From Protoeuglena noctilucae (lineage: Eukaryota), in NCBI GenBank assembly GCA_958009085.1, contig OY253682.1, forward strand, positions 620,001 through 684,000: a DNA stretch of 64,000 bases. The letters are read 5' to 3'. Below the pieces are notes generated by a model that was given only the letters and a program-made list of their open reading frames with translations, did no database searches and had not been told where the DNA came from. The position numbers and the translations under genes are program-made. The stretch's first letter is position 1, and every line of letters starts with the position of its first letter. This document shows positions 1 through 64,000 of this stretch, piece by piece.

Positions 1-1226
1 ACCCGACGGTGGCGGCATAGGCGCTCCCTGCCAGCACATCCAGCGAGCCGTTGGTGGCGTCCAAGGCCGCGAGTAGGGGGTCGCCGGCAATGCGCACCAC
101 CACCTCGGGGGCGGTCGTGGATGGGAGGGAAGGGAAGGACCCGTCGTTGGGGGCGGGGAGCGCCAGCCATCGCACGGGACTCCACCGGGTTGTCGGGTCG
201 CAGCCCACACGCGCGACTGCGCCAGAGTCCCAGGCCGGCGCTGGGTCTGCACTGGGGTCCACGGCGGCGCCCGTCACTGGGCTCCGGAAGCGGCCCTGCC
301 CCGGGTCATACACCCCGCATATGTCGTGGGCGAGACGGTACGTTGTGCACATGCCAGATGAAGCGTATCCCTGCCTCTGATAGACGCAGTGCTTCCAGTT
401 CGAGTCGCCCACCTCCTCTTGCATCACCAGGGCCAACCGGAGGAACGCGGCCCGGCCCGACCCATCCGCGCGCTCCAGGGCCAGCGACATGTCGGTGTCG
501 GATAGCCACGAGGCGTCATCGGCGGTCGGCGGCTCGCCCTGCACGCACGGTGGGGTCAAAAACACGTCAGCATGCACCCCAAACCCGCATGTTTACAGAC
601 TGCATCTGGCAGCTGCGGCAGACCTTGGCAGCTCGGGCGTCGTCCACCGCCTGCAGCAGCGTCGTCGACCCTGTCGACAGGTAAACCTCCGTGTAGGTGA
701 CCTTGGATATCGACGGCAACGGGTCGGCACCCTCGTTGACCACCACCTCCAGCGGTACCTGCACCCTCTCTCGCCGGCCGTCCCGGGCGTCGGTGTACTC
801 CACGCTCAGCGTGAGCACGCACGAGGTGACCTCCACGCAGAGCTGCTCTTTGATGGACGGCGTGGCACGAGCCCAGGCGGACACGGCTGCCTCGTAGCGA
901 TGGGCGATGCGTTGCGCGTGTCGCTGGACTGCAGCTTGAGACTGCGGGCGCGAGCCGGGCAGCTTTCGCAACAAAACTACCGCTGTGAATGCAAAAAGGC
1001 AGCGCCTGCGCGGGCTTACCAGGAAAAGTCCACCGATGGCGAGGGAGGACACCGACGCTGCCAAATATGCCGTGAGGAAGCCCCCCGTCGCTGCCTGGGA
1101 CTCCGTGACGCTACGTCGCGTGCCACCGCCACTCTCCAGGTCAGAAATGCCCGAAGACTGCCCTCTGCGCCCGTCGATGTTGCGCGCGTAGGGCGAAGGG
1201 CGCCCTAACCGCTTGTCGTCGGCCAT
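1..1226 (-). CDS. Hypothetical protein with one N-terminal transmembrane segment; multi-exon, runs off the window start
   Basis: ATG at 1226 (MADDKRLGRPSPY...), hydrophobic stretch FLTAYLAASVSSLAIGGLFL followed by a GTAAGC donor, then further protein-like exons. No family recognised. Confidence 0.5.
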
Positions 1227-1432
1227 GACGACGGCGCGACTGCCCCGCCATTCCTCTAAGGTGTGTTGTGGCCCTGTACATGCAAGCTCCTGCATCGTTG
1301 TCGCATGGGGGGTCGATGGCTCTGGCATGAAAACCCTGCTAGAAAACAAGCGGGGGGGTGTTCTTCCGAGTCCAAATGCGCACCACAGTGCGCGTGCATG
1401 CCCAAGGTCCCCCTCGCACGCTGCCAGCAGCC

Positions 1433-1964
1433 ATGCAGGCCACCACGTCAGTCTCATCCGCATGCGTTCCTCGCCCTCCATCATCGCAGCGTCCAAATGC
1501 GGGCGCGGCGTCCAGTGCTTGCTGCTGTACGGGGTCGCGAACGCCGCAACTCAGGGCGCGTGTGCTTACACGGGCGAACGGCGATGAGGAGCGCGATTTC
1601 TGGCAAGGAGTAAACTGGATGACGCTGCTTCCCCGCCTGCCCTTGTCGATTCGCGATTCGCAATCTCCCATCGACAAGCGCAGGGAGGGAGAGCAGTTTG
1701 AGATGGTCGGCAAGGTGTTTTACTACTTCGTCCCGATCCTGGCCGCCCTCGGCCTGGTCGTCGGCGCTGTCGCGTCCCAGACGTACAACACGGGGGCTGA
1801 TGTCTTCATCAAGGTGCCCAGCGTCATTGCGACCCACAGCGCGCAAAGCATAGCAGCGCTTTGCCTCAAGTCTTCAGCTCAGCAGCGCCTGGATCCCTCC
1901 GCAGAGCGCAACAAGCGACGACAGCTCTGCGCTGCTGATTCCAGCAAAGGATCTGCTCCAATGA
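1433..1964 (+). CDS. Small, probably plastid-targeted single-TM protein (3 exons)
   Basis: Ser/Arg/Ala-rich presequence, then DFW|EGEQFEMVGKVFYYFVPILAALGLVVGAVASQTYNTGADVFIK|SATSDDSSALLIPAKDLLQ*. The first intron (1603-1683) is GC-AG. Confidence 0.6.
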
Positions 1965-2013
1965 CGAGCTCAATCACAAGCACCGCTAGGCATATACAGA
2001 AGCGCGTCTGGTT

Positions 2014-3765
2014 CTACCAGCGTATGGCCTTCGCTGCCTTTCTTGCCACATATCGGGCTGCCACGATGCCCCCCGACCCCAAGAGTCCCGCCAGGGCCTG
2101 CCGAACGCTGGAGCGGCGGACTGTGCTGGCGATGGCGTGCCTCACGCACGCCTGGCCCGAGTTGCTGCGAGGGACGTGCGGCCGGGGTGACGTGGATTCC
2201 CCTCCCGATAGCCAACACACGCACCAGCCCTAGCCTCATGCACGCTGGCCGTTGAACTCGCCTGGCATCCGCCGCACGGTCAGCAATGCGCTGCACGTCG
2301 TGCATTCCAAGAAAGGCTCGCCCGAGCGTCTCGTCCAAAAGCCGAGGGATCGAGGACCCCTGCGCTGCCCCCGCCCCCGCCTCCGCCACCAGGTCTCGCG
2401 CCATGCTCAGAGGCACGTCGGAAAGAGGGGGCCCGGCCGCAGGGACGGGCACTCCCAGCCGCCGCGCCAGTCGAGCGAGGATGCCCGGGGGCAGACACCC
2501 GATGAGCTTGGCGGTCGCGGCACGGCCCCCGCTCCGCACGAACGCAGGTTGTGAGGCTTCCCGCGGCCCCGCTTCGCCGCCGCTCCTGGCCTCCGCGGGT
2601 CGGAGGAGCTGCCACTCGAACGCCTGCCGCAGGTACGGCGCGTACTCCTCCCTCAGCCTCCCCAAACTGCCACGCACGATGCGCGACACCTTGCGGCTGT
2701 CCTCTGCGATGCCCACGCGGATGTCGCCGAGGTAGCTGCAGGCTCGGAACAAAGAGCGCAGGAAGTGAGCGGCTGCTCGCCAAACAAGTCCAGGACTGCT
2801 AATCTGTGGCTTCTAAGAGCGCACACAAGTGGGCCATTCGACAATTCATGCCCTGACGGCCCCTGCAGCGCGGCTGTCGTCTCGCCTGAGCCCCACCACT
2901 TCACGGAAAACGTGCTCCTCTGACACGGGCCCCTCCGGCAGCAGCAGCAGGGCCGCCACGAGAGCCTTCGCCCGGTTGACCTCAATGGCCCCGCGAATGA
3001 GCCCACTTGGGGCGTTCCCGTCCTCTGCCGAGCTTGGTTGCAAGAAGTGGACCTGCGAGCACGAGCGCACATGTGCTGTGCAGGGAGCAAAGCCATGGTG
3101 GCGTGGACGGCCATCGACCTGGTGCCGTCTCTCACCGGCTTTTGCAGCCGTCCCGCCAGAAACATCGAGTCCCAGGTGAGGCAGTCGGAGACCACGGCAG
3201 CATCGGTAGCAGCGCCGTACTTGAGGAGGCCACGCCGGCCGGCGGAGAAAGTGAAGGGCACCATGCTGTTGTACAGCACACCTGCGCCGAGATAGGACCC
3301 GAGGCGGGCGGCCCACCTGGGCCCCGCGGTGCGCAGGGCCCAGGAGTAGTGGCTAGGGTTGCGCTCCATGTTGGACCTGGGGGCGGCATGGGCGGGGTGC
3401 ATGGCTGTTGCGGCAGCCAGTGACGAGTTGGCATGATGTGAGAGGATCGGGATGGCAAGCGATGGCAACCACCGCACCTGTGCCACGCCTCCGCATCGTC
3501 GCCGACCGCCACGAGGAAATCCAGCATAGGCTCCTGCGACACAGTCACGGAGAAACTCGATTGGCATCGCTGCATGGGCGCCCCTGCCGGGATCGGCGCT
3601 TGGCGCGGCGGCAGACGCGGGACGCCCGGGACGCACCTCCCCCGCGTCGGCGGCGTACAGTCCTGGCTGGGAGAAAACGCCCGAGCCATAGGCTATCGTG
3701 AGAGATGACGCGGGGAGCGCATCGGCCACCTCCCGAAGCTCATCCGCTCTCGTGGAGGCTGGCAT
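2014..3765 (-). CDS. TAM41: Mitochondrial phosphatidate cytidylyltransferase (Tam41/Mmp37 family), multi-exon
   Basis: Motifs AYGSGVFSQ, MLDFLVAV, NMERNPSHYS, LLKYG, DCLTWDSMFLAGRLQKPV, SYLGDIR..AED..KV..IV and C-terminal VRRSSVRQALAGLLGSG. Alternative start at 3822. Confidence 0.93.
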
Positions 3766-4456
3766 ACACGACTCGGGGTCTTGAACCGCATGCCTGAGGC
3801 CCGAGACGGGCGATGAGAGCATGACCAGCGCCGAAGATAATCAAAGCACGCACTCCTCTTTGCCCACAAGCGCACGTGGCAAACTCTCAGCGCAGCTTCA
3901 GCTCAGCCCAGGCGAAACAATCCACGAGCGCAGGGTCAGCTGGGTGACACCGCTTTCCTCAAACCCTTGAGCACCAACAAGTGGACGTGAGTCCCCGCGG
4001 CGATGCTAAGAGGCACGGCAGTGCCGGTCTCGCTGTCACGGCTAGGGTCTGGCGGCTAGGGTCTGGCGCGCCATCAGCGGCCGGCGCGACATAGCGTGCC
4101 ATGAGCGCATTTCACGTTCATGACAAGTAGTGGCGAACGGATCAGGCGTCGGAGCTTGTCGCTGGTGCTCGGAGCACCCCGCGTGCTGCAGTCTCAGGCA
4201 CGCGGGACCTTCTAGGCCTTTTGACCGTGCTGCAGAAAGCGCTCTTATGCACCCTGCACAGTGCTGAGCCAGGTTTCCCCTCGTGGACCTTCTTTGGCTG
4301 GAGTGCGAGAGGTGACCGAGCGCGACGACGCCGATGGCCCTGTGCAGGCCTCCCTTGCGTTCTTCTCTTCCAGTACTGCCTTGCTGCTCTGATGCATGAA
4401 GACCTTGGGCGATAGCGCGACCCTCAAGACTGCTTCCGACATCTGCGCAGGGCGCG

Positions 4457-7400
4457 ATGGCCCCCGACGCGCACAGCGCGGGCGAGGAGCCCCGAGTCGC
4501 TTCCAGGACTCTGAAAAAGGTCGGAGAAGGTTTGTCTACCTCGTCGCTCCTTCCCTCTCGCCCGTACAGCGGTGCGGCGCGCGGACATGTCGCCAAGGAC
4601 GCGGCGGCCCCTCCCGCGGACCCCTCGCCTTACTACACCAGCATCTACAGCGAGTCATACAATAACAGTCGCCTGCGCGACATGATGTACTCGAAGCGGG
4701 ACGTGCCGCGCCCGTCCGAGCGCTACGGCCGCAAGCTCGCGACCACCGACGCTCAGCTGTCCCACCTCGCGGGGGACACGCCGAGCACGGAGGAGCAGCA
4801 GGGAGATGCGCCTCCTCCGAAGCGCGGTCGCGGCAAGCGCACGGTGTCGGGAAACCTCGCGTACCTCGACAAGGCGTTGACGACCCTGGGGACTTCCCTG
4901 GACAGCGCGGAGGAGATCGTGGCGCACAAGGTGGGCGTGTCGCTGCCGCCGACGGAGGAGCCCGCCGTGTATGCGGCGCCCCACTACGCATCCACGCGCC
5001 TGACGGGCGCCGTGGGCACCCCGGGCCCCTACGGTCCCAAGGATGGCACGGTCGTGGCCCCCTGGACCCGGCCCACGGCGCTCCCGTGGAAGAACCCCGC
5101 TCGCATCCGCACGACCAAGGAGCACCTCGTTGCTGCCGAGGAAGGGTTGTCTCCCGAGGTGCGACGCGGGTGGTGCGCGACAGAGCTTCCTGGCTGTAAC
5201 AGTGGCCTTCAGTCGCCCGCGTGCACCCAGCCTTGCAGTTCGTATAGTACTTTATGCGAGTGGCCATTCCCGCTCCCGCAGGTGCCGTCTCTGGTCGCCA
5301 CTGGGGACTTGGCGGATGCCGCCGCCCCACTCTCGCGCACCCTCCCGGGCGCCCGGCGCGTCCTGGGTGACTTGGTGCCCGGGTCAGAGACGGACGCGGG
5401 GGACGAGGCGGGAGCGTCCGACAGCGCCCTCGTCCCCACGGCCCGCCGGGTGCGGCACGGCGCTCACGCGGCCCCGCCGGCCGGGCACCCACCCCGCGGC
5501 GACCGCCCCGTCGACTCCCGGGTGTCCCTTCCCATGGGAGAGATGAACCGCAAGCCGCTGGGCCCGTCTCCGCCCGGACCGGTGCCCTTCGAGCATCTGC
5601 GCAGCGCGCACCGCCCCCCGCTGTCCACCACGCAGGCGCGACAGCAAGCGGCGCTGTACGCTCCGTCGCCCGCCGCGCCCTCGTCGCTGCGCGAGTGGGT
5701 CGAGGACGCGGCGCGGTCGGTGCAGGCTGGGCCCGTGGGGGACCCAGCAGCGCCCGCCACCGGCAGCCGGCCGGCATCGCAGCCTGGCCCGGCCAGCCGG
5801 GGGGGTCTCCAAGCGACCCTGTCGTTGCTGCAGAGAGAGGAGCAGGCCAACGCGCGCATGTTCGGCGGTGGTGACAGCCGGCCGGGCACCTCTGCTTCGC
5901 GCGTGGGTGCGACACTCTCCCGGACACAGGCGAGGGCGCCACACCGGCACTGAGAGGGGCTGTCAGGTCCTCGCAAAGTCACGAATGCATGCTTTATGGT
6001 GCAATGTTATGTTCAAGACGTCCTACTTTAAATGACATGCAGCTTGCACGACATCGACGAGCTCGCTTCACCCACTCACACCTCGTCTCCCTGCCACCCC
6101 CGCAGTCCAAGCCCCCCTCGCTGCCAGGCGGCCCGGGCACGCCATCCATCCACAGCCGCCCCGCCACGCCCGCGGCGCCTCCCCAGGACCGCCCCGCCAC
6201 GCCCGCACCCCAGGACGCTCGCCCGGGAACTGCTGCAAGTGCTACCGCGGGTGCCGGGCCCCACGCACGCCCTCCCTCCCGGGCCCGTCCGCTGAACGAG
6301 GCGCCGTCCGCGCGGGCGTTCCGTGGGATGAAGCCCAGCATGCAGGCAGCTGCAGAGAAGCCCGAGCTGCTGGTGCTGTCCAGGCCCAGCACGGCACCCC
6401 CGCCCAACGCTCACATGCCCGTGGGCCACTTGCGTCACGACATCATGGCCCACACCTGGCGCCCCTCCAACCACTGGCTGCACCCCGCCTACACGAACGG
6501 GTTTCTCGCACCCCTGCCAGCCACCCCGGAGGCCGCGGGGCAGGAGGCATTGCTGACTGGCATGACCGGGCGAGTGCTCGCCACGCCAGGGGCAGCCCGG
6601 CCGGTGACGGTGGGGTCGCTGCTACGTGGCGCGTCGGCGCAGGGCCGGGACGGAGAGGTGGCGCAGGGGGCTTTCGAGGTCTCTGCGGAGGGTGTCAGGG
6701 GCGAGAGTGGGGCAGAGGCGGGGGAGGGTGAGGGTGGGGACGCGACGGGGGCGGGTGCCGGGGCCAAGGGGGCCTACGAGGGGTGGCAGGAGGAGCGGAG
6801 GAAGGACCAGAGCCTTGTGGCGGACATCACGCAGGGGGTCTCGACGCAGCGCTTTGGGACGATGGGCAAGGCGTATGGGGAGAAGTTCGACGGGTATGAC
6901 CGCGAGCACATGTGGGGCGGTGGGGACCCCCGGACGGGCATGGCGCCTCCCCGTGACGCCTATCGGTGAGAGGCCGGTGCCTGGGGTGTGGTTGCGGCTG
7001 CTCTTGCCACATGTCACTCCCCTCTGCGTGTATATCGCTCTCGTCTCACCACACGCTGCTATCTATCCTCACGTACCATCCTGCCCACAGGGAGGAGGCC
7101 GTGGTGCACGAGTACAACGACGCGGTGCGGATCCTCAAGGACAAACTGGAGACGTACGGGCGGCTGTCCTTTTTGCACCCTTTCGAGGCCCGAGGCACCA
7201 TGTCGGGGGGCCTGGGGTTCGCGGAGCTGCGGGGGGCGCTGGAGGCGATTAACCTGGGGAACGTGAGCGACGCGACGGTGCTGGCAATCATGGCGCGGCT
7301 GGGGCCGGGGCCGGGGGACCGGGTGGACTGCCGGGCGCTGGCAGACGCGCTGGCGTGGGACAAGCTCGACTTTGCGCCGCTGCCCCGGCGCTGCACGCGG

Positions 7401-8015
7401 CGGCGCGCGGGCCCGGACGGCGCGGCGCCGTTCGGGGGGTCCACGATGCCCGGGCACCCCTGGGGGACGCTCCCGGACGCCTCCGCGAACGTCCGCGGCA
7501 TGTCGCGCGCCGTGGCGCAGCGCTTCGTGACTCTCGACGCCATTTTCCACCAGATGGACCCGAATGGCACGGGCCGCCTGCCCCGCCCGGCGTTCGTGCG
7601 CGCCATGCGGGAGCTCGACCGCGTGCTCCGCGTCAACCTGAGCGACACGGAGATCGCCAACATCTGCGACGAGGCGGACCCTGAGGGAGAGGGCGAGGTC
7701 GACTACCGCAAGTTCCTGGTGAGGATAGCGGGTGCTTACCAACAGCGGATGCTTATTAGGGAAAGGAGAAACAGGGACTGGGTCCTTGTCAGCCGTACGC
7801 TGCGTGCGTTGGACATTTGGCCGACCATGTGCAGTGGTCGGTGGTCGCTCATGCTTGGATTGGACTGAGTGTCTCCTCTGTGCGTGTCACTGCAGGTGGA
7901 TTACGCCTCGCAGAGGGGCATGGGTGACGCCATGAATATTCCCGAGTTCATGAAACCCCGGTCATACAGGAGCACAGTGATGCGGGCGCCGTGGCTGATC
8001 GGGAGCGAGGCGTAG
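4457..8015 (+). CDS. Large Pro/Ala-rich protein with C-terminal EF-hand pair(s)
   Basis: Long low-complexity exons followed by FHQMDPNGTGRLPRPAF and CDEADPEGEGEVDYRKFL EF-hand loops. The last exon ends PWLIGSEA*. Start uncertain. Confidence 0.7.
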
Positions 8016-8435
8016 CCGTGGTCGAGATGGGGAGCGAGGCGTGGGTGGCAAGGGCTGCTTGTACGAGCGGTGTGTGAGGCCTTAGCACGGGTTTGGTAGA
8101 CTGCATGGGGTTCTTTGTCCACTGTGACCGTGGTTAGGCAGTGAAGCAAGACTCGACGAAAACAGACATGACATCAGGTGCTTCAATAGTCGAATAGGAG
8201 GTTCTCTGTGAGTCGGCGGCAGCCATGGGAAGGGGAGGCACGAGAAGGCACACAAGGCAAGCGACAACAGACCACCGCAGCTGTCAGCGAAACGTCCAGA
8301 CGCGCTCTTTCGGCCACCAAAGCCAGCCACTAGAGGGCTGCACCCCCGCTCTCACAGCAGCACGGCACGCATCCAACGCCCCACCGTGGCTGCGTCGCGG
8401 CCCCTCCCTGTGCTTGTCGATCTGCTCCGCGTTGC

Positions 8436-11400
8436 CTACGCCCTGTGCTCGCCCTTCTGCCTCCGGGTGGTGGCCCACAGGAAGACCTCTCGCTCGGCCT
8501 CGCTCAGCATGGCAGCGCAGTGGGAGAGCATGTTCTCCGGCAAGGTCTCCTTCATGTGCTTCAGCACGAAGCACATTCTCTCCAGCACGTCCTCCTCGGT
8601 GAGCTTCGTGCCCAGGGCCACGGTGCGCACCATGGCGCGGAGGATCTGCGGCACATTCTGGCTGCCCGGGCCCACGATGTGGGGGTTGGACGACTGCGGG
8701 CGGGGGTGGCGGGGCGGGGAGTGAAACATGCCAGGTCAGCAACCGCTCGTGTGCCCCACTGCGCCCCCCCTCAGCAACGGCTCATGTGCCCCGCTCAGCC
8801 CTTATCTCGCCTCCACCATGGGTTGGCATGAACCCAACCCCTCTCATCCCGCCTCTCACCTCCGCCATGCGCCGTCACTAGCCCCTCTGATCCCGCCCCT
8901 CACCTCCGCCATGCGTCGTCACTAGCCCCTCTGATCCCGCCCCTCACCTCCACCATGTGTTGGAATCAGCCCCTCTATTCGGATTCAGCCCCCCTCATCT
9001 CGCCCCTCACCTCCACCATGTGTTGGAACCGCGCGTGGCACTTGCGCGCCTCCGTCTCGTCCACCCGCAGCGGCAGGGAGTCCAGCAGAGCCACGGCAGC
9101 CGTGGCCGCGTCAAAGGCCCCAGGGACCGTGTCAATGTACTTGGCCAGGCAAGACTGCGGGGAGGGGCAAGGGACGGGAAGGAGGTGATAGCAAGAGTAC
9201 GAGGTACGATTGCAGGGACGCGAGAGATGGGGAGGAGGTGGATAGAGTACGAGGCACAGGAAGTAAGGAGAGAGGTGGGTGGCTGGTGACAGACTGCCCC
9301 AGCAACAGTCGATGGCACACACTCTGCCCCTCACCATGGCGTTCTCCGTGGCGTACCCACACCCCCTGCCCCATTAACCCCCACCCCTAGCCATGGCGTT
9401 CTCCATCCTAGTCACACTCATTGCCCCGCTCCTCACCATGGCGTTCTCCGTCGCGTGCCCGTTGTCCTCCGACCGCCCGTCCGCCGCCCCCATCATCGCC
9501 AGGCAGACCTCCGCCACGCGCGGGGCCAGCGCCGCAGCCTTCTCGGGCGCACGCTCCGCGATGAGACCCAGCCCGTACACCGCCGTCTGCCGCAGCCCCG
9601 CGTGGGGCGACCGGCACGCGGCCAGCAGCGCGGGTGCCAATGTCTCGACGTACTTGCCCGCCCCGCCCTCGTAGGAGAACTCCAGGATGTCGTCAAACAC
9701 ACTGGGGGGGGTTGGGGGGGTTGAGGGTGGGGTGGGGGTGGAGGTGGCGGGGCGTGACGTCAAGTGTGGAAGCGAGAGAGTTAACTGTGCCTCTGCGTTG
9801 CCTCAGAAGACCTGCGCACCTGACGCCAACTCCACGTCTCCCTGTATGCTCACGACAGTGTTGTCATGCCCATGCAAGGCCATCAAAGTGTGCTATGCCC
9901 GTCCATGCTCACCAGAGCGCGATGCGCGTCTCCTCGGGCGTCCTGTCCTTCTCCATCAGCCGCGCCACGGTCGGCAGCAGGGGCTCCATGGCCGGCAAGG
10001 CACGCGCCCCCAGGCTCCTCGCCAGCGACCCCATCAGCTCCTGCACCGCGTCCAGCGCCTCTTCCTCCATCTCCTGCTCCTCCTGCAGGGCAAAGGGGTG
10101 CATGGAACGTGCTGTGAGGGCAACCATGCACACCGCAGTGCCTCTCTCATCATGCGTGCTTCAGTCCAGACCAAATCCCAGCGCTCCCCATTCCCACCCC
10201 CACCCCTCACCTGCAGCGCTTCCCTCTCGTCGTCGTCAAAGTCCTCGTGCGCCGTCCTCTGCAGCCGCTCCTTGCGCCGCTCCTCCGCCCCGTCAAAGAC
10301 CACCTGGAGGGTCGGCACCAGCCGGGGGGGGTCCTCCGCGGGCAGCAGCTGCCCCGCAATGTCCAGGATGCTCGCGGCAGCCTGGAGCATGTCCACCCTG
10401 TGGGAGAGTGGCAGGGGCGAGGCGTGGGGCGACACATGGCTGGCGATCGCAGATACGCAGGTACCAGATATGGTTGAAGTAGGCAGGACAAGCAGGGTAT
10501 GGAAGGACGCTGTGTGCGTGGCATCAGCTGCGTGCCTGGCAAGCGCAGGGCGTGCATGGGAGCCGCACGACACAAAGCCTCAGCACAGGGTGCGTCAAGA
10601 CAGCCACACAGCACACAGTGTTCCCGACACACAGCGCCATCCCAGCCATCGCACAGCAACCCCGCCTCCTCACCGCACGTCCGTCTCCGGCTCCCTGCGT
10701 AAGGCCTCGAGCATGGCCGTCCATGACTCGTGGGCCAGGGCGGACAGCCACGGCGCCCCGTGTCCCCCAGGCATGGTGCCCTTCTGGATGGCGTCCCTGG
10801 CCGCCTCGAGCAGCACGGGCACGGAGAGGACGGCGCTGCGGCGGACCTCGTCGTGGAAGTAGAAGTGCTGCGGTGTGGGGAAAGAGGTGAGGGTGGGTGT
10901 GAGGTGTGGGGATGGAAGTGCTGCGGGTGGGGGAGAAGTGAGGGGTGCGGCAGAAGGCAAACATGAAAGCAATGGTTCGGTGCATGGAGGGGGCTGCTAT
11001 GGACTGGGCATAGCACCCATATGGTGCCGCGGATGTTGTGCACTGCCAGCTGTTGTCTCTCACCAGCAGCTTGATCATCCTGGGGGCCGTCGCCTCCACC
11101 CAGGGGGCAAACCCGTCCTTGAGCTCATCCACGTAGCAGTACACTGAGGGGCATGGCAAGGTGGGCCACAATGGACAAGCATGATTGACGAGCAGCATGG
11201 CGGACACTGATGATTGCACAAAGGCAATGCCAGTGGCCAGCTCTCTCCCCATCCCCATCTCACCCATCCAACATCGCTCTCTCACTCACCCATGTTGCAC
11301 GAGGTGGCCAGCTCCTCCATCTCCGTGGTCGACAGCACGATCCTCTTGGCCCCGAGATCGATGACCTCCGCGTCGTCATCCTCGTCCACCTCCTCCTCCT

Positions 11401-14400
11401 CACCCAGCACCCGGATGTTGGGCTCCTGGGGAGGGGCATGGCGTGAGAGGTTGAGGGTTGTAACCTCGTGTACCAACAACAGCAGGCGCGTGGATAACAT
11501 GAGTAAAAAGTGCTTCGGCCCTCGCCCTCCGCAACCCTCGCCCTCCATGACCCTCGCCTGGGAGACGGCCTCGAGGAGTGGCGGCATGACGACGGCCATG
11601 TAAGGGATGAAGTCGCGGCCGAGGCACTTGCAGATGCGGGTCCACGCCTGCTGCATGTAGCTGACCAGGGGGTCGTCGGCGTCGAGGTTCGACTCCTGGA
11701 GCTGTCGCATGAGGACCATGACGCCCTCCGCGTGCTGCTTGAAGCGCTCCTTGCCCACCGCCATGCCCACCAGGGAAAGGCACTCCAGGGCCTTGGCGCT
11801 GCGTGGAGCGAGGGACACGGGCCGGTGGGTGCAAGCGCCCTAACCCTCGAGCTTGGTAAGACGTGAGCTTTGTGAGATGTCAGATGTGAGGTACGACATG
11901 CGCGACATCATGTGCCGTGCCAAGCAGAGACTCCACCTCTCTCAAACGCCATTCCTCACCGCAGCAGTCGGAACTCCTTGGACGTGGCCGCCTGCATGAC
12001 GTGGCTGAGGAGCGGCACAACCGTGTCGTAGTATGCCTCGAAGTGGTTCTGCACGCTGTCCGCCACCGACGCCATGGCCGTCAGCGCGCCCTCCTGGACG
12101 ATGCGGGGGCCACTCTGCGATCCGAGGGCAAAGAGTCCGAGTTAATGTAACTGCAGAGCCCCCATGTGCGCAGGCGTCGGGCAGGTGTTGCTCTTAAAGC
12201 ATGACATGGTCACCTGGATGAGCTGGATGAGCTGGGGGATGAGGGAGTTGAGGTATGGCGAGAGGTACTCCTGGGGGATGTCCTCGCTGAAGTTCACCAG
12301 GGCCGCTGCGAGGATGGGACAGCCAGCTGTCTTGAGCAAACAAACAGCAAGGCATCTTTCATGAACAAACAAGGGATACCCCCCGGGTATGCAGTCTCAT
12401 AGTGGCTCCCATCTCGTATCTGGCCTTGTCACTTGCCTGTGGCGTGTGCCTGGACCCGAGGGTTCTGGACGTCGGCCATGAGGTGGAGGAAGGCGGGGAC
12501 GACGCGGGCGTGCTCCTGGACTTGCAGGTCCGGGCCCAGGTCCGTGCACAGCTGCCCAATCGTCTGGCAGAAGGCCCACCGCACGCGCGGGTGGGGGTCG
12601 CGCGCGGCGTTGACGATCAGGGACACCAGCTGCGACACCTGCGCCGTCATCACCTTCTGGCACCCCTCCGCGATCTGCGCCAGCGCCATCAGGCCGGCGT
12701 GCCTGCGGGGGTGGCGGTGCAGCAGGGGGTCACGTGCCAAGTCGTCATGGCCATGCCACAACCATGCCCTATAATATGAACAAGGCCCGGCCTTGATAGG
12801 ACAACCATGGCCAACAACCGCTCTTCCTGTGTCTAAGCTGCCCGCCGTGCGTCCCACCTCTGCCGCCAGTCCTGGCTGGAGATGAACTGGGGCAGCATGC
12901 GTGCCGCGATGGGCGCGATGGCGTTGCCGCCCACCGCCAGCGCGATGCGGTCCGTGTACTCCTGCCCCGCGTCGTACAGGGGACCCTCCCCTGCCGAGTT
13001 GTCGTCCTCCACCTCGGCCCTGCACGCGCGGCGGTGCCAGAATGCATGAGACGGTTTCGGTGTGTGGTCTCTGTACACTCTACACACCGGGGTCTGCAGG
13101 GCTGAGGAGAATCTCCCAGGCAGCCTCCCATCTGTGGCTTGCATCACAGCTGTAGTTGCTAGTCAACAAGCGCATCAAGCGCCCTCACGTGGCCCACTCC
13201 TCGCTTTCTTCCAAGTCCGACAGGAAGCTGAGGCAGATCGCGAAGAACTGCTCCAGGAAGCCCGGCAGCTTGCGCATCATGCCCGGGGCCTTGTCCCTCG
13301 CCTCGCAGAGGGTCACCAGGAACTCGGTCGCAAGCCTGCGGGACATGGCGCAGGAGACGGGTATCGGCCAACTCACTTAGTTACTAAGGGAGATGGGAAA
13401 CCTTCGATTGCGTCGCTGCGTCATTTCTCGATATCGTCAGCAAGGCCTCGCCTGCGCGTGGACTCGTCCAGCTGCGCGGCCCCCGCCACTTGGATCATCG
13501 CCCCCGCCGTGTCGCCCAGCTGCTTGCGGAAGAAGCGGGGCTCCTCGCCCGCGACCTCAATCAGCATCTCAAGGACGTCCTGCGCCTGGTCCTCGTCGCC
13601 CTGATTGAGCGAGTGAGAGAGCACCTGCGCCGAATCGAGGCACAGCGAGCGGTGTGCCGTGCACCGACCGACCCCGCCGGCGTCGCCGCAGCCCAACCGC
13701 GCCAATCGACCATCGACATACACACGCACCTCAAGGATGTTCCCCACCATGGGCTGGAACTTGTCCCGCACCTCCCTGGCGTCCGGACCCCCCGACGAGT
13801 TGCAGATGACTGGGGGCAGCGAGGAGGTTGATTGCGTGAGGGTCACTTCTAGCCAGACATCCAAGCTTGCGCAACGAGACACTCATGAGCTCCGCTGGCC
13901 TGCACGGGCCCTCCGCTCACCGGCGCAGGCTGTCCCAATGGCCGCAATGCGGATGTCGGCGTTGCCGTGCTTGACGAATGACTGCACCATTTGGTGCACT
14001 GCGACGGGGGGGATATGAAACGAGAGGTTCACTTATGCTGCTACCTAGGCTGGACCGCTCCGTGTGTCCCGTGTGCTGCCACACTACATCCTCACTCGTG
14101 TCGAGAGGAGGCACGATGGAGTACCGGGCAAGCTCCGCAAACACGTGCAGCGCGGACTGCAGGGGCAATAAGGAACCACGGTTTCAACCCGATCACTTGT
14201 CACTCGTTTCGGTCACCGCTGGCCGTGGCGTTGGTATGTATGGGGCATAGCACGGCGCACCTCGACGACGGCGTCTTGCCCCGACTGCACGGCCTGGAAG
14301 AGGAAGGGCTGCAGCTCCGGCCAGCCACCGCTCTCGACCGTCCCCGCGGCCAGTTCCGATATCAGGTCCTGGATCACTGACCGGATGTTGCGGGCCTTCT

Positions 14401-15090
14401 CCTCTGCGGCCGAGACGAGACCGATTGCGATGCTATGAGGGGCCTACCGATGGACATCAGTGCGAGACTGGGTGTTGGGTGTGCTGCCACAAGGAGAGCA
14501 GGCCAAGCAGACGAGCGCGAGACGCGTTTGTGCCATTCGTGCGCGCGCGACTCGCCCAGGATGACGGACATGAGGGCCTGCTTCACAATCTGATGCGTGG
14601 CGGCGTCCAGGTGGGTCCAGAGAGACGTCTCGTCCTTGACGATCATGCGCCGCAAAAGGACGGCTGCCATCGACCTCGCCTGCGGCAAGGCGAGGGGCGC
14701 ACATTGCACGCAGGCGCCGGGCTGGGCGTGGCCAATGAGATGCGCACGGGCATGCACGCACCTCGTCATGAGCAGACTGCCGCAGGGCACGCACGAGGTG
14801 CTGGATGCAGCCGTTGGGTGACAGCTTCTTCATCTGCTCGAGGACCTCCGTCGCGCGGGAAATCACGGCTTGCTCAGGAGAGAGCAGCTGCGGGCGTGGG
14901 GGCGTCGTGCCGTGATGTGAGCGCTGAAGCCTTGTCCTGTCTGCCGATACCGCCAGGTGCGGGCACAGGTATGAGAATGCGGATGTAGCCCGAACCAAGA
15001 CGACCCTCGGCGCACCTGGCTCAGCAGGTGCTCGAACTCGGGCAGCCCGCCTGCCAGCACCACGCCGGCGTCCGAAGCAGCCTGCGCCAT
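8436..15090 (-). CDS. IPO5: Importin-5 / karyopherin beta-3 (HEAT repeats), many exons
   Basis: RSMAAVLLRR, RLATEFLVTLCEARDKAPGMMRKLP, DPHPRVRWA, PRVQAHATAALVNFSE, KALECLSLVGMAVGKERF, YMQQAWTRICKCLGRDFIPY, FYFHDEVR, ATENAM|SCLAK. Confidence 0.94.
8795..9030 (-). repeat. Intronic tandem repeat (~44-63 nt period) made of copies of the upstream exon end plus splice donor
   Basis: Plus-strand ctcacctcc(a/g)ccatg occurs at about 8856, 8899, 8943 and 9006 (the true junction), with a degenerate copy near 8808. Confidence 0.85.
9325..9455 (-). repeat. Intronic copies of the exon-end/donor junction GAGAACGCCATG|GTGAG
   Basis: Plus-strand ccatggcgttctcc occurs at about 9334, 9391 and 9436 (the true junction). 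Confidence 0.8.
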
Positions 15091-16369
15091 CCTCCCTCCT
15101 TCCCTCCTCGCCACTGCATGGGAGGTACGATGCAAAGTGCGATGCGTGCGAGGGGCGTCGCTGCGGGAGCTCGCCCATATGGGTCGGCCAGCCCTTGGAG
15201 CGCCACGCTGAGACGCGCAGCGCCATCGCCACGTCCGGGCAGACGCCCATATCAGCGCAAGGCAGGCAATGGCCAGGTAGTGATGCCCGCAAGACCGACG
15301 GCGGCGCGGGCCGCGGAGCGAGACAAACCAGCTGGCGGCCTCCGTGGAGCCATGCTGGGGATACGATGCCCCAGCTGACGTCCAACGGCGGGCGTGCGTA
15401 GCAGAACTGACATGTCTGGGTGCATCTCACAAATCGCGCGCCAAGGGTCCCGCTGCGGCTCCCCGGCACCCAGATTCTCCACCGCGGGGAGCAGCCAGGC
15501 CCCCCCTCCCGTGGACAGATGTGGCGTCGGGGATCATAAACCGACAGATGCGCCATCAACAAAGCGAGAGCGTCCCCGACACCCCCTCGCCGCGCTCCCG
15601 CGTCGAGCCCAGGCACCCCCGCGGCGCAAGGGCTCTCAGGGTCGCCCGAGCGTCGCTCGGATCCCGGCCCTGCCACCGCCACCTCCGGACAGCTCACCTG
15701 TCACCAGCTGAACGGCCGCCCCTGCGGATCAGGCCACCCACCACGGAGGGCGGGCGCGCCGAGTTGCGCCGCGGCGTGACTCGACGCCGGCCTCGTCACA
15801 GCTGCCCAGCGCTCGCCAGAGCCAACGAATACACGCGACGGGTGCAGGGAGGCGGCTATCGCTTGACGCGCGCATCACCGCCGTGGAACTGGCACGAGGC
15901 GGCGCCAGTTGGTCAGCCCTCGCCGGATTCGGCGCCTGCGGAGGCTCAGTCGCTTCCGGTGCCTGTATATTCTCGTGCAGATCGCCAGCGCGCTCACGGG
16001 CGCCCTCGTTTCCGAGAGAAGGACCCTGCCGCTCAGCACTCGTCCAGCATTGACTCACCCGAGGCGCAAACCCGTCGTCGTTAAGGGGTAGACAGTCGGC
16101 TTCTCTGGGCGTGACGGGGGGCCGCTGGACGATGCGGCTCGGCGTAGGCCTGCCGTCTGCCATGCAGCAGCCGGCCCGGGTCGCCCCTGCTGCCGAGGTG
16201 GCCTCGCGGCGGTTGCAAGGTCCGTCCAGCCCGTGACATGAATGGCTAGCGCGCGTTGACATGCGCAAATGTGGTGCATCGCACGAGCTTGGCGAGAAAT
16301 GGCAGGCTTTCGCCCTATCCGTGGATGGGGAGGCGCGATGCCGGCTGCCGAGCGCGATGCGTTCCGCGG

Positions 16370-17427
16370 ATGCGTTGCGTGAATGACGACGGCCTCAACG
16401 TGCCTCGCTATTCCAGGGTAAAGCGCCGCCGCGCCCCTGTGCTCGCAGCGCCCACGGGTTTGGCGGCGAGGCCTTGGGGGCCCGGCCGCCGCGGCGATCG
16501 CGAGACCTTGGCGTTGCCGCAACTCTCGGGGAGCATCAGGCGAGTACTGTTGCCAGCCTGGCTGCCGTCCCCTTGGTCGCCAGGGCTAGTGCCAAGCCTC
16601 CCTGCCGTGTCTGCTGCGGGCACAGGGATCGGGGACGGGCGCAAGCGAGGATCGGCGACCCGGATGCGTCGGTGGATGACGAGGCGGATCCGGACAACAA
16701 GCCGCCCTCCCTGTGGCACAAGGTGTGTGAGCTGCCGTCCCGACTGCAGTGGCGAGGGCCACTCTGAGCTGCTATTGAGGCAAGTGTATCACTTGCGCCT
16801 TCCGACAGGTGTTTGGGGCGCTCTTCTACCTCATTCCCTGGATGGACGTCTCGAGCCTGGGGCTGGGCGTCTACCAGACGTTCAAGAGCACGTGGATCCT
16901 GGCCTTCCTCATCGCACCGCTCACTCCAACGTACTACGCGAGTCAGTTCATTCCCCTGGTGAGAAACGTCGCTGATTTGCGGGCAGTCGGGCCCAAGAAT
17001 AACTGGGCTTGAGCGTGGCTGGGCTAGAGGGGAGCTGGGCGCGGTGCCGCCCCGGCCGGGCTCCAGCGCGCGACTGCACCTGCCCTCCCCTCACCTGCCC
17101 CCCCTCCCGCCCCGGCAGGTCGTCTTCTTCGTCGTCTTCCTGGCGGTCGTGCGGAACAAGAAGATCCCCCACGTCGTGCGCTTCAACGCGTGCCAGGCCA
17201 TCATGATCGACATCACGGCCATGATGTTCAACCTGGTGCGCATGTACTTCCCCGCCGAGGTGCGGTGGTCGGTCCTGCTGGACTTCTTCGACCGGTACGC
17301 GTACATCGCGTCCATGGCGACCATCCTGTACTGCGTGTTCTGGACGCTGCGCGGGTACTATGCGGACCTGCCGTGGATCTCCGAGGCGTCCTACATCCAG
17401 GTGGAGCTCGCGGAGGTGTCCGGGTAG
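16370..17427 (+). CDS. TIC20: Tic20/Ycf60-family chloroplast inner-envelope protein
   Basis: FGALFYLIPWMD, FFVVFLAVVRNKKIPHVVRFNACQAIMID and GYYADLPWISEA. Arg-rich presequence joined through a GC-AG intron (16540-16625). Start could be 16325. Confidence 0.88.
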
Positions 17428-18034
17428 GCGCTAGGCCGCGCGGGCGACGGACGGGGCCGTCGCCGCTGCGTCGCCGCTGCGGTTGAAGGACCTCCCGCTG
17501 CATGCGCGTGCATCTCGGCTCGGCCGTGGTGCGCACCAGGGCATCCCAGCACCCGCCGTGCTCGCGGCCTGCGCTGCCGCGTGCCGGGACACCACAGCGC
17601 GCCGCGGGTGCGTGCCCGGTCGGTCGAGGAAGCGGGGAGCCAACCCTGGCGGGGCAGACCCGCGTCAGAAAGGGTCACGGGGAGCTTCAGCCCCAACGCG
17701 GATCTCTCACGCCGGGATTCGCTCCAATCGTGCCCACTCGCGCGCTGCCATCTGCTCACAGCGCTCATAAACCCGAAAAGCCAGTCATCACCTAAAGCCC
17801 CCCGTTCCTCCACGCTGGGCGAGTGGCCTGGGGTGCGTGGCCTGGCAACGGGATCTTGGGACGTTTTCCCTGCTGCCGTGGCGCCGTCTGCAACCCCGAC
17901 AGCCCCCCCTGCATCCCGGCCCTTTCCAAAAAACCTCGCTCCGTCGTCCGCGCGCAGCGGGGGCCGACCGAGGGACCCGCGGGAGATTCGCGCACCCACG
18001 CGTCGATTCGATACGGTCGCGGGAAGCGCGAGGC

Positions 18035-20940
18035 ATGGTGGACGTGGGCGGCAAGCGGGGGCAGGCGAGGGGGCAGGCGCGCGCGCAGACGCCGGGACTG
18101 GCACGAGGGACGCGAGCGTCCGTGTTGGGTGGCAGCGGGTTGGGCAGGGTGGCCTCGAGGGGGTGCTAGAATGTCATGGGAACCCTCCGCCCACGCGCCC
18201 ACTCGCCGGTTCCTTGCAGGATGGGGCCCTCCTTGGCCTGGACCTCGATGCCGACATGTTTGACGAGCTCTTGCCGGTAAGAAGCCGCGGGTATCTTGAT
18301 GTCGCATGGCCGCGCCGCTGCGAGCAGGCAGGACGATGCCACGGCAAGGCACCTTCTGGCTGCTCCTCCCAGGTGGACGACTTCTTCGGAGACTACCTGA
18401 CTGGCCTATCAGCAAGTCAGCCAGACGTCGTGTTGGCGGCTGCTCCGGTTCAGGTGGGCGGAAGAGCGGTGGGCGCTTGGTCTGGCCCGTGTGCTGCGCC
18501 TTTTGACCTCATCTCCCGGTGCCATCTCGCTTTCATGGGGGACCGCGTCGCGTGCCGTGCCGCAGGAAGCGCATTTCCCGCGCCCGGGCTTCCTGGACGC
18601 CGCGATGGCCGACGACCAGGGCATCTACGCGCCGCGCGAGTCGGCAGCCACGGGCCCGGCGCCGTCGGCGCGGCCCACGGGGCGGGTCAGCGCCGTCAGC
18701 AATACGGCGTCGGAGGGTGGGAACCAGTCGCCGGAGGAGGGGGGTGGCAAGGGCAGGCGCACGCGCGGGGGGACGACCAAGAAGGGCCGCAACGAGAGGT
18801 ACCGCACCCCCCGCCAGCAGCTGCTGAACCGGCAGGCCCAGCAGCGGTACCGCGAGCGGCAGAAGCTCAAGAACGAGACGATGGAGCAGACCATCGAGAC
18901 TCTCATGGCGCAAGTGCAGCGGCTCCAGGCCGTCGACGCCGAGAACAAGCAGCTCCAGCACCACGTGCAGGTGGGGCCCCGCTGTCCGTCCTCGGCGCGC
19001 CGCGCGGCGCCGGGGTGACCGGCCGCCGCCGCTGCGCTCGCGCGGCGCACACGACTGCACGGGGCTTTTACGGACGGGTGTGTCACCGTGGTGTTGGAGT
19101 GTTCACGCCCCCAGGCGCTGCAGCAGCAGCTGGCGATGCAGGAGGCCAAGCTGAAGGAGGCGATGACGCAGAAGAGCTCACGGCCCGAGTCGCCGTGCTC
19201 GACCGCCCCGCTGGCGTCGCCCGCGGTGGAGGACCGGGGGGAGGCGGTGGACCCGGACCTGATGGAGGCGGCCAGCAAGCTGCGGCAGGCCTTCTGCTCC
19301 ATGATAAGCAAGATTGAGGGGACGGAGGCGGAGGACGTGGCGCGGTTCTGCAAGGAGGTGCTCGACATGGTGAGGGCCGTGGCGGATGGGACCTGACATG
19401 GTGGGACGATGGTCGACACGCTCGCATGGGTGGCCAGCGGGTGGTGTGACGTGCGCCACGGCGTTCGCGCACGCAGAAGGTGACGGTGGAGCAGCGGACG
19501 GGGGCGCTTGTCATGTCGGCGGACTCGGAGGCGGGCTCTCGGGCTGATCTGATCCCGCACCAGCTGGACCCTCATCGGGGCGTCCTCCTCCCGCACCGGG
19601 AGAGCGACGGGCGCATCGTCATGCTGGACAAGGACACCAAGATCAAGTTCATGCTCAAGGTGCGCCGGGGGGCTCTGCGGTGCCTCGGGGGGCCCATGTG
19701 ATGAGCAGAAGAGCAGTCGCGGCACGTCCCATGCGGTGCCCCGCCAACCCCGTGGGCTCTGCCGACCGAAATGGAATTGCACATTCTCAATTCTGCAGGG
19801 CTTCGAGTCTTCCATCAAGGCGCTCAAGGCCTTCTGGGACTCCCACAACCTGGACGACGCGCTGGCCAAGGGCACACGGGACCCCGAGATGGCCCTGAGG
19901 CTGCAGGAGGAGATCGCGGCCAAGGTGGATGCGCTGCTCATGATGAACATGCTGGTCACCCGCGCCAAGGGACCCAACATCGCGTCCATGCGGCGGCAGA
20001 ACGGCTTGGTGAGACGGGAAGCGCGCGCCGCTTGCCGTGGCTGGCGCGCGGGCGCGGGGCGCCGGACACGGGCAAGGGACGTCGTTCCACCATCCGCGCA
20101 GACCATCGGCAGCCTGCCCCCCTGTCACGAGGTCAAGCGCCGCTGGGCCGACGTCATCGCGTGTCTCAACCTGACGCGCGACCAGATCAACAAGATCCTG
20201 CTGTTCCGGAGCGCCCACGTCGCGCGCCTCCGGGAGATCTACAACCGCCGCACGGAGCTGAACGCGAAGGTCATCGCCCTGCTCGCGCCGCACGTGTCGG
20301 CGGGCGCGGGGAGCCACGCCAAGGCCTTTCCATGGTACGGGCAGCCGATGCGCGACCAGGAGAACGGGGAGATCGACCGGGCGCTGACGGATCTGAAAGA
20401 GAACCTGGTCCACGAGCAGAAGACGGCGTCCCTGCTCGAGTTCGTCATGTACAAGAAGCTGCTGACGCCGATGCAGGGGGCGCGCGTGTTTAAGGAGGGG
20501 TACCCCTTCCACAACGACTGCCTCACGTTCTGCAACGTCGTGTACTTCATCGAGAAGGAGGCTGGGTGGGGCCGGGAGCTGGAGGTGATGGGGTCAGACG
20601 CGGTCAAGTCCTTCTGCCGGCTGATGAGGGAGGAGGTGGCGGAGGCAGCCGGGGTCATTGACACCAAGGGGGACAGCGACGCGTCTGCACCGAGGCGAGT
20701 GACGCGCGGGGGGGATGAGTCGGTGGGGCGCGAGGGAGGGGCGAGGTGGCAGGCTCTGCGTCACGCGTGCTGACGCGCAACGCTGCCGTGAGGGGGCGTG
20801 ACGTGGGCCTGGTATGCTCTGCATCGCGTGCGGTGCGTGGTGCTGACGGGTAACTCCGCCACTCCCTCCGCAGCGACGGGTCCAAGGAGACGGTGTGCGA
20901 GAAGTGTGGCTGTTCCAGCACCGTGTGCGACTGCATTTGA
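18035..20940 (+). CDS. bZIP transcription factor with a C-terminal helical (DOG1/TGA-like) domain and a Cys-rich tail
   Basis: Basic region RQQLLNRQAQQRYRERQK plus a heptad zipper. C-terminal RRWADVIACLNLTRDQ...LLTPMQGARVF..GYP. The last exon is SDGSKETVCEKCGCSSTVCDCI*. Start uncertain. Confidence 0.85.
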
Positions 20941-21266
20941 GCGGCACCCCACCTCCCCCACGTCGCGCGGGTCGAGTGCGAGTCGCACCGCGCGTTTCCC
21001 ATTCACGGCCGCTTCTCGAGGATAGCAGCTCGTGCGCCCCTGCCTCGCTGTCGGGGCCGCGCAATCGTCAGAGCCCTTCCGGGCCATGCCGCTCCGCGCT
21101 GTGCTCGGTGCGGTCAACACACAAGAGGCTTATCACTGGCGAAGTAAGATGAGAGCGATGAGACTTGTCCCCTGCGCTGCCTTGCGTGTCATGCCACAGG
21201 ACATACGGTGGGCTCATACAGCTCTTGCCGCGTTTAAAACCCATCCATTTTGGACAAATCGCTCAT

Positions 21267-22136
21267 CTAGGACAGCTTCACGTAGATCTGGTCGTCCGCA
21301 ATGCGAGCCGGGAAGACGCGGAGATCCTTCCGCTGAACCTTCCCCTGCTCGTTCATCTTCCCCAGCACCTTGCGCATCAGGTTGTCTTGCGGGCACCACT
21401 TGACGACGCCGCCGGTCTGCAGGCATCAGACGCAGGGCCATGTGGCGTCCCAGGCATGACAGCGCTGAGCGGCGCTTGCACAGGGTACCCACGGACTCGC
21501 CTGAAGGTCGAACACGCTGCCGTCGAGTGGGCTGCTGATGGTCCACTTGCCCTGGGCCGTCTTCTCGACGTCGCCGTCCACCAGTGGGTACTGGAAGGCG
21601 GGGCTCTCGGGGGCACACGCAAACGCCTCCGCCTCCCCGACGCTGCGGCCATGGAATGCGGAGCTGCATTCGCTTGCAGGTGCGTTGTGCCGCAACAGCG
21701 ACAACGGCCTCCGTCGCCAGCGTCACCGGATGACGAGGACGACGCGACCCTCCACGGTCACTGCCTTCCGACCCATGGGAGGCTTGGTATTGAGCTGACC
21801 CACACTGCAAGCTGGGACCCATCCCCTCAGGTCTCCGCTCTGCCCCCCCTGCTGCACGTCTTGTGCGGGCTTGAGCTCCTGCGGGCACCCAAACAAAGAA
21901 GCATTCGAGGATTCGGCTGGTTGGAGACCGAGCGGCAGTGACCACCTGATATATCGTCAGCTGGAGAGCTCGCCACGCACCTCTCGCAAGTCCACGCGAC
22001 GCTTCCGATCCTTGGACGCGTCTTTGGACGCCCCCCCGCGCCCGCTCGATCCCGCGAACCCCGCTCTCGCGCGCACATCGGCCCGGATGTGTCGCAACGG
22101 GGCCGGGGCCCCGACAAGCGCGCAGCAATGAGCCAT
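21267..22136 (-). CDS. Plastid-targeted Rieske-fold protein lacking 2Fe-2S ligands
   Basis: Presequence MAHCCALVGAPAPLRHIRADVRARAGF, then ESPAFQYPLVDG...ISSPLDGSVFDLQ|TGGVVKWCP...DLRVFPARIADDQIYVKLS*. This matches the Rieske C-terminal pattern FDLxTG...L.vfp..i.dd.iyv. Confidence 0.75.
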
Positions 22137-22395
22137 GCCAGTCAACGGACGCACAGAACCGGTAATGACACTCTTCGCGTTCGCAATCTGAGGCGCGACG
22201 AGTCCGCCTCGAGGAGCTCTGCCCCAAACAAGTCTCGCCGTCACTGCGTCACTGGCAGAAATGGTGCAAACCCATTCCGCCCTCCTGAATTACGACCCTT
22301 CCATCGGATGTAAGGAGAAGACTGCGGGGGGAAATTAGGGTGGAATCGTGGCCTGCACGCTCCACGGCGGGGCATCCGTGGGCCTGCCGTTCGCC

Positions 22396-24196
22396 ATGAG
22401 CGGCCGTGGGCTGCTCGCGGCTTGTCGATCGGCACTGTCCCTTCAACATCATAGCGTGGGATGGCCGCTGGATCGGGCAGCACGACGGGTGCGGCGCGGG
22501 GCACATGCTTTGCGCGCTGCCCCTTCCTGGCACGCCCGGGAGGAGTGCCCCGGGGCCCCGACTCTCTATCTGGTCGACGGGATGAACATCATTCACAGGT
22601 GCGACGTGCCGCACCTCCTCACCACGCGTGGCAATCTCCCCGGCACCTGCGCCAACGCCTCCCTTTCGTGCCACGCCCGACGCCCACCCTTCTCAACATG
22701 CAGGGTGCACCACGGCTTCCCTGACCCGGAGCGGCGATTGTGGGGCGCCGGCATCGACACCACCATCCAGACGTGCTTCCTCAACTTCCTCCTCGACGTG
22801 ATGGACCTGTCGCCCACGCCCACGCACCTGGCCGTGGTCCTCGACAGCAAGAACGCCGGCACCCTGTCGTCGGGCTACGGGGGAGCCCCTCCCCAGCCCC
22901 TCACGTGGCGCCACGAGCTCTACCAGGGCTACAAGGCCAACCGAGACCCGCCGCAGCCCATCATCTACGAGAGCGCCGACCACATCCGTGAGCTGGCCCT
23001 TCGGATGCATGACGTGGCATGCATACTGACATGGACGCAGAGCCATCGCAGTTGCAGACATAGAGCCATCGACGTTGTGGTCGAGCGCGCTGCAGGCAAT
23101 CACGTCAACCTCCCAGCGCCCCTGCAGAGCGTTTGCTGGCGCTGATGAACGTCCCGTGCGTGCGGGAGGCGGGCGTGGAGGCAGACGATTGCATCGCCAC
23201 GCTCGCCCGGCGCGCGTCCGAGGCTGGCATGCTCACCACCATCATCTCCCTCGACTCCGATTACTACCAGCTCCTCAGCCCCCAGGTGCGCGGCCCCCAG
23301 GCCATGCCCAGTGGTGACTAGTCATCATGCAGCAAGCACGTCACGATGCTCACGCCAGACCTGCTGCACCTGAACGCTTGCAGGTCCGGATGCTGAAGCC
23401 GCCCGCAAAGAGCAACGCCAGGAGTACAGGCGAGCCCTACCTGCAGCCTTTCACAGACGAGGATTATAGGGAGAAGTTCCCGGGCACGGAGCCGGGCCAG
23501 TGGGTCGACATCCTGGCCCTACGTGGGGACAAGAGCGACAACATCCTGGGGTGAGCGTGTTCCTGGTGCCAGCCTCAGCCCCAGCGGCACTGCCCACGCG
23601 CTCAGCTGCTGCCTGGTTGCAACGCAGGGTCAAGGGCATTGGGGAGAAGACGTCCTTGAGTCTGGTCGCGGAGTGGGGCTCGGTCGAAGTCATCTTCGAC
23701 AACAAGGAACACATCAGGGAGACGAGGGCGCGCAACTGCCTCGCGAGCGATGGGGCGTGGGAGGCAGCCATGCTCTCCAAGCGCCTCGTGACCCTGAACG
23801 CCCATGTCCGGTGCGGGCCGCGTGCAGACGATCTTCGTTAAGGCGGGGGCTGGCCCATGACCCTCCACGGTGCTCCACAGTGTGACATGTGACACGGTGC
23901 TCATGCTCATGTTGAGTCTATGCAGGTACCCTAGCCTGGAGGCACCGCTGGAGAACTTCCGCTGCCGGGCGCCGAGCAGCAAGTGCATGAAGCGTCTGGT
24001 CACACAGATGGAGGCGCTGGAGATGCTGCGGTGACCTTGCCGGGCAGGGCTTCAACGAATAAGCTTCGTCTGCCTAGGTGGCCCCCTAGGGCATGTCGCG
24101 CTGACTGCCACACGGTGCGTCTAAGATGCATGCAGGGTCCGGGACCGCCTCCTGGCCAGCTGGGAGGGGCACTTTGGCGTGCAAAGGGCGCGATAG
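22396..24196 (+). CDS. Stand-alone 5'-3' exonuclease (PolA N-terminal/flap-endonuclease type), probably organellar
   Basis: LYLVDGMNIIHR, HLAVVLD, WRHELYQGYKANR, EADDCIATLA, ISLDSDYYQLL and LALRGDKSDNILG|VKGIGEKT (H3TH motif). No polymerase domain follows. Confidence 0.9.
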
Positions 24197-24310
24197 GACG
24201 GAGGCGGGGCGAGGCGCGCAGTGGAACATCAGTCGGGATCCGACGGGGCCGAGGCTGGCCCCGTATTGCACTTCCATGTTACAAGGCAGCTATGGGCATG
24301 TGCGCCCCTC

Positions 24311-25965
24311 TCACTCCTCCACCCACCGGTTCTTGTGCTTGCCCAGCATCGCCTTGCTGAGGATGCGCTGGAACGCCCCCGGCACGGTGAGGAAGCGGAT
24401 GTCTTCCGGAGTGATGGCAGACATGGTTGAGATGCGCTCGCGGGCAGGCACCTGCCGCACGCGCGGCACGAGGAAGTCAGCCACCGTGGTGGCTGGCTCG
24501 GCCAGGCAGTTGATGAACCACTTGTACTGGGGATTGTCGGCCCCCGACATGAGCAGCTCCGTCGTGACCATGCCCGGCGACAGGTTGTGGACCTGCAGTG
24601 GGGTTGGCATACTCGTGGTGTGCCATGCGCCAGCCAAGCGCGCCCATAGTCGGTGCCCTGATGTACTAGGTGCTCTGACGAACTGGGACGGTTGGGTGCT
24701 CTGCTGTTGAATTGGACTCGCACCTGGATTTTGTGGTCCAGCTTTGCCTCCTTGAGCTCCTGGGCCAGGCTGCGGTTCAGCTGCACGATGGCGTGCTTGG
24801 TGGACCCGTACGCCGCAAAGCGCGGCGTGCCCTGCCCGTTGGCCCCCGCGCCATCTGCGCGGCAGGCAAGGGAGTCCTTGGCTTTGGTGTGAGTCGAGTC
24901 CATGATGTTGCAGCCTACCACACCATCACTCTCCTCTCACCCATGTTGAAGATGTGCCCCCCGGTGGGCTGCTCACGCATCACCCGGATGGCCGCCCGGC
25001 AGGAGAGCATGACGCCCAGCACGTTGGTGGCAACGATCTCCCGCAGCTGGTCCGGCGCTTGCTCAAACATCGGCACGTACGTGTAGCCGTTGGTCCCCGC
25101 GTTGTTGATCCAGATGTCGATCGAACCGTACCGCTCCTGCGCACGGGGGCGGAAGCAAGTCCAGAAGGTGGCCTGGAGTGACACATGCCACCCACCGACC
25201 CGCAAGCATGCATGCCGTGCGTCACGGCACCTGGGCCTGCAGCGCTAAGCGCTCCACGTCCTCCGCCAATGCAACGTCGCACGGCGTGGCCATCACGCGC
25301 TGTGCCCCGTACTTGGCGCTGCGCGTACGGGGTGACGACCGTCTGAACAATAACGGAGAGCACCGCAAAGGGCCGGCACCATCCGCCCCGCTCGCCTCAG
25401 CTCCTCAGCCGCCTTGGTCACGGTCGCCTCCGAGCGCGAGCAGATGACCACGTTGTCCCCTAAGTCGAGGAATTTCTCGGCCAGCGCGCGCCCCACACCC
25501 TGCGATCCGCAGCAAGCGAGCGAGACCGCTGAGCGAACGGGACCGGGCATGCCGCATCGGCTCTTCCAGCACGCGCAGACTCGGAGGCCCTGAGACCGGC
25601 TCCACGGGCGTCCCCGGGCGAATGCACACCTTGGTGGAGCCCGTGATGACCACGTTGTAGCGCCGCCCGTTCCTCGATCCGTCCATCGAACCCAGCGCAG
25701 CCTCCAAAACGTCGTTTTCGGAACGCGTAAGCACGTCATCGGATTCCGCGACGGCCCGAGGGGCGCGGGGGCCCCACCTTGCACGTCCCCCACGCAGCGG
25801 CTCCGTCCGCGCGGGGTGCGCGCTGGCTTGGAGCGAGCGATCAAGGGCGAGGCCGCCGAACGTGCTGATCCTAGATGGAAGCGCTGGCGTCGAGCCCGCG
25901 CACGAGGGCCGGTCGCGCACAGGGCGCGACAGGAGCGTGGTCCAGCCAGTGGCTTGCGTGCCCAT
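24311..25965 (-). CDS. NOL: Chlorophyll(ide) b reductase, NYC1-like (SDR family)
   Basis: NVVITGSTK|GVGRALA, IDIWINNAG, GGHIFNM|DGAGANGQGTPRFAAYGSTK (YxxxK) and VHNLSPGMVTTELLMSGA...FINCLAEP. It lacks the long NYC1 C-terminal membrane region. Confidence 0.93.
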
Positions 25966-26486
25966 CTCGGTGGCTCTGCGGACCGGTGATCGGGGCCAGC
26001 AGATTTTGGCGAGGGATAGTCTGGCTCGGGCTCTGTGAGGCGATATCCGGGGAGAGCCCCACTGGCGCAGCCGCTGCCAGCGACAGGAGAAAGCGCCCGC
26101 CCATCGCATATCAAGCACAATCGCCGCTCCGCCGCGCCTCGAGTCTCCCTTGAGGGCTGGACGAGCAAATCCCTCTGTCGCGGGCCCCGGCTCCTGAGAC
26201 TCTCCTGGGCGTCTCGTGTGGCCAATTCAGGCGCTGGCAAGGCCGGTGCGGGGGATACAGCGCGGGAGGGGCGCCAGGGGCCCCGAGCTCGGTCGTTCAG
26301 CCCTTCGAGTGGACCAATGGGTGAGCAGGCATCAGATTGAGCTTGTCTTTATGCGTCATTTGTGTCGGGATGCCCGGAGACGGGTCTGGGCGACCGACGC
26401 GCCCGGCCGGAAGGGTGATGTAGGGTACCGCGCGGTTCCGGGGCGCTGGGAAGCTCAATGGGGGCCATTCCGGATAAGACCTTGAC

Positions 26487-27639
26487 ATGGGTATCTCCGC
26501 GCTCTTCGACGCGGTGCGGGAGGCCCCGAGCCAGCCGCGCGGGGCAGTGCGTGGACTGCGACAGGTTGCCCGGAGCCCAGGGCCCCAGGCCGCGGGGCTC
26601 TCGTCGTGCCGACGCCCATGCTTTTCTCGATTCCGCCTCTGCTTCTCAGTGCCGCGCACTCGGGCTAACCTGCGTGCCATGGAGCGGGAGGGGGAGGGCG
26701 TGACCGGTCCTGCTGGCGACCGTGCTGGGCAGGACGAGCCCGCGCCGCGTGAGGACCCCGGGGCCTGCTCCGCAGAACCCGACTGCCACGGCCGGGTCGA
26801 AAGTGAGCTTGCTCCCGCGGCCGGCAGCGAGCGCGCTGGGCTTATTAGATGCGAGCCTTAGTGCTGAGCCTGTCCGCGCCCGCAGACGGCGAGCCCAGCG
26901 GCCGCCCCGACGAAATTGACGACGAGCCGATGGATGAGGACGACGAGGAAGACGAGGATGACGAGCCGGACGGCGTCCACATTGAGCGCGTGTCCCGCAG
27001 CTCGGCCCTCTTCTCGCACCTTCTGCGCCTCGCCCGGGCGGGCGGCGACCGCGGCCCAAGCATCGTCCACGCGCTGCTCGGCGCCGCGTCGGAGGACGTA
27101 GTCGGGTGACTAGCAGGCCCGCACGGTTGGGAGGCCCTAGGGTGTGGCGCGAGTGACGAGCCAAACAATTTTTTTTTTCTCCCCAGGATGTACGAGAATT
27201 TCCAAGTCGAGATGGCCATGCAGCTTAGCCTGCAGGAGAACCCCGAGTACCAGGACATTGACATGTCGTATGAGAGCCTGATCAACCTCGAGGACGTCAA
27301 GTGCACCTGCACCCCCGAGAAGGTCCGGGCCCTGACCAAGGAGATCAAGTTCTCCAGCCGCAGGCTCCGGAGCCGGGTGGGCGCGCTGCTCGAGGAGGAC
27401 GCCAAGGTGCGGCGCGCGGTCGGGGGTGGTGCTTGGACTAGGGCGCCCGTGCGACCGTTGCAGGGATGCGACCCGACCTGCCGCTGCCGCAGTGCGCCGT
27501 GTGCCAGATGGAGTATGAGGAGAACGAGTCCCTTTTGGAGCTGCCATGCGCCCACCGCTTCCACTGCAACTGCATCAAGGAATGGCTGACGAGTTACAGC
27601 CGGTCCTGCCCGACGTGCCGGAAGGAGATGGAGGACTGA
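26487..27639 (+). CDS. RING-H2 E3 ubiquitin ligase (BIG BROTHER/RNF-like) with an acidic N-terminal region
   Basis: DMSYESLINLED followed by CAVCQMEY...LPCAHRFHCNCIKEWL...SCPTCRKE (C3H2C3). Start uncertain. Confidence 0.85.
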
Positions 27640-28423
27640 TGGGGGGCGAGAGCGAGAGATGGGAGTCTGTTTGAGCGTCCGTTGTGCAGAATGTGCGTTG
27701 CTATCTGTCCAGATGTCGGCCATTCATTCATCCTGCGTGGTGAATGGCATCACGATGCGCCAGTTCGCTGAAGTGCCTGGCATCACGCCGCTTATGCCGC
27801 TCTCCAGACATCGCTGCCTCACAACTGCGATGCTCCTCTTAGAATCTGACGCACTAGAGAGCTCCGTACGATAAAGCCGCTGTGCAGCAACTGGGGGTGA
27901 CGACAATGCTGCGACGCGTCGCAGAGAAAGCGCTGGCGCAGAGCAGGTGCCTCTTGTGGCTTTATCCGCGACGTGCGATGCTCATGTCGCCACCAGAGGT
28001 GGTGACGCCCCGCGGATCGCCTGTCCCTGGGCCAAGCTTGTCACACGCCCCTGTCCTTCCGCCTCCAGGCGCTCCTTCTCCACGCACCGCCCCGGCGATG
28101 CAGAGACTGCGCCACGAGGCCTGGCTCTGGCCCAGTTGGGCATGCGGGGTGCGCAGCTCGGCGTGGTTGGGGCGGCGCTGGGTGTTTTCCTGATTCGGGT
28201 GAGCCACGCTGGCGGTGCGCCGCGGATGGCCGCGTCAGACCTCTATGGGACCAAATTAACGTCGTCATATCCCATACGCGTGCGCAGGACCCCTTGTTCC
28301 GCCTCGCGGCCTCTATTTTCGAGGACAGCGGGGAGGACCTGGAGGATTCGGCCAAGTTCTGAGCCACGGCGGTGCGGCGGGGACTTTTTCTAACCAGTAT
28401 TTGCAAGGTAGTACCGTACATGT

Positions 28424-30815
28424 TCACGCGAGCTTCAAGCGCACGTCCCGCGAGTTGAGCCGCGTGATTCCCGTCTTCCAGCCGGCCGCCCGCGACTGGA
28501 CCATGAAATCCCGGTACAACTCCCCATGCACCGACCGCGCCCATGCCAGAGCCGCAGCCGCCTCCTCTTGGCTGCGGTTGAGAAGGTGGCCATGCCAGGT
28601 TGGCCTTTGCCCCGATGGGCCAACGGGCCTGCGTGCCGCCGCAGCTGCCCGCGAGTGGCCCACCTGACCCGCCCTGGGCTCCCCCTCCAGCACCCCGGCG
28701 CCACACGCCGCACCACGCACATCCACTTGGGCAGACGGTGGAGGAGCCCCCTCTTGGCTCGCCCGGGTCCTTGCTGCAAAGGGAGAGCGGGTGCCCTGGT
28801 GCTACCGTGCACAGCCATGCAACATGGTGGGCCCTAGACCCCCCCCCCCTGCGAATCTCATCCGCGCACCTCGCGCTCCAAACGGTGGAGGACGGTGTGC
28901 CCCAGGAACGCCGCCTCGGTCACGTCGTCGGCCGTGGCTTCGTGGGTCAGCATGACGTGGACCTCGGGGGCAGGCGACACGGACAGGATGTAGCGCTTGT
29001 CACGAAACTCCTCGATCGCGCGCCTGCGCGGCGGACGGCGCGTGGGAGAGCCTTTCGAAGGAATTGGGAGGCAGTGACTACGCGAACAGCCCATGCGGCG
29101 CAATGCCTGGGGTCGACATATACGTCACCTGACGTCGTCCTGCATGGCGCCCCAAGAGCAGAAAGCGTCGCGCATGCTCGAGCCCAGCTTGACTCTGTTC
29201 TGTCCGTGGTCCGCCCACATCACGAGGGGCTCCTCCCGATTCACGCTGGTCGGATCAGGGACCACGCCCGTCATCAGGAACTCCCTGCGAGGGCCGGGCG
29301 AGGCTGGTGGTGAACCGGCGATGACGTTTCCTTTGCAGACGGAAGATTGCTGGTGCACATGCGGCATGGCAGCATGATCACTCCGTCACCGGCACGCCAG
29401 GGCAAGGCGGCCCTGGTTGTAGTAGGGCAGCTCCACGGCATCGATCTCCTTGCGCGAAGCGACCAGGTACCCCGCACTGAGCACGGCGAACACCCCCGTC
29501 GGGGGCAGCCCCGCGCGAGACAGCGCCAAGCCGAGGGCTGTCCCTGCCAGGTCAGCGATGTTCGCGACAGACTCCCCCTGCGACGAGGACGGACCAGCCG
29601 TGAGGACACAGATGCGTGGGCCTTGATAGCTGACCAGCGACGCGCCCAGAAGGCCACTACAAAGGTCAGAGGGGTCCGTGCGTGTTTCACCCTGGCAGTG
29701 ATGTCCGCCATGTTGTTGTTCTGGGCAAAGGACCGGTATATGGGAGCCCTCGTTGCGGACATCGCCACCGCCGCCAGATTCTTAGCCAGGTTGGCCGCAC
29801 ATGCCAGCGGGAGAAACGCCTGGGGGAGGGCTGCGGCACAGGGGCGAGATTGTTCGTGAGTCGAGTGTCCGGCGATGTTTCGCGACCAGGAAGCGGCGCC
29901 CCACGCACCTGCGGTCGACAGCTCCAGCAGCGCCCCGCCCTCCATGAGGAGGTCGCCCAGCAGCCGGTACTGCTTGAGGTCACCGTCCAAGTCCTGCATG
30001 GAAAGGACCCGGCCGGGACGGAGCGAGGTTTGAGGAGGGCTGGAGTGCTCGCTGGAAACTTGGCGCGACCGGGCAAGCCACTGCACGCACCTTGCCCCAC
30101 CGTGCGAAGAGGAATCGCCCCGCCCTGCCCGCCCCGTCCTTGACGACCCATTGCAGCGCTGCAGAGGAAGCGGCGGCCCGGGAAGCCGAGACGCCCACCG
30201 ACTGGATGAGCGCCTTGGTCGTGTAGACGCCAATGGCCCCCCCAAAGAAGTACTGCACGCCGCGCCACATCATGTAGGGCGCATACTGGGGCGTGACCGA
30301 GTCCGGGAAGCCCTGCGCGCGTAACACCATTCGGTCGCAGCAGAGCACGTCGAGCACCCGGCCGGCCCAGCGCTGGAGAGCCGTCCATGTGTGCGGGCGA
30401 TGCGTGGGAAGCTTGCAACGCGACCTCGGTCAATAGGCTCACTTTTGGAAGCAAGAAATCGTCCAGGAGCACTCGCATGGGATTCCTCGAAGTCTTGCGC
30501 TCGATTCCCGGGAGAAAGTGGCGGTCCCCGGGGCCCCCCACGTCAAACGTGACCTCCGCGTCATGCCCGACCGTCTCCGTGACGACGCGACCTGCGCGGC
30601 AGTGCGAGATGGAAGCGATGGTCACTAACGACCATAAGCATTGCGCTGGCGCTTCGGGAGGGGCAAGATAGCGTCGAGGGAGCGGTGGAAGCCCCCGTGG
30701 ATTGCGGCACATCCAAGCTCAAGGGCACCTGGCGCCTTCCCGTTGGCCCTCCCCCGCTCCGGTGGCCCCATGTAACGAATGCCGGCAGGCGATGCGCAGA
30801 TGGGTACAAGCACAA
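28424..30815 (-). CDS. RUS6: ROOT UVB SENSITIVE (DUF647/RUS1-family) protein, RUS6-like
   Basis: LPK|GFPDSVTPQYAPYMMWRGVQYFFGGAIGVYTT, WVVKDGAGRAGRFLFARWG, DLKQYRLLGDLLME, FLPLACAANLAKNLAAV and GESVANIADLAGT. 5' end uncertain. Confidence 0.88.
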
Positions 30816-31206
30816 GTCAGCCCTGCGCCCTGTGGCCCATCGCAGGGATGGCCCCCGCCCCTAACCGCTTCACAGAGCGCAATTCACGTCCCCTGATAGC
30901 CTGTGCGATCCCACGTTGGGTTGCTCCTCGCTCCTCACGAGCCGAAGGCCACGGATGGGAGCGCGTGCCGTGCGCAGCGGGTTTCCCGCACCAATGCCCA
31001 GTTCGATGCGATCACAGAGACAATGCTGCGCACGACACAGCACCTGTTGGGCCGGAAGTCTCGGCTCACGGCTGTGGAGCCGGCACCAGCTCTGGCGTCT
31101 AATTTTTCGGTGGCCACGGGGCGAAATCTGCATCAATGGCCGTCCACTGCGCGCATTCATTCGATTCCGAATTGCGTGATGGCAGGGATTGTCTGTTCCC
31201 ACCGCA

Positions 31207-32148
31207 ATGACGAGCGCGCGGCAAGATGAAGCCTCGGCGAAGATGGGGGACCTCCTATTGCGGGGCTGGACGATGCTCGCAGCCGTCTGCAACGGATGCG
31301 GGACGCCGTTGATGGAGGACCGGCGCCTGGGGACGCGGGTGTGCGTGCTGTGCGGCACCGACGGGGCGGACGCGGACGCCCCGGACGAGGAGGTCCCGGC
31401 CGATGCAGCGGCGCGTACGGAGGAGCTTGGGCGGCCCCAGCAGCGCGGGACTGTCCAAGCGGCAGAGCGGGACGTGTCGGAACTCCTGGCTGAGAAAATG
31501 CTGGCCGGGTGGGCCCTGCTAGGGCAGGCGTGTCCCATGTGCGGGACGACGCTCGTGCGAAACAAGCAGCAGGCGAGCAGATGGCAATGTGCAAGGGCGC
31601 AGGATGCTCCAGGGATCCGGAGACGGTCGATTTAAGGCGGTTTGCAGACGCTGTCGCACTTCTTGCTGCTGTGCAGCAAATGCTGTGCGTCTCGTGCGAC
31701 AAGTTCGTCGTGATACAGTCGTCCGCGGATCAAGCGAGGTCTGCAGCCGAGGAGCGCTCGAGCCCCGCCGTCGCCAGGCCATCGCACGCAGCGCCGGTTG
31801 AGGCCAGCCGAGGCCGCACAGGGGCAGGGGCTCCCAGGCCGCAGGGCCCCTCGCAGGGAAGGCAGAGCCAGTCTGTTCGCGACATCGTCTGGAGGGTGAG
31901 GGCTCGCGCGTGACGCCTCCCTGTGCTTGCATCTGCCTTGGGCAAGCTGCCTAGCCAGCCACGGCGCCTGTGACGTGACTTCCACCCCTTTGTGCGTCAT
32001 CTCTGATCAGAAAGCGGAGGAGACGGCGGCGGAGCTTTCCGCGACGCCCGCCAGCAAGACCGAGGAGTGCATGCGGCTCCTGGCGCTCATACGCGACTGC
32101 CAGCAGACCCTTCAAGTGCTCTCGGAGGTGCCGGACCAACACAGGTAG
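31207..32148 (+). CDS. SSSCA1/ZNRD2-like (Auto_anti-p27) protein with two Zn-ribbon domains
   Basis: SAKMGDLLLRGWTMLAAVCNGCGTPLM...CVLC and SELLAEKMLAGWALLGQACPMCGTTLV...|.MLCVSC, then a C-terminal helix LLALIRDCQQTL. Confidence 0.85.
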
Positions 32149-32303
32149 CAAGAGCATGAGGTAGACACCTAGCACTAACAAGACGTGGCCAGCAACAGAG
32201 GACTGTGTCGACACTGTGAGCTGCAGTAGAGGCCCGGCCATGCGCAGGCACATCTCCGGAGTGGGGAAGAATTTCAAAACAAATCGTCTCTCTTCTGAAC
32301 CCA

Positions 32304-35300
32304 TCATGCCTGACTTCCCGAGGCCGGAGTCTCCGTCCCTGCTGCGCCCTCGCTCGCCGCGCCTCCCGAAGTCTGAAGTCACAGGCGCAAGGTGGTAGCC
32401 ATCAGCGCATCGCACTGAGAGGTGCAATAGCCAGGGTCTCTGCATGTCGCAGCAGAGCACAGATCAGGCATTCGAAACTGCATCACGCCTCTCACCAGGA
32501 TGGCGTCTGCCGCGGCCGGGGCGGCAGGCGGGGTCACAGGGAGCGGTGCCGGGCCCATGACGGGCCGGGGGTTGCCGCCAGCCCATATCCCGGCGGGGAA
32601 GAACTGGGGAGGGAAGACGATGGTGGTGCCGGGGGCGAGCTGGGTGCCCGGGGGTAAGAGCTGGGCGAGCGTGATGGGCGTGTGGGGCAGCACGGTTCCT
32701 GGGGCCTGCGACAGGCCAAGCGCCACGCCCTGCGTCGCCATGGGCAGCGACAGCGCGGGCATCGGCAGGGCGGGGGCCGACGCTGCGGCGGGGCTCGAGT
32801 TGGGCAGCGGCAGGGGCCCCGGTACCAGCGGACCAATGGGCGGCATGAGGGCGGTCAGCGGGAGGGGCCCGGCCGCCAGCCCGACCCCGGCGGGCAGCGG
32901 GGCCGTCGCCACCGGCGCCGCGGGCGTTCCGGGGACGCTCATCGGAGTGACCCTCTCCGGCTGCGCCCTGGGAGCGCCTGCGCCACCGTCCCCGCCGGCG
33001 CTGTCGCCCTCGGCTGGCGGCTGCGTGGTCCGGGGGTTGTGCAGCACGCCCGTGTCTGCCGAGCGGGGCAGCCGCTGCCCGCTCGTCTGCGAGAATCACC
33101 GGGCCGGCGGTTGAGATGGAAAAGCTGCAGGCGCCGCATCTCGGGCAACACATGTTTGGCATTGATATCTCCAGGCACGCCCCCAAGACCTGAAACCTCC
33201 GCGCGGCCCGGTGCGGCCGTCTCACCTGTTGCGCCGCGATGCCCAGCGCCGCGAGCTTGTCCTGGATGGCCTGCGGCATGGGCAGCGTGTGCTCGAACAC
33301 GGCCCCACGCGCGTGCGAGCACTCTGGGCACAGGAACCCTTCCGCCACGTCCGGGTCCTCCGAAGAGAGGCCAAGGCAATCCCAGTGGTACCAGTCCTGA
33401 GAGACGGGGGCGATGGTGGGGTCCATTGGACACCGACCATGTCCATGCCAGGTGGGCTAGCAACCGCGCCATGGTATGTGAGCGCGGGCAGTCACACGAC
33501 CAGGATGGCCATGGCCATGAGCCGCCCGCCCAGTCACCTTGCAGGCGTCGCATTCAATCATGCCCCTGCCGTCGAAGGGCCGCTTGCACAGGCAGTACGG
33601 ACGGGACCGGTCGCGGAGCTTCTGCAGCAACGCGCCCAGCGCCAGAGGGAGGCCCTCGCCCCGCGCCACCAGCTCCTGCACCTCCTGAGTCGGCGTCATG
33701 CTGTCGCGGGTCGCCACCCTCGCCTCCGCCAGCCACGCCCGCGCATCGCGCTCCAACGCTGTCAGGGCCGCCATGCACCAGTCCATGTCCTCGTCCAGCC
33801 CCGCCGCCGCGCCCTCCTGCAGCAGCCGCTGCAGCGCGTCCACCGTCAGCGGCGCCGCGTTGGGCCCCGGGCCCTCCCGCGCCACCGCCCGCGCCGCCAG
33901 GGGGGCGTGCCGCCGGCGCCACTTGTCCCCCCGCAGCAGCGTCAGGGCCGCCCGCCACAGCTCGTCGGACTCGATCTCGCAGGCGAACGCCGCCTTGCAG
34001 ATGCCCATCATCGCCCCGTCCCGCACCGCCTTGGTGGCGTGGCGGGGCAGCCGGCAGCCGGGCGGCGCCAGCAGGTCCCGCAGCACCTGCCGACCCTCCG
34101 CGAGGAACCTTCGGGACAAGCGAAACTAAGTTGGACTATTGTACTCTTCTGTTTGCACTTTCGCACCAGCTGTGCTGCCCCCAAGTCGCCATTCCGACAA
34201 GCAGCGCGTGCTGAGCGTGTGCCGGCCGTGTTTGCTCCCCATCGCCCTGGCTCCTCACCGCTCGTGTTTCTCCAGGATGCCCCCCAGCGTCCCCTCCCAC
34301 GGCAGCTCCCATGGCAGCTCCGCCATCTCCTGCGCCAGGCCTCTCAGCTGCTCCGCCGTGGCCCCCCGCGTCCGCCTCATGCGCGACGCCTGCTTGGGGT
34401 CCTCCAGCGGCGAGGCCCCCGCGTCCCGCAGCGAGATGCAGAACGGGCACACCCACCGCTTGATCCCCTTCACCTGCGCCTGACTCAGGCCCACGCACTT
34501 GGGGTGGAACGAGTCCGTGCACGTGTCGCACTGGACCATGGACCCCTCGGGCCCCCGGCACGGGCACTGCTCCCGCGCGCCCATCCCGGACACCCGCCGC
34601 ATGCGCCCCGCCAGGCCCCGGCCCCTCCCCTCCGTCTCCTCCTCCCCGGCCCTGGTCGGCGCCCTCCGCTGCCGCTGGCCCCGCCCCGCCGCCACGCTCA
34701 CGCCCTCCCACTCCGCCGCGCCCTGGCCCCCGGGGGTCTTGCGCGGCCGCCCGCCCCTCCCCTTCGTCGGCTGCGTTTCTGACAGCCCACTCTGGGGACC
34801 CTCCTCCGCCTCCTCACCCTCGCCCTCACCCTCACCGTCCCCGTTCCCCTCCTCCTCTCCCTCCTCCCCGTCGCCCTCGTCCTCCCCCGATTCCTCTTCG
34901 CTCTCAGACGCCCCCGCCTCGTCGGCCTGGTCTCCGCCCGGAGTCAGCAGAGCGCGTGCCGCACCCACCGTACCCTGGCACCTGCACATGAGGAAAGGGT
35001 CAGCCACGTGAGGAGGGGTGAAAGGTGAGGAGAGGTAAGGAGGGATGGAGCAGCGCCGCGAAGCATCGGATCAGCCAAGTTCAGGCGCAAGTTCAGTGCC
35101 CGGACTGCGGGCACTCAGACACGCCACGGTGCAGCTCACCAGTCCAGAGACCGCTCCACGGTGCCCAGGCATGCGGACAGCATCATGGCCCCGCTCTTGC
35201 GCATGAGAGCCGCGCGCAGGCGGCCCAGGACGCCCGTCGCGCGCCGGGAGACGGCCACGAGCTCCGCCGTGGGTCCGCTTGACAGTGGGGACCGCAGCAG

Positions 35301-38300
35301 CCGCAGCGTGACCTCGAGCATCTCCCGCAGTGGCCGGCGCGGCCCAGGCTCCGTCGCCCACGCCACGTCACGCGCAACACCGCGGTGCTCCTCCACCGCG
35401 GCCTCGAGCCCCGCCAGCGACGGCAGATGCACGTGGGGCATCTCCCGCGCCCGCTCCACCAGCGCCTCCACCGCACCCAGCATCGGCCTCTCCACGTCCT
35501 GCAGCTGCGTCACCACAAGCTCCACGAAGCGATCCTCCGCCTCCTGCCCCAGCTCCGACAGAGGCACCTCCCCCCGCGCAGTCCCGGGGGTCTCGGAGTC
35601 AGGCGTTGGTCCCGGCCACCCCACCTCCTCTCCGTCCCCCACCCCCGCCCCCTCCTCCACTTTGGGCACCTTGGCCACCCCTACCCTCCCCGCCCCCTTC
35701 CCCCCCTTGGCCGATCTCTTGGGCGGCAAGTGGTCCTCAAAGTCTTCGCCAAACGTCTTGCGCTTGCGCACACGCTTGGAAGCACGCACACCGTCCGCGT
35801 CGCTGTCGGCGGCGCCCCTGTCCGCACCCTCCCCCTTCGCACCGTCCTCTGCCGCCGCCGCTGCGGCTGCAACGACGGCTTTGGCACCCCCACCACGCCC
35901 ACGGCCGTTGGCCACCCCGCCCGCCGCCCGCCCCCGCCCGGCCTGCCCCTTCCTCCCAGCCTTGACCCCGCCCCTGCGCCCCCGACCCCGCATCGCCTCC
36001 GCCACCTGCGCCGGCCCCGCCTCTGCCGGCTCTGCTTCCCCCACCGCTGCCGCCACGTCCCAGGCGGACGTGGGCGTCGCTGCCGGTGTCCCCGTGGCAG
36101 TCGGGGTCTGCGGGGCCCCCGGCGTTCCCCTCTCGGCTCTCCGTGCGTCCCCCTCTTGCCGCAGCGCCTCCTGCCGGGCCTTCTGCTCTGCGGACTGCTC
36201 CGCCAGACGCACGGCCGCATGCACCGACTCCACTTCCTGGAGGATGCGCCTGGTGGTGAGCGAGGCGACGACAGGGTCACAAACAAGTCACGAGTGAGTA
36301 TGCGAGAACGTCGCTCGCGATGCAACCAGCCATGACGCGCCACGCAGCGGCAGGTCTCTCTCTCTGCCCACGCACCTGCCCTCCCTCTCCCACCCCTCCG
36401 CGTGCCCCAGCGTCCCCTGCAGAGCCTCCAGCGTCGGCCCCTCCACCTCGAGCCCCGCCGCCTCCTCCACGCACCGCCGCAGCTCTTCCAAATCCACCGG
36501 CTCCGCCCCCGCCGCCGCCGCCTCAGCCGTGGCGCGCTCCGCCAGGGGCCCCGCCCACCGCCGCCACTCCCACGCCTGCACCCGCGCCTCCACGCGGGCC
36601 ACGAGGGGCATCGTGACCCCCACGCCGCGCCCCTCCGCCAGCAGCGCCCGCAGAGGCTCCGCCGCTGCCTCGTCATCACTGGCCGAGGCCTCCAGCGCCG
36701 CCTCCGCCTTCGCGCACCACGCCTCCGCCTCCCGCAGCACCGCCTCGACCACCCTCATCTCGTCCACGATCACGCCGAGCCCGTCCGCGCTCTCCGAAAG
36801 GCCCCGGAGCTGCGCCAGGCTCCCCCGCTCCGCAGCCGGGGTGGTGGCCCCGGCGCCCGTACCCCCCGCCCGCTCGCCGCCTCCCCGCCGCGACCCTGTC
36901 CCTGCCGTCGATGGCGCCGGGGTGTGGCCGCCCTCCGTGGTTGCCGCACCCGTCCCTCCCGGGGTCTCTGGGCCGTCTTCGACTGTGGGGCCATCGACGG
37001 GGCCCTCCCCATCCATGTCTGCCGACTGCGACGGTGCAAAGGAGGCTTTGGCGTTGCCAGGCAGTCATAGGCGGGCACGGTCGTGTCACGGTCGTAAGTC
37101 AAGCATAGGGCTTTGGCCAGCCAAGTTAGGGGGCAACGTGCTTGCAAGAGCGTCCTTGTCGCCACGCCTGCTGTGCCAAGCCACTCACCGCCCCCGCCAT
37201 GGCCAGGCACGCGCGGGCCTGTCGCTGCCACTTGGCCGCGGCGTTGACGATCTGCTGGGCGAGGTTGAGCTCCTGCAGGCGCATTTGCAGGCGTGACCCC
37301 GACTCAATCAGCGCCTGCATTTCCGTGATGTGCGGCCGCGTGTCCACGTCGGGGGAAGGGAGCTCCTCCCCGTCCTCCCCGTCCGCCCTGCAAGCGAGGA
37401 AGGCTCGGGCCGCTGTAACGGCATCGTCAGAAGACGGGGCAGCAGCGTTCATGCTCGGCGTTAACCCCTTCCATTCGCAACTGCCTCTGCGCGATGGTTG
37501 GACAGAGATGCTGCCACGCACCGGTAACACCGCTCCATGAGGGCCTCGGACGACGCCAGCCACTCGTCCGCGCCCCTCACGCGCTCCCGCAGCTGCCCGT
37601 GGAGGTCCAGGCCCTCTGCCCCGACGTCGCCCGCCTGCCGCAGCAGCTCCCGCGCGGTTGTCAGGGTGCAGCGGCCCGAGAGCGCGCGCTTGGCTGCGGG
37701 GACGCGGATTTACAAGCTTTCTTGGCACACAAGCCCTCCCCACGCACCCAGACCCGTCGCCCATCCACCGCGCCCGTCACAGCAAGAGCAACGTCCCCCT
37801 ACACGCAAGCAACGCCTCACCCGCCTCCTCCCACTCGCGCCTCCGCATCTGCGTCCGGAACCCGCTCAGCATCTCGTCCGGGAGGACCACGTCGAGGCGA
37901 TCGAAGGAGGCCAATGCGTCGCGGATCTCCTTCACGGACGCCCGGCGGTCCAGGAGCCCCTGCAGACGCGCCATCCAGGCATCCACGCGCCGCACCGCCG
38001 CGGCGATGGCGTCCATGGCTGGCACGTGGCCGGGGACCTTGTCCGCCGACGCCTGGGCCTCCTTCAGCTGCGGCCGGGGCGGGAAGACGGGCGACGGTCA
38101 CTCTGCTGGCAACTAGCCCCATGTCGCATACCCTCATGCGGGCCCGCTGGCAAGAGGTAACCGTACAGTTGACGAACCGGAATGTTGATGGCACACGCGT
38201 CGGGACCCCCCGTAAACGACCCACCTCTTCCAGCGTGGGCTTGCGGGAGCCGTCAATCAGGTCAGCCACCTCCTCCTGCCACTCGTCGAGTCTGCGGATC

Positions 38301-41300
38301 GAATCCTGCAGGTGCCGCACCTCCGGCACCTCCATGTTCATCCGCAGCCCCTGCTGCAGCAGCGTGTCCATCTGCAAGCAGGAAAAGCCCCAGTTTCCAT
38401 AATGTGCCTGGTGGTGATGATGCACCATCCACAGCTGACCCCCGCCCAGTCTCCCAGCCATCCATCAGCGTCCGCAACCATCACACCCCGACCGCCAGTC
38501 TCCCCACTCGCCTCGTCTCTCGTGACCCGCTCCTTCATCGCCGCAATGGACGCCGCCTTCTTGGGAGCGGCCTTGCGCACCGCCTCGCACCACTTGCGAG
38601 CCGCGGTCACCCGCTCGTGCAGCTGCGCCACGCCCTCCCCCAGGTCCACCGGCAGCTTCTGCACGTCCTTGTCCAGCGCCTCCATGTCCTTCAGATCCCT
38701 CACCGGGGACTCCACCGCCACCCGGATGCGCTCGCGCAGCGTGTCGTACTCGGCCACCGCGCGGGCCACCTGTCAAGGAGCGAAGGGCATTGACCGGGTC
38801 ATGGCAAGCTGGCAGTGCACCCGCGGTGGCAGGCTAGAGTGCATCCCACGACTCGCCTTGTTGTACTCGTAGAACCTCACGGGCAGCGCCCCCAGCCGCC
38901 CCACCAGCGCCTGCAGCTCCTCCAGAGTGTTCTTGCGATTTGCAGCCTCCCTCACGTCGTCCACCCAGGCCTTCAGGTCCAGCAGCCGCCTGTAGAGATC
39001 CCGGACCTCCTGCACCTCGTGCGAACCCCACATGAACGCCTCGGCCTCACTGCGAGCCACAGGGGGGGCATCAGGGCTGAGAGGGTGGCACCGCGGCAGG
39101 CATGACAGGCAGGGGGGGCGACAACGGCGCGGAATGAAGCATGCCAACGCCCCAAGTTGCACCGCTCCCCTTGCGCACACCCCGCCTTCCCCTCACCTGA
39201 GCAGCTGCCGCACGGCCCCCAGCTCGCTGACGCGGCCCTCCAGGAGGTCCTTGGCGCCCGTCACCCACTCCCGCGCCGCCTCGCGCCACGCCGCCATGGC
39301 CGGTCCCTCCTGGGGCCCCAGCTCCGCCGGCATCTCGCGCCCCTCCTCCGCGGCCGCCTCCGCCGCCAGGGCCAGGGCCAGCGCGCGCCCGGGCGACCAC
39401 GCGGGGATCAGCATGCCGCGCTGGTGCTGCGGGATCGCCGCCGCCTCCTCTAAATCCTCGTCGCCCAGGTCCGCCCCCGCCCCCACGGCTGCCAGTTGGT
39501 CCGCCAGGTCCTCGAGCTCAGCGACCGTGTACCGGTAGTGCAGGCGCCACCGCCGCGCCCCGCACGCGCACAGGGACGACGGCGACGCGGCCTCGGGGCA
39601 CACGGCGCGGGTGGCACCGACCCCCGCGCACGACTCGCACGTGACCAGTCCGAGGTGCCGGGGCTGCCCCGTGGCGGCGCAGGGGGGGCTCGCGGCCGCG
39701 CGGGGGTCGGGCGCGAAGGGGAAGGGGTCGAGGGGCCCGACGGCCTGCGACCTCCGCACCTCAGCCGCCCACCCCGCTACGTGCGACTCGGCCTCCCTCG
39801 CCGCCACGCGCCGCACCTCCCACGCGAGCCACAGCGCCCCCGCCGCGCTCACGGGCTCCCCCGCCACCGCCGCCCGCGCCGCCGCCAGCACCAGCTCCTC
39901 GTGGCAGAAGGAGGGCGGCATGGGGCTGGCCAGGAATCGGTCGACGGACGGTCCCCCGTACCGCAGCCAGTCCGGCGGGGCGAAGTCGACGCGCTCGACC
40001 ACGCTGTACCCCGCGAGCACCTCGGCGTGGTAGACCCCGGGGAAGATGACCACGACCTCGCCCTGCTCCTGCGGGAGATGACACACGGGGCGGGTCGTTG
40101 GAACGTGATGATTGCGATAGCTGCAGCGTTCCCCGTTCACGACTCGTCAGCGCATGATGTCGCCGAGCATATCCAAGGAAGCCAACATGGCCCACCGCTC
40201 GCATCACTTGCCTGGTACACCTCGGTCACCGCCACGCCCGCGTCTGCCAAGTCATCAGGAGGGACAAGGCGCGGGAGCTGCAGGGGCCGCGCGACTGTCT
40301 GGCCGGGCTTGGCGTCCGACCCGCCCTCCAGTGCCTTGCGGCCGTCCTCCTGCGGCGCGGGATGGGAGCATACCACAGTCAGGGCGAGACCCTTGCCGGC
40401 CTCGCTGCTGCCACGGTTGCCATTGCCACATGCACTCCAGCCACGCCCGCCAATCGCCACTACTTCCACTGCCATCGCCAGCCGCATCCCGACTAACACA
40501 AGAACTTGCCCCGGCCCCTCACCATCGCCTTGGCGGCCATCTCCTCCAGGGCCGCCGTCCCTTGCGGAGGCACGGTGTACACGGCACGCGGCTTGCCGTG
40601 GTGCAGCACGCTCATGCTGTACAGCAAGTGGGGCTCCAGGCGCCACCCGCACGTGCTCCCGCAGATGCCCACGTCTAGGCGCGACCGCCCCAGGTGGCCC
40701 AGCTGAGACTCCGGGACGTGGCGCAGCATGCTCTCGGAGGCCAGCGCGGCGCCGGGGGAGGCCCGCGTTTCTACCGCGTCGCCGTCCGCCCCGTCGCCGT
40801 CCGCGGACCCCGGGGCTTCGGCCTCTTTCCGCCACCGCGGCAGGTCCCCCATGCCCCAGGGCCACTCGGCGTTGGGGCCCCCGGCACCGTACACGGAGGA
40901 CGGCACGTCCGCCGCGTACATCACCGTCATGGGCTCGTCCGCTCCCTCCACGACGCTCCAGAAGCGGTCCACGATCTCCCTGAAGGGCGGGCGAGTGGGC
41001 AGGGAGCAGGTGAGGTGACGGCAGGCGTGGGGTGGGGGACTGATCAGCGAAGGGTCATGCGACGCATGCTCATTCCCGGGGAAAGTGGCCGATCCCGCGC
41101 TTTTCCGCCACCCATGCCCCCACGTGCGCGTCACGAGCCAACCATCGACGCCCGCTCCACCCCCCGTCCCCCGTCGCTCGCCTGGCGTGCTCCTCCGTGG
41201 GCGTCTCCGCCTCCACGGCGGGTCGCCTCGAGGAGAACCGCATGAGCGTGCGCTCGGCCTCGTTCGACCGCCTCTCCAGCTGGCGGTACGTGAGGTCCAG

Positions 41301-43388
41301 GTCCCCCAGGGTCGCGGGGCCGTGGCCCCCGCAGAGGGGGCACAGCCAGTCCCCGCTGGGCACGCCCCGCATCGGCGGCGACAGGCAGTACATGTGGTAG
41401 CCCCGGTCGCACCGGTCACAGAGGATGATGCGGTCCTCGTGCTCCCCGCTGCGGCACACCTCGCAGAGCAGCTCGTCGATGTTCTCGGGCGCGCGGACGT
41501 CCTCGGTGACCTCCTGGGGCGCCTCCGCGCGGCGCTGCGGGCGGGGAAGGGTGGCAGTTCAGAGAAAGTAGCCAGGACGTCCCTGACGAGGCTTGCTGAG
41601 CGGGTGTGCATGGCGACGTATGCTCAGGAACCCCGATCCCCGAACCTTTCCAGACAAAGCCCACCTCTTCGCCCATCGCGTGCCCTCACCTTCTTCCGAG
41701 GGGGCCCCTTGGGCGGAGGCGGCGTGGGCGCGTCCGGGTCCAGGCGCTGCACTGGCATGCGCTTGCGCTGTCGCTTCCCGCCCTCCTCTTCGCGCGCCTC
41801 TCCCTTGCCGTCCTCCCCTCCACCCTTGCCCTCCTCCTCCCCCTCCCCGCCCCGCCCCTCCCCGCTGCCACGCGCCGCTCTCTCCCGACCGCCCCTCCGA
41901 CCCTTCGCCGCCGGCTTGGCGTCCCCGTCCGCGTCCTCCCCACCCTTATCTTCTCCCTTATCGCCCTCCCCAGCCTCGCCCTCCCCCTCCCCCAGCCCCT
42001 CGCCCCCCGTCAGCTGCAGCAACAGCTCTGCGTCCTCCTCGTCCACCGCCTCCACTTTCTGCGACCAAAACAAAAACATGCAAGCTTGGATTTGCAAAAC
42101 CACGCTCCCGAACTCTCACCTACGCACATCCCATGCGAGCCAGCCTAAGATCCTCAACCGCCCCCGTCACCTCCGTCGACCCCGAGCCAGCGCCACGTTT
42201 CCTCTCCCTCTCCCTCTCCCTCTCCTCGCGCGCTCTCTCCGCCCGCTCCTGCTCCATCTCCTGCTCCTTCAGCCAACCCTCGGTGAGGGCCTCCAGGAAG
42301 TCGGCGCCCTCGTCCTTGCTCCCGCAGAACTGCTCGTACTTGAGCAGCTGTTTCTGGTACAGGACGCGCAGCTGGGACGCGAGATTGCCGCTTTTGTCGC
42401 CGCATTGCAACTGCGGGCGAGAGCGGGGCGGCGCGGGCCCGTTGGCACTCTGCAGGGGCTGGAGCTCGCGGGAGCGTCGCGAGCGCGCCCGCGACGGGGA
42501 CCCCGAGACCGGCAGAGTCACGGGGACATCAGACATAGCATTTGCGAGCCCGTCGCATCTGCCCGGCGCCCCGCTTCGGCCCCAGCGCCCGGCGACTCGC
42601 CCCCATGACCCGGGCCACGTCCCGCCAAATCTTGGCCCCGTTGACGGCTTCGTACCCCCCGCGCTTTTCTACGGCACGATATAGTTTCGCCAGATCGATC
42701 TCCTGCCCGGCCAGGACGGGGTTGCGCTTCCCCGACTTGGTGCTCCCCGCCAACTCGAGAAACCTGCGCGCGCGCCGTGGGAGAGGCCCGTCGGGTCGCG
42801 GTCGTGCCCGCCGTCGACATGTCACTCAAGGGCGCCCTAGGCAGCGCGTGGCGGTCGCCCCGGCCCTCCCGCGGCGCGGCCCGCGCGGTCGTTCCTCGCC
42901 CCCCTCACTGGCCCCTGCCCGGCCCTCCCGCGCCGCGCCCCGGCCCCGAAATCCCCGGAGGAGGCCAGCCGAGGCCTCGACAATCGACAAAGAAACACAT
43001 GCGGGGTGCGGAGGGCTGCGGGGCCCCCCGGTGGCGCCGCACGAGGGGTGGGGCATGGTCCCGCCCCAGCTGAGGGGGTCCTGGCGCCCCGCCGCGCTGC
43101 GCCTCGCCTGGCAAAGTCGGCTTGGAACTCCGCAGTGGCCGCTTTGACCTGTCCGCGCTCGCAGAGCTTGTCCACGGCCTGCGGCCGGGCCCGCAGCTTG
43201 ACCCCCTCGCGATCAAGGTGGAAGGGGAGAACGAACTGGGGGGGCGGGATGATCTTGCAGCACCCGAACGGCTCCGCCTCCCCGCGTATCTTGCAGATGT
43301 ACGCAATAGGATCAAGCCACTCCTCCTCCGTGGGCCGGAACACGGGCGCCTGGGACACCAGGGACCCGTCCTCCGTGAACTCCGCCAT
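32304..43388 (-). CDS. KDM5/JARID1-like protein: JmjN-ARID-PHD-JmjC(degenerate)-C5HC2(degenerate)-PLU-1-like-PHD-PHD
   Basis: JmjN APVFRPTEEEWLDPIAYICKIRGEAEPFGCCKIIPP; ARID IDLAKLYRAVEKRGGY; PHD CEVC...LCDRCDRGYHMYCL...WLCPLC; JmjC QEQGEVVVIFPGVYH and FAPPDWL; two C-terminal PHD fingers. Confidence 0.92.
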
Positions 43389-43928
43389 TCCGCCCGGGAT
43401 GCGCGGGATGGGGCAGCGGCCGGCCCTGGGGCGAGCGCAATTCAAGCGAGCTGACGTTGCATCGCAAAGCCCCTGTCGCGGGGTCCAGGCGTGACGCCAG
43501 TTGGGCAAGAGAGGGGCAGAAGTGGCGCCTCGGGTTCGGCGCAAGCGTCACAGTAGCCGAACGACGGTCCACTCTCACGCGTCTCATCGATGAATAGACA
43601 GCGTTCTGGGCAGTGCGGGCGCCGGATGCTCGCGTCTCCGCTTCTCGGGGCCGGAGTCAGGGCGGTGTCAGAGCAAGCTCGACGAGATTGACCGATGCCC
43701 CCGCTGCGTTTTCTTCAAATAAACGCACTTGTTGCCATAGCAGCTTCTCACGTCTCCATTTTGTGCTTTCATCACAAACCGTGAAAATCTTCCACCACCC
43801 AGAGATTTCCATCCCTCTCGAGCCTGCGGTGACAAGTGATCGACTAGTTCCTGCCTCACCAGGCCGCAGTGCGTGGGATGCCTGTGACCCGCCCTTACAC
43901 ACTCCCGCATGGTTCGCGTGTGCGGCCC

Positions 43929-44687
43929 TCACGTTTGAATGGCATACAGCGCGTCCGCCTCGCGTGCCAGCGTCGACCGGCGCCAGAGCCTCTCGGCACG
44001 TAAACCGCTGGGACGCCTCGTCACCACCCAGCAAAGGGCGACCTGGTCCCGCGCCCATCGCATATCGGCGGCAAAGCCTGCGTCGTTCGACGCCAGGACG
44101 ACGACCAGGCTGTCGCCCGTCGCACTGCAGCTCTGCACGCTGTCCACCAGCCGCGACCGGAGCTCGATGTCCGCCCTTTGCGACATGCTCGAGACCACCG
44201 TCAAGTCCCAGGGCGGTGGCAGGCCCCGTGGTGCCAGCCCGAGGGACTGACAGGTCGCCTCGTTGGCCACCGCATGCCAGCAAGACGTCGGCGTTGCCCC
44301 TTCCGGGCGCCGACTCTCCAGGGCCCTCTCCAGGCTCTGGTGGAAGCTATCGGCTTGCGCCCAGGCGCTGTGACGCGCCGGGGAGAGGTTGTCCACGTCC
44401 CACAGTATCAGCTCGACTCCTCCACCACCCTTAGCGCCACAAGAGCGCTCCCTTGCCTTGGCATGACGCCTGTGCGGGCGGTGGTGCGACGGGCGGTGCG
44501 CTGTGCTGTGTGGGATAACATGCACAGGATGACAAAGCGCATGCTCTGCGTTGTCGTCGGCATGTCACCTGTGAGTCCCACGAAGCAGCCGAAGCGGTCG
44601 CAGCAGTGAATCCGATTCGCCGCTTCGTGCAGAGGGGAAGCCACGGCAGGACGACCCGTTCCATACTCCCCACGCTCGCGCGGCCAT
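43929..44687 (-). CDS. NYN-domain (PIN-like) putative ribonuclease
   Basis: LILWDVDNLSP, SQRADIEL, VVVLASNDAGF and LAREAD match the NYN acidic motifs. The first exon is tentative. Confidence 0.75.
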
Positions 44688-45050
44688 GGCCTCAAGGGAG
44701 GCCGCGCGAGTGACGGCGCAGAGCTCGCTCCATGCCTCTGAATCGGTGGCAATCGTGGCGACAGAGACTGCGTGCCAGCGACAGGTGCCTGGCTCGGTCT
44801 TTTGCGCAGCCAAGTGCGTCGCTGGCCACCGTCCTTACATTCAGCGTCTCACTGTTTCGCGCTCCCGTCGTTCCTAAGCCAAACCGGTTGTTCCGGCAGG
44901 TCACCGAAGGCTTTCAGCTTCCACAGGAGCTTCAGTAAAGCGGTTTAGCTCGTCTGCGTACTGGTGTAGATACGACGAGGTATTGAGCGGGAGGAGGGAG
45001 GGGTGGCCGCCGCGCCCGTGCACCGCGGCCGCGGCAGCGGCTAGCGAGCC

Positions 45051-46741
45051 ATGGGCAAGGAGAAAAAGGAAAAGAGGGAGAAAGGGGAGAAGGGGGAGAG
45101 CAAGGGCTCTCGCGCAAAGCACGTAAGTTGCAATGGACTGGGCCTGATCGTACACGCGGCATTCAGGCGCCCAGACGCGCGCGCCGGGGGTGCACCAGCA
45201 CCGCGCTGGCCGGCGGCCCGCGTCGCGCCGTCCGTGAGCGATGCCCGAGGTATTTGCGCTCACTCCATGCTTTTACACCCGCAGATCTCAAAGGCCGACC
45301 TACCGGAGCATCTCGAAGTCCAGCGGACGCGCGTGCTGTGCGGGCCCGAGCAGAATGCTTACACCGGCACCGTGACGAGCGCTCACGCCTATGGTGAGAG
45401 AGCTTTTCCATCAGACAACTGAGAAGTGTTTATGGCGTGACGTGCGGGTCGCGGGGGCGCCTCCTGCGGCTGAGTTTGGGCGACCTCCTTCCTGCAGCGG
45501 GGCTGGGCGTGGACAACAGTTGGGACTTGAACGCGTTCAGGAGCAGTCTGCGCATCGAGGTGGGGGGCATCGCATACCTCCGCGCATGCCTGTCAGCGCC
45601 GGCGCCGCGCCGCGTCTTTTGGCTCACCTGCGGTCCAGCTCGCGCCCAGGTCACGCGGTTGACGGACGAGTCGGTGGAGTTCGACCTGGTGGGGGTGGAC
45701 CCAGCGATCGCCAACGCGCTGCGCCGCATCATGATATCCGAGATCCCCACCATGGCCATCGAGCACGTCTTTTTCGTCAATAACACGTCCATCATCCAGG
45801 ACGAGGTCCTCGCGCATCGGCTGGGCCTGATCCCGATCCTCGCGGACCCCTCCAAGTTCGCGACGAGGGGCAAGGAGGACTTGGCGAACGAGCGCAACAC
45901 AATCGTGCTGCGCCTGCGCCACCGGTGCCGCACGCTCGAGGGCGAGGACGCCCGGGTCTACTCCAGCGCGCTGGAGTGGTTGCCGGGGGGCTCCGAGGTG
46001 CGTCCGCAACTGCACCTGCAGTCGGGAGCAGCGGGAGGGGGATTAGCCCGGACATGCCAGGGATGCGTTGCGTGCCCTGCCCATCCTTGCCCTTCTTTGC
46101 TCTGTGCAGATGCCGGAGGAGACGTCCTGCGCCTTCACCGGCAGTCAGACGGAGGTGCACCCGGCGGCCATCCGCCCCGTCCACGAGCGCATTCTCCTGG
46201 CACGCCTGCGCCCGGGGCAGGAGATCGACCTGGAGGCCCACTGCACGAAGGGCGAGGGGCAGGAGCATGCCAAGTGGTCGCCCGTGGCCACCGCGTGGTA
46301 CAAGCTGCTCCCGGAGGTGGTGCTGAGGCGGGAGGTGATGGGGGACGACGCCGATGCGCTGGCGGCGGAGCTGCCGGGGCTGGTGGTGGTCCAGGGGAAG
46401 GGGGCGGGGCGCTGCGCGGAGGTGGGGGACGCCCGGAAACACGACAAGCTGCTCGAGAAGGCGAGTGAGCGCTGCGGTGTATGCCGTGTGATTCATTCAT
46501 GGAGGACTCCTGGGGCGGCAGACCCATGGGCAGACCCATGCATATTACGGTTCGTGCTTTGCCGCAGGTGCGCCGGCTGTCGGGGGAGCCGAGGTGGGCG
46601 GGGGTGCTGGAGCTGCGGAAGGTGAAGGACCATTTCCTCTTCACCGTCGAGACGACGGGGGTGCTGAAGGCCACTGACGTCTTTGCGCAAGCCATCGACG
46701 TGCTGGTGGCCAAGTGCGACAAGGCTCTCCAGGAGCTCTGA
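45051..46741 (+). CDS. RPC40: RNA polymerase I/III shared subunit AC40 (RPAC1/POLR1C)
   Basis: EFDLVGVDPAIANALRRIMISEIPTMAIEHVFFVNNTSIIQDEVLAHRLGLIPI, ILLARLRPGQEI, HAKWSPVATAWYKLLP and HFLFTVETTG. Confidence 0.96.
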
Positions 46742-46850
46742 GGGTAGACCCAGCGCGTGCTGCATCTCAGGATCGCTTTGAAAGTGGAAACAGAGACAGC
46801 CGAGCTCAGCCCGGGGTCCGGTTCTACTAGTTACTATCGCTAGCACGTCG

Positions 46851-49800
46851 CTAGCCCTTCATTGCCTCAATGGCGGCCACTGTGTCCGCGTGCCGCTTAG
46901 CTCCCACCGACATCTGGTGCGGGGCCGTCTTGGCGGCGGCGCGGGACGAGGGCTGCTTGCCGCGGCCGAACAGGGCGAACCGCCTGCGAGGCTCTGCTGC
47001 AGATGGGGCCGCTTGTGCAGATGCCGACCCCCCCTCGGGCGCTGCTGGAGACGCGTCTGCGTCAGATGTGGATGGCCGCCCCTCCGCCGCCGTGTCACTC
47101 CCCTCGCGCCCCGACGGTGTGGGTGTCGCGGTTGCCCTGCCCGCATCTGCATCGGCCGCCCCTGCGCCCGACGGCTCAGCGTCGTCGTGCCTTGCAGCCG
47201 GCGTGGATCGTCCAGCATCCATCCCCTCGCTCTGCGAGCGCGGCAGTCGGAGGGAAAGTCAGCAACTTCAAGGGCTCGGTTCCTCATCCCAGCTGAAAAC
47301 GTGCTTAGCACAAAACCATCTGCCCGCGCTACAGCGGGGCAGGGCGCACTCACCCCGCCGGTCGCGGATAGCAGCTTCCGCCTCGAGTGCTTCTGCATCT
47401 CCACGCCCATCAGCGTCTGCGGCAAGCGTGGGGTGCTACGGGTCGAGGGGCCGGGGCACAGCATCACAGAACCACCCCCCATCCTCATGGCGGCCGCCAC
47501 TCACCCTGCTGTTGGTCTTGCCCAGGCCTCGCACGGCCTCCGACACGTTCGCAGACTTGCCCGCGACCCCCTCCCCGTGCCCCTGGCCCTGGCCACGGCC
47601 GGCCTGGGGACCCTGGGCCGCCTGGTCGGCGTCAAAGCCCTCGAAGTCGAAGGACTTGTAGAGACCGAGGCCCACGGAGATGTTAGATGGCATTAGGCCG
47701 CTGCAGGAGGCCGGGACGTCCGGGTGAGCGTGCAACAACACGCACCAGGGGCGCGTGGGTCAGCAGTGCGCCAAAGGCCCAATGCAACGTCAACTTCCAC
47801 CAAGTGACGGTGGGCCACGATGTTTCTCAACATTCCTCGCAGCAGCGCTCGCCTGTACGGCACCGGCCGGAAGGTGTTCCGGTTGCCGATGCTCCTCTGC
47901 ACCTCGATGAGGCGGCTGGAGAAGCGCTCCATGACCTCCAGCTCCCTGGGGTCCTCCAAGAGGGGGTTCTTGAAGTCGATCAGCGTCTCGCACTTGGCCG
48001 TCAGGCCCTTGGAGAAGAGGTGCATGGCGGCCACTATCACGGCCTCCTCGCTGACGTCGGGCAGCGCCTGCCGGAGCATCTCCTCGGCCACCTGAGGCAG
48101 AGAACGATGGGAGAGGAGGGTCGCGATGTGCGAAAGGTGGGCGAGGAGCGCAGCGGCGCGCTCGCACGCAGGGACTGTCGTGGCGAGCGGTGCAGGTGTG
48201 GATCAGGCAGCCGGGTGCAATGCTTGCCTTGTCCCCCCGGGCGAGCGGGGGCGGCATGTGGAGCTTCAGAGGCCGGACAGCGGGGTGCCCGTGGTAGTTG
48301 AAGAGCTGGGAGGCGAGGTAGCTGTTGCGGGCCGAGGTGGTCCATATGATGCACATGAGCACGCGCGCCACGGACGACCGCAGCTCGAACCCCGTCGTGC
48401 GCACGTGAGGGGCCTCCCCCGCGTCGGGGTCCTTGGTGGGGATGCCCTCGTTCACGAGGTCCACGAACCAAGACTGGGGGGTGGAGGGGGGCGTTGGCTG
48501 TGCATGAGCTGGCGTGCACGAGGCATCCGCAGAGCGCAGCACGTATCGCGAAATCGTCGTGGTGTCTGAACGCTGAAGCACAGTCTCACTTGCAGCTCCG
48601 GGTCGTCCACGCACGACTCCTCCTCCGGGTAGTGGATGGCGAGGAAGTCCTGCACCAGCCCCGCCATGGCGTCCCATAAAAGCTTGGCATCCTCGCGGAA
48701 GGGGTACGGCGTGGGCGCGTCCTCCGCCTTCATGCCCTGCAGCAGCGACAAGGGTGAAGCGACGGGGCATGAGATAACGCCGAGCGAGCGATTGGTGCAG
48801 CGACAGGATTCGGGCTCAACGCTTGGCGTGCGTTGCGGAACTCACGGCAAGGATGGCGTCCGGCGCGGCGTCCTCGAGTGCCCACGTCTTGTAGAAGAAC
48901 TTCAGGAGGTCCTCGAAGGCCTCCAGGGAAATGGAGCAGAAGCGGTCCCAGAAGCCACTGCCGTCATCACTCGTGAACCACTCGCTGCGGGGGGAGGCGG
49001 GCAGGCAGGGTGGTGGCTGCCGAGAAGACAATGGTCAGCCGCATGAACAGCAAAGGGAAGGGTTTGAGAACGCCATGTGTCAAAGCGCAGGGCAGACGCA
49101 GATGCAGAGATAAAGGGCGGTTGATGGGCTTGTGACACCCAGGTGCATCTGAGATTGCGGAGCGGCGCGCTGCGCACCGCACGGCGGCGTTGGCGGCGAC
49201 GACGTCCTTGAGGAAGGGGTGGAGGAAGCGGTAGACGGGGTGGGCGTTGGGGAGGGAGCGGAACATAGTGATGGCGACGGGCTCCATGACCAAGAGGGTC
49301 TTGAGGTACCACTGGGGAGGAAGCCAGAACCAGCGTTTGGCCATGGCCCTCGACATGTGGGTGTGCTTGTTTCATGAGCGAAGACTTGCGCAACACACAG
49401 ATTCAAAGTCAGCATGAGCGCCGCTGGCCCCACAGCCGCTCACCTCGACCCCGAGGGTGTACATGGCGTCCGCGTTGCCCACAAAGGCCTTGGCCAGCAG
49501 CCACGTGAAGTTGTCGTCCAGGGGCGTGAAGATGCGGTGGCGCTCGTCGAACTGCAGCTCGAGGACGATGGCCACGGGGACCACGGCGACCTTCTCGTCG
49601 ATGCGCAGGGGGTTGTCCACGCGCTGGCTGGCGTTGTACACGTACAGCAGCGCCTGCAGGAAGCGGGCCGGCGGTGGGGCGCGTCGTAGGCGGTCGCGCC
49701 GCAGATTGACCCACGCAAGGCCGGGTGTCCCAGACAGAGACAGTGAGCGACGCCAGGCATGGAAGATCCGTACATGGCTTTCCGCACTCCCTCCACCTCG

Positions 49801-52558
49801 TCCTCACGGTCACCTGGGGATAGCACGCGTATCGCTTGTCCGGCAGCGACACGATGGCGTCCTCCCCCAGGTCTGACAGCGCCTCTTCCACGGGGGAGAA
49901 GTCGACGTGGAGCAAGTGGCCCTGGCGCGCCTCCTCGTCCAGGTCACTGCCGGGCGGCACCAGCAGCGCCAGCCACTCGCGGGGCACGCGCCTGCGGGGG
50001 CGGGCCAGGGCGTGGATGCGTCATGTGCGGAGGACAGCCAATCATGAGACGTGCGAATGGCGAGAGCGAGGCATGCGCCCCCACCGGAAGGCCCAGGGCA
50101 CGGTGCGTGCGACCCGGAAGTTGTGGGGGTTGCACCCCTGGACGAACTGCCTGCCGAACTCAATGTCCACAGCCCATCGGTCTTGCCTGACCATGAAAGG
50201 GATGGCGCCCTGGAAAGGCGCCGCCATCGCCGCCTGCGGAGGCACAAAGCATATGGCAGTCAGCAACCGCGGGAGGTACCTGAGCATGACAGAGCGACCA
50301 TACTTGGAGTCATCATCGACGGGCCACGCACCTGCTGCTCCACGTTCCAGTCCTGCTTGGAGTCGTTGGCCAGGTTCTCCCCGATCATGCGGCTGGGCAT
50401 GCGACCCATGTAGATGGGGTTCACGCTCCCCTTGAACCTGTGGAACTCCTCCAGAGACTCGGGCTCCACAGGCTCGGACTCCTGGGGGTTGCGGTAGGTG
50501 GGCAGAGTGGGGGCACTGCCAGGATGGGAGCAGGTGCAAGCCCGGCTCGACGTGCCATCGCATGCCATCGCTGCCATGTCACGGCTGTCACCTGCACCGT
50601 CTCCATCGGCTCGTCGGGTCCGCTGTCGTCCTCAAACCAGTTGATGTGCGCCGACGCAGCGAGGGACTCCAGGTACCTGCGAGAAGCGCGGGAGGATGAT
50701 GTGTTGGCACGCAGGGGTCTCAGGTAACGCATCCCACGCTAACGCAGCTGCACACAGGCATGGGCGGCACCCCGCCTCCCATCCCCGCTCGCCTCTGGTG
50801 GGTGAGCTTGGACATCTGGATGGTGGCCAGGTCGCCCATCCCCAGCCGCTTCTCCACGACCGCCTCCACCTTCACCCCCGCATCCTCCGCCGCCTTCAGC
50901 CACTTCTTCTTCCCGGCCCCCTCCCGGGACGTCTTGGCACGCCCCGGCATCTGCCCCGTGGCCTTGGCGATGCGCGCCGCCTCCCGCGCATCGATCGCCT
51001 CCTTCCGCCGAGCGCGGTCCCGCTCCAGCTGCTCTTGGATCTTGCGACGCTCCTTCTCCAGCTCCTCCTGCACCCACGCATGCGACGTCTTGAATGGCTC
51101 TGTCGCGGTGCCTGGATGGCCATCCCAGGCAGGCGCCGACGGCAAGCAAGGGGCCAGCAAGGGCACACGCGATGCAGCGCAGGAGACTCGCCTCCGTCAT
51201 GAAAGCGGCGCCCTTGCCCTCGTCCAGCTTGACGACTTTCCCACCAATCAGGATCTTGGCCACTTGCTTGGTCTTGCACCGGTTGGGGGCGCAGAAGTCG
51301 GCGATCTGCTTGGCCCTGCGGCCGACGCCGAATGCGGGCAAGTGACGGCCGCCCTGATGCACAGGCACGCGGGGTCGCACAGGCACACATGCGGCCCCCG
51401 CCTCGCCTGTCAAAGGTCCGCTCCTCCTCCTTCATCGCATATAGCTCCCCGAACACGGAACCCTCCCGATCGTCCCCAAAGAACAACGACGACCACTTCT
51501 GCGAGCGCAGTTGAGCAGCGCGATGGCAGGTGCCCGGCACGAGTGTGCTGGCGCCGCTCAGTCCCGACATAGAGCGGCTTTGTCCCCCGCACCTTCCCCT
51601 GGGCGTCCAGCAGGTGTCCCGCCCCGCAGCTGAGCAGCGTCACTTGGGCCTCGTCCAGCAGCTCCACCAGCATACCCACGCGCGCGTCCACGGGCCTCTG
51701 GTCGATGGGGAGCTGGTCGAAGTCCTCGAAGCGGGAGGAGGCAGGGAGGCCGGGGGTGGTGGTGAGCTGGAAGGCCGCCTTGCGGGCCTCGACCTCAATG
51801 GCGCGGGCCGCCATCTGGTCCGGGGAGGCGAGCTGGGGCACGGGGCTGGACGCGGGGAAGAAGGTGCGGACCTCGTTGGCCTGCGCGAGCAACACGGGCG
51901 GGGCCACCGGGTGAGCAGGTGGTGAGGGGGACCGGCAGAGGAGGCGGGAGGGCACCCAGCAGCCCTCGCCTCGACCCATCCGAAGCAAGGGAAGGTGACC
52001 ATGTTGCCGGGGGTGGACACGTCGATGGCCAGGCCGTCGCGCATCAGGCGCTCGATCTCGACCCGCAGGACCTGCCACGTGGCGTCCTCCGGGACGTCCT
52101 CCCCGTCGGCAAACCGGTTGGTGAAGGCGATGAAGTCGATGGAGCCCAGGTCGTCCGTGGAGGGCACGCGCAGCTCCTGCAGGTGCGTGCCGTCCGGCAT
52201 CACCCTCAGCGGCTCCATGCCCTCGCACCAGGGGTCCTCCGAGTTGTTGCTCGGGCGCAGGCGGAGGGGCTTGGGGGCGCGCCGGTTCGACGAGGCCCCG
52301 ACGATGAGCTCGGGGTGCGCGCCCTGCGCATTACCCGTGAGCAAAGCTCCAGGTTCGACATGCCCAGCGAGAGGCCGCGACACCGCGGCGCTCGCGGTCC
52401 CCGAAAGGGACACGCCACGTCGCAGATGCCGGGGCCTGCCGCGCAGCTGGGTTAGCAACCCCGCGTCCGCTCACCTTCCCCGTGACATTATGACGACCTG
52501 AATAGATGCGGATACAGTAGAGCTGGAGCTCGAGGTTCTTGCTCTTCGCGTTGCCCAT
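46851..52558 (-). CDS. PLAT-lipoxygenase homologue, predicted catalytically inactive, with an N-myristoylation motif and C-terminal extension
   Basis: PLAT-like FPCFGWV; LOX motifs DIEFGRQFVQGCNP, PVAI, IFTPLD..WLLAKAFVGNAD, RSLPNAHPVYRFLHP, YPFREDAKLLWDAM, DDPELQ|SWF, IIWTTSA and PY.|.LMPSNI. Confidence 0.88.
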
Positions 52559-53231
52559 GTCGACCTCGCGTGAACATGCTAGGGCCCGTCGCGGGCGAGG
52601 GGCAGGGAGAAAGACGCGTCCTACACTTCAGCTGTCCACTTCACTTCCTCAGCGTACCGAAAGGGGACCAAGGGGGGCGCTCGACGCTGCTGGCGCCAAG
52701 GCGCAAAGCTGGGCCAAGGGTTCCACAGGGTTAGAACGAAGACATGAGGTGCACCCGTGTGTTTTACGCATCGTGTTCTCTACCCAGAGGGTCGCAGGGA
52801 CGCATGGATGCCGAATTGCTACCCCTGACACCCGTTCGCAGGAAAACAAAGGGGTCATACCCAGCCGCCGGCAGGCATTTTTAAGCCCGCGCCGGGACGC
52901 CCGGCCTCCACATGCGCGGGCGACTGACGGGTGACCGACAACGAGCTCAGCGCGAGGCAATCTCTTCAAGTGAGTCTCGCAGGGTTGCTCTCTTCCTGCT
53001 GCTGTGTATCGCCCATCCAGCCCATCCAGCGCTCCGTTGGCGCCCGCCATTGCTCACCGGGCCGGCTGACTGTGAGGCCGCTGGCCCAGTGTTCGCACGG
53101 CGGCTATTTTCGGCCCCCGCCACCCCGCCGCCTTTCCCGCGCCCAGCGGCGCTCCGAGCCCACGGCCGGCCCCGCCGCCGCTTTATTTTTGATTTTCACG
53201 CCTCGTGCCGGGCCCTGCGCTGACGGCGACC

Positions 53232-53947
53232 ATGGAGGATGACACCCCTCGACGTCGAGCCGCCACAGCTCCCAGTTCCTGGGTGCGTCGGCCGTGACCG
53301 CGTCTTTGTAGTCATAGTTACACTGACATGCTCGCCTCAGCGCCGGCCGCCCCCCCGTTCCCGGGGCGCGGCGGCTGGTTGGCCCACCGCTGCGCCGGCT
53401 ACCCCTGGCCTCGCCGTCCGCCGTGGCGCTGCCCAGCAAACGCTGGCGCAACAGCGAGCTGGTGGCATTTGCTTCCTCTGGACGCGATCCATGCGTCTCA
53501 GAGGCAATGACTTGCCCCACACCGCCACGGCGGTGCCGGCGTTGGGTTTTGTTGTGCGGCAAGGAAGAATACATGGCACTCTGGCAGCTTTCGCTCGCCA
53601 CGCACAGGCTCATGCCTGAGGCGGTGCCACACGAGCCATTCATTTTCGTTTGCTGCATTGCGTGTTGGCAAGGACGAGTTTCGGCACACCGGCAGCTTCC
53701 GCTCGCCACGCACAGGCTTGTGCCTGAAGCGGTGCTCAACGAGCCATTTTTCTTGTTGCGCTGCCTCTCCACGTTTTGGCAAGGACGAGTTTCGGCACAC
53801 CGGCAGCTTCCGCTCGCCATGCACAGGCCCGTGCCTGAAGCGGTGCCACACGAGCCACTTTGTTATTGCGTTGCCCCCCCATGTTTGGCGAGGACGAGTT
53901 TCGGCATACCGGCAGCTTCCGCTCGCCACGTACAGGCCCTTGCCTGA
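53232..53947 (+). other. Possible short spliced gene or pseudogene reading into the tandem array
   Basis: ATGs at 53232 and 53239, and a clean candidate intron 53283-53340 (GTGCGT...CACTGAC...CCTCAG). From ATG 53239 the spliced frame runs through three repeat units to a stop at 53947. No homology recognised. Confidence 0.3.
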
Positions 53948-54185
53948 GACATTGCCGCACGAGCCATTGTTTTTGTTTCATCGCTGGCAGTGAAGCACTA
54001 AGCATGGCCGGCAAGCTTCCGCTCGCCACGAGCAGGCCTTTGCCTGACTTATCATGCTGACGAGCCACGCGCTGTTTTGCTTCCCCTTTTGGTCGAGGCT
54101 GCGGCCCTGAAGAGTTTTGGCATGGACTGGCAAGCTTCTGCTCGCCACAACCAGGCGTCTGCCTGAGTCTGATGCCTCTGAGCCG
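53583..54185. repeat. Degenerate tandem array of six ~100-120 bp units
   Basis: Units start ggca(a)gctt at 53583, 53691, 53802, 53911, 54010 and 54129. Each contains gctcgcca...caggcNNNNgcctga...gagcc, and units 1-5 are followed by a T-rich variable segment. Confidence 0.92.
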
Positions 54186-54564
54186 AGCCCCAACCTCCCT
54201 GCCCAATCCTTTGCCATGCTTCTGTACAATCAATTGACAGCCAGCGCTCTTCTCCCGCCCGCAGACGGCCCCTGGCAAGTTGGCGGCGAGTCGGACGGAG
54301 GCGGACTGGCAAGGCTTTGGAAAGAGTAGGGTAGTATCAGCGGCTTAGATCGTGTCAATGTTTCAAGAGGGTCGAATATTGAAAACATTGAAGATGAAAA
54401 CAAATCACAGGAAGGAAAAAGAGCCGTCTTGACGTGCCAGGATGCGCGAACCGTCGCCCCTCGCTCGTGCAGGTCCCGGAACGCTCCTGGCACCCCGATA
54501 CATGTCCCTCCCTGCATGCATGATCCGGAGACGCTGCTGCGGAGGCTTCTCATCGCCACGCTGG

Positions 54565-56595
54565 CTAGCAGCCATGGCCCACCTCGTCTGCCTCACCGCG
54601 TCGGTCCAGAGACATGTCCAGTCGGCCCGCCACTCCGCTGCCGTCGCCGGACCCCGCGTGACGCGGCGGGACCCCGGCACTCGCTGCACCGCGCGGGGGG
54701 CGCTCTGCCGACCCATGCCGGGTGTGGCCCAGCGCGCTGACCCCCGAGAACTCTGACAGGGACGAGCGGGACAGGAGACGCGGGGGCTCTCCAGAACGCA
54801 CGCTCCGAGTGAACGCCGTCCCCATGCCCAGCCCTGCGGGGAATGATGGTGCAGCCGGGCGTCAGGGGGCCAGGGCTGGGGCTGGGTCACAGTGTGTTAG
54901 GTCACGTCATGGTGTGCCCCCCTGCCTACTCAACGCACCCGGTTGGCCTCCGTCCACAGCCAGGAGGTCCTCCAGCACGCGTTCCACACGGCCAAAGGCC
55001 GCGTCTACCCGCCGGTGAAGATGCGCGGCCAGGGACTCGGCCGCGTGCCGCTGCTGCCGCTGCCAATCCTCGCAGGCCACCTGCGCCTCCCGCACAGTGG
55101 CGTGGAACCGCGAGGGGAGCCCCGACGGCCCCGGGGGCAGGCTGCTGAACCGCTCCCACGCGTCCGGGCTGCGACGCAACGCCAGGGTAGAGGTCCATCT
55201 CTGCCTGCACATCCGCATCGCCTGGCAAGCAGCTCCTCCACCGTCTCACCTGACGCGCACGTACGCCGGCTCGAGCAACTTCTGCAGCTCAGGCAGCCGG
55301 GGAGGGGACGCGGGCGGGTGCGAGGACGTCCCGAAGGGGCCACGCTGCCATCCGGGGCTGTAGAGGACCGCAGGCGCACCCGGTCGCGTCGCAGTCGCAG
55401 TCGGCCTAGTCGGAGCTGGCGAATGGGGCTCGCCGCGAGTACTGGCACCTCCCCCCTGTCGGTACCGATCCGGGGACAGGGGCTCCGAGTGGGGTGGGGG
55501 GGAGCGGCGGCTCTGCGGAGAATCGCGGGGCTTGGTTCGTTGAAACACCCATAGAGTAAGAGATATGGGCGAAACACTCGAAGACCAACTGAAGGAAGGC
55601 ACTGGCGGCCCATGCACCTTGGACCCATGGTATGTGGGGCTGTACACGGAAGGATAGGGCCTGTTCGGCGAAGATGGGGCGTTCCTGCCAGGGGACAAGG
55701 CGCGCAGGGGTGACGACGGTAGTAACGACCTGCGGGCGATGACGCGGCACGGGGCAAAGGTCGAGCCGCGTGTCCACACTGGGCGTTTCCGCGACGAGGG
55801 CGCAGCAACAAGTCACTTGCCTTTCCGCTGCGGCGGGGTAGGCGCCCCTTGCAGGAGGCCGCGGCGAGGGGACCAAGAAGCCGTCTGCTGTGAGGCGCGT
55901 CGTGGAGTAGGGCGCTGGCTCAGGCACGGGCCCTGGTCTCTCCGCGGCAAGCGGGCCGGGGCGCCCGGAGCCCGCAGGCCGCGCAGCCGCGGAGGCGGAG
56001 GGTGTCTCAAAGAGACGCTGCGTGACCCCGGCAGGGCGGAAGGGCTGGGGAGACGACTGCTCGCGTTGGAGCGGGGCAGGGGGCCGCTCGGGGGAGCGCC
56101 GGGAGACCGAGGATGGCGCCGTCTGGCTTCGTCCCAAAATCGCGATGCTGGTGTCGATCGCCGAGCTGAGGTCGGCGAGGAGCCGGCCGCGGCTTGCGTC
56201 GCGCCCAGTGGCGGGGGCGGGGAGGATGGTCGACGCCCCAGCGGCGGGGTTGAGGGAGCTCATATCCAGGGGGCCCTGCCGAGAATGATCGTCCCCGACG
56301 TCGCGGGGTGGCAGCTGCGGGCGGGGGCGCGACGTGGTGGTGGAGGGACCGCACAGCTCTCCCTCGCATGGCGCCCCCATGCACGGCACGCAGCCGTCGT
56401 CGCAATTTTAACCCGGGGCTCAAAGGTCATGTTTCGCACCTTCTTGGACAGCTGGGTCTCGAGCTCATCGAGGATGCGGCTGGCCTCCAGCTTGGCCCTG
56501 TCGTCGCGTTGTCGATGCGGGCGGTACAGGGCCAGCGCGCCCGTGGAGGCGGACAGGCCTCCCCGCAGAGAGACGGGGGTCGACAGCGACGTCAT
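54565..56595 (-). CDS. Hypothetical multi-exon protein (helical segments plus low-complexity regions)
   Basis: MTSLSTPVSLRGG...KLEASRILDELETQLSKK, LLADLSSAIDTSIAILG and LHRRVDAAFGRVERVLEDLL, with plausible splice sites. No family recognised. Confidence 0.5.
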
Positions 56596-57045
56596 GACAG
56601 GATCAGAGCCGGTACAAAGGCAGGGACAGCGCAAGCAATTGCAAAGAAAGGCAATTGCGCGAGCAGATGAAGGCGGACAGCAGCGGCGAAGGAGGGCTGG
56701 GACGCCACGGCCTCCAATGTCGCGTTGTCCACAAAACACGTCGTCTGGCTGTCTTTTCTGATCACTGGTGAAACTTCAGAAACTGGCCCTTCCCAAAGGC
56801 TGAGAAGCCACGTCATGCGCAACGCACCCGGCAAACACTTGTATTTATGCTCTTCTCTGCTGGCCCCTGGTCACCCGTCTTCAGCCAGCCTCTGCCTTGC
56901 GCCAAAAGGCTCAGCGTGGGTACGCCGCCACCCCTACCAACGATTTGGCTTCGATTTCTTGCCCCATCCATCCGCGTGCGAGAACGTCTTGCCCAGAAGC
57001 GCCTGTCACGGCGGCAGGGCATCCTGCACAGGGCGGTGGAGGGTC

Positions 57046-58295
57046 ATGAGCGAGGCGGCCAAGGACGACGAGGGAGGAGATGCCCGCCTCGTCACGGCGA
57101 CCCTCAACATGCAGGGGATGATTGTGAGCAGTGCTTGCGAGCCAGCTGCCGACTGGGATTCCCCGGATGCCACTCCTGCGACCAGTCCCGCCCTGGGAGT
57201 CTGTTTGCGCCCCTACTTGCCGCTGGCGGGGTCGCCGACGCCTTCCGCGACAGCATCGGTCGTCATCCTTGCGGGCGGAAGCCAGCACGTAATCGGCCGC
57301 ATCGCCCCTCGCCGCAGGAGGTGGACCTCGATGAGATCGAGGAGGACTTCCAGTGCACCATTTGCAAGGGGATTTTCAAGCAGACCCACTACCTGGTCCC
57401 GTGCATGCATCTGTTCTGCAAGAGCTGCATCGAGGAGGCGCTGCGGAAGCAGACGAAGCCCTCCTGCCCGCAATGCCGGCACCCGGTGCCGTCCCGGCGC
57501 TCTGCCAAGCCGGACACCTCGTGGGACGAGCTCGTCGAGGCCTTCTTCGGGACAGACGTGGACGAGTACGAGGAGCAGAAGATGAAGCGCATCATGGAGA
57601 TGAGCCGGAGGAACATGGCCACCGTGCTGGCGGCGCAGAAGCGCCAGGCGGTGCTGTGGGGGGATGCTGGGGACCAACCGGCGGCAGCGGCAGGGCCGTC
57701 GAGCAAGCGGCGCAAGACGGACGCACCGGTGGCTTTCGCACCCCTGGAAGCGGAGGATGCCTCCCCAGCGGTGCGTGCGCCCGCCTACGCCAGGCTGTGC
57801 GCCCTTGCACCCTTACAGCGTAGCCCCGTGCGCTGGTGTGGCGACTCTGCGCGCGCCTTGGGCCTGCAGGAAAACGATCAGCTTGCGGCCGCGATCACTA
57901 GCAACCAAGTGGACGAGGAGACCAAGGACATGATGACGCTGCAGCTGTGGCCGGGGCGGGGCATGCAGGGCCTCAAACGCTACGTGGTCTGCATCCCCGG
58001 CCAGGCAACGGTCTACGACGTTGCGGTGAGGGTCGGCTTCACTGCGGGTTGCGGTCCTGTGGGGTGTTGTGCTGTGGGGGCGGTGCCGTGGAAGGTTGTC
58101 GCATTTGCCCCCTGGGGCCTGTGTCGCTCGCAGCTCGCCATGGAAGAAGTCATCGAACGGGGTATCGAGCTGGGGGGCAGGGGGGCCAACGACGTCGAGG
58201 TGGAGGTGGATGGGAACGTCCCATGCAATGACGTGCCCAGCACCATCGTAGACGAGGTGTCGGGCTTTGCGCGGCTCACCTACCACGCGGCTTAG
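57046..58295 (+). CDS. C3HC4 RING protein resembling PRC1 RING1A/B, with a possible RAWUL-like C-terminus
   Basis: FQCTICKGIFKQTHYLVPCMHLFCKSCIEEALR...CPQCRHPVPSRRSAKPDTSWDELVEAFFG.DVDEYEEQ parallels the RING1 pattern CPxCR....SRRSLRxD..FD.LI..L..D...YEE. C-terminal LQLWP...LKRYVVCIPGQATVYDVA. Confidence 0.75.
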
Positions 58296-58928
58296 GTTCC
58301 AGGATCATGGCCTGCGGGGGAGTACCTGTTGAATCTGGAAACGCAGGTTGTACCTCACGGTTTCTGATGGGTGCGGCCCATTGCTAGACTGCCCCAGTTC
58401 CTGAACACGGTCCACTGGCACATCGTGCGACAAATCCAGAGGCACGCCGTCTGCGCTGGGGGCGTGCCTTGCAGCGGAGCGACGGAGCGATGGAGGTAAG
58501 GGGCAGCTGGGTGCCGTCCGTGAGCGTCTCGGGGACTATATCACGCCGAATTTTAGCCGAAGGACAAGCAGACGACAAAGATGATCGAACAAGGCGGGAC
58601 GGGCGGGTTTTAGCCCGTCGCCTGAGCGGGACACGCACTGGTTGTTAGGCGGTCAACTAAGTGCGCGCCGCCGCCCTCTCTCGCGCAGGCAGTCTTCCTG
58701 GGAACATTCGTTCCGAGTGTAGAGCACAAACAAGCTCACCGGACCGCCACGGCGCGGCAGGGCGTGTTCGATGCGGCGGGGAACGGGTTCATCCGTGTCG
58801 GGCGCCCCCTCAACAGGGCCCGGACCACGAAGCGTCGGTCCTTGAGCCCCGTGACAACCGAGTCGCGCGTATCCGCGGACGAGGCTCGCGGAAGGGCGAC
58901 GAACCGTACCGCTGGCGCTGCGCCGTTG

Positions 58929-60251
58929 ATGCTCCAGGCCAGCGCTCTCGTGGCTGCACCGCACGCCAGTGCTCGTTTCCATGCGCTGCCCGCCAGCGTT
59001 CCAGCGGACGTCCGCGATCAGGACAGCCGCCGGAACGAGGCGCGCCGTCTCGTCGCCGCGTGGATTGAGCGCCGGGGGGGCACGGCTTGCCTCAGCTGCC
59101 AGGGCGGCGAGGGCGGCAGCACCATCCAGGCCCCACTCCCGGCATCCACGGACCCCCGCCCGTGGATCGCGGCCTGGAAGCGCAGGCGGTCTCGTTCGTC
59201 AGCGTCGGGCGAGCGGGCTCACCCTGACAGCAGCCCGACCCCAGCTGAGAAACCACGCGGGGTGAGTTGCGCTGGACTGACCTGGTGACTGGTCGTACAT
59301 GCGGCATTGCAACCGGCTACCGTGCATGTTGATGTCCCTTTCCGCAGGAGGGCAGCTTCGTTCGCCTCGGCTGGCCCTCCCCAGCCCCCCGGTCCGCCCC
59401 CGCGATGAGCCTGGGGAGGCACACGGCTCGCTTCGTCCGTGCAATGCGGCCTGTGGCGGCGCCTGCGCCGAGATTCGAGGGCCGCGTGGGCCGCGCCGCC
59501 CTCGCCGTGGATGTCCCCCCGCAATGCGACGTGGCCGTGGAGCCAGCAGGGCAGGGCAGCCCTGCCGAGTGCGTCGAGCAGGCCCTGCCACCCCCTTCCC
59601 AAGAAGACGTCGACTTCGATCCTGTGGCAGTCCGCTTGCCTTCCGCTCCGGCAGAGCAGGCCGTGCGCAAGGCGGCGGCCAGTCACGTCGCCGCTGCCGT
59701 CTTTGGCATCATGCCTGCGCCCATGCGGACGCCCGGTGCTCCCGCCAGCACGCTCCGCCGGGGATGCCGGCCTTTTGTCCCTGGCTACCGTGTCTTCCAT
59801 GCCGGCAAGGTGATGACGCTTGCTGCGGCCCAGCGCCATTTGGCAAGGCTCTCAGCCTCCATCCCGCGTCTCAGCAGCCGTGCCGCGTCCCCCTCAGGCG
59901 GTCGGGCCGAGGTCCGCGGAATCCCCGACTTCGGGCGGCCCGGTGCACGCCAATGCGGTGCGGTACCACGTCCCGGAGGACTGCCGTGCGGCGTTCCGGG
60001 CGGCTTGGGAAGAGAGACACGCGCTGCTGCGGGCCCAGGACGGCTTCGTGGACCTGGCCATCCAGGGGCTCGAGGGCGGAAGCGTCGTGCGGGTCACGAC
60101 CCGGTGGGCCAGCCGCGGTGCGTTCGTCAGCTGGATCGCATCGCCGGCGGTCAACAGGGTCAGCATGCCGGAGGGCGTGACGCAGTACGCGCCGGAGAAG
60201 GGGTCCAAGTCTTTGCCGGACCAGTACGTGCCCTTCGTCACGTTAGCATGA
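58929..60251 (+). CDS. Protein with a C-terminal ABM (antibiotic biosynthesis monooxygenase-like, dimeric alpha/beta barrel) domain
   Basis: AVRYHVPEDCRAAFRAAWEERHALLRAQDGFVDLAI...VTTRWASRGAFVSWIAS. The upstream exons and start are tentative. Confidence 0.65.
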
Positions 60252-60666
60252 CGGCGTTGACGCTGGCGGCCGGGAAGTAAGAACGCGGCACAGCGTGCAG
60301 TTTCTGGCCTTACCCGCACATGCTCTGCTTTGTCGAGTCCAGTGACGTCGTGCATGTCACTCTGATGTGAAGTCAGCTGAAACGTAACAGATCCCTTGCA
60401 TTTGAAACAGGCTCTTTTCAGACCTTTCAAGGAAAACGATTTTCGCTTCGTGCCATCGTGCCTTTACCTGGTGACTCGGATGCTGCGACACGCTGTGCAT
60501 GCCGTGCGTGGTTGGATCTCCGCTTCTTGCCCGGGGACGAGGTGCCGGACTCGACGTGGCCATCTTACCCGCCTCCGGCGCTCCTTTAGCCCCCTCACGT
60601 GTTTCAGCAGCGTGATATGTAAAGCGAGTATCGCCTGCCATCCCGTACTCGTCGCGCAGGCGCGTC

Positions 60667-63351
60667 ATGGCGGCAAGGGCGCCCCAGGGAGGCACAGCAC
60701 AGGCCGGCGCGGCGCGCGGGGGAGGAGGGCTGGCGATGGCGGAGGGAGCAGGCTTCCGCGGAAGGGGGACTCCGCGCTCGGGCCCGGGAAGCGGCGGCGG
60801 GGGTCAGGGACCCGCACAGGCCCCGCGGCCCGCCACAGCGGGCGCGGACCACAAGCGGCGCGTCGAGGACGGGGCGGAGCGCCCGGCGTCGGCCACAGCC
60901 GCACCAAATTCTGACAAGCGCCGTCGGCGTGGCCGGGGCCGTGGCAGGGACAAGCAGGAGCCCCAGGTCGAGCCTGTCGGGGGAGCAGTGAGCCAGGCGG
61001 CAAGACCGGTGTCTGCCCGCGCGCCAACGAACCGGCCGGCGGTACAGCCCGTCGCGGTGGCCGTTTCTGCGCCGATGGGTGGCGCCTCAGCGATCGGCGA
61101 GCAGCAGCAGGACGGCGGGGGCCGGCAGGGGGGCCAGCGCCGGAGGGGGCGGGGCCGCGGCCAACAGGGGGCCGGGGATGGCAACAACGCTGGCGCTGGT
61201 GGTAGGGAGGCGCCGCAGGGCGATGCAAGCCGAGCGGCGGCTGGCAGGCAAGGGGGCGGCCGCGGTGGGGTCCAGGCGGCGGAGGAGCACGACGGGATGG
61301 ATGATGCTGCGGTTCGTAGCAAGCACCACATCACTCGGGGCATCACTCGCTTCACGGCCATCCAGTCCCGCACCATCCAGCCCGCGGTGAGCGGCGCAGC
61401 GGGCTCCGAAGCGGCGGGCCCCAACTGGGCTGGCCGCGGTCATCCCACCGGCTTTTCCACGCACCGCTGCAGATCCAGGGCATGGACGTGCTGGCCAAGG
61501 CCAAGACGGGGTCGGGCAAGACCCTGGCCTTCCTCATCCCGATGGTGGAGATGTACGACCGCGAAGTCCGCCGGAGCGAGCAGGCCTGGCGCGCGTCGGC
61601 GTCGTCCGCGTTCCCCTTCCTCGTCATGACGCCCACGCGGGAGCTCGCCATCCAGATCGCCCGGAACGCCGAGTTCCTGGCACGCTTCCACCGGGGGTTC
61701 ACGGTGCTGCACGTCATTGGGGGCACGAACGTGGACACGGACCGGCGCAAGACGGGCAGCGGGCAGCGGTGCGACTTGCTCGTGGGCACGCCCGGCCGCA
61801 TTAACGACCTCATGGGGGTGAGGGGCGGGTGGGGATGAGGCGAACGGGGCGGCTCGGCTGGCAGAGGGGCTCCCTTCATGCCGCGGCACTGTGCCCCTTG
61901 ATCGCAGTTCCCCATCGGCGGAGGGAAGGGGAAGGGCCGCGGCAAGGGCCAGGGCAAGAACGTGGGCAACCCCCGCGCAGAGGAGGACTTCCGGAGGCGG
62001 CTTGAGAACGTCCGCGTCCTGGTGAGGGCCCGGCTGGCTCTCGGGACGTTGGCTGGGGGTGCCGCGGGGGCTGACGTGGGGGCTGACGTGGGCCCACGCG
62101 CTGTGCTCGCAGGTGCTGGACGAGGCCGACCGCATGGTGGAGCGGGGCTTCCTGCAGCAGGTCAGCAAGGTCAAGAACCACATCCGCCCGGGGCACCAGA
62201 CGCTCATGTTCAGCGCCACTATCCCGGAGGACCTCGGGAATGTGCGGATGCTGCGGGACGGGCACGCGGTGGTGGACGTGGTCGGGAAGGCGATGGGCGC
62301 TCAGACCAACGCCCAGGTCGAGCAGAAGGCGCTTCTGGTGAGAGCGCAGAGGCTCAGCGGCGGGTGGGGGCATCGCAGCAAGCGCGTCTGCGCTCACAGG
62401 GAGGGTCCCCCCATGTCACATGGGGGGACCCTCGCCGTCAACTGCAGGCGCCTGTGGAGCACCACGTCGATGTCCTGGTGGACGTGATCGAGTCCGTGGT
62501 GGCTGACCACCGGGCCAAGCAGGCGTCGAAGTCGGGGGCCGGCTCGGCGCTCGAGTTCGGATGCGGGGTGGGCGACATCCCCCTGAGCGCAGCCATGCGT
62601 GCGGCGCTGGACGCCTGGGAGATCGTGGACGCCAGCGGCTTCCGCGTGATGATCTTCGCGCCGTGCAACCACTACGTCGACTACATCGCCGCGGTCCTTT
62701 CCGCCGCGCTGCCCTACGAGGTCCTCGCCATCCACGGGAACCTCACGCAGGGCAAGCGCACGCGGGTGAGGGCGGCGGCCCTGGCTGCCGCGCGGCTGCC
62801 TCTCAGCGACTTGTGGTGGCATTACAGCGAGCCCGCCCCGCCGCTCTCACCGCTCGCAGGCGTATGACGCCTTTCTCACGCGGGGCGACACGATCCTCGT
62901 GACGAGCGACGCGAGCGCTCGCGGGCTCGACTTCCCGGACGTGTCGGCGGTGGTGCAGCTGGGCTTCAACGCGCGGGCCGAGTACATCCACCGAGTGGGC
63001 CGCACTGGGCGCGCGGGCAAGGGCGGCCTGGGCGTGGTGATCCTGGACAACGAGGTGGAGGCGTCGGTGCTGTCGCCCTCCAGCCCCGACAGCATCGCGG
63101 CCCAGGTCCCCCGGGACCGCGTGGAGGCGTGGCGTCCCCGGCCGGGGGCGGCGCCCGTGCCCCGGGCCGTGTCGCCCTCGGAGGGCAAGCACGTCCTCCG
63201 CGCGTGGGTCGGGGCGTACGCCGGGCGGTGGAAGGCTCTGCGGTGGGACCCCTACAAGGTTGCCAGCATGTGCGAGCGCTTTGCCCGGGGCCTGGGCCTT
63301 GGCGACGACCCCAGCCGCGCAGCCAAGATCCGCGAGAAGTTGCACATCTGA
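60667..63351 (+). CDS. DEAD-box RNA helicase (Mss116/HAS1-like) with an Arg/Gly-rich N-terminus
   Basis: Q motif FTAIQ, AKTGSGKTLAF, PTRELA, GTPGR, LDEAD, FSAT, IHG.LTQGKR, SDASARGLDFPDV and YIHRVGRTGRAG. Confidence 0.94.
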
Positions 63352-63377
63352 GCACGTTCGAGGGGGCGGGGAGCTGG

Positions 63378-63530
63378 ACGATGATGCGCAGTTCAGTAGC
63401 TGAGGGTGCCGAGGTCCATCAGGATCCTCGCCGCATGGGCGAGGGGTCCCCAGGCCCACACGGGGGCGAGATGATGATGTGCAGTTCAATAGCTGAGGGT
63501 GCTGAGGTCCATCAGGATCCTCGCCGCACG
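63378..63530. repeat. Direct repeat of ~55 nt, 93-nt period, just downstream of the helicase stop
   Basis: atgatgYgcagttcaRtagctgagggtgcYgaggtccatcaggatcctcgccgca at 63381 and 63474. Confidence 0.85.
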
Positions 63531-64000
63531 AGCTAGGCCCGCGCGACATGAGCGCCTTCCCCCGGGGCTGCCGCACCCCGGGGGTTCCATTATCGCAATG
63601 CATATGGCACTTGGCCCGCCCCCGCTAGGTCCCCCCACCCGAAGGCTATGGGGCCGCCGCCCCGGGCTCCAGCGCCCCTAGCCCCTTCGCCGAACCGCCG
63701 CCCCTGCCGGGACGAGCAACCGCAGGATGCCACGCGAGCGGGCCCCTGGGTACAAATACAACAACGAAGCAACGAAGCAGAGACAAGCCCCCATGCCGCG
63801 GCGCAGAGCACTTTCGCCCCATGCTAACAACGGACCCCACCCTGGTCCCACCGGCGCGGTCCCCGCGTCCCGCCGGTCGCTCTGCGTCCCCGTCACGAAA
63901 GCCTGCCGTCCCTCTGCACGCACACAGCGCGCAGCGCCCCGAAAGCCCCCCTAGACTCGGGGGCGCGGCTTGTCCCGACCAGCAGAACTCGAGCGCGTCG

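Follow-up and report, generated by a model that had tools for sequence, protein, structure and literature searches.

Lipoxygenases (LOXs) are studied as makers of oxylipin signals, and in marine plankton these signals are associated with stress, grazing, and viral lysis. The closest described relatives of the protein reported here are the animal-type LOXs, for which we compared Gersemia 11R-LOX (3vf1), ALOX15B (4nre, 7laf, 8viy), ALOX12 (8ghb), 5-LOX (3o8y), and the coral AOS-LOX (2fnq, 3fg1). The Protoeuglena noctilucae protein has the same helix order as these enzymes, has in common with them the motifs W..AK, (L/V)MEP, LP..HP, the WT.S helix, PPP, and a P(Y/F) near the end, and likewise appears to possess an N-terminal domain ending in FPC..WV before the helical domain. 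It differs from them in having none of the five metal ligands and in carrying a 199-residue extension, a 170-residue charged insert, and an MGNAxS motif.

A LOX fold with a nonclassical role, as we predict here, is known from epidermal lipoxygenase-3 (ALOXE3), which is without ordinary dioxygenase activity and acts as an iron-dependent hydroperoxide isomerase; ALOXE3 keeps its iron ligands, whereas the protein described here has none. Pseudoenzymes of other metal-dependent families have kept their fold under selection after ligand loss, but those folds differ from that of LOX. In a full-text literature search, no report of a lipoxygenase lacking its iron ligands came to light.

Gene structure and expression

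The gene lies on the minus strand of the window (the whole 64-kb stretch of DNA that was analyzed) and comprises 19 exons that join into one open frame of 1177 amino acids. Its ATG (52558-52556) and TAG (46853-46851) match the limits given in the initial annotation exactly, and upstream of the ATG there is an in-frame stop with no earlier Met. The transcription unit consists of the following:

46851..52558, minus strand: entire coding region of 19 exons, encoding 1177 aa and ending in a stop codon, from the exon model and RNA contig joints.
52559..52764, minus strand: 5' untranslated region, minimum length, from X1 record 3, which spans 52515-52764.
46776..46850, minus strand: 3' untranslated region, from RNA contigs of X1, X2, and X3 that stop at 46776-46778; such contig ends indicate the actual 3' end of the RNA only weakly.

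RNA evidence was provided by a single study through three marine metatranscriptome runs (X1-X3), in which 26 of 28 contigs were at least 99% alike to the gene. Among the joints listed, 15 were seen directly (15 in X1, 11 in X2, 9 in X3, and 0 in X4), and all 15 coincide with introns 3-5 and 7-18 of the model, with a single splice form at each. Intron 2 is supported through pieces of X1 record 2, bringing the introns with RNA support to at least 16 of 18, and the end of exon 2 was placed at 51970 from RNA contig pieces. The key joint 49444|49311 (GVE|WYLK) is present in contigs of both X1 and X2. Run X4, in which several pieces extend into introns, was treated as neutral and may reflect DNA or unspliced RNA in the sample. 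We conclude that the gene is spliced and expressed and that it is active in the natural marine communities sampled by the one study.

We also considered an introner origin for the many introns and rejected it, since the 18 introns resemble neither one another nor any other part of the window. Many GC-AG introns may be present in haptophytes such as Emiliania. A preprint reports that GC-AG introns are frequent in GC-rich pelagophytes (bioRxiv 10.1101/2024.10.30.620910), where intron density is far below that of this gene.

Lipoxygenase family membership and homologues

The lipoxygenase core was delimited as follows:

47661..50233, minus strand: exons 9-17 to Leu978, lipoxygenase catalytic-domain homologue, from matches to Pfam Lipoxygenase (PF00305) and to LOXs in the PDB and 48.5% identity (238/491) to the homologue P0003.

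PF00305 matched four of 17 exon peptides (exons 9, 12, 14, and 15), colinear with the profile. Exons 12 (30.9 bits) and 14 (25.5 bits) each exceeded the curated gathering cut-off of 23.6 bits alone, while exons 9 and 15 were weaker; the homologues P0003 and P0001 scored 86.9 and 25.1 bits. The top PDB matches of exons 11, 12, and 15 were solved LOXs, and all 52 PDB sequences matched by P0003 at E <= 0.01 were lipoxygenases. The best of these were animal-type LOXs (E 9.6e-35, for the coral 11R-LOX 3vf1, to 1e-25), with plant LOXs (6e-19 to 6e-11), bacterial LOXs (about 1e-10 to 6e-15), and the fungal Mn-LOX (1e-3) more distant. In the ESM Atlas, 30 of 30 feature matches were LOX clusters (score 0.96), but the recognition value of 1580 falls short of what is reliable and the comparison therefore adds little. 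Judged by its sequence, the gene product is a true member of the lipoxygenase family, as first annotated, and the assignment is statistically sound.

P0003 is a 2291-aa environmental protein encoded on contig L001. Because its gene adjoins the same convergent AC40-like gene as the gene in the window, we regard it as the orthologue. The folded blocks of the two proteins are 47-50% identical, in contrast to 23.5% for the insert and 24.6% for the tail, and both frames are kept open (1177 codons here and about 2300 in P0003). A DNA search with P0003 returned only its own contigs, L001 and L002, the latter covering 180 residues at 100% identity. A protein search with exon 15 gave 51 candidates, none of them significant, and a search with the family alignment gave three matches, two of which were the window's own exon ORFs and the third a new homologue, P0019.

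Loss of the iron ligands

Five positions correspond to the metal ligands of solved LOXs:

49309..49311, minus strand: Trp664, opening codon of exon 12, in the column of the first iron-ligand His by LOX alignments; Trp in P0003 too.
49294..49296, minus strand: Leu669, in the column of the second iron-ligand His by alignment of exon 12 to solved LOXs; Val in P0003.
48324..48326, minus strand: Asn853, in the column of the third iron-ligand His by alignment of exon 15 to solved LOXs; Asn in P0001 and P0002, Ser in P0003.
48312..48314, minus strand: Ala857, in the column of the Asn/His fourth ligand by the ungapped 2fnq alignment; Leu in three homologues.
47661..47663, minus strand: Leu978, internal here, in the column of the C-terminal Ile with the iron-binding carboxylate, by homologue and 3vf1 alignments.

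In the alignments of exon 12 to solved LOXs, 'lktll' lies over 'LNTHL' and 'LRCHL', which places Leu669 on the second His. Exon 11 aligns to residues 343-386 of 3vf1 and exon 12 to residues 394-433 with no offset between them, and Trp664 therefore occupies the position five residues before the second His. In the alignment of P0003 to LOXs both replacements are seen directly, with Trp over one His and Val over the other. These first two columns are covered by two sequences, that of the window gene and P0003. The alignments of exon 15 put Asn853 on the third His and, without gaps to 2fnq, Ala857 on the Asn. At the C terminus, the alignment of P0003 reaches residue 693 of 3vf1, a chain of 698 residues, and so VGLG(L/V) takes the position of the last five residues.

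The features expected of a LOX enzyme are all missing from these positions. The central helix has Trp664 and Leu669 (Trp and Val in P0003) in place of H-x4-H; the next ligand helix has Asn853 and Ala857 (Asn or Ser, then Leu, in the homologues) in place of a third His followed four residues on by Asn, His, or Ser; and where a free C-terminal Ile or Val carboxylate would be expected, Leu978 is internal and followed by 199 residues. The initial annotation had proposed exactly these changes, namely a His pair turned to Trp and Leu, a His of the third-ligand helix to Asn and Asn to Ala, and an extension of about 200 residues past the terminal Ile, and each of them holds in the LOX and orthologue alignments. 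With four side chains replaced and the fifth ligand abolished by the extension, the protein, as read from its sequence, is unable to build the lipoxygenase metal center. Asn853 might, in principle, still serve as a metal ligand.

The ligand-less state is not confined to the window gene. It is found in four lineages, the other three environmental: P0001 with P0019, P0002, and P0003; the ligand columns of P0003 read W/V/S/L. The C terminus is extended in P0002 as well as in P0003, the latter having about 1190 residues beyond the position of the iron-binding C terminus. Given the common AC40-like neighbor, the loss would predate the split between the window gene and P0003.

We were concerned that the loss of all catalytic residues might reflect a decaying pseudogene or an artifact of the exon model, with another splice form restoring the His residues. 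That loss is the sole reason for considering such an explanation, and several observations make it exceedingly improbable. The 1177 codons are open over 19 exons, the RNA supports nearly all of the joints with one form at each of the 15 listed, the same losses recur in all four lineages, and the orthologue, which has no intron in the ligand region, reads W...V in one continuous frame. The earlier view of a maintained pseudoenzyme fits these data: the gene is spliced and expressed, and its ligand-less state is common to a syntenic orthologue (about 48% identity) and two further lineages.

A different concern was that the protein could still be catalytic, its LOX fold having acquired another metal site or supporting metal-free lipid-hydroperoxide chemistry of an isomerase- or lyase-like kind. 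The replacing residues are conserved or semiconserved (Trp in both covering sequences, Asn in three of four), several His residues near the former metal site are kept across the family in the HGHP and PHV motifs of exon 15, and the strong conservation of the core would suit binding or catalysis alike. However, the coral enzyme, which contains iron, has the HP of HGHP as well, so that these residues are ancestral and not part of a new site, and P0003 has CGHP, and Ser for Asn853, which leaves no invariant alternative ligand set. To our knowledge, metal-free catalysis on a LOX fold is without precedent. We therefore regard continued enzymatic activity as unlikely and favor a LOX-family protein that works without catalysis.

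Terminal regions and proposed function

Outside the detectable LOX core, the protein is divided as follows:

52475..52558, minus strand: exon 1, MGNAKSK start (Gly2, Ser6, Lys5, Lys7), a candidate signal for N-myristoylation, along with the initial strand or strands of the N-terminal domain, from the frame and the L001 exon, which starts MGNAIS.
51970..52323, minus strand: exon 2, an N-terminal domain that is conserved and resembles PLAT in where it lies and in its FPCFGWVE end; 50% identity to the L001 protein.
51192..51880, minus strand: exons 3-5, conserved stretch that separates the N-terminal domain from the detectable LOX core; 46.7% (56/120) and 50% (18/36) identity to P0003.
50332..51067, minus strand: exons 6-8, charged, partly coiled-coil-like, lineage-specific insert, residues 315-484, by composition; its 23.5% identity to P0003 (23/98) amounts to unaligned.
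46851..47660, minus strand: C-terminal tail, 199 residues plus stop, not conserved; no Pfam match.

The N-myristoylation rule (PROSITE-type) calls for Gly2, an allowed residue at position 3, Ser, Thr, or a small residue at position 6, and no Pro at position 7. MGNAKSK, which begins at the first Met to follow an in-frame stop, fits this rule, in agreement with the initial annotation. The orthologue on L001 starts MGNAISR with the intron at the same position; this start is assigned by homology only, because an upstream in-frame ATG (MGSSS...) exists. The common MGNAxS start strengthens the candidate myristoylation. With its Met-Gly, small residue at position 3, Ser6, and lysines at 5 and 7, the predicted start resembles, at the level of sequence, the myristoyl-plus-basic membrane anchor of the Src-kinase type, whereas the orthologue has Ile5 and Arg7.

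PLAT (PF01477) gave no Pfam match at E <= 1 for exon 2 or for any of the 17 exon peptides, and a profile of the N-terminal domain (window plus L001) gave three chance matches in the PDB, with PLAT among none of them. The FPC..WV end falls on the end of the N-terminal domain of 3vf1, in an alignment that is nonsignificant (score -2.0). Exons 3-5 presumably form the beginning of the LOX helical domain; they had no family match of their own in Pfam, and the exon-3 block profile gave chance-level matches only in the PDB. RCC1-repeat-like matches in the searches with the N-terminal and exon-3 profiles against the PDB were weak (E 0.05-1.6) and were discounted. The tail is made up of 85% disorder-promoting and 11% hydrophobic residues. 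An AlphaFold2 model of P0003 residues 1-1105, from a 15-row fragment alignment in which some fragments were spread by the aligner, was unusable (mean pLDDT 37.5, pTM 0.34).

These regions also bear on whether the protein might act in the same cell on an active LOX paralogue, as its regulatory partner or its decoy, dimerizing with it or competing for substrate or a membrane site. Pseudoenzymes often act on active relatives, the solved animal LOXs include dimeric forms, and the LOX body is well conserved, all of which would suit such a role. A role of its own is suggested instead by the long tails and by the conservation of the N-terminal acylation motif, and no second LOX-like region was found within the 64-kb window. 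On balance we think a partner or decoy role improbable.

The data show a LOX-family protein that has lost its metal ligands and is transcribed, correctly spliced, and under selection, and we consider it likely that it works without catalysis. Because related organisms keep the same ligand-less form, the gene product is probably a working nonenzyme version of a lipid-oxidizing enzyme. An N-terminal myristate, together with the neighboring lysines and the N-terminal domain, would hold the protein at a membrane; the retained helical LOX body could bind fatty acyl chains or oxidized lipids or provide a rigid scaffold; and lineage-specific partners might be recruited through the insert and tail, which are variable and probably disordered. 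A bolder proposal, which we put forward tentatively and consider rather doubtful, is that these proteins form the first LOX pseudoenzyme family, a membrane-tethered receptor or sensor in which the emptied substrate channel, with Trp in the former iron site, binds PUFAs or oxidized lipids and the lineage-specific disordered tail links lipid peroxidation (from stress, grazing, or viral infection) to signaling in marine protists.

The gene carries a warning for annotation. A Pfam score alone would label it 'lipoxygenase,' and oxylipin capacity would be over-counted in metatranscriptomes. The protein itself is a candidate oxylipin- or PUFA-binding protein, and few receptors of that kind are known from protists. 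A conserved, expressed, iron-less member of the family would mean that the LOX fold has a second, noncatalytic use.

Gene structure and transcripts

The lipoxygenase (LOX)-like gene, assembled by coordinates, comprises 19 exons on the minus strand (52558 to 46851) and gives a single open frame of 1177 residues when exon 2 ends at 51970, as set by RNA data. The protein begins MGNAKSK, and its ATG at 52558 is the earliest in-frame Met downstream of a stop. An index search with the 5.7-kb stretch returned DNA-like runs containing 100% of its sampled words and four marine metatranscriptome runs from one study (X1 to X4) containing 29-47%. All 15 splice joints listed from the RNA contigs are introns of the model (3-5 and 7-18; 15 joints in X1, 11 in X2, 9 in X3, and 0 in X4); intron 2 is likewise bridged, by two pieces of a single X1 contig, and no joint for intron 1 or intron 6 is among those listed. 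One 2354-nt X1 contig has exons 9 to 19 spliced together, and no differing letters were reported between the RNA contigs and the window locus. These contigs all come from one study and carry no expression level.

Six of the 18 introns (2, 4, 5, 6, 15, and 16) use GC donors, which read GCGAG in five cases and GCAAG in one, and the other 12 use GT; five of the six GC-donor introns are spliced in the RNA contigs. This share is far above the 0.3-2% given for plants and animals in a preprint (bioRxiv 10.1101/2024.10.30.620910), and it also exceeds the 14-17% given there for pelagophytes. The introns share no repeat relationship with one another. The full-length spliced product of the gene is absent from the searched protein collection; exons 11 and 12 (49180-49653) are present as prokaryote-style ORF calls (P0018 and P0020, from 19 and 20 contigs of up to 1.0 Mb), so the same organism has been assembled many times.

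Family membership and the metal site

A Pfam scan of 17 exon peptides matched four to Lipoxygenase (PF00305), in an order colinear with the profile.

Exon peptides matching PF00305
Exon 9: profile 180-217, E 0.022
Exon 12: profile 351-392, E 1.4e-7, 30.9 bits
Exon 14: profile 460-498, E 5.9e-6, 25.5 bits
Exon 15: profile 522-566, E 0.14

Exons 12 and 14 each pass the curated cut-off alone, which upholds the family assignment of the initial annotation. When exons 11, 12, and 15 were compared with sequences of solved structures, lipoxygenases ranked first, and the best match was each time coral 11R-lipoxygenase (PDB 3vf1).

A full HMMER search with the 82-residue peptide of exon 15 across 1.84 billion representative proteins gave six matches at E <= 0.001, three of which were repeat proteins and were discounted. 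The three real homologues come from environmental assemblies, in clusters of 1, 5, and 8 members, respectively.

Environmental homologues of exon 15
P0001: 169 aa, 62% identity, E 1e-26
P0002: 484 aa, 55% identity, E 1.9e-12
P0003: 2291 aa, 44% identity, E 7.3e-10

P0003 scores 86.9 bits against PF00305 and E 9.6e-35 against 3vf1; all 52 of its matches among PDB sequences at E <= 0.01 are lipoxygenases, and by these matches it is clearly closer to animal-type lipoxygenases than to plant, bacterial, or fungal ones. A subsequent profile search also recovered P0019, an exon-11 equivalent on P0001's own contig, whose frame enters non-homologous sequence directly after ...LAVE, where window exon 11 stops; this is consistent with a shared intron position.

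The initial annotation held that every iron ligand had been replaced. In exon 12, 'lktllvmep' aligns with 'LRCHLMMEP' of 3vf1 and 'LNTHLVAEV' of 12-LOX, which places Leu669 at the second ligand His. Exons 11 and 12 match 3vf1 343-386 and 394-433 with zero offset, so Trp664, five residues before Leu669, occupies the position of the first His; the joint that creates this stretch (49444|49311, giving GVE|WYLK) was found in X1 and X2. P0003 aligns across both columns as one piece ('iewylrtvvvmep' versus 'ithllrchlmmep' of 3vf1). The exon 15 alignment ('sarnsyla' versus 'scqhaavn') sets Asn853 at the third His and Ala857 at the Asn column. At the C terminus, the P0003 alignment extends to residue 693 of 3vf1, a chain of 698 residues, and the next five residues, VGLGV, span the enzyme's end; their window counterpart, VGLGL, terminates at Leu978 and is followed by 199 further residues.

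Residues at the ligand columns
First His: window W; P0003 W; P0001 and P0002 do not cover
Second His: window L; P0003 V; P0001 and P0002 do not cover
Third His: window N; P0001 N; P0002 N; P0003 S
Asn/His: window A; P0001 L; P0002 L; P0003 L

By these alignments, the window protein is missing all five lipoxygenase iron ligands. The codon coordinates of the initial annotation are exact, its W, L, N, and A fall on the His, His, His, and Asn columns, and the extension that it described past the iron-binding end is present. The three homologues have likewise replaced the ligands at the columns they cover, and P0002 and P0003 also run on beyond VGLG, by ∼210 and ∼1190 residues, respectively.

The orthologous locus

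P0003 is colinear with the window protein from the N-terminal domain through the VGLG motif.

Identity of the window protein to P0003
N-terminal domain: 49.2% (59/120)
Residues 151-270: 46.7% (56/120)
Residues 271-314: 50% (18/36)
LOX core: 48.5% (238/491)
Charged insert: 23.5% (23/98)
Tail: 24.6% (46/187)

The contig encoding P0003 (L001; 16.6 kb, 71% GC) carries, directly upstream of the long ORF and in a different frame, a counterpart of window exon 1, reading MGNAISRAEQVYRIRVFSGYHIESG. From it the reading frame continues into ...DACPELILG through an intron with a GT or GC donor and CAG acceptor, which sits where window intron 1 does. The MGNAxS start of L001 is assigned by homology, as an earlier in-frame ATG exists there. 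This intron (4590-4762) is the only one in the L001 gene; none of the remaining 17 introns of the window gene is matched, and there has therefore been massive intron gain or loss between these related lineages. An alternative splice form restoring the His residues is ruled out, because the orthologue has no intron in the region of the His columns.

Downstream of the LOX-like gene, each locus has a gene for an Rpb3/AC40-like RNA polymerase subunit on the other strand, and the two copies share 46% identity (E 1e-47).

Rpb3/AC40-like genes
Window 45398-46465, plus strand
L001 11578-12609, minus strand

Because both loci carry this convergent neighbor, the LOX-like genes are orthologues with conserved microsynteny. 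Given this orthology, the absence of a metal site, the extended C terminus, and the MGNAxS start are all older than the split of the two lineages, which have since diverged to <50% identity and to 18 introns versus one.

Other features of the window
56772-58292, plus strand: ORF with a C3HC4 RING finger (E 8.7e-9), neighboring the LOX-like gene
40496-41623, minus strand: weak JmjC match
34001-42000: GC 0.71-0.72, with strongly negative GC skew (to -0.26) across 8 kb

Putative function of the ligand-less protein

Of the two domain models named in the initial annotation, Lipoxygenase matched and PLAT did not: neither the Pfam scan nor a profile search of the PDB gave a PLAT match for the N-terminal domain, in which only the final FPC..WV strand matches that of a solved enzyme, below significance. 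The block between this domain and the detectable LOX core had no match of its own in the profile search of the PDB, and an AlphaFold2 model of P0003 from a shallow alignment had a mean pLDDT of 37.5. The window tail consists of 85% disorder-promoting residues, and the P0003 tail (residues 1106-2291; L001 7948-11505) matches no Pfam family and contains an internal repeat of ∼120 residues, to which a cluster member aligns twice, the second time at 37% identity. Judged by their sequences, the variable, low-complexity insert and tail look like interaction regions.

A decaying pseudogene is excluded because the frames are intact, the RNA is spliced, and the domains are conserved versus unalignable linkers; the core reading of the initial annotation, a maintained pseudoenzyme, is supported. 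We conclude that the window protein is very likely an iron-free, non-dioxygenase protein with a LOX fold that is under selection. Conservation of the helical body points to the fold, and perhaps the lipid channel too, as the probable target of this selection, and the conserved Gly2/Ser6 start with its lysines suggests a candidate myristoyl anchor. Our best guess among several for its role is a lipid-binding membrane scaffold; alternatives are that it catalyzes an unusual reaction in which the canonical metal site plays no part, or that it regulates an active lipoxygenase paralogue.

Full-text literature searches, whose coverage excludes subscription journals, yielded no paper on a lipoxygenase homologue without its ligands. 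One article (PMC2784329) mentions a cluster of Emiliania ESTs with weak similarity to a putative lipoxygenase, with no established link to the window gene. In the product of the LOX-like gene, a well-known enzyme family has a new form devoid of its metal ligands, one that marine microbial eukaryotes conserve and express.
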